A stretch of DNA of 64,000 nt from a bacterium (GCA_965200245.1 CBDATS010000004.1:160001-224000); one strand, 5' to 3'; shown: positions 1 through 64,000, counted from the stretch's first letter. Translations and numbers: made by a program. The notes: a model not told the origin generated them from the sequence alone.

Positions 1-260
1 TCTTCCTCAAGCCGAACGGCGGTGTCGATGAGGATGCGGTAAATTTGCTCAAGCGTCTCGGGCGGACACGGACCATCGTTGCTGCCGAGCACCCTGGCGA
101 AGACCTCATTTTCGCGTCCTTCGTCCTTGACGGCGATGCCGCGCGCATTCTTGTATTCACCGACTTCGAGACAGATTTTCAGTCGATCATTGATAAGGCG
201 GATTATCTGCACATCGCACGCGTCGATCCGCTCCCTGAATCCGGACAATCCATCCGACAT
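1..260 (-). CDS. Chorismate mutase (AroQ/CM_2 domain), 3' end beyond window edge
   Basis: Not in ORF track. Manual translation from ATG 260 (GGAG RBS upstream): MSDGLSGFRERIDACDVQIIRLINDRLKICLEVGEYKNARGIAVKDEGRENEVFARVLGSNDGPCPPETLEQIYRILIDTAVRLEE, showing the AroQ R-x-x-ID...R...VG-x-x-K...D-x-x-RE pattern. Confidence 0.85.
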   Translation of the reverse strand, partial: MSDGLSGFRERIDACDVQIIRLINDRLKICLEVGEYKNARGIAVKDEGRENEVFARVLGSNDGPCPPETLEQIYRILIDTAVRLEE

Positions 261-477
261 GCCGCGCTCCATTTCAAGGACATAATAATACAGGAAAAAT
301 CATTATACCATGATTCGCGGCAGATTCATTCCCTCAGGCCAAATCCGTGTAAAAACGCCTCCCTCTGGCCTTTTCCCCGCTCGGGAGGTACCTTAGGAGG
401 TGTGATTTTCATGCTGTCCACGATATAAATCGGGAATTATAAGGACGTTTTGACAACAACCTGCGATACCCAAATAA

Positions 478-562
478 ATTCAATGACTTAAACGGATTTT
501 TCGGAATTCGTCAGCAATCATGCTTTTTCTGTGCAAGTTATTGATATTTCTTATGTTATAAT
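478..562. promoter_or_regulatory. AT-rich divergent control region with two IHF-like sites and an extended -10 for the autotransporter
   Basis: ATTCAATGACTTA at 478-490 (+, 1 mismatch) and TATCAATAACTTG at 534-546 (-, perfect WATCAANNNNTTR); TGtTATAAT at 554-562 (+). Confidence 0.45.
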
Positions 563-665
563 TTTTCTTTATAATTTCTTGCAAATTTGGTAAGTTGCCC
601 TTGTGCGAGACACGACTTTTTCACTGTCCATATGTAGATATTCTCCCGAAAAAGGAGTTCTTCCC

Positions 666-2516
666 ATGTCGTATCATCTACGCCTGCTCGGCGTTTTCGT
701 TCTCGTGCTCACCTTGGGATTTGCTGGAAACGCCCGGGCGCAGAGTTTCAGCGACGTCGTTGTGTTCGGCGACAGCCTGAGCGATTCGGGTAACGCAGCC
801 GCCGCTTTGGGTCTTCCGCTTCCCCCAGGCACCAGTTTCACGACGAATTTTGACCCCGTGTGGGCCGAAATAGTCGCGGATGCCTTCGGCGCATCGGGGC
901 GACATTCGATCGCGGGCGGGCCAAACTACGCGTTCAGCGGAGCGTGCATGAACCCGGCGACGCCTTGCGATGTCCCAGACGCGCCAACAGTGACGGAGCA
1001 GATTGGACAACATCTTCACATGCGGGGCGGAACCCTCGACCCGAACGCACTCCATACCATCTGGGGCGGGCTGAACGACATCGCCGATTCCGCACTCAGC
1101 AATCCGGCCACTGCGCTCGGCCACGTTCTCGCGGCAGCGGAAGTGAACGCCGCGCAGTTGGGCCGCCTGCGTGGGGCGGGCGCCCGCTACATCATGGTGT
1201 TCAACATGCCGGACGCAAGCGTGGCACCATTCGCCGTCGCGCAGGGTTCCGCCAGTCAAGCGGGGCTGAGGGCGCTGATCGGCCAATACAACCAGAAGCT
1301 CTACGCAGGCATTCGCGAGAATGAGCAGGGCATCGTCCCTATCAACATGAGTGCCATGCTGGGCGCACTCGCGGCAAACCCCGAAAGATACGGCCTCACC
1401 AATACAACGGGAACAGCCTGTGGGCAGCCGAACGCGGACAGCGCACTCTCCATCCAATGCGGACCTGCGGGTTCTCCTTTTCCTGTAACGTATGCGCCCG
1501 GTACAAACAAGACGTATCTGTTCGCCGACCGCAGCCACCCAACCGGCGTTATCCACGAGGTGCTCGCGAGCATGGTCACCTCCACACTCGCGGCTCCGTT
1601 GCAGGTCTCGCTCGCGGGCGAGGCGGGCGTCGAAGCAGTGTCCGCACACCACGGCGTTATCTCGGCGGAGCGGGCTTCTGATTTCGCCCAGCCCGTCGGG
1701 AGTTGGCGCGGCTACGCGCAGGGCCGCTTCGGCGGAAGTGATACGGGTGCCCTGCCGCGTCTCGGGGAGGCTGAATCCGACATGACATCGGTCACCCTCG
1801 GCGTGGGCCACCGTGCCGGACCGGACCTCTCCTGGGGCGCCGCACTGAGCATCGCCCGCCATGAGAACGAAATCACGGGTGCGACCCTGGATGGAGATGC
1901 GGCGCTCGTTTCGCTGCACGGCGCTTGGCAGAGAGACAGCCTCCAGGTGAGTGTCGCCCTCACCATGGGACAGACCTCGGTTGACCTGGAACGCTCGATA
2001 ACACTTGCGGCGCTCGATCACTCCGAGCGTGGTTCCACCGAAGCAGCCCAGTTCGGGGGGGCACTCGAACTGGCGTATATGTTCAACACCTCCGAGACCC
2101 TGCGCCATGGGCCGTTTTTCGGCTTCTCGCTTCTTAATCAGGAGGTCGAGGGTTTTCAGGAGAACGGGGATTCCTCGACCGCGTTGAATTATTCGGACTT
2201 CTCACGCAACTCTCTCGTCATGCGTGGCGGTTATCACTTCGGCTGGAGCATCGGCGGGCTTCGCCCATACGCGCGCATCGCCTACGAGCGTGAACTCGAG
2301 GACGACCCCATCATGGTCTCGGCGGGTTCGAACACCATGCCAGGACGCTTCACACTATCCGGCTCCACTCCCTCGGCCAGCACCGTGAGCGCAGACCTCG
2401 GCGTGAGCGCGAAACTCGGTGAGCGCGCAAGCGGCCTCGTGGGCTACACAGGCCACTTCGGTGACGGATCGCGCCACAGCCACCGTTTCTCGCTTGCCCT
2501 GCAGGTCATCTTCTGA
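666..2516 (+). CDS. GDSL/SGNH esterase autotransporter (EstA/ApeE-like)
   Basis: Signal peptide ending ARA|Q, FGDSLSDSGN block I, GGLND block III, FADRSHPT (DxxH) block V, C-terminal beta-barrel ending LALQVIF; start moved to ATG 666 after AAGGAG RBS. Confidence 0.92.
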   Translation: MSYHLRLLGVFVLVLTLGFAGNARAQSFSDVVVFGDSLSDSGNAAAALGLPLPPGTSFTTNFDPVWAEIVADAFGASGRHSIAGGPNYAFSGACMNPATPCDVPDAPTVTEQIGQHLHMRGGTLDPNALHTIWGGLNDIADSALSNPATALGHVLAAAEVNAAQLGRLRGAGARYIMVFNMPDASVAPFAVAQGSASQAGLRALIGQYNQKLYAGIRENEQGIVPINMSAMLGALAANPERYGLTNTTGTACGQPNADSALSIQCGPAGSPFPVTYAPGTNKTYLFADRSHPTGVIHEVLASMVTSTLAAPLQVSLAGEAGVEAVSAHHGVISAERASDFAQPVGSWRGYAQGRFGGSDTGALPRLGEAESDMTSVTLGVGHRAGPDLSWGAALSIARHENEITGATLDGDAALVSLHGAWQRDSLQVSVALTMGQTSVDLERSITLAALDHSERGSTEAAQFGGALELAYMFNTSETLRHGPFFGFSLLNQEVEGFQENGDSSTALNYSDFSRNSLVMRGGYHFGWSIGGLRPYARIAYERELEDDPIMVSAGSNTMPGRFTLSGSTPSASTVSADLGVSAKLGERASGLVGYTGHFGDGSRHSHRFSLALQVIF

Positions 2517-2668
2517 CCGCGACGGGGGAGATACTGTAAGCAGGAAATGCACGCACCAAGGAGAATGACCTTTGAGGAATGAAATATTTCAGGAATAAAT
2601 TTCGGATTCAGTTGATACCCATGGAGTTTTACGGTTTCATCGCCCAAAGCGGGGCTTCAGATGGAATA

Positions 2669-3622
2669 TTACCCGAAAATGGCCTCGATGAATGCATCGG
2701 CGTCAAAATCCATGAGATCCTCTACCGACTCACCCACGCCGACGTACCTTATCGGTATACCACTCTCATAAGTGGCTCCCAGTGCTACGCCGCCTTTCGC
2801 CGTTCCGTCGAGCTTGGTGAGTACCAAACCCGTCACGCCGAGCGTCGAGCCGAATTCACGAACCTGTGAGAGGACATTCTGCCCGGACGTCGCATCCAAT
2901 ACGAGCAAGACCTCATGGGGTGCCGAATCAATAAGGCGTTGCGTCACGCGCCTCAGCTTCTTCAATTCCTCCATGAGGTTGTGTTTCGTATGCAGGCGCC
3001 CTGCCGTATCCACGAGTAAAACATCGGCCTTGCGCGCCCTCGCCGCCTGAACAGCGTCATACACCACGGCAGATGAATCTGCTCCCTCCTGATGGCGAAT
3101 GATCTCACTTCCGCTTCGCTCGGCCCATATCTCCAACTGCTCACCGGCCGCTGCTCGAAAAGTATCCCCCGCCGCGAGCATGACCTGATGATTTTCGGCT
3201 GAGTATCGAGAGGCGAGTTTGCCCGCCGTCGTCGTCTTGCCCACGCCATTGACACCTACCAACAAGATAATTCTGGGATCTCCTGCAGAAGGCTCCTGCG
3301 GCGTGAACTCAGGCCGACATTGAGGATTTTCAAAGCATGATCGCATGATTTCCTTGACGCGTGCCTGTGCATCTGATCCTGCACCATCCCCTGATTTGAG
3401 TTTCTTCAGCAGAGATTCCACCAAAGGAGGACCCAGATCCGCCATATAGAGGACTTCTTCCAACTCCTCAAGCATATCTTCATCGATTCTTCCCGCAACC
3501 AAACCCTTCACCTGGGCGAGAACTCCCGCTCTCGTCTTCGAAAGACCAGCGCGCAACCTGCCGAACCAACCTTTTGCGCCGCTACTCTCCTTCAGGTTAC
3601 CCTCTTTTTCAAAACCGGACAT
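2669..3622 (-). CDS. ftsY: SRP receptor GTPase FtsY
   Basis: GVNGVGKTTT, DTFRAAA, DTAGR, TKLDGTAKGG; start probably ATG 3622 (MSGFEKE), no long acidic domain. Confidence 0.96.
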   Translation of the reverse strand: MSGFEKEGNLKESSGAKGWFGRLRAGLSKTRAGVLAQVKGLVAGRIDEDMLEELEEVLYMADLGPPLVESLLKKLKSGDGAGSDAQARVKEIMRSCFENPQCRPEFTPQEPSAGDPRIILLVGVNGVGKTTTAGKLASRYSAENHQVMLAAGDTFRAAAGEQLEIWAERSGSEIIRHQEGADSSAVVYDAVQAARARKADVLLVDTAGRLHTKHNLMEELKKLRRVTQRLIDSAPHEVLLVLDATSGQNVLSQVREFGSTLGVTGLVLTKLDGTAKGGVALGATYESGIPIRYVGVGESVEDLMDFDADAFIEAIFG

Positions 3623-3730
3623 CACAGGTAGTTCCTCGACGCAAGCCCAAACGAAGTTCAACCCCGGCGACAGCGCGCCGGGGCCATCTTCCAGCAAAAC
3701 CTCGCTCAAAAACAAGTGCGACGTCAGGCG

Positions 3731-6700
3731 CTAAACTCGCGCTACTTCTCCAACGCCATTTACCTTCGCCTCCTCGTGGTTCAGCTTCACGGAAACGACT
3801 TCTGAAACGCCTTTTTCCCTCTGTGTCACGCCGTAGAGTTGGTTCGCGTACGACATGGTCTTTTTGTTATGGGTGATGATGATAAACTGGCTCCGATCTT
3901 CAAGTTCGGACAGTACTTCGCGAAAACGCTCGACATTGGCGTCGTCCAGGGTGGCATCGACCTCATCGAGGATACAAAACGGACTCGGCCGAACGCTGAA
4001 GACCGCGAACAACAGCGAAATAGCGGTGAGCGCCTTCTCACCGGCGGACAGCAACATGATGTTCGAAGGACGCTTGCCGGGCGGCTTCACCTCTATGTCG
4101 ACGCCTGTCTCCAGGGGGTCATCGGGGTCGAGCAGAAACATTCGCGCCTCGCCTCCCTGGAACAGGCGGCCAAAAATGTCCGTGAAAGCGCTGCGCACCT
4201 CCTCGAATGCCGCCAGGAAACGGGATTTCGTTGTCTTGTTCAGCCTCTCGATGGTAGTGCGGAGATCGGCGATGGAGCTCTCCAAATCTTCCTGCTGTTT
4301 CTGTAAAAACACGTATTCCTGATTGATCTCGTCGTATTCCTGCGCAGCCAAGGGGTTCACTTCTCCCATCCGCGAAAGCCTTTGATTGAGCATTTCCAGG
4401 CGATTCTCGATTTCCTGATAGCGGGGAAGTTCTTCTCTCTGGTTTTCGGCGGTTTCCTCAAGGTTGACCTGATGTTCCGTCTCGGCGGTTTCCAATATGG
4501 CCTCGCGTTTCACGCTAAGCGTCGTCCGTCGCTCCGCCGCCTCGCTTACCTCGACGCTCAGGCGTGAGGTCTTCTCCCTTACGTCGCGAATCGTTTCGCC
4601 CAAGCGCTCATTGTGTGATTGCGCTTCTCCCAAAATGCGCTCACGCTCGGCCCGTTCGATTTTCACTTCGGCTTCCTTCTCCTGAAGAGTCCGTATTTCC
4701 TCTGTACTTTGTGCGAGCCTCTCCAGAAAGTGTTTTCTCTTATCGCCGGATTCGTCCTGGTCCTCTTCTTTACGAATTTTGCGGGCCGTATTCTGGGATA
4801 TCGCATGCTCCAGCCGTTGAACCTCAGCACGACCACCAGCCAGTCTCCCGTCGATTTCCGTCAACGCAACTTTTTTATCCGTGACGCGCGCCTCCACTTC
4901 CGTATGCTGCCGGCCGGCATCACCGACCTTTTTCTCAAACTCCTTCAGACTCGTGTTGAGTTCAAAAATGGCTTCTTCCGCGCAAAGGCTTTCGTCCCGC
5001 GCCGATTGAAGCACATCTACGAGACGTATCTGCTCCGCGCGTACCTTCTCCAACTCGGTTTCAAGCACAGCCAGTCTCTTTTTCAATTCCTCGCGTTTGG
5101 CTTCCGCTGAACGAAGAACCCCCTCGGCCTCCACGCGCATTACCTCGGCACGCTGATACGCCTCGGTTGCATTACGGTTCCTTTGCCCTACTTCGGATAA
5201 CTGCTCGCTCAATTTTTGATAAATCAACTCTGATTCATGAAGCTGCCCCTGGAAATGCGCAACCTTCATGCGCATCTCCTCACACCTTCTCGAGCGCTCC
5301 AGATAACCTTCGTTCCGGGTCAGTCCACCTTCCACAACTCCATTCGCGTGAATGATTTCGCCGTTCAAAGTGACACAAACAATACCCTGCGGACCATTGC
5401 ACCATGCCGCCTGCGCGGCATCGACATCCTCCACCACCACAACGTCGCCGAGCAACGATTGAACGAGGGGTCGGTAATCCGCATGGCAATGGACCAAGTC
5501 TGCCGCAATCCCCAAAACACCGTTACTCAAGGGGACGACGGCGCCCGGTTGATCACTGACTTCTATCGGCAAGGCTACACCCCGGGACGCTTCTGAATCC
5601 ATGAGCACCCGAACTGCATTCACCGCATCGCCGGGAGTTTTTACGACCACGCCCAGCAGTTTATCTCCAAGAGCCGTTTCGACGGCTTTTTCAAACTTCG
5701 GATCGACACGAATGACTTCCGGGAAGGACGCCAGTACCTGAGCACCGCAAGACCTGAACACTTCCGCATCCGCTACTCCGGTCTCATCAGAGCCCAACAC
5801 ACCTTCCAGGGCCGAGAGGGCGGACTTTGCCTCCATCAAAGATTCTTTCACGCTTGCCATGGACTCTTCATGGCTCGTCAACAACCCGGACGTTTGTGCA
5901 CGCTCAGTTCTCACTCGTTCAAGCTCTTGTTTCGCACGGTGCTCAGAAGCAACGAGCGATTCCAACCGGTTTTTCGCATCACCTGCGTCGATTTGAGTCG
6001 ATTCGAGTCGACGCTTGATATCTGTGCTCTCATTGCCAATCCTATCCGTGGACTCGACCAGCCCTTCACGCTTCGCTTCAATTGAGGCGATACGCTGGCG
6101 CGCCTCGCTTAAACGTTCTCTTTCTTTTTCTTGAGCGCGCCTCGCTTCATCAAGCGACCGCTCGAATTCCCTTACACTCTCCCTGACAGCGGCCAGTTCC
6201 GCCGTACTGGCATCATATTCCTGGCGTGCAACGCACGATTGGTCGGCAAGCATATCGAGGTTTGAAACAAGCTCGATTTTTTCGTTTTCAAATGTCGTGA
6301 TCTCTCCGGCGAGGGCCTGGATTTCTTCCGCGCGCCGTTCATTTTCTCCATCGAGTTCCGCGAGACGGTTTCTGAACATCTCGACCTGGTTTTCCTGCTT
6401 CATGAGGTGCCCACTCAACTCTATCGCCTGGTTGCGGGATTCCCCCAATGCTTCCGATCGTTCCGTGATTTGAATTCGCCCCTTTTCTTGATCTGCCTCA
6501 AGAGAAGACAACTTCGCTGACAGTGCCTGTTCTTCTTCCTTGAGACGCTCATGAGCTTTTTCAGCGGGAACAAGCTCATCCACGAGTTTCAGGTAGTCGA
6601 GCGCCAACATTCTGGCGGAAAGATCGGCAATTTCGGTTTTATACTCCTTGTGAAACGTCGCTTTTCTTGCCTGACGGCGCAAGGAACGCAAACGGGTCTC

Positions 6701-7306
6701 TTTCTCGCGCATGATGTCGGCCAAACGAAGCAGATTCGCCTGAGCAAGCTCAAGCTTGCGCAATGCTTCGTTCCGTCTGCTCTTGTATTTCATGATGCCA
6801 GCGGCTTCTTCGATCAGAATTCGTCTTTCCATAGGTCTCGCATTTACGAGGGACTCTATCTTGCCTTGCTCCACAATGGAGAAGGTATCGAGGGAAACGC
6901 CGGTATCCAGAAACAAATCGACAATGTCTTTGAGACGGCATGGATTGCGATTGATGAGATATTCACTTTCCCCGGATCGATACAGGCGACGTGTAACAAC
7001 CACCTCGTCGAAATCCTTGTATGCGGGGGAAGTCACGACACCCTTGAGATCGGCTATCGTAAGAGAGACCTCGGACATGCCGAGTTGTTTGCGCTCGGCG
7101 CTCCCATTGAAGATGACGTCCTCCATCTTTCTGGAGCGCATGTTTTTGGGAGCCTGCTCACCCAGAACCCACCGCACGGCATCGCAAACGTTGCTTTTGC
7201 CACACCCGTTGGGTCCGACCACAGCTGTAAGTCCTCCTCCAATTTCAATCACGGTTTTTTCGACGAAGGACTTGAAACCCTGCATCTCCAAGCGTTGGAA
7301 TCGCAA
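3731..7306 (-). CDS. smc: Chromosome segregation protein SMC
   Basis: GFKSF, Walker A GPNGCGKSN, coiled coils plus hinge, signature LSAGEK, Walker B LDEVDA, IITH; TTG 7306 with GAGG RBS. Confidence 0.96.
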   Translation of the reverse strand: MRFQRLEMQGFKSFVEKTVIEIGGGLTAVVGPNGCGKSNVCDAVRWVLGEQAPKNMRSRKMEDVIFNGSAERKQLGMSEVSLTIADLKGVVTSPAYKDFDEVVVTRRLYRSGESEYLINRNPCRLKDIVDLFLDTGVSLDTFSIVEQGKIESLVNARPMERRILIEEAAGIMKYKSRRNEALRKLELAQANLLRLADIMREKETRLRSLRRQARKATFHKEYKTEIADLSARMLALDYLKLVDELVPAEKAHERLKEEEQALSAKLSSLEADQEKGRIQITERSEALGESRNQAIELSGHLMKQENQVEMFRNRLAELDGENERRAEEIQALAGEITTFENEKIELVSNLDMLADQSCVARQEYDASTAELAAVRESVREFERSLDEARRAQEKERERLSEARQRIASIEAKREGLVESTDRIGNESTDIKRRLESTQIDAGDAKNRLESLVASEHRAKQELERVRTERAQTSGLLTSHEESMASVKESLMEAKSALSALEGVLGSDETGVADAEVFRSCGAQVLASFPEVIRVDPKFEKAVETALGDKLLGVVVKTPGDAVNAVRVLMDSEASRGVALPIEVSDQPGAVVPLSNGVLGIAADLVHCHADYRPLVQSLLGDVVVVEDVDAAQAAWCNGPQGIVCVTLNGEIIHANGVVEGGLTRNEGYLERSRRCEEMRMKVAHFQGQLHESELIYQKLSEQLSEVGQRNRNATEAYQRAEVMRVEAEGVLRSAEAKREELKKRLAVLETELEKVRAEQIRLVDVLQSARDESLCAEEAIFELNTSLKEFEKKVGDAGRQHTEVEARVTDKKVALTEIDGRLAGGRAEVQRLEHAISQNTARKIRKEEDQDESGDKRKHFLERLAQSTEEIRTLQEKEAEVKIERAERERILGEAQSHNERLGETIRDVREKTSRLSVEVSEAAERRTTLSVKREAILETAETEHQVNLEETAENQREELPRYQEIENRLEMLNQRLSRMGEVNPLAAQEYDEINQEYVFLQKQQEDLESSIADLRTTIERLNKTTKSRFLAAFEEVRSAFTDIFGRLFQGGEARMFLLDPDDPLETGVDIEVKPPGKRPSNIMLLSAGEKALTAISLLFAVFSVRPSPFCILDEVDATLDDANVERFREVLSELEDRSQFIIITHNKKTMSYANQLYGVTQREKGVSEVVSVKLNHEEAKVNGVGEVARV

Positions 7307-7442
7307 TTCAACACCTCGGCGGGCGGATGAATTCATTTTCAGGGGGCGGTATAAGACGCTACCAAGGCGGCAGGACCCAATGGCTTACCAGAATTCCGCA
7401 GCATCCGCAAAACAAAAAACCGTATTTTGGAACTGTGGGCCG

Positions 7443-8153
7443 CTATGCTTCCTCTATCCTGTCGACGGCTTGTTTCGCAGCCACCTGCTCTGCCGCTTTC
7501 TTGGTCGTTCCCTGCCCACGTCCCATTACCTTGTGACCGAGGCGAACCTCGACCTCGAATTCCTTTTCGTGTTCGGGACCACTTTCCCGAACCAGACGAT
7601 AACCAGGCAGCCTGTTCCCGTTTTTTTGAGCCAACTGCTGTAGCCGGCTTTTGAAATCCTGTGAAAGGATGCCCTCTTCATTCAGTCCCTCGGCCCAGAA
7701 CCACGATTCCGCCCATTGCATGCAACGGGCGTAACCAGCATCAAGATATATGGCTCCCACCAGCGCTTCGACGACTCCTGCCTGGATGGAGGGTTTCTGT
7801 CGCCCTCCCGTCTTCTCTTCCCCCTTTCCCAGCCTGAGGAATGCTCCCAGGTCACGACGACTAAAAATACCCGCCAAAGAACGGCCGTTCACACGTTCGG
7901 AACGCATATGGGTCAAAACACCTTCATCTTCTGTAGGGAAATGTTTCCAAAGCTTTTCTGTCACGATGAGTTGCAATACGGCATCCCCCAGAAATTCCAG
8001 GCGTTCGTTATCTAAAGTGGGAGTTGAACTTTCCTGAGCGAAAGAGCGGTGCGTCAGGGCCTGAACGAGGAGTTCCTTGTTTGAAAACGAATAGCCGAGC
8101 TGGGTTTCGATTTCCGCCAAGGTGAATCCTCTTGCTTCCGAAACGAAGAGCAT
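7443..8153 (-). CDS. rnc: Ribonuclease III
   Basis: ALTHRS, NERLEFLGDAVL, C-terminal dsRBD (DFKSRLQ...KKAAEQ); start trimmed to ATG 8153. Confidence 0.96.
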   Translation of the reverse strand: MLFVSEARGFTLAEIETQLGYSFSNKELLVQALTHRSFAQESSTPTLDNERLEFLGDAVLQLIVTEKLWKHFPTEDEGVLTHMRSERVNGRSLAGIFSRRDLGAFLRLGKGEEKTGGRQKPSIQAGVVEALVGAIYLDAGYARCMQWAESWFWAEGLNEEGILSQDFKSRLQQLAQKNGNRLPGYRLVRESGPEHEKEFEVEVRLGHKVMGRGQGTTKKAAEQVAAKQAVDRIEEA

Positions 8154-8184
8154 GCTGTTTATGTCGTTGGCGGAACCTCTTGCC

Positions 8185-9462
8185 TTAAGCTGCGTTGCTT
8201 TCCGCTCTCTTGAACAGGAGCGACGCATTGGTTCCCCCGAACCCAAATGAGTTTGTGATGGCACAACCGATATCCGCTTCCCGGGCAGTATTGGGGACAT
8301 AGTCGAGATCGCATTCCGGGTCTGGGGTATCCAGGTTGACCGTAGGTGGAATGCGCTGGTCCTTGAGCGCCAAGATAGTGTAAACCGTCTCCACTCCTCC
8401 CGCCGCGCCCAGAAGATGCCCGGTCATGGATTTTGTGGAACTTACACCGAGTTTGTAGGCATGTTCACCAAATGTTTTTTTAATGGCTGTCGTCTCGAGT
8501 TTATCTCCCGCGCCGGTGGATGTGCCGTGCGCGTTGATATAATCCACATCCTCAGGTTCGAGTTCCGCATCATCTAACGCCATGCTCATGCAGCGGGCTG
8601 CTCCCTCTCCACCCGGGTCGGGGGAAGTGATGTGGTGCGCGTCTGAAGTGAGTCCGTAGCCGCTGAGTTCGGCATAAATTTCCGCACCCCGCGCAACGGC
8701 ACGCTCATAACGTTCCAGGACCAGGACGCCCGCTCCCTCCGCCATTACGAACCCGTCCCTGTCCGCATCGAAAGGCCGACTCGCCCCCTCGGGGTCATCG
8801 TTGCGGGTGCTTAGTGCCCGCATCGCGCAAAACCCTGCCATGCCCAGTTCCGTGATGCAGGCCTCGCTCCCACCGGCCACCATGACATCAACCAAACCGC
8901 GTTGAATGCACTTCATCGCGTCACCGATGGCGTGGCTGCCAGATGCACATGCCGTAGTGGTGCAAATATTCGGTCCCCTCAATCCCCAGCGCATCGATAC
9001 CTGGCCTGCGGCCATATTGCCCACCAACATGGGAATGAAGAAAGGACTGATACGGTTCGGTCCCCTGTCCAGCAACAACTTCATGTTCTCCTCGATCGCC
9101 GGCAAACCGCCCAAACCAACGCCGATGATGGCTCCGTATCGCGGCGCCTCATCCACGTCCGGAGCACTGAGGCCCGCATCATCGAAAGCCATCTGAGTAG
9201 CCGCAATGACATACTGGATGAAGGTGTCCATTTTCTTGAGTTCTTTGCGGGGCAAGTAGTTTTCAGGCTCGAACCCCTTGACTTCTCCGGCGATTCGAGA
9301 CGTCAACCGATCCGGACAAAACCTGGACACCTTGCCGATGCCCGAGCGGCCCTGTATCAGGGCTTCCCAGTTTCCCTCCACTGTCAAGCCCAGCGGCGTA
9401 ATCAACCCGAGCCCAGTCACGGCGACCCGAACATCCGATTTCACGAAATCCAGATTATCCAT
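8185..9462 (-). CDS. fabF: Beta-ketoacyl-ACP synthase II
   Basis: TACASG, INAHGTST, TGHLLGAAG, NSFGFGGTN. Confidence 0.96.
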   Translation of the reverse strand: MDNLDFVKSDVRVAVTGLGLITPLGLTVEGNWEALIQGRSGIGKVSRFCPDRLTSRIAGEVKGFEPENYLPRKELKKMDTFIQYVIAATQMAFDDAGLSAPDVDEAPRYGAIIGVGLGGLPAIEENMKLLLDRGPNRISPFFIPMLVGNMAAGQVSMRWGLRGPNICTTTACASGSHAIGDAMKCIQRGLVDVMVAGGSEACITELGMAGFCAMRALSTRNDDPEGASRPFDADRDGFVMAEGAGVLVLERYERAVARGAEIYAELSGYGLTSDAHHITSPDPGGEGAARCMSMALDDAELEPEDVDYINAHGTSTGAGDKLETTAIKKTFGEHAYKLGVSSTKSMTGHLLGAAGGVETVYTILALKDQRIPPTVNLDTPDPECDLDYVPNTAREADIGCAITNSFGFGGTNASLLFKRAESNAA

Positions 9463-9496
9463 GCTTCCTCTTCGATTTGCAGATCAACGGGGTTTT

Positions 9497-9739
9497 CTAA
9501 TCTCCAAGCACCTTGCCGATATAGTCATACGCATCCTGCAACTTGGAGATCTTCTCCGCTTCCTCATCAGGTATTTCGATTCCGAATTTTTCCTCGAACG
9601 CCATGACAAGTTCTACAGTATCCAGCGAATCCGCACCCAGATCATCGGTAAATGAAGCTTCAGGTACTACTTTCTCAGGCTCCACACTCAACTGCTCAAC
9701 TATGATCTCTTTGATTTGTGCTTTGATTTCTTCTGTCAC
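9497..9739 (-). CDS. acpP: Acyl carrier protein
   Basis: [18 protein letters not shown]; GTG 9739 with GGAGG RBS. Confidence 0.97.
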
Positions 9740-9899
9740 GCCGTTTCCTCCGAAAATCTTGCTGTCAAACCTATACAGGGATTTCTCTCGAAAAGATATT
9801 TGACCCAATATTCATCTACGCATCAGTGGAACTTTATCCAGAAACTCGAGTCCGTCTCCGCTCCCCATGCATACAGGCTTCGGGGAACATCATACCCAG

Positions 9900-10847
9900 T
9901 CATAAAGTTCGGGTGAACTCGCCCAAGGCTGAAACTGTTTTCTCCAGACTTTGTGTATCTTCCACATTATGTACCGGTATACTCTTCAGTATCCGCTTGT
10001 TCAATCCTGAAAGCACCTTTCCGGGGCCCAACTCGACCATTACGTCGGGCTTCTCCCTGCCAGCCTCGCGAACGGCATCTTCCCAACGTACGGCGGAGCG
10101 AATCTGCCGTTTGAGCAACTCCCTTACCTTGTTTCCCTCCTGAACGGGCTGAGCGGTCACGTTCGCATAGACCGGGACCGAAGTATCACCTATTTCCGCC
10201 CCGTCGAGAACTTCACTCATCCGCTCAGCCGCCTCACTCAACAAAGAACAGTGGAAGGGGGCCCCCACCGGAAGCATCACCGCCCTCCGCGCCCCTTTTT
10301 CCGTCGCCAGACGCGCGGCAGCTTCCACCGCGTCCTTATCTCCCGACAAGACATATTGGCCGGGGGCATTATAATTTGCAACCTCCACCACGCCTTCTAT
10401 TTCGTCGCAAAGGGCTTCGACAACTTCTTTTTCTATGCCGAGAAGGGCCGCCATGGCGCCACCTTTCTCGGGGACGACTTCGTGCATGAAGCGACCCCTT
10501 TGCTTTACCAATTCAACAGATGTCTCGAAATCGAATGCCCCGGCTGCAAGAAGAGCGGAGTATTCCCCCAAGCTGTGTCCCAGGGCGAAAGAAGCACTGA
10601 ACCCCTGCTCACACAACAGAGTACATGCGATATGACTATGAACCAGAATTGCGGGCTGGGTGTGGCAAGTGAGCGTCAACTCCGACTTGGGGCCATCAAA
10701 GCTCAGCCTGGCGAGGTCCCATCCCAGAATATCGCTCGCCTGTTCATAGGCTTCTCGGGCAAATGGATATTCGTCATAGAATTGTTTACCCATGCCAACA
10801 TATTGAGAACCCTGGCCAGGAAACAGAAACGCAATTTTCACACCCAT
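9900..10847 (-). CDS. fabD: Malonyl-CoA:ACP transacylase
   Basis: FPGQGSQ, GHSLGEY, APFHC. Confidence 0.96.
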   Translation of the reverse strand: MGVKIAFLFPGQGSQYVGMGKQFYDEYPFAREAYEQASDILGWDLARLSFDGPKSELTLTCHTQPAILVHSHIACTLLCEQGFSASFALGHSLGEYSALLAAGAFDFETSVELVKQRGRFMHEVVPEKGGAMAALLGIEKEVVEALCDEIEGVVEVANYNAPGQYVLSGDKDAVEAAARLATEKGARRAVMLPVGAPFHCSLLSEAAERMSEVLDGAEIGDTSVPVYANVTAQPVQEGNKVRELLKRQIRSAVRWEDAVREAGREKPDVMVELGPGKVLSGLNKRILKSIPVHNVEDTQSLEKTVSALGEFTRTL

Positions 10848-10947
10848 CGAACAACCCTTACCAGTGGCATGAACGGGGACGCTAATTAATTATAATTCAC
10901 GGATAGAACCAAGCGGGAGAAGAAGAACCTTTCCGGGTATTATCGCA

Positions 10948-11937
10948 TCAATTCCATTCGACCAAAGTCGCCCCCCAAGTGAGGCCTCCGCCGAAAGCAG
11001 CCATGAGGACATTATCTCCGCTTTGAATTTTTCCTTCTCTCACCGATTCATCCAGCGCAACCGGTATGGTGGCCGCTGACATATTACCGTATTTGTTAAT
11101 CGTGACTACCACCTTATCCATCGACAATTCAAGTCTTTTCGCCACGGCTTCGATAATCCGCAAATTCGCCTGATGCGGTATGAACAAATCCACGTCATCC
11201 AGCGTGAGACCGCTTTTTTCAAGCGTTTCCTTACAGACTTCAAGAAAATAGCGTACAGCCGTCTTGAACGTCTCCTGCCCTTTCATCTGCAGTAAATGCT
11301 CTTTGTTGTGCACATCGTCCGCCGTGATCGGGGCGAACCGGGAACCGCCGCCCGGAACCAGTATCAGCTCACCGCTATTCCCGTCGCTGTAAACCCTCGA
11401 ATCCATGATGCCTCTGCATCCGTTCTCAGACGCCCCCACGACGACGGCACCCGCACCATCTCCCCAGAGGACGCAAGTACCCCTGTCTTCCCAGTTCGTC
11501 ATCCGCGTCATAACATCGGCGGAAACGAGTAGCACTTTCTTCATTATGCCCGAACGGATATAGGCGTCGGCAGCCTGAAGACCGTAGACGAAACCCGTGC
11601 ACGCCGCATTCAAGTCGAACGCCGCGGCCTTATCCGCGCCGATGTGTGACTGCAGCCAGCAAGCCGCAGCCGGGCACATCGTGTCCGGTGTGAGGGTGGT
11701 TACAATGATGAGGTCTATTTCCCCGGCTCCGACACCAGCAACTTCTAACGCCTGATTTGCGGCGTGAATCGAAAGGTGGGAAGTCGCTTCGTCGGGATTC
11801 GCCACACGCCGCTCACTGATTCCCGTTCGCTCTTGTATCCACTTGTCGCTGGTGTCGACCATCTTTTCCAACTCGGCGTTCGAGAGAACTCTTTCAGGGA
11901 CATAAGAGCCAGTTCCCAAGATGACGGAATGGGTCAC
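10948..11937 (-). CDS. fabH: Beta-ketoacyl-ACP synthase III
   Basis: AACTGF, PHQANLRI, YGNMSAATIP, FGGGLTWG. Confidence 0.96.
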   Translation of the reverse strand: MTHSVILGTGSYVPERVLSNAELEKMVDTSDKWIQERTGISERRVANPDEATSHLSIHAANQALEVAGVGAGEIDLIIVTTLTPDTMCPAAACWLQSHIGADKAAAFDLNAACTGFVYGLQAADAYIRSGIMKKVLLVSADVMTRMTNWEDRGTCVLWGDGAGAVVVGASENGCRGIMDSRVYSDGNSGELILVPGGGSRFAPITADDVHNKEHLLQMKGQETFKTAVRYFLEVCKETLEKSGLTLDDVDLFIPHQANLRIIEAVAKRLELSMDKVVVTINKYGNMSAATIPVALDESVREGKIQSGDNVLMAAFGGGLTWGATLVEWN

Positions 11938-12019
11938 GATATGATTCCCTATTCGGGCGAGATTACTGCCATTTAAGCGTCATGATCTTAGTCTAAAATT
12001 GGATCAGATATCAAGAAGG

Positions 12020-13129
12020 TCATTTTTCTTCATCGTCGTTCTTTGTTTCTTTTTCTTCTCCCGTCACCCTTTCGTAGAAAATGCCCGTTCGAATCTGGTT
12101 CCACAAACGCCAGCCTACGTCCCCGCTACGCTGAATGGAGATATGCTTGTCAATTTCCTTTTGTATCTTCTCGTTGAGTTCGACCTTGACGATGCTCGCC
12201 GTCGTGCGAATGGCGTTTTTCACGGCCTTTGCGTTGCTGCGACCATGCCCGATTGTGCAAATTCCGCCCAAACCCAGCAAAGGGGCTGCTCCGTATTCGG
12301 AATAATCGGTTCTTTGACGCATGGATTTCAGTCCATTTTGCAAAAACATATATCCAATCTTGCTGCGTATCGATCCGACGATTTGCTCCCTGAGCAGCGT
12401 CGTAAGCATTTCACTGAGACTCTCGCTCACCTTCAAGGCCACGTTGCCCACGAATCCATCACACACGACCACGTCCGTTCCACCCTGAAAAATCGTGCTA
12501 CCTTCCACGTTGCCCACGAAATTCAAATCACTTTTCACGAAAATCTCATGGGCGGCCTTGAGCACTTCGGTTCCCTTGGAATCCTCTCCCCCCACATTCA
12601 ACAAGCCCACTGTAGGCGCGGGCTTCTTGAAGACCTCTTCGGTATACACGGAACCCATGACGCCGAACTGAAACAAGTGCTGCACTCGAGGAGTCAGATT
12701 CGCTCCTACGTCCAGCATTACGGAAAATCCCTTGAGGGTGGGAATCAAGGCAGCAATGGCGGGTCGCTGAACACCCGGCATGCGCTGCAATACGGCCAAA
12801 CCGGTGGCGAAGGCGCCTCCGGTATCGCCCGCGCTGAACACCGCCTGCGCCTCTCCGTCCTTTACCAGTTGAAGCGCAACGCGCATGGAGGAATCCGGCT
12901 TGGATTTCAACGATTTGGTGGGAGATTCTCCCATGGCGATGACCTGGCTCGCCGGGCGAATCTCGAATATGTCCTTGGAGGCCCCGTGACGCGCGAGTTC
13001 TGCTTCGATTTGCTCCGGCTCACCCACCAGAACAGATTCGATACCCTCTTCCCAGTGAGCGTCCAACGCTCCTTCTATAATTGCCGAAGGCGCGTTGTCT
13101 CCACCCATGGCGTCTACCGCTATTTTCAT
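12020..13129 (-). CDS. plsX: Phosphate acyltransferase PlsX
   Basis: IAVDAMGGDNAP, LDVGAN, CDGFVGNVALK, HGRSNAKA. Confidence 0.96.
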   Translation of the reverse strand: MKIAVDAMGGDNAPSAIIEGALDAHWEEGIESVLVGEPEQIEAELARHGASKDIFEIRPASQVIAMGESPTKSLKSKPDSSMRVALQLVKDGEAQAVFSAGDTGGAFATGLAVLQRMPGVQRPAIAALIPTLKGFSVMLDVGANLTPRVQHLFQFGVMGSVYTEEVFKKPAPTVGLLNVGGEDSKGTEVLKAAHEIFVKSDLNFVGNVEGSTIFQGGTDVVVCDGFVGNVALKVSESLSEMLTTLLREQIVGSIRSKIGYMFLQNGLKSMRQRTDYSEYGAAPLLGLGGICTIGHGRSNAKAVKNAIRTTASIVKVELNEKIQKEIDKHISIQRSGDVGWRLWNQIRTGIFYERVTGEEKETKNDDEEK

Positions 13130-13148
13130 CGTCTCTTCCCGCGGTGTC

Positions 13149-13328
13149 TTATTCCTTCACGTCCAGAACTTTCTGGCCTTTGTAGTATCCACAAATATTG
13201 CATACCCGGTGTGGCAGCACCGGATTGTTGCAGTTCGGACAAACCGCTATCGACGGTTTCGCCACTTTGTAGTGCGTTCTTCGCTTACGGCCTCGCGACT
13301 GCGAATGCCGACGTTTGGGAAGTCCCAC
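13149..13328 (-). CDS. rpmF: 50S ribosomal protein L32 (Zn-ribbon type)
   Basis: Not in ORF track. Manual translation MGLPKRRHSQSRGRKRRTHYKVAKPSIAVCPNCNNPVLPHRVCNICGYYKGQKVLDVKE; GTG start with AAGGAG RBS; canonical position between yceD and plsX. Confidence 0.96.
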   Translation of the reverse strand: MGLPKRRHSQSRGRKRRTHYKVAKPSIAVCPNCNNPVLPHRVCNICGYYKGQKVLDVKE

Positions 13329-13487
13329 AGCACTTTACTCCTTTCAAAAGATACGTCTCATGCGACAATATTTCTTCCGGCGATAGTTCAACCCCACACC
13401 AACAGTTGGAATCACCATATGATATCATATTTTCCGGCATATATTTCGAGTTCCGGATTCATCGCACATAATCTACTATCCGGAACA

Positions 13488-14024
13488 TCACGCAAAATCC
13501 TGCGGTTTCCAGCCCTTGAGCGGCCCCCACCGCGGATCAGGCTCTGCCCCCACACCGACAGATACGCCCTCATCAAGCTTTCGACAAGTTTCGGGCATTT
13601 CTCCGAGACACTTTTCAGGACACCTTGGCTGTATGGGAATCGCCAACACGATTTCATCACGAACAGGCGTTGTCATATCCACCGTTTCATTTTCGACGTA
13701 TGCGACATCAAGGTCTTCTTCGTTTAGCTCGAATTCACCTTCTGCGCCGGAACCCTGTGGCATTTGCGAAAAATAGACGGCCAAAGGCTCATCAAAGGTA
13801 AACGGAAATTCCGCCAGTCCAAGAGAGCATTCCAACAATAACCGACCACTCAGTCGACCCCGGAAACTCACCTCGTGATTTCCCTGCCGCTCGAATCTTC
13901 CGGCAAGTTGCAACCCGGAAGCCTTGAGCCAGACTTCCTTCAAATCATCCAGTTCCAATTCCAGAGAAATTTCCAGGCCCTCGGCCGGGACCTGGGCGAG
14001 AGAAAATTCAAGGATATTCCCCAT
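13488..14024 (-). CDS. yceD: DUF177/YceD family protein
   Basis: ECSLGL...VDMTTPVRDEIVLAIP...DPRWGPLK; immediately upstream of rpmF; start ATG 14024. Confidence 0.85.
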   Translation of the reverse strand: MGNILEFSLAQVPAEGLEISLELELDDLKEVWLKASGLQLAGRFERQGNHEVSFRGRLSGRLLLECSLGLAEFPFTFDEPLAVYFSQMPQGSGAEGEFELNEEDLDVAYVENETVDMTTPVRDEIVLAIPIQPRCPEKCLGEMPETCRKLDEGVSVGVGAEPDPRWGPLKGWKPQDFA

Positions 14025-14116
14025 ATCGTTTCCCCGCAGGAGGTGTTCCACAAGATGCAAGAGCGCCCCGATTATCACGACATGGCGCACTCGAACCTCC
14101 CTGTGTCTGGATTCGG

Positions 14117-14145
14117 AATATAGGGAGGCGACGGGATCGTGTCAA
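14117..14145 (-). promoter_or_regulatory. Sigma70-type promoter of the yceD-rpmF-plsX-fab operon
   Basis: TTGACA-N17-TATATT on the minus strand. Confidence 0.7.
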
Positions 14146-14213
14146 ACAACAAAGCGGGTGGGAGAACCGGGAATTTCCATATTTCGTTGCACTCAGGCAC
14201 ATCGCGCTATGAA

Positions 14214-15173
14214 TCAGCGATTCCAGGGGTTCGGGAGCAGTAACTCCAGAAGTCTCCCTTCCCGAACGCCGCCGGTAGACACGCCAAACTCTTGCTTTCG
14301 ACCCCACCGCAACAGCGCACGCACGACGATGAGGCCAGCGAGCGCAACATCTTCACGCCCCGGCTCGAAACCGTCAAGTCCTCGCCTCTGTTCGTAAGTT
14401 AACCCTGCGAACCGCCCGACCCATTCCTCGAAGCAAGAACTCGGCAGCGAGAACCCATCCACGCGCCCGCCAGGCGGGACACCCTCACTCAAAAACCAGG
14501 CCAGCGCCACAACGCCCCCGCAGCCAATAAAAGGGATTTCCGCCGGTACCGCCTGGGCGAAACCAATATCCGCCAGCATCGCATCCACAGCCTCCGAGCA
14601 GGCCTGCACCTGCGCAACAGGCGTCGGCATCGTTTTGAGGTAACGCTCCGTCAGATAGACTACCCCGGCGGGAAGGCTCACCATCTCCAGAACCTCGCCA
14701 CCCGCGGAAATGATGACTTCGAGGCTTCCTCCGCCGATGTCGAACACAAAGGCGCGTTCGGGTTTATTATTCAGCGTGGCGAAAACGCCCGCCAACGTCA
14801 GCCTCGCCTCTTCCTCGGGTGAAATCACGCGCATTACAATACCCTGCCGAGAGGCACGCTCAAGAAACACGTCGGCATTCTGCGCCTCACGCAACGCGCT
14901 CGTCGCCACGGCGTCAACGAAATGGACGTGATGCTCCCGAATGATTCGGGCAAATCGTGAAAGGCAGGCGAGCCCTCTCTGCATGGCATTCTCGGAAAGC
15001 ATCCCCGTTTCGCAGACACCCTCGCCCAAGCGAATCAACTCGCGCCAGCGGCCCCGCGATTCGAGCTTGCCGGTTTCATCGAGTGTAGCGAGTGCCAGAC
15101 GTGCCGCGTTCGTGCCCAAGTCCACCACGGCGGCCAGAGGATCCGACAGATCGGCTCGATATCGTTCAGACAT
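14214..15173 (-). CDS. ppx: Ppx/GppA family phosphatase (short form)
   Basis: VDLGTNAARL, ATSALREAQN, EEEARL, DIGGGSLE, GVREG. Confidence 0.9.
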   Translation of the reverse strand: MSERYRADLSDPLAAVVDLGTNAARLALATLDETGKLESRGRWRELIRLGEGVCETGMLSENAMQRGLACLSRFARIIREHHVHFVDAVATSALREAQNADVFLERASRQGIVMRVISPEEEARLTLAGVFATLNNKPERAFVFDIGGGSLEVIISAGGEVLEMVSLPAGVVYLTERYLKTMPTPVAQVQACSEAVDAMLADIGFAQAVPAEIPFIGCGGVVALAWFLSEGVPPGGRVDGFSLPSSCFEEWVGRFAGLTYEQRRGLDGFEPGREDVALAGLIVVRALLRWGRKQEFGVSTGGVREGRLLELLLPNPWNR

Positions 15174-15197
15174 GAAAAAAACGGCTTTTCGAAGGGA

Positions 15198-15713
15198 TCA
15201 TGTATTTCTGAATCGTTCCTTGTTGTGCATGTAGGAGACGGCCGTGTTCCTGAAGCGCTCTCTTTCTTCATCATCAAGATCGCGAACATATCTCGCAGGC
15301 GCTCCCAGCCAGAGGGTTCCGGGAGCAATCACCTTGTTCTCGGGCACGACGGCGCCTGCCCCGACGACGGCACCCTCGCCCACCTCTACGTTATTCAAAA
15401 CGATGGCTCCCATCGCTATCAGGGCACCGTCCCCCACCCGACAACCATGTACGATGGCCATGTGACCCACGGAAACGTCGTCTCCCAGCACGCAATCATA
15501 CTTCCCGCCCTCAATGTGCAGGATTGAGCCGTCCTGAATGTTGGTGCGCTTCCCCACGCGGATAGGCATGTGGTCCCCGCGCAGAACACAGTTGTACCAA
15601 ACACTACTGTGTTCCCCGATTTCCACGTCCCCGATGACAACGGCGGTCTCTGCCATCCAGGCGGTTTCATGGATTTTAGGTAGCATTCCCTCAAAGGGAA
15701 TCAACATGAGCAC
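15198..15713 (-). CDS. Gamma-carbonic anhydrase family (YrdA-like) hexapeptide protein
   Basis: LRGD, TNIQDGSILH, VGHMAIVHGC, left-handed beta-helix repeats. Confidence 0.9.
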   Translation of the reverse strand: MLMLIPFEGMLPKIHETAWMAETAVVIGDVEIGEHSSVWYNCVLRGDHMPIRVGKRTNIQDGSILHIEGGKYDCVLGDDVSVGHMAIVHGCRVGDGALIAMGAIVLNNVEVGEGAVVGAGAVVPENKVIAPGTLWLGAPARYVRDLDDEERERFRNTAVSYMHNKERFRNT

Positions 15714-15739
15714 CCTCTCCCAGGTTTCGCTTCCGGTTT

Positions 15740-17227
15740 CTAAAGAGGTGACGTTCGCTTTTCCACTTCGCCTGGCATTGGTTCGTGGGCAGCGGGTGAG
15801 ATTCGAACTTCCTTCAGCAGAGGCAAATTGTCAAACATCGTTCGCCGCTCATCCAAAATCTTCTTGAAAGCCGCTCGCAGCGAACGGGGAAGCGGCATAC
15901 CTTTGGGGAGTTTCGCCTTCAAGGGGTTCAAATACCGTCCCCGGCGAGTAATCCGGTAATCCAGATGAGGGCCTGTGGACAGTCCCGTGGAACCCACGTA
16001 GCCGATTACCTGGCCCTGGAAGACCCGCCTCCCCTTTCGCATCCCGCTCGCATATCGATACAAGTGAAGGTAGGAGGTCCGGTAGCCACCACCGTGGCGT
16101 AGTTTTATGGTTTTGCCGCCCTGTCCCTTGCTGCCCACCCAGGTGGCCACTCCATCGGCAACCGCATGAACAGGCGTCCCCCGGGGTGCTGCGTAATCCA
16201 CGCCGAAATGCGGGCGATAGCGCTTGAGCAGCGGATGAAAGCGCTTCTTCGTGAAACGCGAACTGATTCGCGTGTATCGCAACGGAGAGCGTAAAAAGGC
16301 GCGCCTCAGGGATTCGCCCTTGAAGCTGTAATATCTGCCACCTGCGCGCTCGAAATACGCCGCTGTGTGACGCCTGCCTCCTACAGTGAACCTGACTGCC
16401 AGAATCTTCCCGTAGCCGGCGAATTCGCCCCTGAGACGTTTGCGCTCGACCAGGACTTCCACCTGATCCCCTTTTTGCAAATCCTTATGAAAATCAATGA
16501 CGTATGCAAAAATATCGTCCAGTTTGTTCACCAGCACAGGAGCTCCTCCACCATCTACGATGGCCTGATGCAAGGAGTCGCGGATCTGGGATTGAATGCG
16601 GACGACATCGACGCGATAGGGAATGGGCTCTTTTCTGGCCGTAAGTTTTCCGCCTGGGGCTCGCAAGATCCTGAGCCGCTTCTCCTTGTCGATCTGAAAA
16701 ACGAACTCGTGAAACTCGCCATCTTTTTTCTTCACTTCATATCGACGACCCGTTCGGATGCGCGAGAAAATTCGTTTTTCCCGAACACTCTCCAGTATTT
16801 TCTGAATTACGGAATGCCGCACCTTGCGCGCCAACAACACTCCGATGACGGTGTCGTCTTTGGCGAATTTCCCCACTTCCGTGGCCAATCCATCCTTCTT
16901 CGGACTGGAAGCGACTTCCTCCATGGTATTTTCTTCAGGTTTCTCAAGCGCCTGCCCTTGAACTTTTCGATTAGGTTGAGTACCCGGAGCATCTTTACTT
17001 TTGTGCCCTCGTTCGCTTCGGGCTGAAACAGAAGCCGAGGGAGATTTCAGAAGTGAATCAGGTGAAGGAGGCATGACGGATCGTACATACAGGGCCACAC
17101 CGATGACGAGCATCAACGATACACCCGTCACAGTAAACTTCCCGGAGTTGTTGCCGGATTTCAGTGCCGAGAAAAGTCGCCTCGCGAATTGCACGAACTT
17201 ACCGCGCATCACAATTCCTTCGGACAC
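15740..17227 (-). CDS. M23 family peptidoglycan DD-endopeptidase (MepM-like) with N-terminal membrane anchor
   Basis: TM segment, HFGVDYAAPRGTP (HxxxD), YLHL, GYVGSTGLSTGPHLDY. Confidence 0.9.
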   Translation of the reverse strand: MSEGIVMRGKFVQFARRLFSALKSGNNSGKFTVTGVSLMLVIGVALYVRSVMPPSPDSLLKSPSASVSARSERGHKSKDAPGTQPNRKVQGQALEKPEENTMEEVASSPKKDGLATEVGKFAKDDTVIGVLLARKVRHSVIQKILESVREKRIFSRIRTGRRYEVKKKDGEFHEFVFQIDKEKRLRILRAPGGKLTARKEPIPYRVDVVRIQSQIRDSLHQAIVDGGGAPVLVNKLDDIFAYVIDFHKDLQKGDQVEVLVERKRLRGEFAGYGKILAVRFTVGGRRHTAAYFERAGGRYYSFKGESLRRAFLRSPLRYTRISSRFTKKRFHPLLKRYRPHFGVDYAAPRGTPVHAVADGVATWVGSKGQGGKTIKLRHGGGYRTSYLHLYRYASGMRKGRRVFQGQVIGYVGSTGLSTGPHLDYRITRRGRYLNPLKAKLPKGMPLPRSLRAAFKKILDERRTMFDNLPLLKEVRISPAAHEPMPGEVEKRTSPL

Positions 17228-17361
17228 GGCGGGCGGAAATCACCAAAAACCGACAGGTACGGGAAATACCTCATGTTACTTATTAACTGCTAATATACCA
17301 GATTCTCCGAATATTTCAACCCATTATTAGTATAGCTACATTATTGGAGAATCGGATCCTG

Positions 17362-17396
17362 AAAAAAAAAACAGGAAGGAGGTCTTTCAATCCTGT
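17362..17396 (-). terminator. Possible intrinsic terminator downstream of cinA
   Basis: Minus strand ACAGGA-N14-TCCTGT running into a T10 tract; weak stem. Confidence 0.4.
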
Positions 17397-17462
17397 ATGC
17401 CTGACCCAGATACTCATGAACTATAGTTCCCTGTTCTTCAGAAATTCGACCATGCCCACGCG

Positions 17463-18725
17463 TCACGTCAGCGGGTCGAGTCCGAGCACCGCGCGGCGCA
17501 CGAGTTCCATCCCGTAGATAGGCGCACGCGACTGCACGAACTGCTCGTTCCCTCCGAAGCTCGACGTGAAGGTGAACACGTCGCTCCCAGTGTGGAGCGC
17601 CATGTGAGTGGGGCCCAGCGCGGGCGCGCGTCGGGAGTTTTCCGGTTCGATGTTCTCGGGCGGGTTAGGGCCGAAGACGGCAAGACCCAGGCCGGCGTCG
17701 GATTCTTCGCGCACACGCCGAGCAAGTTCCCTGGCAAAGCTCTCGGGGGGTTCGCTCGCATCCACACCGAACATGCGCGCAAGTTCCTCTGAATGCAAGC
17801 CGACGACGCCGCGCTTCAGGAACTGCACGCGCTCGGGCCATGCGTTCAGCCTCTGGATCAAGGCCCCGCCGGTGTTCGATTCCACAATGGCGATGGTATT
17901 TCCGCTTTCGGCCAGCACACGCGCCAGCGTCTCCTCAAGCGTCGCGTTGCCCGTCGCGTAAACGGCGGAACCCAGAATCTCGCGCACCTTGACCTCCAGG
18001 CCCGCAATCATGTCGTCCGCCTCCTCGATGTTCGCGGCTCGCGCGGTGATCCGTACATCCACCTGGCCGGGATGGGCGAGCACACCGATGCTTGGATTGA
18101 TCGACTCACGAAACAGATCCGATATCATCTCGTCCACCCGCGATTCGCCGAGGCCACACGTCTTGAGAACTTTCGTGCGGATGACTTCGCCAAGGTCGAA
18201 CCTCTCCTGCAGGATGGGCACCGCGCACTGGGTGATGATGTAGCGCATCTCGTGCGGCACGCCCGGGCTCACGATGATGACACCTTTCTCATCCTCGCAC
18301 ATGAAACACGGTGCCGTGCCGCGCGGGTTCTCGATGGGCGTGGCCCCCGTAGGAATGAAAGCCTGTTTCCTGTTGTTCTCGCTCATGTGGAAACCACGCC
18401 GGCTGAAATAGGCGCTGATGTAATCGTACAAATCCTGGCGAAACTCAAGCTCTACACCCATCACCTTGGCACAGGCCTCTCGCGTCAAATCGTCCACCGT
18501 GGGGCCAAGTCCACCCGTGGTGATGACCACCTGGGAACGATCGTGCGCCTGGCCGATGACGCCTGCGATTCTGTCCAGATTGTCGCCGACGGTGGTCTTG
18601 TAATACATGTTGACGCCTATCGACTTGAGCTGGTTCGCGATGAAGGCACTGTTGGTATCAATGAGGTCGCCGAGTAGCATCTCGGTGCCGATGGCGACGA
18701 TTTCGCCGAGAATGGGTTCTGCCAT
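17463..18725 (-). CDS. cinA: CinA family protein (COG1058 N-domain plus degenerate PncC-like C-domain)
   Basis: IGTEMLLGDLIDTNS, TVGDN, TGGLGPTVDDLTRE, GTAP, PGVPHEM; C-domain AIVESNTGG. Confidence 0.88.
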   Translation of the reverse strand: MAEPILGEIVAIGTEMLLGDLIDTNSAFIANQLKSIGVNMYYKTTVGDNLDRIAGVIGQAHDRSQVVITTGGLGPTVDDLTREACAKVMGVELEFRQDLYDYISAYFSRRGFHMSENNRKQAFIPTGATPIENPRGTAPCFMCEDEKGVIIVSPGVPHEMRYIITQCAVPILQERFDLGEVIRTKVLKTCGLGESRVDEMISDLFRESINPSIGVLAHPGQVDVRITARAANIEEADDMIAGLEVKVREILGSAVYATGNATLEETLARVLAESGNTIAIVESNTGGALIQRLNAWPERVQFLKRGVVGLHSEELARMFGVDASEPPESFARELARRVREESDAGLGLAVFGPNPPENIEPENSRRAPALGPTHMALHTGSDVFTFTSSFGGNEQFVQSRAPIYGMELVRRAVLGLDPLT

Positions 18726-18767
18726 GAATGGTTCCTTTATGTCGAAAACCAGAATGTGATGAGTTGC

Positions 18768-18796
18768 ATATTAGGCAAGCACTCCCTTATCGACAA
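18768..18796 (-). promoter_or_regulatory. Possible sigma70 promoter for cinA
   Basis: TTGTCG-N17-TAATAT on the minus strand. Confidence 0.4.
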
Positions 18797-18804
18797 GGGG
18801 GGAC

Positions 18805-19536
18805 TCAAGGCAACTTCACAAGCCCCGCGAGAGCGAGCCAGCGCTCGAACCAACGCGTTGCGCGCTGGCTCAAGGTCTCGAGATACGTCGGCGCATCGTT
18901 CAGTATCGCCAGCGGGTCCGCATCCGAGCGCGGGGAATGCATGTCGCCTGCGAACGCATCCAGCCATTTGGATATGTCCTCGATCCCGATCTCCAGATGG
19001 AACTGAAAGGCGTATGCGCGTTCGCCCCACCGGAACGCTTGATTGGGGTAGCGAGCGGATGAGACCAAGTGCACCGCTCCCTGTGGCAAGTCGAATGTAT
19101 CGCCGTGCCACTGAAATACCGGGAACGTCGCCTCTTCATCCTCAAGAAGCGGGTCCCCTTGCGCCCGCGGCGTCAAATCCACCTGAAACCAGCCGATCTC
19201 CTTTTTCCCCTCCCCCGGATACACCCGGGCACCGAGCGCCGCCGCCATAAGCTGCGCGCCCAGACAAAGTCCGTAAACAGGAACGCCTGCACGAATCGCT
19301 TCGCCCAGGAAACGAATCTCATCGGTCAACCAAGAGAATTTCTCCTCTTCGTAAACGCCCATCGGTCCACCCAGGACAACGATGGCTTTTGTGTCTCCCA
19401 AATCCTTGAGCGAACGCGGGAGGTGCTGCCCCTTGTGGAGAGCCAGGTAACGCGAAGGGATGCCGCGCCGCGCGAGCACTTCCTCGAGCAACGAGAGCCT
19501 TTCCACGTCCACATGCTGAAGCGCGAGAATGGACAA
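18805..19536 (-). CDS. Stand-alone class I glutamine amidotransferase-like protein
   Basis: LGGPMG, GLCLGAQ (nucleophile Cys), QWHGD, FQFHLE (His-Glu). Confidence 0.9.
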   Translation of the reverse strand: MSILALQHVDVERLSLLEEVLARRGIPSRYLALHKGQHLPRSLKDLGDTKAIVVLGGPMGVYEEEKFSWLTDEIRFLGEAIRAGVPVYGLCLGAQLMAAALGARVYPGEGKKEIGWFQVDLTPRAQGDPLLEDEEATFPVFQWHGDTFDLPQGAVHLVSSARYPNQAFRWGERAYAFQFHLEIGIEDISKWLDAFAGDMHSPRSDADPLAILNDAPTYLETLSQRATRWFERWLALAGLVKLP

Positions 19537-19559
19537 CCGAATCCCTCTTGCAAGCGGGC

Positions 19560-20327
19560 CTAGAACCCCAGAATCGAAAGTGTGTCCCCGAGATTCTCAA
19601 TCTCGAAATCGGGCGCGCGGCTTCCCTCCGGCAAGGGTGCGGCCTTTCTGTTGAGCCAGGCGCAGGGCATGCCTACACCTTGCGGGCCTTCCACGTCGGC
19701 CTCGAACGTATCGCCCACGAAGAGCACTTCGGCAGGCTTCACACCCAGTGTGTCGGCCACCTTGAGAAACAGCGACGCTGCGGGCTTTCTGAAACCTTCA
19801 TCTTCCGAGATCAAAACCGCATCGAGATACGGCGCAATTCCCATGCGCTCGATAATCCGCTGGGCGGTGGGCGCATGGTCGAAGTTGCTCAAGAGGGCTA
19901 TCGGCAAGCCCGCTACCCTGATTCTCTCCAGAACACCGATACGGTCCACGTCGAAAACGACAGAATTCTCGATGCCGCGCATGTGGGCGTTCAAGGCCGT
20001 CTGGGCTGCCTGTTCCCTCTCGCGCGGTGGAATCGACACCAAGAGCGCCATAAGACGTCGGAAACGGGTTATCGAGCGAACCTCCCTGTATTCCGTATCG
20101 TTGTTGCGCTCGCCCCACACCTCGTTCGAGTTCTGAAGCCAAAGCTGGTGGAAGGCCGGGTAATTCGGCACCGCAAACCCGCCCTCGTAGAGCGCTTCAT
20201 AAGCCGCCCGCGAGGTGGTCTTCTCCTCTTTGCCGTCGATTTCCACCACCGGGAACAGTGTGATGTCGAAATCAACGAGCGTGTCGAACAGATCGAACGC
20301 AACCGCGCGAAAAGAAGCCACAGGCAC
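19560..20327 (-). CDS. HAD-superfamily hydrolase (subfamily IA)
   Basis: FDLFDTL motif I, LSN motif II, RKP motif III, VGDTFEADVEG motif IV. Confidence 0.9.
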   Translation of the reverse strand: MPVASFRAVAFDLFDTLVDFDITLFPVVEIDGKEEKTTSRAAYEALYEGGFAVPNYPAFHQLWLQNSNEVWGERNNDTEYREVRSITRFRRLMALLVSIPPREREQAAQTALNAHMRGIENSVVFDVDRIGVLERIRVAGLPIALLSNFDHAPTAQRIIERMGIAPYLDAVLISEDEGFRKPAASLFLKVADTLGVKPAEVLFVGDTFEADVEGPQGVGMPCAWLNRKAAPLPEGSRAPDFEIENLGDTLSILGF

Positions 20328-20357
20328 TCCTCGTGAAATCAGGGCCTTGTTCAGGGA

Positions 20358-20870
20358 TCAGTCGTAGGTCCCGTCCATGTCCATCTTTCGGTAAGCGCTG
20401 CCGTAAAAAAGAAGCGGGGCGCGCACCTCATCCTCAATCAGGACGCGTGTCACGCGTCCCACGACAATGGTGTGATCTCCGCCCGGAAGCTCTTCGTGCA
20501 GATCGCATTCGAGAACACCCACGTTTCCCGTAAGTAGGGGTGACCCGTTTTCACCGATTTCATGCGGGATGTCAGCGAACTGATCCTCCGCGTCTCTTCC
20601 CTTGCCTGCGAACCAGTCAGAGGTGTTCTTCTGCTCTTCCGCGAGGAAATTGATGGCGAACTTCTTCGCCTCCTGCACAATCTTCAAGCTCGACGCCTTG
20701 TTGTCGTAACACACCAGGACGAGCGGCGGATCGAGTGAGAGGGAAGAAAACGCGTTCGCCGTCATGCCCCGCGCTTCTGTGGACGTTTTCGCGGTGACGA
20801 CGGTGACGCCCGTGGCAAATCGGCCGAGGGCTGTCCTGAATTCTTTCGGATCGATACTCATGTGTGCCAT
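20358..20870 (-). CDS. Flavin reductase (HpaC/RutF-like)
   Basis: FRTALGRFATGVTVVT, GMTANAFSSLSLDPPLVL, GGDHTIVVGRV. Confidence 0.92.
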   Translation of the reverse strand: MAHMSIDPKEFRTALGRFATGVTVVTAKTSTEARGMTANAFSSLSLDPPLVLVCYDNKASSLKIVQEAKKFAINFLAEEQKNTSDWFAGKGRDAEDQFADIPHEIGENGSPLLTGNVGVLECDLHEELPGGDHTIVVGRVTRVLIEDEVRAPLLFYGSAYRKMDMDGTYD

Positions 20871-20892
20871 CCCCTAAAGTGAATATCCTGGA

Positions 20893-21493
20893 TTAGTCGG
20901 AATATCTCTTTTTCTGAACGGGTCCTCGCCGTTGCGGAATCTGCGTGTCTCCAGAAAAACGGGTTTGTCGACGGCAGAAAGCTCCACGTCGCAGGCCTGT
21001 TTTCGGGCTTTTCCAAAAATAACGCTTCGTCTCGATCAGCCGGAATTGACACCCATGTTCAGACGTCAGATTCTCTCCGCCGTGTCTTCTCGCCCAAAGC
21101 GCGTCATCATTTATACATTTCCAGCGACAGGCTCGTCGTGTAGTCGCCCGTGCAATGGGTGACGACGAAACCAGCATCCTCCCTGATCCCCACCCGCTTC
21201 ATCAATTTCTGAAAACGATACCCCGTGAAAGCGGTCATCCATCCGGTCCAGCGGGCAACGCAGTGGATGTCACACCTGATCTATACAGTCGGCATCAAGG
21301 GAAACTCCCCGCAGCTGCACTCGAGTTCCTCTTCTATTTCATCGAACGCGCGGAACTTCCACCTTGCGAGATCGAATTCAGGTACCTGCTCACAATGGAG
21401 CAAAGGCCATTGGCCAGTCGTACCCTGGCCCGTCGGAACCCGTTCCCCGTATTTTCCTTCCAACTCATGTCCCTTGGAAAAAAGCACTGTCAT
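20893..21493 (-). pseudogene. Sulfite-oxidase-family molybdopterin oxidoreductase (YuiH-like) pseudogene
   Basis: Fragments in shifting frames: RVPTGQ..WPLLH..PEFDLARWKF; TAG at 21281-21283; IRCDIHCVARW..FVVTHCTGDYTTSLSLE; DDALWA..GENLTSEHG..RL..KRYFWKSPK; DVEL..DKPVFLE..NGEDPF; KRYSD-stop. Confidence 0.85.
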
Positions 21494-22542
21494 TCCAGAT
21501 CATTGCTCTGCCCGGCGGGCGCGAGCAGCACCTTCAGCCCCGCCCCGCGTCGCATGATGTCGAAGCCCCTCTCCCAAGCATCAAGCGGGAGCATATCGGA
21601 TACCATCGCCTCACTGTCCACCCTGCCTGTCTCCAGCAGTTCAAGTGCCAGGAGCCAAGCGGATCGCTTCTGGCCAAACGTGCCTACCAAGCGAATCTCC
21701 TTGAACGCCAACCTGCCCATATCGACTGCAACGGGCGCAACGGGCAGACCCACCTGGAGGATTTCTCCTCCCTTTCTCACCGCCTCGACGCAGACTTCTA
21801 GCACACCGGGCGCACCCGCCGCCTCGACTGCCAAGTCGGCTCCCCAACCATTCGTCTCTTCCATCACCCGCTCGAGAACACACTCTTTCTCGACGTTCAC
21901 CGCCCATTTCGCGCCGAACGAGCGTGCAAGTGCAAGCCTGTGCACATCCTTGCCGGCGCCTGCCACCATCACACGTGCGCCATGGGAGAGTGCGACCTGA
22001 GCGCACCCCAGACCAATCGCGCCCGGTCCCATGACCAGGACGAAATCTCCCTCGCGCACGCAGCATTGCTCGCACATTCCGTGTACGCACACGGCCAGAG
22101 GCTCTGAGAGCGCGGCCGCCTTCAGGCTCACGTTATCGGGCAGGCGGTGAATCGACTCCGCCCTTGTGACCACGTAGTCGGTGAAGGCCCCGTTGCTTAC
22201 CACGCCCGCGATATCACGTTCCTCGCAGCGGTTGTAGCGGCCCGAGGTACAGTGCGGACAGACGCGGCATGTCGACTTCGTGGGTTCGGCCGTCACCCGA
22301 GCGCCGAGAGGAATTCCCTCAACCCCATTGCCTGTTTCTACCACCTCGCCCGAAAACTCATGACCCAGCACCAAGGGTGGGAAATAGTGGAAAAACTCGC
22401 CCGAGGCGATATGCACGTCCGTACCGCAGATACCGGCATGGGCGACCTTGACCTTCACCTGTCCGGGTCCCACGCGAGGCTCCTCCACGTCCATAAGCGA
22501 CATGTTTCCGGGACCTTTCGCCTGTTTCACCAGAGCTCTCAT
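21490..22542 (-). CDS. Zn-dependent medium-chain dehydrogenase (sorbitol/L-iditol/threonine DH-like)
   Basis: GICGTD, LGHEFSG, structural Zn CxxCxxC...C, EPLA, GPGAIG. Confidence 0.92.
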   Translation of the reverse strand: MRALVKQAKGPGNMSLMDVEEPRVGPGQVKVKVAHAGICGTDVHIASGEFFHYFPPLVLGHEFSGEVVETGNGVEGIPLGARVTAEPTKSTCRVCPHCTSGRYNRCEERDIAGVVSNGAFTDYVVTRAESIHRLPDNVSLKAAALSEPLAVCVHGMCEQCCVREGDFVLVMGPGAIGLGCAQVALSHGARVMVAGAGKDVHRLALARSFGAKWAVNVEKECVLERVMEETNGWGADLAVEAAGAPGVLEVCVEAVRKGGEILQVGLPVAPVAVDMGRLAFKEIRLVGTFGQKRSAWLLALELLETGRVDSEAMVSDMLPLDAWERGFDIMRRGAGLKVLLAPAGQSNDLE

Positions 22543-22564
22543 GTTCGCCTCTCGCGGGAAGAAA

Positions 22565-23278
22565 TCAGGCGTTCAACACGGCTACCGCCCGAATCGGTGA
22601 ACCCGACCCACCCCGAATCTTGAGCGGAAGTCCGATGTAGAGGAACTCCTTGCCCACCACCAATTCGATGTTGCACAGGTTCTCCGTGTTCGTGCGACCG
22701 AGTTCGCGGCAAACAAGATGGCAAGGGTATTCCGGACTGGTCGCCATATCCATGCTCGGGGCGTCGGTGCCCACGTTGATGGCCCCGCACTCGCCATAGA
22801 CGTATTCGGCCGCTTCGCGCGTCCAGCCCGCATAGGCCGTCGTGTAGAACGGCGTCGGGTGGTGGCGCTTGAAGTGCCCGTAGGTATAGAGGAGGGTGTC
22901 ACCCGGCTTGATCTCGTAGTTATAGTGGTCAAGCCTGCGCTTCACGTCGTCTACGCCGATGTAGCTGTTGTCCTCCACGTTCTCGAAATCGATAGCGATA
23001 CCCCGACTGTAGAAAGAATCGAAGTTCATCTCGTCGATGTGCGGGGCGTCGGGCGATGGGTCAAGATGACTGATGGAATCCACGTGCGTGGGGCCGTGCT
23101 CGCAGAACTGGATGATACCCGAATAATAGCTCATCTCGCTCTTGAAGCGCCCGCTGGCGGCGCTTTCCTCATGCGTCATGTTCGTCCAGCGCCAGGTATC
23201 GGGGTGCCCGACGAACACAGGCTGACCCTGATAGATATCTTGTGAGAGATCGATGATTTCGTGATTCCTGTACGCCAT
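22565..23278 (-). CDS. Cyclase family metal-dependent hydrolase (kynurenine formamidase/isatin hydrolase-like)
   Basis: IIDLSQ, EHGPTHVDSISH, GTDAPSMD, HL...ENL, PLKIRGGSGSPIRAVA; start ATG 23278 with GGAGGAG RBS. Confidence 0.9.
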   Translation of the reverse strand: MAYRNHEIIDLSQDIYQGQPVFVGHPDTWRWTNMTHEESAASGRFKSEMSYYSGIIQFCEHGPTHVDSISHLDPSPDAPHIDEMNFDSFYSRGIAIDFENVEDNSYIGVDDVKRRLDHYNYEIKPGDTLLYTYGHFKRHHPTPFYTTAYAGWTREAAEYVYGECGAINVGTDAPSMDMATSPEYPCHLVCRELGRTNTENLCNIELVVGKEFLYIGLPLKIRGGSGSPIRAVAVLNA

Positions 23279-23438
23279 GGTGATTCTCCTCCGGCATGTC
23301 TCATTATGAGTAAACTGTTCCAATCCTTGCGATTCGCTGGGTAAAGCACTTTCGTGTAATCTGCGCCAAAACCGGTGCAACAACTCGCCTGTATCCGGGC
23401 ATCTGGCAGGAAATATCATGGGTTCTGAGCGCTTCCCG

Positions 23439-23529
23439 ATATTAGGGTCGAGGTGAGACCTTGTCAACGGAAAGGCTTGGGCGGCGCATCCATCGGGAAT
23501 TGACATCCCGAAGTCCTTCTCCTTACCAT
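23439..23529. promoter_or_regulatory. Back-to-back divergent sigma70 promoters
   Basis: Minus: TTGACA(23467-62)-N17-TAATAT(23444-39); plus: TTGACA(23500-05)-N18-TACCAT(23524-29). Confidence 0.65.
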
Positions 23530-23577
23530 GTTGCAGAAACCCCGACTTCACTTTTTCTTTCGATAGAAAGCATCCCG

Positions 23578-24213
23578 ATGGCGTACACGCGCCGTGTAAC
23601 GGCGATAATTCTCGCCGCAGGCCTCTCGAAGCGCCTGGGACGGAACAAGCTCCTCCTTCCCCTGGGAGGTGAGACAGTCGTCCGCAAGACGGCGAAAGCG
23701 GTATGCAAGAGCGCGGTCTCGGAAGTCATCCTCGTGACGGGCCATGAGCAGGCAATGGTGAGAGAGGCTGTAAAGGATCTCAATGTGCGGCTCACGCACA
23801 ATCTCCGCTACGCCGAGGGCCAAAGCACGAGCATGATCGCAGGAATCGAGGCGGCACCGGAAGACACGGAGGCTTATTTGTTCGTCTTGGGCGATCAACC
23901 CCTGCTCACGCCCGAAATCGTGAACGGGATGATTGCCCTCTATGAAGAGTCTTACCCAGATGCACTCATCACAGTGCCTGTCTTCGAGGAAAAGCGTGGA
24001 AATCCCACCCTGTTCTCCACCGCCTTGAAGGGCGAACTGCTCCGGGCGAGCGGCGATGCAGGTGGCAGGAACGTTATCCGGATACTGGAAACGGAATCTC
24101 CCGCGAGAATCGTTTTTCTCCACCTGCCTAATGATGATATCTTTCTCGACATTGACACAGAAAAAGACTACGAACTTATACTTCGTACATGCCCGAAAGA
24201 CTCATACGAGTAG
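23578..24213 (+). CDS. Molybdenum cofactor cytidylyltransferase-like nucleotidyltransferase (MocA family)
   Basis: AIILAAGLSKRLGRNKLLL, GQSTS, LGDQP, RGNPTLF, GDAGGR, DIDT; start ATG 23578. Confidence 0.85.
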   Translation: MAYTRRVTAIILAAGLSKRLGRNKLLLPLGGETVVRKTAKAVCKSAVSEVILVTGHEQAMVREAVKDLNVRLTHNLRYAEGQSTSMIAGIEAAPEDTEAYLFVLGDQPLLTPEIVNGMIALYEESYPDALITVPVFEEKRGNPTLFSTALKGELLRASGDAGGRNVIRILETESPARIVFLHLPNDDIFLDIDTEKDYELILRTCPKDSYE

Positions 24214-24228
24214 TAAAGGAGCACATCC

Positions 24229-25371
24229 ATGGTGAAGCCGTTTCAGATTGCATCCGGACCACGCGTCCGCTTTGGCCGTGGAGAGACCGTCCATATCGGT
24301 GAAGAAGCGAAGGGCCTGGGTATCGCCAGGCCGATGTTCGTCACAGACCCGGGACTTGCGTCGAGCGGAGCACTCGACACGGTGCTGAAAAGTCTCGAAG
24401 AAGCAGTTCTTGACTATCAGTTCTACGATCAGGCCGAGGCGAATCCCACGGACACGAGCATCATCGGGGCCCGTGATTTCTTCAGCGAACACGGTTGTGA
24501 CAGCTTCATCGCCGCGGGTGGCGGCAGCACGATGGACACCGCCAAGGCGACGCTTGCCCTCATCGCAAACGGAGGCGTGCCGAGCGATTACTACGGACGA
24601 GGCAAGGCCAATACGCCCGGTCCGCCCCTCATCACCGTTCCTACCACAGCGGGCACGGGTAGCGAGGTCACGATGAGCTCTATCGTCACGGACACGAAGT
24701 TCATGATCAAAACCGTCCTAGCGGATGACACGCTCTTCGCGAAACTCGCCGTCGTCGACTCGGCACTCCTCGCCAGGCTGCCCTCTCACATCGCTGCGGG
24801 TGCGATGATGGACGCCCTGACGCACGCCATCGAATCGGTCGGCTCGCCAAACTCGAACCCTTGGACGGAAGCGCTTGCGTTTCAATCCATCGCGCACATC
24901 GGTGAACACGGCAGGGCCTACGTGGACGATCCATCCAACCCGAAAGCCGCAGACGCGATATCGCTTGCGGCGATGCTCGCGGGACGTGCATTCACCAACA
25001 CGGGCCTCGGCATCGTACACTCACTCGCGCATCCATTGGGTGCCTACCACGGGCTGCACCACGGCACAGCGAACGGCATATTCCTGCCGCCCGTCATGGA
25101 GTTCAACCTTCCCGCCATGCGGGAGACTTACGCGCGAATGGCACCGCTTCTGAAAGACGGCGCGGCGAGCACGGCCGAGGCGGCAATAGACGCCATCCGC
25201 GAACTCAACACGGACATCGGCATACCGCCCAGCCTGAGAGCAGCCGATGTCGCGAACGAGAACCTTGATATCCTCGCCAAAGACGCGGCGGAGAGCCACC
25301 AGGTCACGACGAACCCTGTCCCCTCGAATCAAGAGGACATGAAACGCCTTCTGCTGGCCGTGCTCGAGTAG
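24229..25371 (+). CDS. Iron-containing (group III) alcohol dehydrogenase
   Basis: GGGSTMDTAK, PTTAGTGSE, DALTHAIE, HSLAH...HHG metal ligands. Confidence 0.93.
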   Translation: MVKPFQIASGPRVRFGRGETVHIGEEAKGLGIARPMFVTDPGLASSGALDTVLKSLEEAVLDYQFYDQAEANPTDTSIIGARDFFSEHGCDSFIAAGGGSTMDTAKATLALIANGGVPSDYYGRGKANTPGPPLITVPTTAGTGSEVTMSSIVTDTKFMIKTVLADDTLFAKLAVVDSALLARLPSHIAAGAMMDALTHAIESVGSPNSNPWTEALAFQSIAHIGEHGRAYVDDPSNPKAADAISLAAMLAGRAFTNTGLGIVHSLAHPLGAYHGLHHGTANGIFLPPVMEFNLPAMRETYARMAPLLKDGAASTAEAAIDAIRELNTDIGIPPSLRAADVANENLDILAKDAAESHQVTTNPVPSNQEDMKRLLLAVLE

Positions 25372-25374
25372 ACG

Positions 25375-25896
25375 ATGCCCGCAAACGAGATATTGATATC
25401 GGGAGCGCAGATACGACACCGCCTCCCGGTACTCGCTGCCGAGATCAACGAGGCATTGCCCAACGGGCCACTCCATGTCGTGATGATACTGAAGGGCTCT
25501 ATCTTCTTCGGCGTCGACCTCGCCCGTGCCCTTGAACGCAACACCACACTCGGCTTTCTCACGGCTTCGAGCTACGGCGCGGACACGACGAGCAAGGGCA
25601 AAGTAAAAATCGACGCCAGACACCTCGGCGACATCAAGGGCCGAAGCATTTTGCTCATCGACGATATTCTCGATACGGGCCACACGCTTTCGAAAACCAT
25701 CAACGTTCTGCGGGAAAAGCACCCCGCGTCTCTCAGGACGTGCGTATTGATGGACAAGCCCGAGAGAAGGGAAGTCGAGATACAGGCGGATCACGCAGGT
25801 TTCGCCATCGGGAATCATTTTGTCGTAGGCTACGGATTGGACTGCGACGGGGCGTACCGCACCCTGCCGGATATTCGCATCTATACGCCCGAATGA
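25375..25896 (+). CDS. hpt: Hypoxanthine phosphoribosyltransferase
   Basis: ILKGS, SSYG, IDDILDTGHTL, FVVGYGLD...YRTLP. Confidence 0.93.
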   Translation: MPANEILISGAQIRHRLPVLAAEINEALPNGPLHVVMILKGSIFFGVDLARALERNTTLGFLTASSYGADTTSKGKVKIDARHLGDIKGRSILLIDDILDTGHTLSKTINVLREKHPASLRTCVLMDKPERREVEIQADHAGFAIGNHFVVGYGLDCDGAYRTLPDIRIYTPE

Positions 25897-25946
25897 GGAT
25901 TGCCCGAAGGAGACGAACAGGTGGAGGTTGGGGGTCACCCCTGCAA

Positions 25947-26172
25947 GGGGCTTTTGAATGAGTCCTAGTCTCGTGATTCGGTATATATAGCCGTACGAGG
26001 AGGTCTCCCATGGGACCATCCCTTTCTGGGGATCGTCCCATGGGTCATGATTCCGGGTTGTTCACAGGAACGGTCCGCTGCAAGGGCGGTGCGATTTTGC
26101 CCGCCATTCCGGCTTTCGCCGGAATGGCCGAAATGGTCAATTCCGACCGAAGAGGGGTTTTTCCACAACCCC
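25947..26172. repeat. Degenerate MITE/REP-like palindromic element
   Basis: Imperfect terminal IRs (GGGGCTTTTGAATGA / TTTTTCCACAACCCC) and internal hairpins CCCATGGGAC..GTCCCATGGG (26008-26045) and GCCATTCCGGC-TTTC-GCCGGAATGGC (26103-26128). Confidence 0.5.
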
Positions 26173-26216
26173 TCAATCAAACGCCTCGGCCTTTCGTTCA
26201 CACAGGAGATACGGAC

Positions 26217-27320
26217 ATGCCAATTCAGGAAGTAACAGTCTGGGATACTGCCGTGGAAGTCGCCCAGGGCTCGAGAAACCGCTACGGTGGCGCGTCGACG
26301 CTGGAACGCGTCGTGGTTCGCCTGGAAAACGACGATAGCCTTGAGGGCTGGGGCGAGGCCGCACCGCTCATGTATTTCACCCAGGAGATGGGCTCCGAGA
26401 TGGCGTCCACGCTCCGTGAAGCCGCTCCCCGCATTCGGGGGTTGACGGCGGATGACCTCCTGGCTGCGCTGGATGGCGTGGCGGATTTCAGGGGAATGGG
26501 CGCCGCGCGCACCGCGCTCGAAATCGCCGCTATGGACCTCGCCGCCAAAATCAATCAGACGCCCTTCGATCATGTTTTCGGCGGGCGCAAGAGAAACGTT
26601 GTTATGCTGGACGGCCCCATCGGCCTACTCTCGCCTGAGGAGGCCGTCAAAAAGGCGGAGACACTTGTGGATAAAGGTGTACACACCCTCAAGGTGAAAT
26701 CAGGCGTCGAGGTAGAGGCGGATGCGGAGCGCATCGCGAGGCTGCGCGACAGGTTCGGCCCCGAAATCAAGCTGAGGACGGATGCGAACGGCGGATTCAC
26801 ACCAGAGGAAGCGCTGCGCTTCACGGACAGAATGGTCGAGATCGGCATCGAACACTTCGAACAGCCCGTGCTTCCCGCAGAGGAGAAACACATCGACGTA
26901 TTCCGCGAAATCCGTGCCAGGGGGATGCAGGTCGCGGTGGATGAATCCTTGTTCTCCATCGACGACGCTCGCCGCCTGGTCGATTTGGAGGCCGTTGACA
27001 TCGGCCTTGTCAAGATCGCCAAGTTCGGCGGCCCCAGGGATGCCTGGGAGGTCGCGCGTGTATTCGACGTCGCCGGAAAACCCGCTCTGCTCAGTTCGCC
27101 ATACGAATCGTATATCGCCAAATCGGCGGGGTTCGCCATTGCGCTGTCGCTTGAGAACGCGGACAGGGCACACGAACTTGCCCATCTTCTCGATGAAGAA
27201 CCCTACGCCGAGTGGGACCACTCCATATCAGGCGGTGAGTTCACGGCGGTGGATGCAGCGGGGCACGGAGCGGTCGGTATTCCCGCCCGAATCGAGAAGA
27301 TAGCCAAGGCTGCCGTATAG
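26217..27320 (+). CDS. Enolase superfamily, muconate lactonizing enzyme (MLE) subgroup protein
   Basis: GWGEA, KVK (KxK), D-A-N, EQP, DES, K at strand 6; start ATG 26217 with AGGAG RBS. Confidence 0.88.
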   Translation: MPIQEVTVWDTAVEVAQGSRNRYGGASTLERVVVRLENDDSLEGWGEAAPLMYFTQEMGSEMASTLREAAPRIRGLTADDLLAALDGVADFRGMGAARTALEIAAMDLAAKINQTPFDHVFGGRKRNVVMLDGPIGLLSPEEAVKKAETLVDKGVHTLKVKSGVEVEADAERIARLRDRFGPEIKLRTDANGGFTPEEALRFTDRMVEIGIEHFEQPVLPAEEKHIDVFREIRARGMQVAVDESLFSIDDARRLVDLEAVDIGLVKIAKFGGPRDAWEVARVFDVAGKPALLSSPYESYIAKSAGFAIALSLENADRAHELAHLLDEEPYAEWDHSISGGEFTAVDAAGHGAVGIPARIEKIAKAAV

Positions 27321-27362
27321 CGAGAACGATTCTTTATTCGATTGCCCAGGAGAATGAATGCG

Positions 27363-28277
27363 ATGAGTCTCCCCGCCAAGGTCGAGATCGTCGAGGTCGG
27401 CACGCGAGACGGCCTCCAGAACGAAAAGCAATACATCACGCCCGAGGACAAAATCAGACTCCTCGACACCATCACCGACGCGGGCGTTCGCCGCATCGAG
27501 GTGACGAGTTTCGTGAGCCCCAGGCATGTTCCCCAGTTGCGGGACGCCAGGGAAGTGCTGGCGGGCTGCAAGCGCAACCCCGAGGCCGAATATGAGGCCC
27601 TGATCCCCAATGTGCGCGGTATGGAGCGCGCCCTTGAATACGAACTCGACGGCGTGATGCTGTTCGTCTCCGCCAGCGAGACGTTCAACCTGAAGAACAT
27701 CCGCGCGAGCCGGAAGACGATGCTTGGCGTCGCCCGCGAAGTCGCAAAAATGGCGCTGGGCGCAGGGCTGAAACTCCGGGGCGGCGTGGTCGCCACGTTC
27801 GGCTGCCCATATGAGGGGCGCATCTCCTATGAGGACGTCGAATGGATTATCAGCGAGTACGTGGACATGGGTTGTGGGGAAATCGGCTTGGCTGATACCG
27901 TGGGAATGACGAACCCGGCGGAAATCAAAAGGCTCACCAATCATATACGGGAGAAGTTCCCTTCTGTCCGCTACGCGCTGCACCTCCACAACACGAGAGG
28001 GATCGGCCTCGCCAACTTGCTGGCGGGGCTGGAAGTCGGGGTGGATACGTTTGACACCTCCATCGGCGGCCTGGGTGGCTGTCCCTTCGCACCGCGCGCC
28101 ACGGGCAACATCGCCAGCGAGGACACGATCAACATGCTCCATGAGATGGGCATCAAGACAGGCGTCAACCTGCCGAAACTCCTGGAAGCCGTATCCCATG
28201 CAGAGAAAATTTTGAACCGGCAGTTGCCGGGACAACTCCTTCACGCCGGCATCCCCGAGTGGGAAATCGCATCCTGA
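27363..28277 (+). CDS. HMG-CoA lyase family (DRE-TIM) acyl-CoA lyase
   Basis: EVGTRDGLQNE, LADTVG, HLHNTRG, GGLGGCPFAPRATGN. Confidence 0.92.
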   Translation: MSLPAKVEIVEVGTRDGLQNEKQYITPEDKIRLLDTITDAGVRRIEVTSFVSPRHVPQLRDAREVLAGCKRNPEAEYEALIPNVRGMERALEYELDGVMLFVSASETFNLKNIRASRKTMLGVAREVAKMALGAGLKLRGGVVATFGCPYEGRISYEDVEWIISEYVDMGCGEIGLADTVGMTNPAEIKRLTNHIREKFPSVRYALHLHNTRGIGLANLLAGLEVGVDTFDTSIGGLGGCPFAPRATGNIASEDTINMLHEMGIKTGVNLPKLLEAVSHAEKILNRQLPGQLLHAGIPEWEIAS

Positions 28278-28336
28278 GCCGACACCGCGTGTCGCATCAG
28301 TTTTTTGCATAGTCCGTCCGGCGAGTTCGGAAATAC

Positions 28337-28375
28337 TTGACTCCATGGCGAAAAACTGATTGTATGCAATATACA
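28337..28375 (+). promoter_or_regulatory. Internal promoter region with GntR/FCD-type operator upstream of the decarboxylase genes
   Basis: TTGACT at 28337; near-palindrome ATTGTATGCAAT (28359-28370) overlapping TGTAT-N5-ATACA; -10 not clearly resolved. Confidence 0.55.
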
Positions 28376-28392
28376 CTTTCAGGAGAAGAGCG

Positions 28393-29955
28393 TTGCCGCC
28401 CGAGCCCGAACGACCAGATCCAATAGACGAACTGAAAGCCCTCACTTCCAGGGCGCAGGCACGGGGAGGCGAGGCGTCGAAACAGTGCCAGCACAAGCAG
28501 GGAAAGTTAACCGCCAGAGAGCGTATCGACCTCCTGATCGACCCCGATAGTTTTTCCGAAATCAACCTGTTCGTCGAGACGCGCGCAACGGATTTCGGCA
28601 TGGACCAGCGCCGAATGCCCGGTGACGGTGTCATCACCGGCAGTGGGTACGTGAACGGCCAACTCGTGTTCGTGGTCTCGCAGGATTTCGGCTCTCTCGG
28701 CGGCTCGCTGGGTGAGATGCACGCGGAGAAAATCGTGAAGATACAGGAACTCGCCATGAAGGCGGGCGCGCCCATTATCACCATCCTCGATTCGGGCGGC
28801 GCGCGCATCCATGAGGGCGTTCTGGCGCTTCATGGCTACGCGCAAATCTTCCACAACAACACCCAGGCATCGGGCGTGATCCCACAAATATCGGTCATCC
28901 TCGGCCCCTGCGCGGGCGGCGCTGTCTACTCGCCCGCCATCACGGACTTCGTCTTCATGGTTGACGGGCTGAGCAAGATGTTCATCACCGGCCCGGAAGT
29001 CATCAAGGCGGTAACGGGAGAAGACGTATCCGTCGAGGAGTTGGGCGGTGGCGCGGTACACAGTTCGACCAGCGGGAACGCGCACTTCCTCGCAAAAGAC
29101 GAGCGTGAGTGCTTCGCGATGGTGAAAAAACTGCTCTCATTTCTGCCATCGAACAATATGGATGACCCTCCTCTTGCCGATACGTCCGAGTGGCCGCCGG
29201 ATGAAAATCCCGAACTCGACGGCATCGTCCCAGCGGAGGCCACGAGTGCCTATGACGTGCGTGACCTGGTGGCCAATGTTTTCGACGACGGCGATTTCCT
29301 GGAGGTTCACGCTGATTTCGCCAAAAACATCGTCGTCGGATTCGCACGCCTGCGGGGAAGGCCTGTTGGCGTCGTGGGAAACCAACCCAGGCACTTGGCC
29401 GGCGTCCTGGACATCGACAGTTCCGACAAGCTCGCCCGCTTCGTTCGCTTTTGCGACGCCTTTAACCTGCCCATCGTCAACTTCGTGGACGTGCCCGGCT
29501 ATCTGCCCGGCACGCAGCAGGAATACGGTGGGGTTATCCGTCACGGGGCCAAGGTGCTCTTCGCATACAGTGAAGCGAACGTGCCGAAAATCGCGCTCAT
29601 CGTCAGAAAGAGCTACGGCGGCGCCTACATCGCGATGAGCGGGTTCGGCCTGGGCTACGACCGTGTGCTGGCGTACCCATTCGCCGAAATCGCGGTGATG
29701 GGTCCCGAAGGGGCAGCCAACATCATCTTCCGGCGCGAGATCGGCGAAGCCGGGGATCCCGAAAAAGTCCGGGGGGAGAAGATAGAAGAATACCGCAGGC
29801 TTTTCGCCACACCCTACACGGCGGCGAAATACGGGCTGGTGGACGTCATCATCGAGCCTCGACACACGAGGGACGCGCTTATTCGCGCGCTCGAAATGAC
29901 CGCGCACAAGCGCGAGGACAGGCCGCAGAAAAAACACGGTAACATTCCGCTGTAA
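28393..29955 (+). CDS. Acyl-CoA carboxyltransferase; methylmalonyl-CoA decarboxylase alpha-subunit-like (MmdA/PccB family)
   Basis: GKLTARERI, PGDGVITG, DSGGARIHEG, GPCAGGAVYSP, DVPGYLPG, YGGAY, KKHGNIPL; TTG 28393 with AGGAG RBS. Confidence 0.93.
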   Translation: MPPEPERPDPIDELKALTSRAQARGGEASKQCQHKQGKLTARERIDLLIDPDSFSEINLFVETRATDFGMDQRRMPGDGVITGSGYVNGQLVFVVSQDFGSLGGSLGEMHAEKIVKIQELAMKAGAPIITILDSGGARIHEGVLALHGYAQIFHNNTQASGVIPQISVILGPCAGGAVYSPAITDFVFMVDGLSKMFITGPEVIKAVTGEDVSVEELGGGAVHSSTSGNAHFLAKDERECFAMVKKLLSFLPSNNMDDPPLADTSEWPPDENPELDGIVPAEATSAYDVRDLVANVFDDGDFLEVHADFAKNIVVGFARLRGRPVGVVGNQPRHLAGVLDIDSSDKLARFVRFCDAFNLPIVNFVDVPGYLPGTQQEYGGVIRHGAKVLFAYSEANVPKIALIVRKSYGGAYIAMSGFGLGYDRVLAYPFAEIAVMGPEGAANIIFRREIGEAGDPEKVRGEKIEEYRRLFATPYTAAKYGLVDVIIEPRHTRDALIRALEMTAHKREDRPQKKHGNIPL

Positions 29956-29971
29956 GGATAAGGATTTTCCC

Positions 29972-30292
29972 GTGGACGCATTCATACCCGGATTATTGCT
30001 GACGGTCGTCGGCCTGGGCGTCGTTTTCGGCTCCCTGATCGTGCTGATGGTGATCATTATGCTTCTGGAGAGGTTCTTCGGCTCAAGAAGTGAGGAAACA
30101 GGCACGGGCACGCATGAGCAGAAGTCCTCGCCCCAAAGTGACGATCTGGAAATTGTCCTCGCGGCCGCTGCCGGATATTTTCTTGAAACCGAAACCCCCG
30201 AAATATACGTTCCTCCAGTGCGCCGGAACGCGGATTCCTTCTGGGCGCGAACTGCCCGCCAGGGCAGGCTCAGCCACCGGAGGCGGCAGTGA
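29972..30292 (+). CDS. Na+-decarboxylase membrane anchor subunit (OadG/MmdD family)
   Basis: N-terminal TM GLLLTVVGLGVVFGSLIVL, DDLEIVLAAAA, C-terminal W..TAR; position within the cluster. Confidence 0.82.
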   Translation: MDAFIPGLLLTVVGLGVVFGSLIVLMVIIMLLERFFGSRSEETGTGTHEQKSSPQSDDLEIVLAAAAGYFLETETPEIYVPPVRRNADSFWARTARQGRLSHRRRQ

Positions 30293-30693
30293 GAAACTTC
30301 CACCTGACCATCAACGGAAAACGATACGCTGTGAGCGTGGAGCGCGTCCCCGGATCGAACGACCTCGAAATCACGCTAGACGGGCAGACGCACCGCGTGC
30401 AGGTGGAAGAAGAGGAGAAAGCGGCCGTTCCCCGCCCCTCCGCTGCCGCACGCAAGTCCCCGCCCCGGTCTTCGAGCGCCAGCGGCAAAATACTGGCTCC
30501 CCTGCCGGGCGTGGTGGTCTCCGTCGAGGTCACTCCGGGCGATTCGGTACGAGCAGGAGATACGCTCCTGGTGTTGGAAGCCATGAAGATGGAAAACGTG
30601 ATTCTCGCGGATTCGGACTGTGTCGTGCAGGCGGTTCACGTGGCGAAAGGTGACAAGGTGGAAGCCTCGCATCTGCTGATGGAGGTCTCATGA
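30289..30693 (+). CDS. Biotin carboxyl carrier subunit (MmdC-like)
   Basis: [13 protein letters not shown] biotinylation site, Ala/Pro/Ser linker. Confidence 0.93.
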
Positions 30694-31814
30694 GCCGCCT
30701 GTTCCACTCAATCGCCGAGTTCATCTCCCTCACCGGGTTTTCGTCGCTGGACTCAGGCGACATGCTCATGCTCGCCATCTCCTGCCTCCTGCTCTATCTG
30801 GCCATCCAGAAAGGCTTCGAGCCCCTGCTGCTGGTGCCCATCGGATTCGGCATGCTGCTCTCGAACCTGCCAGAAACGGGTATATTCGATGAAGGCGGCC
30901 TCATCCAGTATTTCTATTTCGGGGTGAAAGCAGGCGTCTTCCCGCCGCTCATCTTCATGGGCATCGGCGCGTTGACCGACTTCGGGCCGCTGCTGGCGAA
31001 TCCGAAAACCTTGCTGCTCGGCGCCGCGGCACAGTTCGGTATCTTCGCCACGCTGCTCGGAAGCATATTCCTGGGCTTCAATCTTTCGGAAGCGGGCGCC
31101 ATCGGCATCATCGGCGGAGCAGACGGTCCTACGGCCATCTATACCGCTTCCAAGCTGGCACCCCACCTGCTCGGCCCTATCGCCGTCGCCGCTTACAGCT
31201 ACATGGCGCTCGTCCCGATGATTCAGCCCCCTATCATGAAGGCGCTCACGACCGGGGAGGAGCGTTCGCGGGAGATGGTGCAGCTAAAAGAAATCGAGAA
31301 GCCCGTCCGCATCCTCTTCCCCATCGTCACGACACTGCTCACGGGTCTTCTCCTGCCCTCGGCGGCGCCTCTCATCGGTATGCTTATGCTTGGGAACCTC
31401 TTCCGCGAGTGCGGGGCCGTGGAGAGGCTCCTGAAGACCTCCGAAGACTCGCTGCTCAACATGGTGACGATATTCCTCGGCGTCTCGGTGGGTGCCTCGA
31501 TGACGGCGCACACATTTCTCAAGTGGCAGACCATCGGCATTCTCCTGCTTGGCTTCATCGCTTTCGGCATCGGCACGGCCACCGGCGTGATCTTTGGCAA
31601 GATCATGGCTGCGTTCAGCCGCACGCCGATCAATCCCCTCATCGGTGCCGCAGGAGTGAGCGCAGTTCCCATGGCAGCGCGTGTCGTCCAGAAAGTGGGG
31701 GCCGACGAGAATCCGGGGAATTTCCTGCTCATGCACGCGATGGGCCCGAACGTTGCGGGCGTCATTGGATCGGCGATAGCGGCCGGCGTGCTCATATCAC
31801 TCATCCAAACCTGA
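30690..31814 (+). CDS. Na+-translocating decarboxylase beta subunit (OadB/MmdB family)
   Basis: [56 protein letters not shown]. Confidence 0.96.
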
Positions 31815-31826
31815 GGAGCGACATTC

Positions 31827-33017
31827 ATGGCTGGACCACTCGAAGGAATCCGGGTTGTAGACCTTACGCGCATTCTCGCGGGCCCTTATTGCACCATGAT
31901 GCTGGGTGACATGGGCGCGGAAATCATCAAGATCGAAAACCCTGACGGCGGAGACGACACGCGCGGCTGGGGCCCACCCTTTTTGAACGGGGTGAGCACA
32001 TACTTCATCTCGATCAACCGCAACAAGAAAAGCCTTACGCTCAACCTGAAAGACGAGCGCGGCAAGGAGATCCTGCGGAATATGATTCGCAAGAGCGACA
32101 TCATCGTGGAGAACTTCCGGCCCGGTACGCTGGACAAGCTCGGCTTTCCCTGGGAGGAGATCCATCGCATCAACTCCGCGATGATATTCGCCTCGCTCTC
32201 GGGCTTCGGCCAGACCGGCCCCAGAGTGAGCGAGCCCGGGTTCGACGTGGTAATCCAGGGTGAAGGCGGGATCATGAGCATCACCGGAGAGCCCGACGGC
32301 CCACCCAACAAAGTAGGCGCATCCATCGCGGACATCACGGCAGGCATGCTCGCCGCCCAAGGGATCCTGCTTTCGCTCTACCACCGCGAGAAGACGGGAG
32401 TGGGGCAGATGGTCGACATCGGCATGCTCGACGGGCAAGTGGCCCTGCTCACCTACCACGCGAACAACTACTTCGGAACCGGAAAACTTCCGCCCAGGCG
32501 GGGGAACAAGCATCCTTCCATCACGCCGTATGAGACCTATGAATGCAAGGACGGGTACTTCAACCTCGGCGTGGGCAACGACAGCCTCTGGCGCAGGTTC
32601 TGCGACGCCATGAGGCTGGGGGATATCAAGGAAGATCCCAAATTCGCCGTCAACAAGGACCGAGTGGACAATCGTTTGGAACTCCAGGAAATCCTCGACG
32701 CCTTCTTCGCGGAGAAGACGGTGGGAGAGACGCTCGAGACCCTGCGGGTAGCGGGCATCCCCTGCGGCCCCATCAACAATCTTGCGCAGGTACTGAACGA
32801 CCCCCAAGTGATCGCGCGTGAGATGGTGGTGGACATCGACATGCCCGTCGCCGGCCCCACGAAGGTGACCGGCGTGCCCATCAAGCTCTCGAAAACCCCG
32901 GGCGCCGTCCGCACACCCCCGCCCTCGCTGGGCCAGCACACCGACGAAGTACTCGAATCCGTTCTCGGCATGGACGAGGCGCAAAGAAACGCCCTTCGAG
33001 AAGAAGGCGTGGTATGA
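31827..33017 (+). CDS. Family III (CaiB/BaiF/Frc) CoA-transferase
   Basis: GPLEGIRVVDL, AGPYCT, NRNKKS, ENFRPG, GFGQTGP, catalytic Asp in SIADITAG. Confidence 0.94.
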   Translation: MAGPLEGIRVVDLTRILAGPYCTMMLGDMGAEIIKIENPDGGDDTRGWGPPFLNGVSTYFISINRNKKSLTLNLKDERGKEILRNMIRKSDIIVENFRPGTLDKLGFPWEEIHRINSAMIFASLSGFGQTGPRVSEPGFDVVIQGEGGIMSITGEPDGPPNKVGASIADITAGMLAAQGILLSLYHREKTGVGQMVDIGMLDGQVALLTYHANNYFGTGKLPPRRGNKHPSITPYETYECKDGYFNLGVGNDSLWRRFCDAMRLGDIKEDPKFAVNKDRVDNRLELQEILDAFFAEKTVGETLETLRVAGIPCGPINNLAQVLNDPQVIAREMVVDIDMPVAGPTKVTGVPIKLSKTPGAVRTPPPSLGQHTDEVLESVLGMDEAQRNALREEGVV

Positions 33018-33100
33018 GGTTTTTGCAATGGACATTTTCGGGCACTTTCCACGCCCCTTGGCGCTGATCTCCCGTCAGGCAATTTCGGGGGATTATTAAG

Positions 33101-33805
33101 GTGCGGATACCGGGCGTACAGATCGAAAAACCCAAATCCCTGAGCAAGATGGTATCCGAGCAGATTAAGGACGCTATCCTGAGCGGCATCTTCCAGCCGG
33201 GAGACAAACTGGTCGAGACGACGCTTACCGAATCCATTGGCGTGAGCAGAACGCCGTTGCGCGAAGCCTTCCGGGAACTCGCGGCGGAAGGCTACATCAC
33301 CGTCGTCCCACACAAGGGGGCGCACGTAAGCCTCGTGAGCGAGGATGAGGTTCTCGACATCTACGCCATCACGAGCGTACTGGAAGGTCTCGCCACGCGC
33401 CTCGCAACCCCAAACCTCCGCGAAGGCAGATCGAACGAGAAGCTCCAGGAACATTTCGAGCAGTTGAAGTGCCACCACGAGCGCGACGAGGTGGACGCCT
33501 ACTGGGCGGCGAACCGCGAATTTCACCACCACATCACGAGCGCTTGCGAGAACTCGCGCCTCCAGGAGCTCATTGAGAATCTGAGACAGCAGATCATGAA
33601 GACTCGCGTGGTGACGCTCCACGCGCCCGGGCGTCTCGACAGTTCCATGGACGAGCATGGTGAAATTCTTCAGGCCATTCTTGACGGCGAAGCGAGAGCT
33701 GCCGAACGCCTGGTGATCCGGCACCTCGAAATTCAGGGGAAATTCGTGCTGGACCTCATCAAGAAATCACCGGAAAACGAAAGCGATCCGACGGAGAACG
33801 ACTAG
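33101..33805 (+). CDS. GntR family transcriptional regulator with FCD domain
   Basis: wHTH GVSRTPLREAF..L..EG; FCD NREFH..N..EH..I..AI..H. Confidence 0.93.
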   Translation: MRIPGVQIEKPKSLSKMVSEQIKDAILSGIFQPGDKLVETTLTESIGVSRTPLREAFRELAAEGYITVVPHKGAHVSLVSEDEVLDIYAITSVLEGLATRLATPNLREGRSNEKLQEHFEQLKCHHERDEVDAYWAANREFHHHITSACENSRLQELIENLRQQIMKTRVVTLHAPGRLDSSMDEHGEILQAILDGEARAAERLVIRHLEIQGKFVLDLIKKSPENESDPTEND

Positions 33806-34030
33806 GCGAACACCTGCCGTACAACAAGTCCATCTTCCACCCCCAAGGCATCCGCCACGCCTGCCTACGGGAGACGACACCTGGCATTCTGCATTCACAA
33901 TCCCCGCGTCGAAGGCCGTTTCCTTTCCCATCACTGCGTGGGTCGTTCCACGAGAGCCCTCCCACAGCCCCCAGGCGTCAAGGCGGCGTGGTATTCATCC
34001 TGGTGGAGATTTAGCTGATCAAACTGATTT

Positions 34031-34471
34031 TCATGAGCTCTCCGTCCCTTCATCCACGACATGGAACGTGCTCTCCGCCTCTGCGACGGCACGGCCGTCT
34101 TCCGCCCTTATCGCCCTTCCCTCCAAAACGGCGAACCTTCCTTTTCGCTTCTTGAGCCTCCCCTCCAGGAGCAAGGGTGTGCCCACAGACAAGGGGTCAT
34201 GATAGCGAATCTCGCTTCTCGCCGAGTAGGCGCGCATACCCTTCAAAAACAGCCAGTTCGCCATCACGTCATCAAGCACGCTGAAGACGATGCCCCCGTG
34301 TGTCACGCCGTCGTAACCCTGGTGGACGGACTGCGGCGTGAACTCGGCGAGGCAAACATCGCCATCCAGCCGAAACGCGATTTTCAGGCCAATCGGGTTC
34401 GTGGTTCCACATACGAAACATCCGTCTGCGTCCGGACGCCCTCTTTCATCGGTCAATGGTTCGGTCTCCAT
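34031..34471 (-). CDS. PaaI family (hotdog) thioesterase
   Basis: CFVCGTTNPIGL, HQGYDGVTHGGIVFSVLDD; start moved to ATG 34471 because GTG 34507 lies inside the terminator hairpin. Confidence 0.88.
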   Translation of the reverse strand: METEPLTDERGRPDADGCFVCGTTNPIGLKIAFRLDGDVCLAEFTPQSVHQGYDGVTHGGIVFSVLDDVMANWLFLKGMRAYSARSEIRYHDPLSVGTPLLLEGRLKKRKGRFAVLEGRAIRAEDGRAVAEAESTFHVVDEGTESS

Positions 34472-34484
34472 TTCAGTTCGCTTC

Positions 34485-34518
34485 AAACAAAAAAGGAGAG
34501 CCTCCACGGCTCTCCTTT
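34485..34518 (-). terminator. Intrinsic terminator of the alpha operon (after rplQ)
   Basis: AAAGGAGAGCC-GTGGA-GGCTCTCCTTT followed by TTTGTTT on the minus strand. Confidence 0.85.
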
Positions 34519-34542
34519 CAGGAGTGTCTCACATTCCAGTTC

Positions 34543-34965
34543 CTACACTTCGCCTTGCGCCTCTCTTCTTTTCCGGCGGCGTTCACGCCTCTCTTCTTCT
34601 CTCGTGGTGTCTCTGTCGACGAGTTCGAGGAGCGCCATCGGGGCACTGTCTCCCTGCCGGGGAAGAAGGCGCAGAATGCGGGTATAGCCGCCGGGTCGCT
34701 CTAGGTATCTCGGGGCGATGGTATCCATGAGCTTGGCAACCGCGGCGGGAGTCTTGAGATAAGAGGCCACCTGACGCCGTGCATGAAGCGTGCCCTTCTT
34801 TCCCGTTGTGATGATCCGTTCCGCGTGGCGACGAACCTCCTTGGCCTTCGCCAGCGTCGTTCGTACCCTCTCCTCGTCTATAAGAGAAGTAACCATATTC
34901 CTCGTCATTGCGTCGCGATGCTTCGAGGTGCGTCCCAGTTTTCTGCCGTGCCATCGGTGCCGCAT
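34543..34965 (-). CDS. rplQ: 50S ribosomal protein L17
   Basis: MRHR..GRKLGRTSKHR, RPGGYTRI. Confidence 0.97.
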   Translation of the reverse strand: MRHRWHGRKLGRTSKHRDAMTRNMVTSLIDEERVRTTLAKAKEVRRHAERIITTGKKGTLHARRQVASYLKTPAAVAKLMDTIAPRYLERPGGYTRILRLLPRQGDSAPMALLELVDRDTTREEERRERRRKRREAQGEV

Positions 34966-34975
34966 CTGCCCAATC

Positions 34976-35995
34976 CTATTCTGTTTCGGAATCTTCCCCC
35001 TCGCTCAGGTTGAGCGGGGAGATATCCATATAGCCCAAATCCATGCCGAGGGATAAACCCATCCCGGTGAGAATATCACGAATTTCATTCAAACTCTTAC
35101 GGCCGAAGTTTCGCGTTTTCAGCAAATCGGCTTCTGTTTTTTGCACCAACTCACCCAACGTGCGAATGCGTGCGTTTTTCAGGCAGTTGTAGCTGCGAAC
35201 CGAGAGTTCAAGTTCTTCCACGCTTCTGCCGAGGCTCTCCACCATTCTTTGCTTGCGTTCATCCACCTTGGGCGCCTGAGGCGCCGCCTCTTCCTCGAAG
35301 TTAATGAATATCTGCAGGTTGTCCTTGAGAATCTTTGCCGCGTGGGCGACCGCGTCCAAAGGAACGACGGTTCCATTCGTCTCCACTTCGAGAATCAACT
35401 TGTCGTAGTCCGTAATGTCGCCCACCCGGGTCTTCTCCACCTGGAAGGTGCAACGGCGGATAGGAGAGAAGATGGAGTCTATCGGGATGAACTGCGGGCC
35501 GAGGGTCAAATCCACGTTTCTCTCCGCGGGCACGTAGCCGCGGCCGACGTTCGCCACGAGTTCCACGTCAAGGTCCGCTTCCTCGTTCATGTTGGCTATT
35601 TCAATGTCGGGAGTCAGCAACCTCACACCGGCCGGCACTTCGATGTCGCCCGCCTTGAACACGCCGGCGGAACCCGCATGCCGATAGTGCATGTGAACCG
35701 GCAGATTTTCCGATTCCACCTCGATGACAACATCCTTGAGGTTGAGGACGATTTCCGTCACATCTTCCATGACGCCCGGAATGCTCGAAAACTCGTGATA
35801 CACGCCCTCGATACGCACGCCCGTGAAAGCGGCCCCCTGCAGTGAAGACAAAATCACACGACGAAGCGCATTTCCCAATGTAACGCCATACCCGCGCTCC
35901 AGGGGTTCGGCGACAAAACGACCGAAAGTTTCGTTCAAGCTCTCCTGCTGCGGCTCCAAGCCGGCAAGTTTGACTAGCTCGGCAATCGCTGTCAT
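34976..35995 (-). CDS. rpoA: RNA polymerase alpha subunit
   Basis: [36 protein letters not shown]. Confidence 0.98.
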
Positions 35996-36060
35996 CTACT
36001 GGTCCTCCGTACGGCGGTTGACCACTTTTTGAAAGAAGTAGGTCGAAACAGGCTCGTGAT

Positions 36061-36693
36061 TTATTTGGAATACAGTTCCACTATTTGCTGTGCGTTGATG
36101 TCAACCTGGGAATCTACCAGAATCGGCGGCTCCAGGACGCGCGCCTGAAGGTCGGCATGATCCACGTCGAGCCAAGCGGGAGCACCTCGGACCTTCCCCT
36201 TCTCCGCGCTTTGTACGACCAACGCGATTTTCTTGCTTTTCTCCTTGATTTCGACGACATCGCCCTTTCGCACAGCAAACGCCGGACGATTCACTTTCCT
36301 GCCATTCACGCGAATGTGATTGTGAATCACCAACTGACGCGCCTGGTTGCGCGAATCCGCGAAACTCGCCCGGTATACGACGTTGTCGAGCCTGGATTCG
36401 AGCAGCGAAAACAGGTTGTCACCAGTGACACCCTTGCGCCGTGCTGCTTCCTTGTAATACAGCCGGAACTGTTTCTCCAGCACGCCGTATACCCGACGCG
36501 CCTTTTGCTTCTCGCGAAGCTGCAGTCCGTATTCGCTCAACTTTCCACGCGAACGCGCGGCACCGTGCTGTCCCGGCGGGAAACTACGTTTCTCGAAAGA
36601 ACATTTGTCACCGATGCAGCGGTCGCCCTTCAGGAAGAGCTTCATGCCCTCTCTACGACAAAGCCGACAAACCGAATCCTTGTATCGTGCCAA
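36061..36693 (-). CDS. rpsD: 30S ribosomal protein S4
   Basis: [31 protein letters not shown]. Confidence 0.97.
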
Positions 36694-36718
36694 AATTCAA
36701 ACTCCCTCTTTCCGGGGT

Positions 36719-37120
36719 CTAGACCCGACGCCGCTTGCGCGGACGGCAACCATTATGGGGAATCGGCGTAACGTCACGAATGAGACTCACCTCGAGACCC
36801 GCGGCGGCCAACGAGCGAATCGCTGCTTCACGGCCCGAACCGGGGCCGCTCACGTATACCTCCACCGAGGTCACGCCCAAGTCCAACGCTTTTTTAGCGA
36901 CATCCGCGGCAGCCATCTGCGCGGCGAAAGGCGTGCTCTTGCGGGAACCCTTGAAGCCCTGCCCACCAGCCGTTGACCAGCAAACCACATTTCCGCCCGT
37001 GTCGGATATCGTGATGATGGTGTTGTTGAAGGTTGCCAGAATATGAACCTGCCCCTTGCCGATAACCCTTCGCTCACGTCGGCGCCTTCCGCCACGCTTT
37101 CCTCTATCCGCTTTCGCCAA
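36719..37120 (-). CDS. rpsK: 30S ribosomal protein S11
   Basis: [28 protein letters not shown]. Confidence 0.97.
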
Positions 37121-37155
37121 TTGAAATCTCCTGCCCTATAGATGCGAAACCAAAA

Positions 37156-37530
37156 TCAGTTGTTTTTTTTCTTTGCGCCCACCGTCTTGCGCGGTCCCTT
37201 GCGGGTGCGCGCGTTCGTGTGGGTTCTCTGCCCGCGAACGGGGAGTCCGCGGCGATGCCGAAGCCCCCGGTAGGTGCCAATGTCCATGAGTCTTTTTATG
37301 TTCATGGTCACCCGACTCTTCAAGTCACCCTCCACCGCATAATCGCGCCCAATAATCTCGCGCAAGGCCTGCACATCGGCTTCGGTGAGGTCCTTCACCT
37401 TCGCGAAGGCGTCGACCTTCACTTCTTCCACTATCTTGTTCGCAGAAGTCCGACCAATGCCATAGATATACGTCAAGGCGATGTTGACGTTCTTGTCGTT
37501 GGGAATATCCACTCCGGCAATACGGGCCAT
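37156..37530 (-). CDS. rpsM: 30S ribosomal protein S13
   Basis: [36 protein letters not shown]. Confidence 0.97.
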
Positions 37531-37561
37531 TCGTGTTCTCCTTTATCTGCTTGCCATCGCT

Positions 37562-37675
37562 TCAGCCTTGCCGCTGCTTGTGTTTGGGGTTCGAGCACAA
37601 GACGCGCACGACACCTTTGCGGCGGATGACCTTGCATTTGTCACACATCGGCTTGACTGAACTTCTCACCTTCAT
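37562..37675 (-). CDS. rpmJ: 50S ribosomal protein L36 (Zn-ribbon type)
   Basis: Not in ORF track. Manual translation [37 protein letters not shown]. Confidence 0.97.
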
Positions 37676-37704
37676 AGCCTGACTCCAAATCTCACTTCAA
37701 ACAC

Positions 37705-37992
37705 CTATTTATAGCGACTCGTGATCCGCCCTCTCGTCAAATCGTAGGGGGAAAGTTCTACTTTCACGCTGTCCCCCGGGAGAATCCGAATAAAGTGCAT
37801 CCGCATTTTCCCCGAGATATGGGCCAACACCTTGTGGCCGCCTTCTATCTCGACGCGAAACATCGCGTTCGGCAAAGGCTCCACAACCATTCCATCCACC
37901 TCTATCACACCTTCCTTGGGTGCCCTCTCCTCGCGCTCTATCTGATCGCGCTTTCTCTGCTTTCTGCTCCCCTGGCGTCGTGGTCTCCTCAT
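37705..37992 (-). CDS. infA: Translation initiation factor IF-1 with N-terminal extension
   Basis: [48 protein letters not shown]. Confidence 0.96.
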
Positions 37993-38744
37993 GCGGCAAG
38001 ACTCAGGATATCCGGGCCGTTTTCGGTGATGGCGACGGAATGCTCAAAGTGCGCGGAGAGTTTCCCGTCCGCGGTGACGACTGTCCATTCATCGCTCAAT
38101 ACCTTCACGTCATGCACACCCATGTTCAGCATCGGCTCAATCGCGAGTACCATGCCAGCCTTCAGTTCCGGTCCCGTACCGGGGTCGCCGAAATTCGGAA
38201 CCTGGGGCTCTTCATGAAGATTCGTTCCCACCCCATGTCCGACATAAGCACGAACCACCGAAAAACCGTCGTTCTCCGCGTACCTTTGGACAGCATGCGA
38301 GATATCAAACAAGCGGTTGCCTGGCTTGGCCTGTTCGATTCCCTTGAAAAGCGAATCCTCGCAGCATTTCAACAGCTTTTTTGCTTCGGGATCAATATCG
38401 CCCACCGGAAAAGTGACCGCATGATCCCCGTAGTAGCCATACAATTTGGCGCCGACATCCACGCTCACTATATCCCCTTCCTCAAGCTTTCTCCCGGAGG
38501 GCACTCCATGAACCACCTCTTCGTTCACTGAAGCGCATATCGTGTGCTGATAACCCCTGTATCCCTTGAAAGCGGGTACCGCTCCCTGCTCACGAATGAT
38601 CCGCTCCGCCAAGGCGTCCAGCTCAAGCGTCGTGATACCCGGCCGAATCGCGTTCTTCAGTTCCCCCATTACGCTCATCACAACGCGGTTGCTATCCCGC
38701 AAACGTTCTATCTCTTTTCGCGAACGCAAGATGATGGCCATCAC
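37989..38744 (-). CDS. map: Methionine aminopeptidase type I
   Basis: [34 protein letters not shown]. Confidence 0.96.
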
Positions 38745-39370
38745 GCAAGCACCTGGGCAATACCTTCCTCCACCCGCTGAGTGACTTCCTCGACACTACC
38801 CTCACCGTCGATTTCCGCGAGCTTGCCTTTATCGCCGTAAAACGCCACCAACGGCTCGGTATGTTCCTGATACACCTTGAGGCGCCGAAGCACCGTACTC
38901 GTCATGTCGTCCTCGCGCTGGTAGAGGTCTCCACCGCAAACGGAGCAAAGCGAGGTGTCCATGTTGGGGTAGACAGCGCCGCACTTCCTGCAGGTAAGCC
39001 TTCCCGCCAGTCGAGCCACCACGGCTTCGCTTGATACGTTCAGATAAATAACCACATCCACACTGTCAGGCAAGACCCTTTCCAAAGCCTGACCCTGTTC
39101 AATCGTCCTGGGAAAACCATCCAAGATGAATCCATTCTCACAATCCGCCCGGGAGATGCGTTCCTCGATCACCGAAATGATGAGGTCGTCCGGAACCAAA
39201 CGGCCCTGGTCGATGATGTCCCTCACCTGCTGGCCAAGGGCCGTTTTCTCCTCCACCGCCTGTCGCAACATATCCCCGGTCGATATTTCCGTCACCTGCA
39301 GGGATTTCGCCAGTCCGGCACCCTGGGTGCCCTTCCCCGAACCCGGAGGACCCAAAAGAATAATTTTCAC
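38741..39370 (-). CDS. adk: Adenylate kinase (Zn-LID type)
   Basis: GPPGSGKGTQ, STGDMLR, LDGFPRT, CRKC..CSVC; start GTG 39370. Confidence 0.96.
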   Translation of the reverse strand: MKIILLGPPGSGKGTQGAGLAKSLQVTEISTGDMLRQAVEEKTALGQQVRDIIDQGRLVPDDLIISVIEERISRADCENGFILDGFPRTIEQGQALERVLPDSVDVVIYLNVSSEAVVARLAGRLTCRKCGAVYPNMDTSLCSVCGGDLYQREDDMTSTVLRRLKVYQEHTEPLVAFYGDKGKLAEIDGEGSVEEVTQRVEEGIAQVLA

Positions 39371-39371
39371 C

Positions 39372-40694
39372 CTAGCCCGCACGCCCCCGTATCCGCCCAC
39401 GGCGCAGAAATCCTTCGTAATTTCTCATCACCAGATGAGACTCGATTTGCCGCTGCGTATCCACCGCCACACCCACGACGATCAGGAGCGCCGTCCCTCC
39501 AAAGAAGAACGGCACGTTGAACCACTGGATCAGATAAGTAGGCAAAATGACAATGGCACTCAGGTAGATGGCCCCCAGGAAAGTGAGGCGGCTCAGGGTG
39601 CGATCGATAAAATCCGCCGTCGGGCGGCCTGGACGCCTACCTGGAATGAAACCGCCGTATTTCCTCAGGTTCTCCGCTACATCCATCGGATTGAAGATGA
39701 TGGCAGTATAAAAGTATGCAAAGAAAAAGATCAGTACGACCGTCAAGAGCACGTACCAGGTGCTCGGCGGTGTGAGTGCCGCGCTCAATTGCTGGAGCCA
39801 GTCCACGTTCGAGAACTGCGCGATAGTGGCAGGAAAAAGAATCATCGAACTCGCGAAGATCGGCGGAATAACACCCGATGTGTTTACCTTTAGCGGCAGG
39901 TGTGTTTCCTGGCCGCCCGCCATCCTCCGGCCCACCATCCGTTTCGCGTACTGAACACGTATTCGCCGCTGCCCCGCCTCGAACCAGACCACGAGGCCCA
40001 CGACGGCCACCATCCCCACCGCCAGCACTATCATCACGAAAGGCTGTAATTCGCCGGTCCCCAACAGGCGGAACGTGTTGATGATCGCACCGGGCAGGCC
40101 CGCGACGATACCTGCGAAGATGATAAGGGATATTCCGTTACCGATACCGCGCTCGGTAATCTGCTCGCCGAGCCACATGATGAACGAAGTACCCGCCACG
40201 AGGGTGAGGACTGTCATCAGGCGGAATCCCCAGCCCGGATCGGGAACCACGAGTGCTCCCGTGGGAGCGGCCATCTGCTCGATGCCGATGGCGATGCCGA
40301 AACCCTGCACGGTCGAGAGAAACACCGTACCATAGCGCGTGTATTGGTTGATTTTCTTGCGGCCCGAATCGCCTTCTTTTTTCAGGCGTTCGAGGTGGGG
40401 AACCGCGACAGTAAGCAACTCCAGGATGATGGAAGCGCTGATGTAGGGCATGATCCCCAGAGCGAAAATTGTCAACTGACTCAGGGCACCGCCCGTAAAG
40501 AGGTCGAAAAACTGCATGAGCGTGCCGCCTCCGCGGCTCAACTCGGCAAAAAAGGCCGCAAGCGCCACGGTATCGATTCCCGGTGTGGGGATATGCGCCC
40601 CAATTCGATAGACCGCCAGAATGCCGAGCGTAAAGAGAATCCTGTTTTTCAGCTCGGGAACCTGGAAGATGCTGGGAACACCGCCTTCCCTCAC
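39372..40694 (-). CDS. secY: Preprotein translocase subunit SecY
   Basis: FALGIMPYISASII, GIGNGISLIIF, FIPGRRPG, GGTALLI. Confidence 0.98.
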   Translation of the reverse strand: MREGGVPSIFQVPELKNRILFTLGILAVYRIGAHIPTPGIDTVALAAFFAELSRGGGTLMQFFDLFTGGALSQLTIFALGIMPYISASIILELLTVAVPHLERLKKEGDSGRKKINQYTRYGTVFLSTVQGFGIAIGIEQMAAPTGALVVPDPGWGFRLMTVLTLVAGTSFIMWLGEQITERGIGNGISLIIFAGIVAGLPGAIINTFRLLGTGELQPFVMIVLAVGMVAVVGLVVWFEAGQRRIRVQYAKRMVGRRMAGGQETHLPLKVNTSGVIPPIFASSMILFPATIAQFSNVDWLQQLSAALTPPSTWYVLLTVVLIFFFAYFYTAIIFNPMDVAENLRKYGGFIPGRRPGRPTADFIDRTLSRLTFLGAIYLSAIVILPTYLIQWFNVPFFFGGTALLIVVGVAVDTQRQIESHLVMRNYEGFLRRGRIRGRAG

Positions 40695-41203
40695 TCGCTT
40701 TTATCCTCCGGTTTAGCGGTGAGGACCACGATCTTGACGCTTCCGCCTGCGCTTTCGATCTTGCGGCGAGCCGATTCGCTGCATTTTTGCACCTTGAGAT
40801 GAACCGATCGATCGATCTCTCCCTTTCCCAGAAGCTTGACTCCATCCTTGGACACTTTGCGGATGAGGCCTGCGGACCGCAAGGCGTCGGCGTCGACGAT
40901 TGCCCCCTCAGCCAGCACACCCAGCCGTCCCACGTTCAATTCGGAGAATTCCTTTTTGAAGCGGTTGCTGAATCCGCGCTTCGGCAAACGACGCTGGAGC
41001 GGCATCTGGCCGCCCTCGAAACCTACCTTCCGGCTAAAGCCGGAACGCGATTTCTGGCCCTTGTGGCCGCGCGTCGACGTCTTCCCCCTGCCGGAACCCG
41101 TTCCGCGACCCAAGCGTCGCCGGGCCTTCACCGCCCCCTCGGGAGAGGACAAATCACCCAAGCCTGTATATGAGTTTTCCGGCTTCGTTTCGTTCTCGGA
41201 CAT
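40691..41203 (-). CDS. rplO: 50S ribosomal protein L15
   Basis: GRGTGSGRGKT, GFEGGQMPLQRRLPKRGF. Confidence 0.97.
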   Translation of the reverse strand: MSENETKPENSYTGLGDLSSPEGAVKARRRLGRGTGSGRGKTSTRGHKGQKSRSGFSRKVGFEGGQMPLQRRLPKRGFSNRFKKEFSELNVGRLGVLAEGAIVDADALRSAGLIRKVSKDGVKLLGKGEIDRSVHLKVQKCSESARRKIESAGGSVKIVVLTAKPEDKSE

Positions 41204-41216
41204 CTGAATACAAGGG

Positions 41217-41414
41217 CTAGGCCCCCTCCTCCACTTCTACGAGATGCTTGATCTTGAACACCATGCCACGGATGCTGGCGTTATCCGTCTTCACGACTGT
41301 CTGGTTAATCCGCCTGAGACCCAGCCCATGTAAAACGGCGCGCTGCTTCTTGTTTGAGCCAGACGTGCTCTTTCTCAAGGTGATTCTAATTTTTTCCTGC
41401 TTATCCGGCGCCAT
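41217..41414 (-). CDS. rpmD: 50S ribosomal protein L30
   Basis: ITLRKS..GLGLRRINQTV..IRGMV..IKHLV. Confidence 0.95.
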   Translation of the reverse strand: MAPDKQEKIRITLRKSTSGSNKKQRAVLHGLGLRRINQTVVKTDNASIRGMVFKIKHLVEVEEGA

Positions 41415-41422
41415 TTTTTCCT

Positions 41423-42100
41423 CTACTCTTTTTTCGCGTCGGCTTCTTCGGTCGCGCTTCCTTCGTCAGCACCACCAGCCTCTTCGGTAGCGGGGTCGCC
41501 ATCTGCGACATTTTCCGCAGTGGTCTCCGCATCCACCGCCGAGACTTCGGCATCTTCCGCCTGTGCACCTTCGGCTGCGCCATCGGTCAATTGAATCCCC
41601 CGGAGCGCGAAGACTTCCTGTTTATTGCGCAACGAGCACAAGCCCTGCAACGTCGCCTTGGCCGCGTTGTGCGGGTTGTTCGTGCCGATGCACTTCGTCA
41701 ATATGTCACGTACCCCGGAAACATCCAGAACCGCGCGCACGGGACCGCCTGCGATGACGCCCGTCCCCCGCGCCGCCGGTTTGAGCAACACGCGGCCCGC
41801 GCCGTATCTACCCATCGTCTGGTGGGGAATGGTCTCATGGTCGAGAGCCACCTTCACCATCGATTTGCGTGCCTTCTCCACACCCTTGCGGATGGCTTCG
41901 GGAACTTCGTTCGCCTTGCCCATCCCAAGACCGACCTGTCCCTTTCTGTCGCCGACGGTCACCAGGGCACTGAAGCTGAAGCGTCTGCCGCCCTTCACCA
42001 CCTTGGCCACACGGTTCACGTAGATGACCCGGTCGATGAATTCACGCTCTTCGGGATTCTCAGGCTCTCTGTCCCGGCCTCTTCTTTCCTCTCGCGCCAT
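41423..42100 (-). CDS. rpsE: 30S ribosomal protein S5
   Basis: [27 protein letters not shown]. Confidence 0.97.
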
Positions 42101-42480
42101 CAGAAACTTACCCCCGTGTCCCTCACGCTGTCAGCCAGCGCCTTCACGCGGCCGTGATAAAGATAGCCGTTGCGATCAAAAACCACTTTTTCCACACCCT
42201 TGGCCTTCGCGCGATCAGCCAGCAGTTTACCGACGATCACGGCACCCGCCACATTGCTCCCGCCAGCGTTCTCGGAACTCTGTGCCTCGGAAGCGAAATC
42301 CTTCTCGCGCGAGGAGGCCGATGCCAACGTCTGGCCCGAAACGTCATCTATCACCTGAGCGTAGATGTGCGCGCCACTCCTGAAAACCGTCAAGCGAGGA
42401 CGCTCGTTAGCCCCTCGACTCTTCTTGCGAATTCTCACCTTTCGCTTGAGCCTCGCCTCAAGTTTGCTTGATCGACCCAC
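42100..42480 (-). CDS. rplR: 50S ribosomal protein L18
   Basis: [31 protein letters not shown]. Confidence 0.97.
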
Positions 42481-42497
42481 TTCATGAACCTCCCGCG

Positions 42498-43043
42498 CTA
42501 CACACCGGCTTTGCCGACCTTGCGACGAACCGTCTCGCCCGCATAGCGGATACCCTTACCCTTGTACGGCTCTGGGGGCTTCACCTTCCGGATTTCGGCA
42601 GCCACCCAGCCTACCATCTGCTTGTCGATGCCCTTCACCTTGATCGCCGTGCGGTTGCGGTCGCTCTGCACCTCGAAGGTGATTCCCTCAATCGGTTCAA
42701 TGCTCACCGGATGGGAATATCCTACGTTCAGGACAACTCCCTCGCCCTTCGCCTCCACACGGTAACCCAAGCCTATGATCTCAAGTTCCTTCTCGAATCC
42801 CTTGGTCACGCCTTCGACCATGTTTGCGATTAGCGAGCGCGTGAGACCGTGCAGGGATTTATCCTGACGCGATTCGCTGACGCGCGTGACGACGATGTTT
42901 CCGTCGTCGATCTCCACCTTCGGCCTGTGGTGAAGCTCGAGTTCGAGTTCCCCTAAAGGTCCCTTGACGGAGATGTGACGTCCATCAAGCTTCACTTCCA
43001 CGCCCGAGGGTATGGAAATCGGCATTTTTCCGATGCGTGACAT
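42498..43043 (-). CDS. rplF: 50S ribosomal protein L6
   Basis: [18 protein letters not shown]. Confidence 0.97.
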
Positions 43044-43053
43044 TCAAACCACC

Positions 43054-43455
43054 TCACCAAATCTCACAAAGAACTTCACCACCCACGCCCAGATTTCTCG
43101 CTTCCTCGTCCGTCACCACGCCACTCGAGGTCGTAAGAATAGCGATTCCCATGCCGTTGAGCACCTTGGGAACCGACTCTTTGTCCACGTACACGCGACG
43201 GCCGGGCTTGCTGACACGCTTCAAACCGCTCAATACCAACTTTCCGTCCTGGGGCGGCTTGAGCGTCACCATAATTCGGGTCTGCCCCTTGGGGCCCGGC
43301 TCAATATCGTATCCCTTGATGTAGCCCTGGGACTTGAGAATGCCGACGACGCTCTCCTTGAGTTTGCTGCCGGGGATTTCTGTACTGTCATGACCCGCGT
43401 TCACCGCATTGCGAATGCGCGTGAGAAGATCGGCAATAGGATCCGTCATACTCAT
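43054..43455 (-). CDS. rpsH: 30S ribosomal protein S8
   Basis: MSMTDPIADLLTRIRNA, SKPGRRVY, GGEVLC; start trimmed to ATG 43455. Confidence 0.97.
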   Translation of the reverse strand: MSMTDPIADLLTRIRNAVNAGHDSTEIPGSKLKESVVGILKSQGYIKGYDIEPGPKGQTRIMVTLKPPQDGKLVLSGLKRVSKPGRRVYVDKESVPKVLNGMGIAILTTSSGVVTDEEARNLGVGGEVLCEIW

Positions 43456-43471
43456 ATTCTTCGCTCTCCGC

Positions 43472-43657
43472 CTACCAACTCGACTTCGTGACTCCCGGAA
43501 TCTCGCCCCGAAGCGACAATTCCCGGAAGCAGATCCGGCAAATCTTGAAACGCCGCAAATAGCCCCGCGGGCGCCCGCAACGCTGGCAGCGATTGTACGC
43601 ACGTACGCCGAACTTGGGCGTTTTCTTCTGTTTCGCAATCAAGCATTTTTTCGCCAC
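43472..43657 (-). CDS. rpsN: 30S ribosomal protein S14 type Z
   Basis: 61 aa, [25 protein letters not shown]. Confidence 0.97.
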
Positions 43658-43668
43658 TGTATTTCCTC

Positions 43669-44220
43669 TTAATTCACCCGGAAGGGAACACCCAATTCGC
43701 GAAGCAGCGCCCTTCCTTCCTCATCCGTGTTCGCCGAGGTGTTCAAGACAATCCCGATACCTCGGGATTTCTCCACCTTGTCGATGTCGATTTCGGGAAA
43801 AATAATCTGCTCGCGAATCCCCAGACTGTAGTTTCCTCGACCGTCAAAGGACTTGGAGCTCAAACCCCTGAAATCGCGCACGCGGGGAAGCACCACGTTT
43901 ACGAGGCGATCCATGAAATCCCACATCCGGGCACCACGAAGTGTCACCATCGCTCCGATGGGCATTCCCTCGCGTAGTTTGAAGTTCGCGATGGATTTCC
44001 TCGCGCGCGTGATAACGGGCTTCTGGCCCGCTATGCTCGTCAACTCGGCGACGCCGTTCTCAAGAGTCGCCGCATTCTGGACAGCCTCTCCAAGTCCCAT
44101 ATTCAGTGTTACTTTCACAAGCCGCGGAACCCGCATGACGTTGGCGTATTCAAACTCCTTGCGGAGTTTGTCCATGATTTCGTCACGGTAAAGCTGCAAC
44201 ATTCTGGGAACGTACGCCAT
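43669..44220 (-). CDS. rplE: 50S ribosomal protein L5
   Basis: [24 protein letters not shown]. Confidence 0.97.
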
Positions 44221-44244
44221 TTCGACTGAAATCCTTCTCTTTTT

Positions 44245-44595
44245 CTATACCGTATCGAGCAATTCACCGCTGTGATGCGTCACACGTACGTGTGCGCCAT
44301 CCTCAAGCCGTCTTCTGCGAATCCGGGCAGGCTGATTCGTCTTCGGGTCCACGGGCATCACATTGGAAATGTGAATTTTCCCCTCCCGCTCCAGGATGCC
44401 GCCTTGCTGGTTCCCCTGACTCGGTTTCGTGTGCCGTTTCACTATATTCACCTTCTCGACAATCACACGGTTTTCATTTTTCAGCACCTGAAGCACCTTG
44501 CCGGTCTTTCCCTTCTCGCGACCCGTGATTACCTGAACGATATCGCCCTTTTTCACATGCGTTTTTCTCGGATTCGAACCCATCTCGTTTCTCAC
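44245..44595 (-). CDS. rplX: 50S ribosomal protein L24
   Basis: [24 protein letters not shown] (start may be ATG 44583). Confidence 0.96.
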
Positions 44596-44960
44596 AGAAC
44601 CTCAGGAGCGAGGGAAACGACGCGCATGAAACGCTTACGCCTCAACTCGCGGGCCACGGGTCCGAAAATGCGCGTCCCCATCGGTTCGCGCGCCTCATTG
44701 ATGATGACGACCGCGTTGTCGTCGAAGCGAATATAAGTGCCGTCCTCACGCCCGGTCTCCTTCACGGTGCGAACGACAACGGCACGTCGGACTTCCCCTT
44801 TCTTTACCGGGCTGTTCGGTATGGCTTCCTTAATCGCCACGACGATTATGTCGCCGATTCGCGCGTATCGCCGGCGCGACCCGCCCAACACTTTGATGCA
44901 CTGGGCGCGCTTCGCCCCCGAGTTGTCCGCTACACCACACATCGTTTCAACCTGAATCAT
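44592..44960 (-). CDS. rplN: 50S ribosomal protein L14
   Basis: [27 protein letters not shown]. Confidence 0.98.
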
Positions 44961-44979
44961 TTTCCCTGTTTCCTACCTG

Positions 44980-45240
44980 CTATTTGCTGCGTTCAATCAC
45001 GTCCAGGAGACGCCAGCGCTTCCTCCGGCTGAGCGGCCTCGTTTCGATAATCCGCACCCTGTCTCCCGTATTCAGGGAGTTCTCCTCGTCATGAACCAGA
45101 TATTTCTTTCGCCTGCGCACGACGCGCTTGAAGGTCGTATGCTTGAAAAGACGCACCACCTCGACGGTGACAGTCTTGTCCATCACGTCGCTCACGACCC
45201 TGCCTTCGCGAACCTTCCGCCTGCCCCGAACCCGAGTCAT
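44980..45240 (-). CDS. rpsQ: 30S ribosomal protein S17
   Basis: GRVVSDVMDKT, HDEEN, ETRPLS. Confidence 0.96.
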   Translation of the reverse strand: MTRVRGRRKVREGRVVSDVMDKTVTVEVVRLFKHTTFKRVVRRRKKYLVHDEENSLNTGDRVRIIETRPLSRRKRWRLLDVIERSK

Positions 45241-45459
45241 CTAAGATTCCTCTCCCCAGGCGCCTGCCTGCTCGCTTTCCCGTTCTCGCTTGGAAGTCAA
45301 CACACGCGCCAAATCGCGCTTGAGTAGGCGGATGCGTGCTGTGTTGTCCAGTTGGCCCGTCGCCTTGCGAAAGTGAAGGTTGAACAACTCCTGACGCAAT
45401 TCCTTCTCCTTAAACCCGAGTTCGTCGTCACTCAATTCGAGAACTTCGCTGTATTTCAC
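45241..45459 (-). CDS. rpmC: 50S ribosomal protein L29
   Basis: ELFNLHF..TGQL..KRDLARVLT. Confidence 0.95.
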   Translation of the reverse strand: MKYSEVLELSDDELGFKEKELRQELFNLHFRKATGQLDNTARIRLLKRDLARVLTSKRERESEQAGAWGEES

Positions 45460-45472
45460 CTAGTCACCCCCC

Positions 45473-45880
45473 TCATGAAGAGGTCACGATCCTGGTTTTG
45501 CACGGTAACTTTTGGGCAGCCAGACGGAGCGCCTCACGCGCGATGCCGTCGGCGACGCCGTCCATCTCGTAGAGGATTCTTCCGGCGCGCACAGGAGCCA
45601 CCCAATACTCGGGCGAGCCCTTGCCTTTGCCCATGCGAACCTCGGCCGGCTTCTTGCACATGGGTTTGTCCGGAAAAAGACGAATCCATATCCGTCCACC
45701 GCGTTTGATATAGCGCGTCATGGCGATACGGGCCGCTTCAATCTGGCGCGCCGTGATGTGCGCCGTTTCCAGGGTCTGAAGCCCGTAGGAGCCGAACGAG
45801 AGCGTCGAGCCGCGTTGGGCCTTTCCATCCAGACGCCCCTTTTGCATCTTCCTGAACTTCGTCCTTTTCGGTTGCAGCAT
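45473..45880 (-). CDS. rplP: 50S ribosomal protein L16
   Basis: [18 protein letters not shown]. Confidence 0.97.
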
Positions 45881-45900
45881 GTCTTACCTCTAAGCGCCCG

Positions 45901-46563
45901 TTACGATCCCAACGTCTGGGAGGGAATTCTTCTCGCCTGACGGATCATCTCGCCCCGGAATATCCAGACCTTTACGCCAATGATCCCGTACGTCGTCTTG
46001 CCTTCGGCGAAACCGTAGTCGATGTCCGCGCGTAAGGTCTGGAGTGGCACGCGACCCTCCCGGTACCATTCCGTTCGCGCGATCTCCGCACCCCCAAGCC
46101 TGCCGGAGCACTGAATCTTCACACCCTTGGCACCAAAGCGAAGGGCCGAGGTCACGGCTTTCTTCATGGCACGGCGAAAAGCGATCCGGCGTTCTAGTTG
46201 CATGGCAATGTTCTCCGCCACAAGTTGGGCGTCCATCTCCGCCTTGCGCACTTCCTTGATGTTCACGTTTACCTGACCGCCGGTGAACTCCTGCAGATCC
46301 GCCTTGAGCCTGTCCACCTCTGCACCGCGTTTGCCGATGATAATGCCCGGCCGCGCGGTCCAGATGTTGATGCGCGCGCGCTCGCTGGCGCGCTCAATCT
46401 CTACATTGCTTACGCCCGCGTGGGAGAGGCGTTCCTTCACGAAATTACGGATACGCAGATCGTCCAGGAGTCGGTCGCCGAAATTATGTTTGGCGAACCA
46501 TTGCGAATTCCAGGCCTTGGTAATGCCTACCCGAAAACCGATGGGGTGAACCTTTTGACCCAT
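45901..46563 (-). CDS. rpsC: 30S ribosomal protein S3
   Basis: [35 protein letters not shown]. Confidence 0.98.
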
Positions 46564-46572
46564 TTGTATCCC

Positions 46573-46908
46573 CTAATTCGCTTCGCCGATATCCACTCGA
46601 ATGTGGCAGCTTCTGTGCGTTACGCGACCGACACGCCCGCGCGCGCGCGCGCGGAACCGCTTTTGCACCGGGCCCCCATCTACCCGAACGCTCTTCACGA
46701 TGAGGCCTTCGGGATCGTCGTGCTCGCCCTTGTCGGTGGCGTTCGCAAGTGCGGAAAGAAGTACCTTCTCCATCACCCTGGCCGATGAGCGCGTGGACAG
46801 ACGCAAAAGGGTGAGAGCATCCGCCACCCGCTTGCCACGGAGCATGTCCGCTAACTGACGCGTCTTGCGCGGCTTGGCTCGGTAATATTTCAAAATCGCC
46901 TTGGACAT
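46573..46908 (-). CDS. rplV: 50S ribosomal protein L22
   Basis: PRKTRQLADMLRG, KRFRARARGR, SCHI. Confidence 0.96.
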   Translation of the reverse strand: MSKAILKYYRAKPRKTRQLADMLRGKRVADALTLLRLSTRSSARVMEKVLLSALANATDKGEHDDPEGLIVKSVRVDGGPVQKRFRARARGRVGRVTHRSCHIRVDIGEAN

Positions 46909-46945
46909 GTCGCTCCCTACCTTGCTTGGGCTTATCCACCCAAAC

Positions 46946-47230
46946 CTATTTCAATGTGACCTGTCGCTTCGTCATTCCCGAGTGCGAGCGGAACGTACGG
47001 CTGGGAGAAAAGTCTCCAAGCTTGAAGCCCACCATGTTCTCCGTCACGTTCACCGGCACGAACTTCTTTCCGTTATGTACGGCGAAAGTGTGGCCGACGA
47101 AATCGGGAATGATGGTGGAGCGTCTCGACCAGGTTCTGATCATCCGCTTCTCGCCGCTCTCATCCATCGCCTCCACTTTCCTCCGAAGATGATCGTCTAC
47201 GAATGGACCCTTGTGAAGAGAACGTGGCAT
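46946..47230 (-). CDS. rpsS: 30S ribosomal protein S19
   Basis: [22 protein letters not shown]. Confidence 0.97.
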
Positions 47231-47256
47231 CGCTATCCAATCTCCCTCGATTCCGG

Positions 47257-48087
47257 CTACCTGGACTTTCTTCGCCGCACGATGAATTTAGAAGAAGGTT
47301 TCCCCTTCTTCCGCGTCTTGTATCCTTTCGTCGGCTTGCCCCACGGAGTCACCGGGTGCCTGCCGCCCGAACTCTTGCCCTCTCCGCCGCCCAGGGGATG
47401 ATCCACCGGGTTCATAGCCACACCCCGTACGTTAGGACGGCGACCCAGCCATCGCTTGCGCCCTGCCTTACCAAGGCTCACGTTGCTGTGGTCAGAATTG
47501 CCCACCACGCCTATCGTCGCGTAGCAGGAGAGGTGAATCATGCGGACCTCGCCGGAGGAGAGCCGAAACTGCGCGTAACTTCCCTCCTTCGCCATGAGTT
47601 GGGCCCGCACACCCGCGCTGCGGGCAATTTGTCCGCCGCGTCCGGGCTTCATCTCGATGTTGTGGCACGTGGTCCCCAGCGGAATCCGCTCCACGGGCAA
47701 CGCATTGCCGACGCGAATTTCCGCGTCAGGTCCTGAACTTACGGTCGCGCCCACTTCCAAGCCGTCAGGCGCGAGAATATAGCGCTTCTCCCCATCGAGA
47801 TAGACGATGAGCGCCAGGCGCGCGGATCTGTTGGGGTCATATTCGATAGAGCGCACCTTACCGGGCACACCGGTTTTCTCGCGCCGAAAATCCACTATCC
47901 GGTAGCGACGTTTGTGGCCCCCGCCCCGCTGGTAGGTGGTGATTCGACCCCGATTATTTCTGCCGCCGGATTTCGACATCCCCTTGGTCAGGGACTTCTC
48001 GGGTCGATCGGTAGTGAGTTCGTCGCGTAAGAGAACATCCTGGAATCTTCGCCCAGGAGAAGTCGGCTTGTATTTTTTCACCGGCAT
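47257..48087 (-). CDS. rplB: 50S ribosomal protein L2
   Basis: [25 protein letters not shown]. Confidence 0.98.
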
Positions 48088-48104
48088 AACATGCGCCTCA
48101 AAAA

Positions 48105-48392
48105 CTAAGCTGATTCAAAAAACTCGATAGTGTCGCCTTCGCGCAGCGTCACAATCGCTTTTTTCCATGCGGGCTTTTGGCCCAGATAACGGCCCATGCG
48201 AACCTTCTTTCCTTGCACTCGCATCGTGTTCACACGCAGCACCGTGACGCCGAACAACTCCTGTACCGCTTTTTTGATCTGTATCTTGTTCGCTCCGACG
48301 GCGACTTCGAAAACAACCTTGTTCGCCATTTCCGTGCCTGCGATGCTCTTTTCCGTCACGCAGGGTCTGCGAATGATGGATGTGCTTTCCAT
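48105..48392 (-). CDS. rplW: 50S ribosomal protein L23
   Basis: [22 protein letters not shown]. Confidence 0.96.
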
Positions 48393-48395
48393 AAC

Positions 48396-49022
48396 CTAGC
48401 CCGCCAACCTTTTCAAGATGCCGTCGATCGCGCCCTTGGTGCAAACAAGATGTTCATGGCCCATGATGTCGTATACATTCAGACCCTCAGGGCGCATCGG
48501 CCTCGCGCCATGGATGTTTCTCGTGGCCAATTCGAAATTCCGCTCGCCACCATCGTCCACGATGAGTGCCTTGCGTCCCAGATTGAGGTTCTTGATAACC
48601 TCCTTCATGAGACGCGTCTTGGGCTCCGGCAGACTGAGGTCGCGCACAATGAGCAGCTTTCCCTCTTTCCATTTGAGATTGAGGACGCTCCTGAGCGCGC
48701 CGCTCTTCATCTTCTTATTCATCTTCTGGCTGTAATCGCGGGGCTTGGGTCCGAAGGTGGTGCCCCCGTGTCGCCATATCGGTGATTTCACGTCGCCCGC
48801 GCGTGCACGTCCACCGCCCTTTTGGCGGAAGGGCTTGGATCCCCTGCCATGCACTTCCTTGCGCGTCAACGTGGAATGCGTACCTGCACGACGCGATGCG
48901 AGTTGCGCCTTTACCATCTGATGGATCAGATGCATCTTGACCTGCCCGTCAAATACGGACTCGGGCAAATCCATCTGTTCCACCACCGCACCTTCGAGGT
49001 CATACACATCGATTTGGGGCAT
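48396..49022 (-). CDS. rplD: 50S ribosomal protein L4
   Basis: RAGTHST, KPFRQKGGGRAR, FGPKPRDY. Confidence 0.97.
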   Translation of the reverse strand: MPQIDVYDLEGAVVEQMDLPESVFDGQVKMHLIHQMVKAQLASRRAGTHSTLTRKEVHGRGSKPFRQKGGGRARAGDVKSPIWRHGGTTFGPKPRDYSQKMNKKMKSGALRSVLNLKWKEGKLLIVRDLSLPEPKTRLMKEVIKNLNLGRKALIVDDGGERNFELATRNIHGARPMRPEGLNVYDIMGHEHLVCTKGAIDGILKRLAG

Positions 49023-49030
49023 GTCGATCC

Positions 49031-49744
49031 TCAATTGCCTCGCGCGGCCCGCTTGGAGGCCTTCAAGGGATTCAGGCTTCTTGCTTGCTCTTTGGGTTTC
49101 TCCAGCCCGCCCCTGTTACCTTTGAGGCTCCTGCGTAAAACCACAAATCCATTGCTCGCACCGGGCACGGCACCCCTGAGCAGAAGCAAATTCTGCTCGG
49201 GGATGATATCCACTACCAGAAGTCCCTGGGTGGTGACCTTCTCGTTCCCCATTTGACCCGGCATTTTCTTGCCCTTGATGATCTTCGAGGGATAGGCAGA
49301 GGCTCCCATCGCCCCCGGCAGGCGATCGAACATGCCGCCGTGAGATGCCGGACCGCCGCCGAATCCATGGCGCTTCATCACGCCGGCAAAGCCGCGGCCT
49401 TTGCTCGTACCCGTTACGTCGAGCCTGTCGCCGCGATCGAATATCGTCACATCGACAAGGCTACCTGCCTCAAGTTCCGCGTCCTCATCATCAAGCGGAA
49501 CTTCCCTCAGGTAGCGAAACGGCTGTGTTTTCGCTTTTTGAAAATGGCCCAAGGCTGCTTTCGAGAGGCCCTTCTCCTTTCGAGGCATGTACCCGAGCTG
49601 AACAGCCGCATAACCGTCGTTTTCCTCGGTCTTTCTCTGCACGACAGTACAAGGACCCGCCTCGACCACCGTTACCGATATGGCTCCGCCATCCGGTGAG
49701 AACACCTGGGTCATCCCGATTTTTCGGCCAAGTAAAAATTGCAT
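49031..49744 (-). CDS. rplC: 50S ribosomal protein L3
   Basis: GRKIGMTQ, SKGRGFAGVMKRHGF, PGQMG. Confidence 0.97.
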   Translation of the reverse strand: MQFLLGRKIGMTQVFSPDGGAISVTVVEAGPCTVVQRKTEENDGYAAVQLGYMPRKEKGLSKAALGHFQKAKTQPFRYLREVPLDDEDAELEAGSLVDVTIFDRGDRLDVTGTSKGRGFAGVMKRHGFGGGPASHGGMFDRLPGAMGASAYPSKIIKGKKMPGQMGNEKVTTQGLLVVDIIPEQNLLLLRGAVPGASNGFVVLRRSLKGNRGGLEKPKEQARSLNPLKASKRAARGN

Positions 49745-49757
49745 TACATCATCCCGT

Positions 49758-50066
49758 CTAGTTCAGCTTGATCTCGACGTCCACGCCGGCCGCGAGTTCC
49801 AGTTTCATGAGCGCATCCACCGTCTGCTGCGTGGGCTCCATGATGTCCACGAGTCGCTTATGCGTCCGGATTTCGAACTGCTCTCTCGATTTCTTGTCGA
49901 TGTGCGGACCACGCAACACCGTATACTTGTTGATGGAAGTAGGCAGCGGCACTGGCCCCACGAGCGAAGCACCTGTTCGCTTCACCGTATCGACGATTTC
50001 ACCCACGGACTGATCCAGCAGGCGGTGATCGTAGGCCTTCAGTCGAATCCGAATCTTTTGGCTCAT
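49758..50066 (-). CDS. rpsJ: 30S ribosomal protein S10
   Basis: [23 protein letters not shown]. Confidence 0.98.
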
Positions 50067-50091
50067 CTTCTCGCGCTATCCTTCCATCGCT

Positions 50092-51270
<1,179 letters not shown>

Positions 51271-51301
51271 GGCCTGCCTTCTCCTTCTAGTGTAAATATT
51301 C

Positions 51302-51324
51302 GGAGAGGGCGACTCGCCCTCTCC
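51302..51324. other. Stable hairpin between fusA and tuf (mRNA stability/processing element)
   Basis: GGAGAGGGCG-ACT-CGCCCTCTCC, perfect 10-bp stem without a U-tract. Confidence 0.5.
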
Positions 51325-51337
51325 TGAAAGTAAACGT

Positions 51338-53443
51338 CTATACCGCCTCGACTACCGTGCCGGCGTTTTTCGCCATCAGTTCCTCGGAAAGTTGCCGTGG
51401 CATTTCTTCGTATCGACCGAACTGCATGGTGTAGGTTGCCCTGCCCTGGGTCATCGACCTTACGTCGGTTGCATAACCAAACATTTCCGAAAGCGGAACG
51501 GAGGCATTCACCACCTTGGCGCCCGCCCTGTCTTCCATCTCGCGAATCCGCCCTCGTCGGGAGGTGAGATCTCCCATGACGTCACCCAGAAAGTCCGAGG
51601 GACAAACGACTTCCATATCCATGATCGGTTCCAGCAGGACCGGCTTCGCCTTCTTCGCAGCTTCCCGGAAGGCCATGGAGCCTGCGATTTTGAAGGCGAT
51701 CTCCGAACTGTCGACCGCATGGAACGACCCGTCGAAAAGCGTGACCTCAATGTCGAGCAACGGATATCCGGCCATAACGCCGTTTTCCATGGCTTCCCTG
51801 ACACCGTTCTCGACCGCCGGAATGTATTCCCTTGGAACCACGCCACCTACAATCTTGTTGACGAACTGAAAACCGCCGCCGGGAGCAAGCGGTTTGATGG
51901 TAATCTCCACATCCCCGAACTGGCCGCGTCCACCGGACTGGCGTACGAAGCGACCCCTCGCGGTGGCCTCAGCCCGAATCGTCTCGCGGTAGGCGACCTG
52001 GGGTTTGCCCACGCTGGCCTCCAGCGCGAATTCGCGGAAAAGCCTGTCCACCAGAATCTCCAAATGCAACTCGCCCATGCCGGAGAGGATAGTCTGCGCC
52101 GTTTCTTCATCCGAGCACACCCGGAAGGTCGGGTCCTCATCGGATAGCCTCGCCAGGGCGTTGCCAAGCTTGTCTTGGTCCGATTTCGTTTTCGGTTCCA
52201 CGGCGATGGAGATGACAGGTTCGGGGAAGTTGATAGTTTCAAGAAGGATAGGATGAGATGGAGCGCAGAGAGTATGGCCCGTTTTGGCCTGTTTGATGCC
52301 CAGGGCGGCGACGATGTCGCCAGCGTGGGCCTCCTGTATCTCCTCGCGCTTGTTTGCGTGCATGCGCATGAGGCGTCCTACGCGTTCCTGCTTGCCGGTG
52401 ATCGTGTTCAGCACGGAAGAACCCGATTTCAGCACGCCGGAGTATATGCGAATGAACACCAACTGGCCCACATAGGGATCCGTCATCACCTTGAAGGCGA
52501 GCGCGCAGAGCGGCTCTTCGTCCGAGGGCACTCTTTCCTCAGGCTTTCGGCCCAGTTCCAAATCTTCATCCGACAATTCAGCCTGAACAGGGGGAATATC
52601 AAGAGGAGAGGGAAGATATTCGACGATTGCGTCGAGAAGGAGTTGAACACCCTTGTTCCTAAACGCAGAGCCGCATACGACGGGAACGAATTCACCGCAG
52701 ATCGTTCCCTGCCGGATCGCGGCCCGGATCTCCTCGGGAGCAATTTCCTCGCCTTCCAAGTATTTCTCCATCAAAGAATCGTCGAACATCGAGAGCGTGT
52801 CGAAAAGCTTTTCCCTCAAATCATCGGCTGCGGCCCGGACCTCCTCGGGCACTTCTGACTCTTCGTAGGATGCACCCATCGGGTCGTCGAACACCCGTGC
52901 CTTCATGGTCACGAGATCGACCATGCCCAAAAAGTTCTCCTCCGCCCCGATGGGCAGTTGAAGCACAAGCGGGTTTGCCGCGAGGCGCTCCCTCACTTCC
53001 TCGACCACCCTTTGGAAATCGGCACCCGTCCTGTCCATCTTGTTGACAAACACGAGCCGGGGCACGCCGTATTTCTCCGCCTGCCGCCAGACGGTCTCGC
53101 TTTGCGGCTCCACGCCACCAACGGCACAAAAAACCGCCACCGCGCCGTCCAGGACGCGCAGGCTTCTCTCCACCTCGGCCGTGAAGTCCACGTGGCCAGG
53201 CGTGTCGATGATGTTAATGACGTGATCTTTCCAGGCGCAGCGCGTCGCCGCGGAGGTAATGGTGATGCCGCGTTCCTGTTCTTGCGCCATCCAGTCCATG
53301 GCGGCCGCGCCATCATGCACCTCGCCCATCTTGTGGGTCCTGCCCGTATAGAACAGGACGCGCTCGGTCGTCGTCGTCTTGCCGGCATCAATGTGTGCCA
53401 TGATGCCGATGTTTCTCGTATTCCTGAGCGCTTCGCTGGGCAC
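51338..53443 (-). CDS. fusA: Elongation factor G
   Basis: [31 protein letters not shown]; start probably GTG 53443. Confidence 0.98.
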
Positions 53444-53463
53444 GGTCTTACCCTTCCCTCGGC

Positions 53464-53931
53464 CTACCAACGATAATGAGCGAAGGCCTTGTTCGCCTCC
53501 GCCATGCGGTGTGTGTTTTCTCTCAGACGAACAGCGCCACCCGTATCGTTCGCTGCGTCCATGATCTCGGCGGCGAGGCCGTTCGCAATCTTCCTGTCCC
53601 GGCTGCGGGCGTTCTGAATGATCCAGCGGATGCTGAGTGCCGTGCGCCTGTCGGGTCGTACTTCCACAGGCACCTGATAGGTGGCGCCACCCACACGCCT
53701 GGAGCGAACCTCCAGAGCAGGCTTCACGTTGTCCATGGCACGCTTGAAGACCTTGATGGGGTCTTCCTTCATCTTCTCCTCCACCACGTCCATCGCTCCG
53801 TAGAATACCCGTTCGGCCAAGCTCTTCTTCCCCTTGAGCATCAAGGAGTTAATAAACTTGGTCACAAGCCGGTCATTGAACTTCGGATCCGGCAAAACGG
53901 TTCTTTTCGTAGCCCTTTTTCTTCTCGCCAT
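53464..53931 (-). CDS. rpsG: 30S ribosomal protein S7
   Basis: [26 protein letters not shown]. Confidence 0.98.
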
Positions 53932-53956
53932 GGAAAATGAATCTCCTTACTGCCGC

Positions 53957-54328
53957 CTACTTCGGCTTTTTCGCCCCGTATTTGGAGCGTCCGTTGCGGC
54001 GCGCTTCCACACCCACACTGTCAAGAGTTCCCCGGACGACGTGATAGCGAATGCCAGGCAGGTCCTTCACACGCCCGCCACGAATCAAGACGATGGAGTG
54101 TTCCTGCAAGTTGTGTCCCTCACCCGGAATATAGGTGGTCACCTCCATTCCGTTGGTAAGGCGCACACGCGCGACCTTCCTGAGTGCTGAGTTCGGCTTT
54201 TTGGGCGTCGTCGTGTACACGCGCACGCAAACGCCGCGCCTCTGGGGACAGTTTCGCAGCGCGGGACTGTCGGTCTTCGTGTGAATCCGCTTGCGTCCCT
54301 TGCGTATCAACTGGCTTATCGTCGGCAC
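53957..54328 (-). CDS. rpsL: 30S ribosomal protein S12
   Basis: [19 protein letters not shown]. Confidence 0.98.
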
Positions 54329-54528
54329 CGTTCACTCCGAATCGTTAGATAACTGCCTCAAAAATCCCGCACCTTCAAGACCAAAGCGTTCTCCACCCTC
54401 ATCTCAGGGCACTCAATTCGTTCCTCGGCCTAGCCCTGAGACGGGTCAGCCAAATATTCATAATAATTTCAATTGCTTGCAAGGTTCTACGACTTCAAGA
54501 ACCTAGCACGCCAGACAACGAAGCGGCG

Positions 54529-54556
54529 ATTATAGCCCTACACGCGCTCTTGTCAA
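54529..54556 (-). promoter_or_regulatory. Consensus sigma70 promoter of the str(-S10-spc) operon
   Basis: TTGACA-N16-TATAAT on the minus strand, ~200 nt upstream of rpsL. Confidence 0.8.
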
Positions 54557-54583
54557 CCTAGGGTGATGAAAAAAATACATATT

Positions 54584-57500
54584 TCAAGGGGTTATTCCAA
54601 GGATATCCCCCTCTTCCGCCGCAGGGGCCCTGTTGTCCTCTTCCTCGTCGATAATCGCGGGAATATCGTCCGTGATGGGCGCGAGTTCCACCTCAGGAGA
54701 CACAAGTTCCACCTGCTGATAGCGCCGCGCACCCGTGCCCGCAGGAATCAACCTGCCCATGATGACGTTCTCCTTGAGCCCCTGTAGGAAATCCACCTTG
54801 CCGGAAACCGCCGCCTGCGTGAGCACACGGGTGGTCTCCTGGAAGGAGGCCGCCGAGATGAAGCTGTCCGTGGAGAGAGAGGCGCGGGTGATGCCGAGCA
54901 GGATGGGTCGGCCCGTCGCCGGGGTTCTCCCCTCTTCTTCCGCCTCCTGGTTACGGCGCTGGAACTGTTCGCGCGTCACCTGTTCACCGATGACGAGGTC
55001 AGTCTCTCCAGGATCGACGACCTCAAGCCTTCTGAGCATCTGCCGCACGATAATCTCGATGTGCTTGTCGTTGATGTTCACGCCCTGGAGCCGGTACACT
55101 TCCTGTACTTCGTTGACGAGATAGTTCTGCAATTCATTCTCGCCGAGCACCGCCAGAATGTCGTGGGGGTTCACCGCGCCGTCCATGAGCGGTTCGCCCG
55201 CACGGACGTAATCCCCTTCCTGCACGTTCACGTGCTTGCCTCGGGGGATGAGGTAATCGCGCTCATCGCCTTCTTCGGAGACAACCATGAGGCGACGCAT
55301 GCCACGCTGGGTACCCGCGAACTTCACGTGTCCGTTAATCTCGGAGATCACAGCGTTTTCCTTGGGTCTGCGCGCTTCGAACAACTCGGCGACGCGCGGC
55401 AGACCGCCTGTGATGTCCTTGGTCTTCGAGGTCTCGCGTGTGATCTTGAAGATGATGTTGCCCGCTGAAATCGCCTCCCCCTCCTGTACGCTGATATGCG
55501 CCCCGGCCGGCAGGGGGTACACGGAAATTTGCTCGCCCGCTGCATCGAGAAGAGCGGCACGCGGCTGGAGCTTCTCGTCGGCGTGATCGAGTATCACCCG
55601 GCGAGAGAGACCCGTGATCTCGTCGATCTCTTCTTGCATTGTGAGGCCCTCGATGACGTCGATCAACGTGATGGTCCCCTCTTTTTCCGCCATGATGGAA
55701 AACGTGTAGGGATCCCACTCCAGGAGAATCTCTCCCTCGCTCACCCGGGAGTTTTCCCTCGAGCGAACATAGGCACCGTAGACTACCGGGTAGCGCTCGC
55801 GCTCGCGTCCCGTCTCGTCGCAGATGGCGATCTGCCCGTTGCGGTTCATGTTAATCATATCGCCTTCCTTGCTCGTGATGATCCGCAGGTTGATGTACTT
55901 CACGAAACCCTCGCGCTTGGCCTCTACCGTACTCTGTTCACCCGCTCTCGTGGCCGTACCGCCGATATGGAACGTGCGCATGGTAAGTTGCGTGCCCGGC
56001 TCGCCGATGGACTGGGCGGCAATGACGCCAACAGCTTCTCCCACCTCCACAAGATGGCCCGTGGCCAGGCCGCGTCCGTAGCATTTCGAGCAAACACCCG
56101 TCAGGGACTCGCAGGTAAGCACCGAGCGAATGGTGACCCGCTCCACACCTGCGTTTTCGATGAGGCGCACCTTCTCCTCGTTGATTTCTTCGCCTGCCGC
56201 GCAGAGAATCTCGTTGTTGAAGGGGTCCTTGATATCGTTCAGGGCAATCCGGCCGATGATACGCTCGCCCAGCGTCTGGATGATCTCACCACCCTCGACG
56301 AGAGCGCTCATCTCGATGCCGTTGATGGTCCCGCAGTCTTCCTCGTTGATGATGATGTCCTGGGCCACATCCACGAGGCGGCGCGTCAGATACCCGCTGT
56401 TCGCCGTCTTGAGCGCGGTATCCGCCAGGCCCTTGCGCGCGCCGTGCGTCGATATGAAGTACTGGAGCACGGAGAGACCCTCGCGGAAGTTCGCCGTAAT
56501 TGGCGTTTCGATAATCTCGCCCGAGGGCTTGGCCATCAGGCCCCGCATTCCGCCGAGCTGACGCAACTGGGCTGTGCTGCCCCGCGCACCCGAGTCGGCC
56601 ATAATGTAGATGGGATTGAAGTCGAACGGCTGGCCCTCCTCGCCGCCGGGCCCGCTCATCGCGGTCTCGTCGTCCTGTTCGAGCACCTTGAACATCTCGC
56701 CCGAGACTTCCTCAGTCACGTGCGACCAGATGTCGATGATCTTGTTGTAGCGCTCCCCGTCCGTAATCAGACCTTCGCGGTACTCTTTCTCGACCTCAAG
56801 CACCTCGCTGCGGGCATCTTCCGTGAGTTCGCCCTTGCTGGAGGGCACCTTCATGTCGTCGATAGAGATGGAAATTCCCGCCTGCGTCGCGTGCGTGAAG
56901 CCCAAGTTTTTGAGCGCGTCCAGGAACGTCACCGTCTTCGAACGGCCCGCCTTCTCGTAGCAGGTGGCAACGAGCCGCGTGAGTGCACGCTTGTCCATGA
57001 CGCAGTTCGCCGCCTCGAATGGAACGCCCTCGGGTAAAATTTCATAGAGCAGCACTCGCCCGACGGTGGTCTCCACCAACTCGTCTCCCAGACGAATCCG
57101 AATGCGTGTCTGCAGACCCACCTCGCCCTGATCGAATGCAATTCTCGCCTCACCCACGTTTCCAAACACATGGCCCTCTCCCTTCGAGCCGCCTCTCGGC
57201 TTCGTCAGGTAGTAGCAGCCCAGAATGATGTCCTGACTGGGCACAGCGAGAGGCATACCGTTCGCCGGCGAGAGAATATTGTTGGCCGAAAGCATCAGCA
57301 CGCGCGTCTCCTCCACGGCCTCCACCGAAAGGGGTACGTGCACCGCCATCTGGTCACCGTCGAAATCCGCGTTGAACGCCGCGCACACAAGAGGATGTAC
57401 GCGGATGGCCTTGCCTTCAACCAGGATCGGCATGAACGCCTGCATTCCGAGGCGATGCAACGTGGGTGCACGATTGAGAATTACCGGATGGTTGCGAACC

Positions 57501-58747
57501 ACCTCCTCAAGCACGTCCCAGACCTCGGGCCGCTCCTCCTCGACCATCTTTTTGGCCGCCTTGATGGTGGCGACCAAGCCTTTTTCCTCCAGACGATTGA
57601 AAATAAACGGCTTGAAGAGTTCGAGCGCCATCTTCTTCGGCAGGCCGCACTGGTTGAACTTGAGTTCCGGACCAATGACGATTACCGAACGCCCCGAGTA
57701 GTCCACGCGCTTGCCCAGAAGGTTCTGACGGAAGCGACCCTGCTTTCCCTTAAGCATGTCGGAGAGGCTTTTGAGCGGACGCTTGTTCGGGCCGCGGAGC
57801 AGACGTCCCCTGCGACCATTGTCAAACAGCGCGTCGACCGCCTCCTGGAGCATGCGCTTCTCGTTTCGGATGATGATGTCTGGCGCCCGCAACTCCTGGA
57901 GCCTGAGCAGGCGGTTGTTGCGGTTGATCACCCGGCGGTAGAGATCGTTCAGGTCGCTCGTGGCGAAGCGGCCGCCGTCGAGCGGCACGAGGGGTCGAAG
58001 TTCGGGCGGCAGCACGGGGATGACTTCGAGTATCATCCACTCGGCACGGTTGCCCGAATTCTTGAAGGAATCCACCACTTTCAGGCGCTTGATAAGTTTG
58101 CGCCGCTTCTGGAGGTTCGAGGTGTCGCGAATCTCCGCCTTGAGCGCCGCGGAGAGCGCTTCGAGGTCCAGTTGGGTGAGCAGTTCGCGAATCGCCTCCG
58201 CACCGATGCCGATTTTATACTCGTCCTCGTCGTATTCCTCATATATCTTTCGGTATTGCTCCTCGGTGAGGAGTTCGTATTTCTTCAGATCCGTCTCGCC
58301 CGGGTCGATGACGACATGGTTCTCGAAATAGAGAATCCGTTCCAGTTCGCGCAACGTCATGTCGAGCATGTTGCCAATGCGGCTGGGAAGGCCCTTGAAG
58401 AACCAAACGTGAGAGACCGGGGTGGCCAGTTCGATGTGGCCCAAGCGCTCGCGGCGCACTTTCGAGGAAATGACCTCGACGCCGCACTTCTCGCAAACCA
58501 CGCCCCTGTACTTCATCCGCTTGTACTTGCCGCAAAGGCACTCATAGTCCTTGACGGGGCCGAATATGACGGCGCAGAAAAGCCCGTCCCGTTCGGGCCT
58601 GAACGTGCGGTAGTTGATGGTCTCGGGCTTTTTCACTTCACCCGAAGACCAGGCGCGAATAGTATGCGGAGAAGCGATGCGAATACGTATCGCGTCGAAA
58701 GAAACGGGGTCCTTCGGCTTTTCGAATAAGTTCAAGTTGCTGTCCAA
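54584..58747 (-). CDS. rpoC: RNA polymerase beta' subunit
   Basis: [27 protein letters not shown]; start TTG 58747 with AAGGAGG RBS. Confidence 0.99.
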
Positions 58748-58831
58748 TTCAACCCTCCTTGGGAATATGCGCGTCATCCCTTGGGCGACGGTCGATGGAA
58801 CCGCCAAACAAACAGGCTCGATAATTCAACT

Positions 58832-61800
58832 TTAGCTTGGCGCCTCGCCGCTCTCTATCAGCTCGACGTCGAGGGCGAGGCTCTGGAGTTCCTTCATCAG
58901 CACGTTGAAGGACTCGGGCAGACTCGCCTCAAGGGAGTTCTCACCCTTCACGATGGATTCGTAAATTCGAGTACGGCCAGAGACGTCGTCGCTCTTCACC
59001 GTCAGTATCTCCTGGAGCGTCTTGGCGGCGCCATAGGCCTCAAGTGCCCAAACCTCCATCTCGCCGAGGCGCTGCCCTCCGAACTGTGCCTTGCCGCCGA
59101 GAGGCTGCTGCGTCACCAGCGAATACGGACCCGTCGAGCGCGCGTGAATCTTGTCGTCCACGAGGTGGTGGAGTTTTAACATGTAGATCATCCCCACCGT
59201 GACTTTCTGCTCGAAGGGCTGGCCGGACTTACCGTCATAGAGCTGGGTTTTGCCGTAGGGGGGCAACTCGGCCTCTTCCGTAAATCGCACGATGTCCTGT
59301 TCCGTAGCACCGTCGAAGACAGGAGTCGCGAAATGCTTGCCGAGAACCTTCGCGGCCCATCCCAGGTTCGTCTCCAGTATCTGGCCGACGTTCATTCGCG
59401 AGGGCACGCCGAGGGGGTTCAATACAATCTCGATGGGAGTACCGTCCTCAAGATAGGGCATATCCTCTTCGGGAACGATGATGGATACGACCCCCTTGTT
59501 CCCGTGGCGACCGGCCATCTTGTCCCCCACCTGGAGCTTGCGCTTCATCGCCACGTAGACTTTCGCCATCTTGAGAACACCGGGGGGAAGTTCATCGCCA
59601 CGCTGAAGCTTTGCTATCTTCTCTTCCAAAATGCTTTCGAGAAGTGCCACCTGCTCGGTCGTGTGATCAGCCATGGTCTTGACCTGATCAAGTAAATCCC
59701 TCTCGACGGGCAGGTTCAGAAGGTTCACGCCGCTGAAACTCGCGAGGCCTTCCGCGTTCAACTCCTCCCCCGCGGAGAAGAATTTCTCGCCCGACCTGGG
59801 GTGCACCACGTCAGCTAGAGCGTGCTGGCCGATGAGCAAAGAGCGGATTCTGGCGTCACCCTCTTCAAGCAGGATGCGGATTTCATCTCCATAATCCTTC
59901 TCCAGCCTGTTGATCTCCGCCTCTTCGATCTGAAGCATGCGCGCGTCCTTCTCCGCGCCACGCCGGGAGAATACCCGAACCTCCACAGCGGTACCCTCGA
60001 TACCCGGGGGCACCCTGAGCGAGGAGTCGCGGACGTCACCCGCCTTCTCGCCGAAGATGGCTCGCAGAAGCTTCTCCTCGGGGCTGAGCTGTGTCTCTCC
60101 CTTGGGCGTGATGCGCCCGACGAGTACGTCTCCCGGGCTGACCCGCGCGCCCACGCGAACGATGCCGCTCTCATCGAGATCGCGCAACGCCTCTTCACTC
60201 TGGTTCGGGATGTCACGCGTAATCTCTTCGGGACCCTGCTTCGTGTCGCGCGCCTCTATCTCGAACTCCTCGATGTGCAAGGAGGTATAAATGTCTTCCT
60301 TGACGACTTTCTCGGAGATGACGATGGCATCCTCGAAGTTGTAGCCGTTCCAGGGCATAAAGGCGACGAGCATGTTCCTGCCCAGGGCAAGCTCGCCCTG
60401 GTCGGTGGAGAAGCCATCCGCGATGATCTCTCCTTTCTTCACCTCCTGGCCCACATGGACGATGGGTTTCTGGTTGATGCATGTATTCTGGTTCGAACGG
60501 CGATACTTCACCAAATTGTGGATGTAAACGCCCTCTTCGGCCAGGTTGCCCGCTTGTTCCTTCGCACGAATCACGATTCTGGTCGCGTCCACGCTCACTA
60601 CCTGACCGTCGCACTTCGCGATGACGACCGCGCCCGAGTCCCGCGCTGCGATGCCTTCCATGCCGGTGCCGACGAAGGGCGCTTCGGGCTGCAGGAGGGG
60701 AACCGCCTGGCGCTGCATGTTCGAACCCATGAGTGCGCGGTTTGCGTCATCGTTCTCCAGGAAGGGAATCAGGGAGGTGGCCACGCTCACCAACTGCTTG
60801 GGTGAAACGTCCATGTAATCTACCTGCTCGCGGGGCACCATGACGAATTCGCCGCTCGTCCTCGCCGAGACAAAATCGTTGACAAGGTTTCCCTTCTCGT
60901 CCACGGGCGCGTTTGCCTGAGCGACCTTATACTTGTCCTCATCGATCGCGGAGAGCCATTCGACGGATTGGTTCACGCGCCCGTTCACCACCTTGCGGCA
61001 GGGCGTCTCGATGAATCCGTACTGGTTCACGCGTGCATAGGTGGAAAGACTCGCTATGAGTCCGATGTTTGGACCCTCGGGAGTCTCGATCGGGCAAATG
61101 CGGCCGTAGTGGGTGGCATGGACATCACGCACCTCGAAACCGGCCCGATCACGCGTCAACCCGCCGGGGCCCAGAGCCGAAAGCCTGCGCTTGTGGGTGA
61201 TCTCCGAAAGTGGATTCGTCTGATCCATGAACTGGCTCAACTGGCTGGAGCCGAAAAACTCCTTCACCGCCGCCGTTATCATTTTGGAGTTGACCAAGTC
61301 TCGCACCAGCAGGTTGTCCATATCCTGGATACTCAGCCGTTCGCGGATGGCGCGCTCCATGCGCACGAGACCAACACGGAACTGGCTTTCGAGCAACTCG
61401 CCCACCGAACGCACACGCCTGTTGCCGAGGTGATCGATGTCGTCCACCGTGCCCTGGCCGTGGCGAAGTTCGATGATGTAGCGGACCGTGGCGGTGACGT
61501 CGTTGAGCGTAAGCGTCCTCTGATCCAGCGGGAGGTTCAGGCCGAGTTTCGTGTTCAGCTTGAGCCGCCCGATGCGCGAGAGGTCATATCGCTTCGAGTT
61601 GAAGAAGAGATTCTCGAAAAGAAGACGCGCCGTTTCCTTGGTCGGCGGATCTCCCGGGCGCAGGCGCTTGTATATCTCGACGAGGGCGTCTTCCTGCGTC
61701 TCACACTTATCCGAAGTCAGGGTATCCCGGATCGTCCTGTCCGCGCCCACGCCGGAAACATAGAGAATGGCCAGCTTGGGGATTTTCCTGTCGCGCAGGG

Positions 61801-62878
61801 CGGCGAGAACCTCAGATGTTATCTCGAGGTTCGTGTCGAAAAGCACCTCTCCGGTTTCGGGATCTGGCACTGGCTGGGCCAGAATACCCCCGACGACTTC
61901 CTCGTCCTTGAGTTCAAGGTTTTCGACGCCTGCGGCCTGAAGCTTCCTGAGCGCGGCGCGCGTGAACTTGCGTCCGGATCGCAGGACGAGTTCGCCCGTA
62001 TCGGGCAGGACGATGTCCTCGAAAATCCTCTGGTTCACCATGAGTTCGGAAAGCTTCTTGTAGTAGGCGTCTCTTTTCTCGTCGTAGAAGAGTTCCTCAC
62101 TCTGATAGAAGGAATTGAGAATGTCGTCCTTGTCCAGGCCGAACGCGCGCAGCAGGATGGTGACGGGAAGCTTGCGGCGTCTGTCTATCCGGACGAAGAG
62201 CAGGTCCTTGCTGTCGAATTCAAAATCGAGCCAACTCCCACGGTAGGGGATAAGCCTGGCCGTGAAGGCCGATTTTTCACTGGGCTTCGCCTTGTCTGCG
62301 CTGAAGAAGGCGCCCGGGGAGCGGTGCATCTGGCTGACGACGACCCGCTCCGTGCCGTTGATGATGAAGGTGCCATTCTCCGTCATCAGGGGGATTTCCC
62401 CCAGGTACACCTTTTGCTCCTTCACCTCGCGGACGCGGCGTTCCTTGGTCTGCTCGTCGCGTTCGTATACCGTGAGGCGCAGCATGAAGCGAAGGGGCGC
62501 GACGAAGGTCATTCCTCTCTGGCGGCATTCATCAACCTCATGTTTTTGACGGCAGAAGACTTCCACCCCGTCATCGTCCTTCACGCCGGTGCCGCCTATG
62601 CCGGGATACTCCTCGCCCCTCGACTCCCAGACGCCTATTTCATAACCAAGGTATTCGAGCGTCACGTTCTCGGCGGCGTCGGAGATGGGAAACACGCTGC
62701 GGAATACGCCTTCCAGCCCCTCGTCCGTCCGACGCTCCGAGGGATTCGTTTCCCACTGGAGAAACCGCTCGTAGGAAGAAAGCTGAGTGTCGATCAAATT
62801 CGGAATATCGATAACCGCAGGTATAGAGGCGAAATCCTCACGAACCCGACGGCCGTTCTTGGCATTTTTTATGTTCAT
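58832..62878 (-). CDS. rpoB: RNA polymerase beta subunit
   Basis: [39 protein letters not shown]. Confidence 0.99.
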
Positions 62879-62971
62879 ATTGGCTCACCTCAAGAAAGTG
62901 GGGGCGACTCAAGTAATGCGCCGACCCCGTATCAACCGCAGGGATCGGGTCATCTGCATCCCGGGTGAGCT

Positions 62972-63355
62972 TTATGTGATCTCTACCTCCGCACCGACTT
63001 CCTTAAGTTTCTCGGCGGCAGCTTCGGCGTCTTCCTTGGGAACCGCCTCTACGACGGCCTGGGGTGCGCTTTCCACCAAGTCTTTCGCCTCCTTGAGACC
63101 AAGGCTGGTCAATTCACGGACGGTCTTGATAACCTTGATTTTTTCCGAACCAAAAGATTTGAGGGTGACGGTGAAATCGGTTTTCTCCTCCGCCGCTTCG
63201 CTCGCGTCGCCGCCCGCCGCCATTCCCGCTCCAGCCATCATCATGGGCACCGCCGCGGTTACGCCGAACTTCTCCTCAAGCTCCTTGACGAATTCGCTCA
63301 ACTCCATCACCGTCATATTTTCAATGAAATCGATAACTTCCTCTTTTGTCGCCAC
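62972..63355 (-). CDS. rplL: 50S ribosomal protein L7/L12
   Basis: [32 protein letters not shown]. Confidence 0.98.
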
Positions 63356-63459
63356 AATTCGCCCTTTCCTCGCATGCGCAACAAACCATCGACCAGATTA
63401 CGGCCATTTTATTTTGGGAAATTTCATCGTTTTGCCCATTCCAAGGGCAATCCATCATG

Positions 63460-64000
63460 CTACACCTGTTCTTGTTTTTTGGCAATGGCGTCGACAACAT
63501 TTATGAACTGTGAAATGACGCCGTTCAGAACCCTCGGCAGACCCGCGACAGGAGCCTGCAATGCGGATAGCAACATCGAGAGCAGTACTTCGCGCGATGG
63601 CAGGTCCGCGAGCGACTCTACCTCGGCGGCTTCGAGGAATCTGCCGTCCAGAACCCCGCCCTTGATCGCACCGGCGGACTCTGCTTTTACGAATTCCTTG
63701 AGTAACTTGGCGGGCGCCGCCGGGTCGCCGTCCGTCGTCACGATGGAAATCGGACCGACAAGCCTTCCGCGCAATTCCTCGAAGGCCGTACCGTCCGCCG
63801 CGCGTTCGGTGAGCGTATTCTTAACCACGGATAGCCGAACACCGACCTCGCGCGTCTGACGCCTGAGCGATGTCATCTGCGCGACACTCAGCCCGCGATA
63901 GTCGAACAGCACCAAGGACGTGCTCTCGTTGAAGCGGTTCAAAAGCGCTTCTACCGCCTCCACTTTATCGGCGCGTGCGGCCTTGCCTGTCGCCAGCCTC
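63460..64000 (-). CDS. rplJ: 50S ribosomal protein L10 (5' end probably beyond window edge)
   Basis: DYRGLSVAQMTSLR, VVKNTL, LADLPSRE; directly upstream of rplL. Confidence 0.95.
   Translation of the reverse strand, partial: RLATGKAARADKVEAVEALLNRFNESTSLVLFDYRGLSVAQMTSLRRQTREVGVRLSVVKNTLTERAADGTAFEELRGRLVGPISIVTTDGDPAAPAKLLKEFVKAESAGAIKGGVLDGRFLEAAEVESLADLPSREVLLSMLLSALQAPVAGLPRVLNGVISQFINVVDAIAKKQEQV

Follow-up and report, generated by a model that had tools for sequence, protein, structure and literature searches.

The methylmalonyl-CoA decarboxylase MmdADCB is a Na+ pump of Veillonella and Propionigenium; in our searches its family was represented by the models TIGR01117, TIGR01109 and NF047903. 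Running pumps of this kind backwards has a precedent. In PMC3578206, Lücker and co-workers (2013) propose that Oad operates in reverse in Nitrospina gracilis, and they cite Dimroth and Hilpert 1984 for carboxylation of pyruvate and acetyl-CoA by reversing such pumps.

Here we describe a related locus in a window of 64,000 nucleotides of bacterial DNA (GCA_965200245.1, CBDATS010000004.1:160001-224000). Its core four genes predict a membrane biotin enzyme built like the Na+-pumping methylmalonyl-CoA and oxaloacetate decarboxylases, and we asked in which direction and on which substrates this enzyme would work.

Organisation of the locus

Six genes, all on the + strand, occupy positions 28393..33805. 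A sequence-only reading had named four pump genes, a CoA-transferase and a GntR-FCD regulator, and each was recovered with a profile match. The features of the region are:

26010..27320, + strand: enolase-superfamily (MR_MLE) protein (PF13378, E 1.8e-35)
27342..28277, + strand: HMG-CoA lyase family protein (NF004283, 352.8, cut-off 246)
28280..28294, + strand: terminator-like hairpin and T-run after the lyase gene
28337..28375, + strand: -35 hexamer TTGACT (28337-28342) and palindrome TGTATGCAATATACA (28361-28375), GntR-type operator candidate
28393..29955, + strand: carboxyltransferase (alpha), PccB/MmdA/12S type (PF01039, E 7.8e-191)
29972..30292, + strand: OadG/MmdD-type membrane anchor (PF04277, OAD_gamma, E 8.5e-9)
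30289..30693, + strand: biotin carboxyl carrier protein (BCCP), AMKM biotinylation motif (PF00364, Biotin_lipoyl, E 4.3e-16)
30690..31814, + strand: OadB/MmdB-type Na+-translocating carboxybiotin decarboxylase subunit (PF03977, OAD_beta, E 8.8e-159)
31827..33017, + strand: family III CoA-transferase, SUGCT-like (PF02515, CoA_transf_3, E 1.8e-136)
33101..33805, + strand: GntR-family regulator with FCD ligand domain (PF00392 and PF07729)

From the carboxyltransferase gene onwards, the spacing is 16 bp, a 4-bp overlap, a second 4-bp overlap and then 12 bp ahead of the transferase gene, in agreement with the tight coupling noted before. The carboxyltransferase ORF (28360-29955) begins at an earlier TTG. 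However, that codon falls within the conserved operator-like palindrome, whereas the TTG at 28393 has AGGAG in front of it, and the start at 28393 assigned earlier is thus the better choice. The palindrome occurs only once in the window. In 17 close loci it is identical or one base off despite divergent flanking sequence upstream, and 3 more carry a shorter form. A consensus promoter scan made no call at the TTGACT/palindrome site. A GntR-FCD gene lies 3' of the transferase gene in most loci.

Directly 5' of the operon are the genes for the HMG-CoA lyase family and enolase-superfamily proteins, which had gone unmentioned. The former scores 228-255 bits against HMG-CoA lyases in the PDB. Its gene is upstream in 28 of the 30 close loci, the remaining 2 being cut short, and in 0 of the 7 loci of families f2 and f4, i.e. 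it is a conserved neighbour in family f1 only. The enolase-superfamily protein has its best PDB matches, at no more than 114 bits, among dipeptide epimerase and MLE-type enzymes; its gene is a variable neighbour, present in 13 of the close loci. The two genes are predicted to form a unit apart from the pump operon, with the terminator-like hairpin in between. Alone, this hairpin is a weak signal, because a scan of the region found 7 terminator-like sites where 7.2 are expected.

The carboxyltransferase, OadB, anchor and biotin carrier

The alpha subunit had been described as PccB/MmdA-like rather than GcdA-like, and its PDB matches bear this out: it matches 1vrg with 680 bits and ScPccB with 604, but GcdA (3gf3) with 97. 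It scores 796 bits with TIGR01117 (mmdA), below the cut-off of 998.8. In the alignment, it carries Ile at the position of ScPccB D422 and ScAcCCB I420, and Ile or Val is found there in 42 of the 42 pump-linked carboxyltransferases examined. According to PMC7835884, Ile accompanies promiscuous carboxylation of acetyl-, propionyl- and butyryl-CoA, and I420D limits the enzyme to propionyl-CoA.

OadB, encoded by the only OAD_beta copy in the genome, scores 512.7 with TIGR01109, above the cut-off of 190.6. All the motifs previously quoted as intact were located in it: GGADGPT at residue 142, AYSY at residue 168 and a third, 10-residue motif at residue 352. In an alignment with Salmonella OadB (6iva), residues D203, Y229, N373, G377, S382 and R389 all have identical counterparts; these we take to be functional (Na+-site) residues from mutagenesis in the Dimroth laboratory. 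The biotin carrier has AMKM within EAMKME (MK at residue 99), and the anchor scores 31 bits with TIGR01195, below the cut-off of 36.

Conserved linkage of the CoA-transferase to the pump

The best PDB match of the transferase is 9br6, a succinate-hydroxymethylglutarate CoA-transferase (343.6 bits, full length). It scores 391 with NF052585 (bacterial succinate-glutarate transferase), below the cut-off of 750, and 315.6 with the Frc models, below the cut-off of 504.2. For the SUGCT class (EC 2.8.3.13), a review table names two donors, succinyl-CoA and malonyl-CoA, and one acceptor, HMG.

The coupling of transferase and pump proposed earlier is upheld by synteny and phylogeny. oadB adjoins the transferase gene in 30 of the 31 loci whose transferase is at least 70% identical, the 31st ending at a contig edge. 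The same holds for 10 of 12 additional loci drawn from the phylum's other genera and families. In a tree, pump-linked transferases group as one clade (SH-aLRT 96). An unrelated Vicinamibacterales locus (L070) encodes, in order, a MatC-like dicarboxylate carrier, transferase, carboxyltransferase, BCCP and OadB, in a genome with an ordinary AccA, and looks like the catabolic malonate-type loop of the sequence-only reading. A Desulfarculaceae cluster combines a 53%-identical transferase with a carboxyltransferase, mutase, B12 subunit, SucC and fumarase; in the tree this transferase falls in a subclade separate from the pump-linked ones.

Within the phylum, the operon of genome G008 is headed by an MFS transporter gene, while the operon in the window contains no transporter gene. 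Two genomes of 2.1 Mb, G005 and G006, have retained alpha, OadG, BCCP and OadB but neither transferase nor regulator. Since these two genomes keep the four pump genes alone, the core function would be independent of the transferase.

Carboxylases in the genome and across the phylum

Profile searches of the bacterium's own genome (95.8% complete, 8.1% contamination) found no AccA, AccD or AccC, and nothing over the accC cut-off; the sole match to the ACCA profile is weak and lies inside the pump carboxyltransferase gene. The pump alpha subunit is likewise the sole Carboxyl_trans match. Biotin_carb_C and PYC_OADA are found only in one 1184-aa pyruvate carboxylase ORF. FAS II genes (plsX, fabH, fabD, fabF) are present at 8185-13129 of the window. 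Outside the window, the genome encodes three paralogues of MM_CoA_mutase, one of them accompanied by a B12 subunit of its own, as well as a borderline epimerase candidate (114.9 against a cut-off of 114.95 bits); none is linked to the pump in this genome, nor is any mutase or epimerase in any locus examined. Thus, the claim that the window has no biotin carboxylase, mutase or epimerase holds, but the argument that nothing feeds methylmalonyl-CoA fails genome-wide because of these mutases and the epimerase candidate.

We then surveyed 51 genomes of the phylum, mostly MAGs, with family searches that were a loose first pass, able to miss weak matches. Some of the relatives are groundwater MAGs. 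AccA was over the cut-off in 0 of the 51, while the same search found it in 3 of 4 outside MAGs and 7 of 14 control genomes. OAD_beta and a PccB-type carboxyltransferase are each present in 49/51 and adjacent, the misses or partial matches for either being in fragmented assemblies; fabD is over its cut-off in 49/51 genomes and in 29/29 high-quality ones. The sole other kind of carboxyltransferase, seen as a second copy in 11/51 genomes, is MccB-type (764 bits to 3u9r versus 272 to 1vrg for the one tested). Biotin_carb_C is found in 28/51 genomes and missing from 23/51, among them the single-contig genomes G023 (100% complete), G034 (99%) and G004 (98%). PYC_OADA is found in 23/51, and 19 genomes have neither domain. 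G008 encodes a stand-alone AccC-like protein (599.5 bits, NF006367 cut-off 597), with no second carboxyltransferase and no PYC_OADA.

Judged by gene content, the pump complex appears to be the lineage's sole enzyme for acetyl-CoA/malonyl-CoA or propionyl-CoA/methylmalonyl-CoA interconversion. It is the one candidate for making malonyl-CoA for fatty acids in the bacterium and the phylum, and in many relatives OadB is the one candidate for putting CO2 on biotin.

A model of Na+-driven acyl-CoA carboxylation

We infer, with slightly more confidence than doubt, that the complex is a reversible Na+-coupled acyl-CoA carboxylase/decarboxylase producing malonyl-CoA, and probably methylmalonyl-CoA, through Na+ influx, with the transferase adding free dicarboxylates. 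As the only possible malonyl-CoA source in the phylum, the pump probably runs in reverse, the Na+ gradient replacing ATP. Na+ inflow via OadB would power carboxylation of the biotin carrier, and the carboxyltransferase would then move the carboxyl group onto acetyl-CoA, giving malonyl-CoA for FabD and FAS II. Propionyl-CoA is probably carboxylated too, yielding methylmalonyl-CoA for the mutases encoded elsewhere. The reaction being reversible, the reverse mode would operate at least for biosynthesis. The SUGCT-like transferase, predicted to be co-transcribed with the pump, may load malonate or methylmalonate onto CoA, with succinate as the partner, and malonyl-CoA so formed could be used or decarboxylated by the same complex. 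The operon is probably held repressed by the GntR-FCD protein, acting at the palindrome over the promoter, and released when an acid or acyl-CoA ligand binds. If true, acyl-CoA would here be carboxylated without ATP, by an enzyme powered by sodium-motive force.

Several points argue against reversal. Firstly, the context looks catabolic (transferase, GntR with operator, MFS in G008, MatC look-alike), and an inducible repressor over a housekeeping ACC would be unusual. Secondly, there is little energetic margin: for decarboxylation of methylmalonyl-CoA, a related reaction, a review tabulates about -37 +/- 12 kJ/mol, and driving it backwards would take roughly 2 Na+ and a high sodium-motive force. 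Thirdly, the biotin carboxylase domain of 28 genomes, this one included (Pyc, MCC partner, AccC-like), may charge free carrier.

The sequence-only reading had offered Na+-driven carboxylation as an alternative and put first a catabolic two-step loop, in which CoA from acetyl-, propionyl- or succinyl-CoA passes to imported malonate or alkylmalonate, the resulting CoA ester is decarboxylated by the pump with energy-conserving export of Na+, and GntR switches the genes on in the presence of the acid. We now consider this loop unlikely. The part of it that stands is the transferase as conserved pump partner, by adjacency in close and wider loci and by its single clade, together with the MatC locus, whose host has an AccA of its own. 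The MFS gene of G008, the operator-like palindrome at the promoter, malonyl-CoA as a listed SUGCT-class donor and an Ile that permits malonyl-CoA as substrate are consistent with it as well. Yet it would leave the phylum without any route from acetyl-CoA to malonyl-CoA, it finds no transporter in the window's operon, and a niche catabolic trait would not usually be retained in 49/51 genomes. Reverse carboxylation fits better because the pump holds the sole non-MccB carboxyltransferase, an ordinary ACC is absent from genome and phylum as far as profiles can tell, and G005 and G006 retain the pump without transferase or regulator.

Less probable again is a step in a methylmalonyl-CoA pathway, with the transferase swapping CoA between succinate and propionate, mutase and epimerase connecting succinyl-CoA with methylmalonyl-CoA, and the pump either decarboxylating the latter, like the succinate-to-propionate route of Propionigenium, or carboxylating propionyl-CoA, so that propionate is assimilated to succinate without ATP. 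The genome has the three mutases and the epimerase candidate, and the pump would be its only possible propionyl-CoA/methylmalonyl-CoA link, but these genes are unlinked to it here and in all loci examined. The Desulfarculaceae cluster speaks for it by gene content, but has a transferase of a different subclade. Use of succinyl-CoA by SUGCT-type enzymes (title of 9br6; review table) would suit the swap, whereas the missing malonyl-CoA source is not solved by this route alone. It is compatible with Na+-driven carboxylation as a second substrate, and not exclusive.

Finally, it is very improbable that an ATP-dependent biotin carboxylase from elsewhere (Pyc, MCC alpha, AccC-like) charges the carrier for an ordinary ACC/PCC, OadB/OadG merely draining excess carboxybiotin or acting in a separate decarboxylase role: such domains in 28/51 genomes and the G008 AccC-like protein, which has no other evident partner carboxyltransferase, would allow it, but 23/51 genomes, three single-contig ones included, keep carboxyltransferase, carrier, OadB and fabD without a biotin carboxylase, and the sole such domain here is fused in a pyruvate carboxylase with its own carrier.

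Comparison with known systems

The locus shares with MmdADCB the four-part build and the type of gene order, and its OadB-type subunit keeps the Na+-site residues. It differs in an alpha subunit below the mmdA cut-off, a host lineage without another ACC/PCC (MccB-type aside), an operon with a family III CoA-transferase and GntR while mutase and epimerase are unlinked, and carboxylation as the proposed physiological direction. As proposed for Nitrospina gracilis in PMC3578206, a reversed Na+ pump would stand in for a missing ATP-dependent carboxylase; there, a true OadA acts on pyruvate and the order is oadA, oadB, oadG, whereas here the genome has a full pyruvate carboxylase and the alpha subunit is predicted to be acyl-CoA-specific and would thus yield malonyl- or methylmalonyl-CoA.

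That subunit resembles acyl-CoA carboxylases whose beta subunit is of PccB/AccB type, namely ScAcCCB, TfAcCCB and Sulfolobus 1x0u (585-640 bits), including the Ile for promiscuous acetyl-/propionyl-CoA use. The actinobacterial and archaeal enzymes receive carboxybiotin from an ATP-dependent biotin carboxylase alpha, an absent partner that OadB/OadG would replace here. Malonomonas rubra Mad, as described in a review, likewise combines biotin, an OadB-type Na+ pump and an activated malonyl thioester, with a transferase activating free malonate. Mad relies on MadA and on an ACP of its own that bears a special prosthetic group, where here free CoA and the family III transferase would serve, and the TIGR03136 score is 183.8 bits, below the cut-off of 596.9.

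Among solved structures, SUGCT (9br6) is closest to the transferase, and loci of family f1 have an HMG-CoA lyase gene upstream; that gene belongs to a separate predicted transcription unit and is absent from f2 and f4, and the transferase scores below the succinate-glutarate cut-off. The likeness to the Frc/Oxc oxalate loop is conceptual only: a family III transferase, itself below the Frc cut-off, and CoA-ester decarboxylation renewing the CoA donor. Oxc, a ThDP enzyme, is soluble, and the oxalate loop conserves energy by way of an antiporter, whereas here a primary Na+ pump would take that place.

Organisation of the pump operon and its promoter region

Profile searches of the window recovered the full gene set proposed by the sequence-only reading (the four pump subunits, a CoA-transferase and a GntR regulator), all on the + strand. 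The tight coupling it had described was also observed, with a gap of 16 bp, two successive 4-bp overlaps and then 12 bp, as were all three OadB motifs and, in addition, the biotin-attachment motif of the carrier. The genes of the locus are:

Genes of the pump locus and its upstream neighbours
24229-25371, + strand, Fe-alcohol dehydrogenase
25375-25896, + strand, Hpt
26010-27320, + strand, enolase-superfamily protein
27342-28277, + strand, HMG-CoA lyase family protein (NF004283 352.8 bits, cut-off 246; PDB HMG-CoA lyases 228-255 bits)
28360-29955 (ORF; likely start 28393), + strand, carboxyltransferase (alpha subunit)
29972-30292, + strand, OadG (PF04277, E 8.5e-9)
30289-30693, + strand, biotin carrier (PF00364, E 4.3e-16; AMKM biotin site)
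30690-31814, + strand, OadB (PF03977 528.6 bits; TIGR01109 512.7 bits, cut-off 190.6)
31827-33017, + strand, family III CoA-transferase (PF02515 455.5 bits)
33101-33805, + strand, GntR-FCD regulator (N-terminal wHTH, PF00392 67.2 bits; C-terminal FCD, PF07729 86.4 bits)

An OAD_beta subunit, a small gamma/delta anchor and a carrier with the MKM motif are thus encoded in one operon, the make-up of a Na+-translocating biotin decarboxylase. When OadB was aligned with Salmonella OadB (6iva_A), the equivalents of D203, Y229, N373, G377, S382 and R389 (Klebsiella/Salmonella numbering), which we take to be the functional residues of this subunit, were identical at all six positions. The transferase is a full-length CoA_transf_3 protein, residues 5-372 aligning to positions 1-366 of the 366 in PF02515. 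It scores below the equivalog cut-offs for both succinate-glutarate CoA-transferase (NF052585, 391 vs 750) and formyl-CoA transferase (TIGR03253, 315.6 vs 504.2), and resembles succinate-hydroxymethylglutarate CoA-transferase (SUGCT). The HMG-CoA lyase-like gene was considered as an OadA-type carboxyltransferase and rejected, as it passes the HMG-CoA lyase model, reaches only 44 bits with oadA models and lacks a PYC_OADA domain. Since SUGCT (EC 2.8.3.13) acts on hydroxymethylglutarate, the enolase-lyase pair and the SUGCT-like transferase could be part of a route for that or a related hydroxy acid.

A hairpin followed by a T-run (28280-28294) lies directly 3’ of the lyase gene. Downstream of it are a TTGACT box (28337-28342) and, 18 bases further, the perfect palindrome TGTATGCAATATACA (28361-28375). 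Palindrome and -35 box are identical or one base off in 17 close-relative loci, the sequence farther upstream being diverged or carrying insertions, and a shorter variant of the palindrome, TGTATACAATACA, occurs in 3 more distant loci. In a single window 0.31 such palindromes are expected at up to 3 mismatches, which alone is not significant; its weight comes from conservation across loci. A consensus promoter scan of 25800-34200 returned no site. Because the TTG at 28360 falls within the palindrome and the TTG at 28393 is preceded by AGGAG, the latter is the likely start of the alpha subunit. We infer that alpha, OadG, carrier, OadB, transferase and probably GntR form one operon with its own promoter and a predicted GntR-type operator, and we read the enolase-lyase pair as a probable separate transcription unit. 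In relatives the gap between lyase and carboxyltransferase measures 0.5-1.1 kb (loci L008-L013, L018 and L023) vs 115 bp in the window; among close relatives it contains a DUF429 gene in some (L010, L015) and no long ORF in others, and in L018 a DDE transposase gene lies farther out on the upstream side.

Two metatranscriptome libraries from the study that also yielded the probable source sample gave contigs matching 26 and 29 of the 30 bins of window positions 21000-36500 at ≥99% identity; this coverage is thin and even everywhere and may be due to DNA carry-over. One of these contigs, with the same caveat, spans the oadB/transferase junction (31494-31886). In one contig from each of three runs, window position 34857 is joined to 36370, skipping 1512 bases including rpoA; with only 20 letters on the shorter side, this is probably a repeat or foreign contig and not a real deletion.

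The alpha subunit is of PccB type and carries a probably permissive specificity residue

Comparison with PDB chains gave the alpha subunit 680 bits to Thermotoga 1vrg, 640 to Sulfolobus 1x0u, 604 to Streptomyces PccB and 603 to the 12S transcarboxylase subunit. The earlier view that this subunit is MmdA/PccB-like rather than GcdA-like is borne out by the 97 bits obtained with GcdA (3gf3), and a glutaconyl-CoA decarboxylase is rejected on this score and that of 1pix (92 bits). Though PccB/MmdA-like, the protein lies outside the curated mmdA set (TIGR01117, 796.3 bits, below the cut-off of 998.8). As a carboxyltransferase it is of the PccB/AccB type known from ATP-dependent acyl-CoA carboxylases, and its specificity residue would allow acetyl-CoA: in the alignment, position 422 is Ile, in the context GGAY-I, both here and in chain 1xnw_A, which we take to be the D422I mutant. 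Among the 42 pump-linked carboxyltransferases extracted, this residue is Ile in 38 (including that of L070, an acidobacterial locus from a Vicinamibacterales MAG), Val in 3 and in the Desulfarculaceae one, and Asp in none. According to a study of these enzymes, the promiscuous ScAcCCB has I420 where ScPccB has D422; the D422I exchange lets PCC accept acetyl-CoA, and I420D confines the enzyme to propionyl-CoA (PMC7835884). With Ile or Val at this position, the alpha enzyme should have acetyl- and malonyl-CoA within its range as well as propionyl- and methylmalonyl-CoA. The residue bears on specificity and says nothing of direction.

No ATP-dependent acetyl- or propionyl-CoA carboxylase was found in the phylum

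The window’s own genome (G000; 3.68 Mb, 15 contigs, 95.8% complete) contains one Carboxyl_trans match, the pump alpha gene, and the sole ACCA-profile match, a weak one, lies inside that same gene. No accC was found over cut-off. Biotin_carb_C and PYC_OADA each match once, in one 1184-aa pyruvate carboxylase (Pyc) ORF distant from the window, and a partner biotin carboxylase (AccC/AccA-type alpha) for an acetyl- or propionyl-CoA carboxylase (ACC/PCC) was not found in G000, whose only biotin carboxylase domain is that of Pyc. OAD_beta is present in one copy. The - strand of the window carries a complete-looking FAS II operon at 8185-13129 (plsX, fabH, fabD, fabF); three paralogues of the mutase and one borderline epimerase lie at other places in the genome. 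A leucine pathway via MCC was rejected, since MccB is absent from G000 and the MccB-type second carboxyltransferase found in 11 relatives is located elsewhere.

The same inventory was taken for 51 species-level genomes of the phylum, mostly MAGs labelled Nitrospinota, Nitrospinaceae or Tectomicrobia. AccA over cut-off was found in 0/51, and the same method detected AccA in MAGs from outside the phylum and in control genomes. The weak AccA-profile matches all fall within carboxyltransferase ORFs, the top one per genome being the pump-linked gene and any weaker second one an MccB-type ORF. OAD_beta and a PccB-type carboxyltransferase were each found in 49/51 genomes; the two genes adjoin, and misses or partial matches are confined to fragmented assemblies. 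A second carboxyltransferase is present in 11 genomes, and the one tested proved to be of MccB type: Pseudomonas MCC beta gave 764 bits, 1vrg 272 and the mmdA model only 300. PYC_OADA occurs in 23/51 genomes and Biotin_carb_C in 28/51; the latter matches lie in Pyc-sized ORFs (16), in ORFs of ~330-690 aa (11) and in one 638-aa ORF from a fragmented assembly (G022), which we take to be a Pyc fragment. Three single-contig genomes (G023, G034 and G004) are among the 23 that lack Biotin_carb_C, and in 19 genomes both a biotin carboxylase and an OadA/5S-type carboxyltransferase are missing. fabD is over cut-off in 49/51 genomes, and in 29/29 of those of high quality. Thus, neither known architecture of ATP-dependent acetyl- or propionyl-CoA carboxylase was seen in any genome of the phylum.

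Several further observations were made in these scans. ORFs of ~3,000-3,500 aa with acyltransferase domains (145-171 bits with the fabD profile) are present in G014, G015, G017-G019, G022, G025, G026 and G031; they are PKS-like and would also draw on malonyl- or methylmalonyl-CoA. Thermotoga maritima was the sole control genome with no Biotin_carb_C match, and OAD_beta, Carboxyl_trans, PYC_OADA and fabD were all matched there, a pattern like that of the phylum, so the same solution may recur in other lineages. In G054, an Entotheonellaceae MAG (locus L043), no AccA was over cut-off and weak matches lay in PccB-like ORFs only. Finally, tblastn revealed in G000 19 full-length family III CoA-transferase paralogues (30-53% identical) and one fragment, which for a genome of 3.7 Mb is a very large expansion. 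One paralogue (37% identical) is paired convergently with a second HMGL-like lyase (39% identical) beside ABC permease genes (G000:C4:989149-991346; L107 5123-7347). Another lies with a mutase paralogue, a separate B12-binding subunit, a HAD hydrolase, an enoyl-CoA hydratase and acyl-CoA dehydrogenases (G000:C4:961233-965310; L106 5233-9310), in what looks like a catabolic acyl-CoA mutase cluster.

The transferase and the pump form a conserved module

Gene order was compared at 78 loci encoding relatives of the transferase, with one genome per species. Where the transferase is ≥70% identical, oadB is directly upstream in 30/31 loci, the remaining one being cut by a contig end; the lyase lies upstream of the carboxyltransferase in 28 of these 30 (the other 2 are cut short), and the enolase gene is present in 13. 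Where it is ≤59% identical, a pump was found at only 1 of 47 loci, the acidobacterial L070, which reads MatC_N/CitMHS dicarboxylate carrier, transferase, carboxyltransferase, biotin carrier, OadB, in a genome with a true AccA (322.7 bits). Carboxyltransferase, carrier and OadB are encoded at each of 12 additional loci, drawn from other genera and families within the phylum, with the transferase in 10/12 and GntR in 9/12; here the lyase is restricted to family f1 (5/5, against 0/7 in f2 and f4). An MFS transporter is the first gene of the operon in G008, and the two 2.1-Mb genomes G005 and G006 have the four pump genes only, flanked by housekeeping genes.

In a quick ML tree (IQ-TREE) the phylum’s pump-linked transferases group in a single clade (SH-aLRT 96) and that of L070 falls elsewhere, indicating that the association is old and vertical within the phylum and that in the acidobacterium it had a separate origin or transfer. 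Around the transferases of 52-59% identity from other phyla, gene content is mixed (EtfAB, purine and other genes) and did not point to a substrate; L059, the locus of the nearest relative of the L070 transferase, held no informative neighbour genes. Among the mutase neighbourhoods examined none adjoins a pump; one contains a transferase paralogue, ECH and ACADs. Three loci from deltaproteobacterial MAGs (L055, L077, L081) encode a stand-alone carboxyltransferase, 48% identical and with Trp at the specificity position, in clusters that also hold two family III CoA-transferases, an M20 peptidase and TRAP/TAXI transporters; OadB or a carrier was not seen there, and these may represent a different CoA-dependent decarboxylation system.

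A Na+-driven carboxylase as the preferred reading

FabD needs malonyl-CoA. Since the pump alpha subunit is the only enzyme in these genomes that could link acetyl-CoA to malonyl-CoA, the carboxylation direction is favoured, and with it what the sequence-only reading had offered as its alternative. We lean slightly towards a reversible Na+-coupled acyl-CoA carboxylase/decarboxylase that runs as a carboxylase in biosynthesis. The Na+ gradient would drive OadB in reverse to supply carboxybiotin, from which alpha would make malonyl-CoA out of acetyl-CoA for FabD. On the gene inventory, 19 to 23 genomes would have no conceivable supply of carboxybiotin other than OadB run backwards, and the pump enzyme appears to be the only link in the genome between propionyl-CoA and methylmalonyl-CoA. 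The transferase would tie free dicarboxylates to the CoA-ester pool of the pump, as a salvage or entry route; for the SUGCT enzyme class, a review table gives succinyl-CoA and malonyl-CoA as donors. We regard as evenly balanced the broader proposal that the whole phylum dispenses with ATP-dependent acetyl-CoA carboxylase and obtains all its malonyl-CoA and methylmalonyl-CoA from a carboxylating Mmd-type pump driven by the sodium motive force, with the SUGCT-like transferase, controlled by a GntR switch, as an ATP-free salvage or entry point for malonate-type acids.

The main contender is the loop originally proposed for the locus, in which the transferase loads CoA onto a malonate-type acid and the pump decarboxylates the product while exporting Na+. 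It finds partial support: its transferase-pump module proved conserved and has an analogue with MatC in L070, where, by analogy and in a host with an ordinary ACC, it looks like the catabolic loop envisaged; as the direction in this phylum, carboxylation is favoured over it. Against a carboxylase stand the catabolic-looking regulation and transporters, energetics that are tight (about -37 +/- 12 kJ/mol in the review table), and a reliance on MAGs.

Were the Na+-driven carboxylase correct, it would provide a natural ATP-free route to malonyl-CoA, relevant to energy-limited lifestyles and to metabolic engineering, and would couple lipid synthesis directly to the sodium cycle in these bacteria, which are marine and sponge-associated. 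The automated labels “methylmalonyl-CoA decarboxylase” and “propionyl-CoA carboxylase beta” would then miss the actual role of the enzyme in these genomes. Independently of this reading, the transferase-pump module, joined by MatC in the acidobacterium, is a candidate for the genes behind a CoA-dependent and Na+-coupled use of malonate.

Comparison with known systems

Sporomusa malonica reportedly uses malonate in a CoA-dependent, Na+-coupled way; a literature search for this organism and malonyl-CoA decarboxylase, with most subscription journals outside its reach, returned nothing. To our knowledge, fatty-acid synthesis in bacteria is taken to begin universally with acetyl-CoA carboxylase, an essential step that consumes ATP, and no proposal of a Na+-driven counterpart, in this lineage or elsewhere, was found in a search of the same coverage. 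Dimroth and Hilpert are said to have reversed the same pumps in vitro in 1984, carboxylating pyruvate and acetyl-CoA, a reversal that would here acquire a physiological role. The Nitrospina gracilis genome study proposes a reversed Oad for pyruvate carboxylation, but there the genes form a true oadA-oadB-oadG set (PMC3578206). The component families of the system described here are all known; their wiring and the implied physiological direction would be new.
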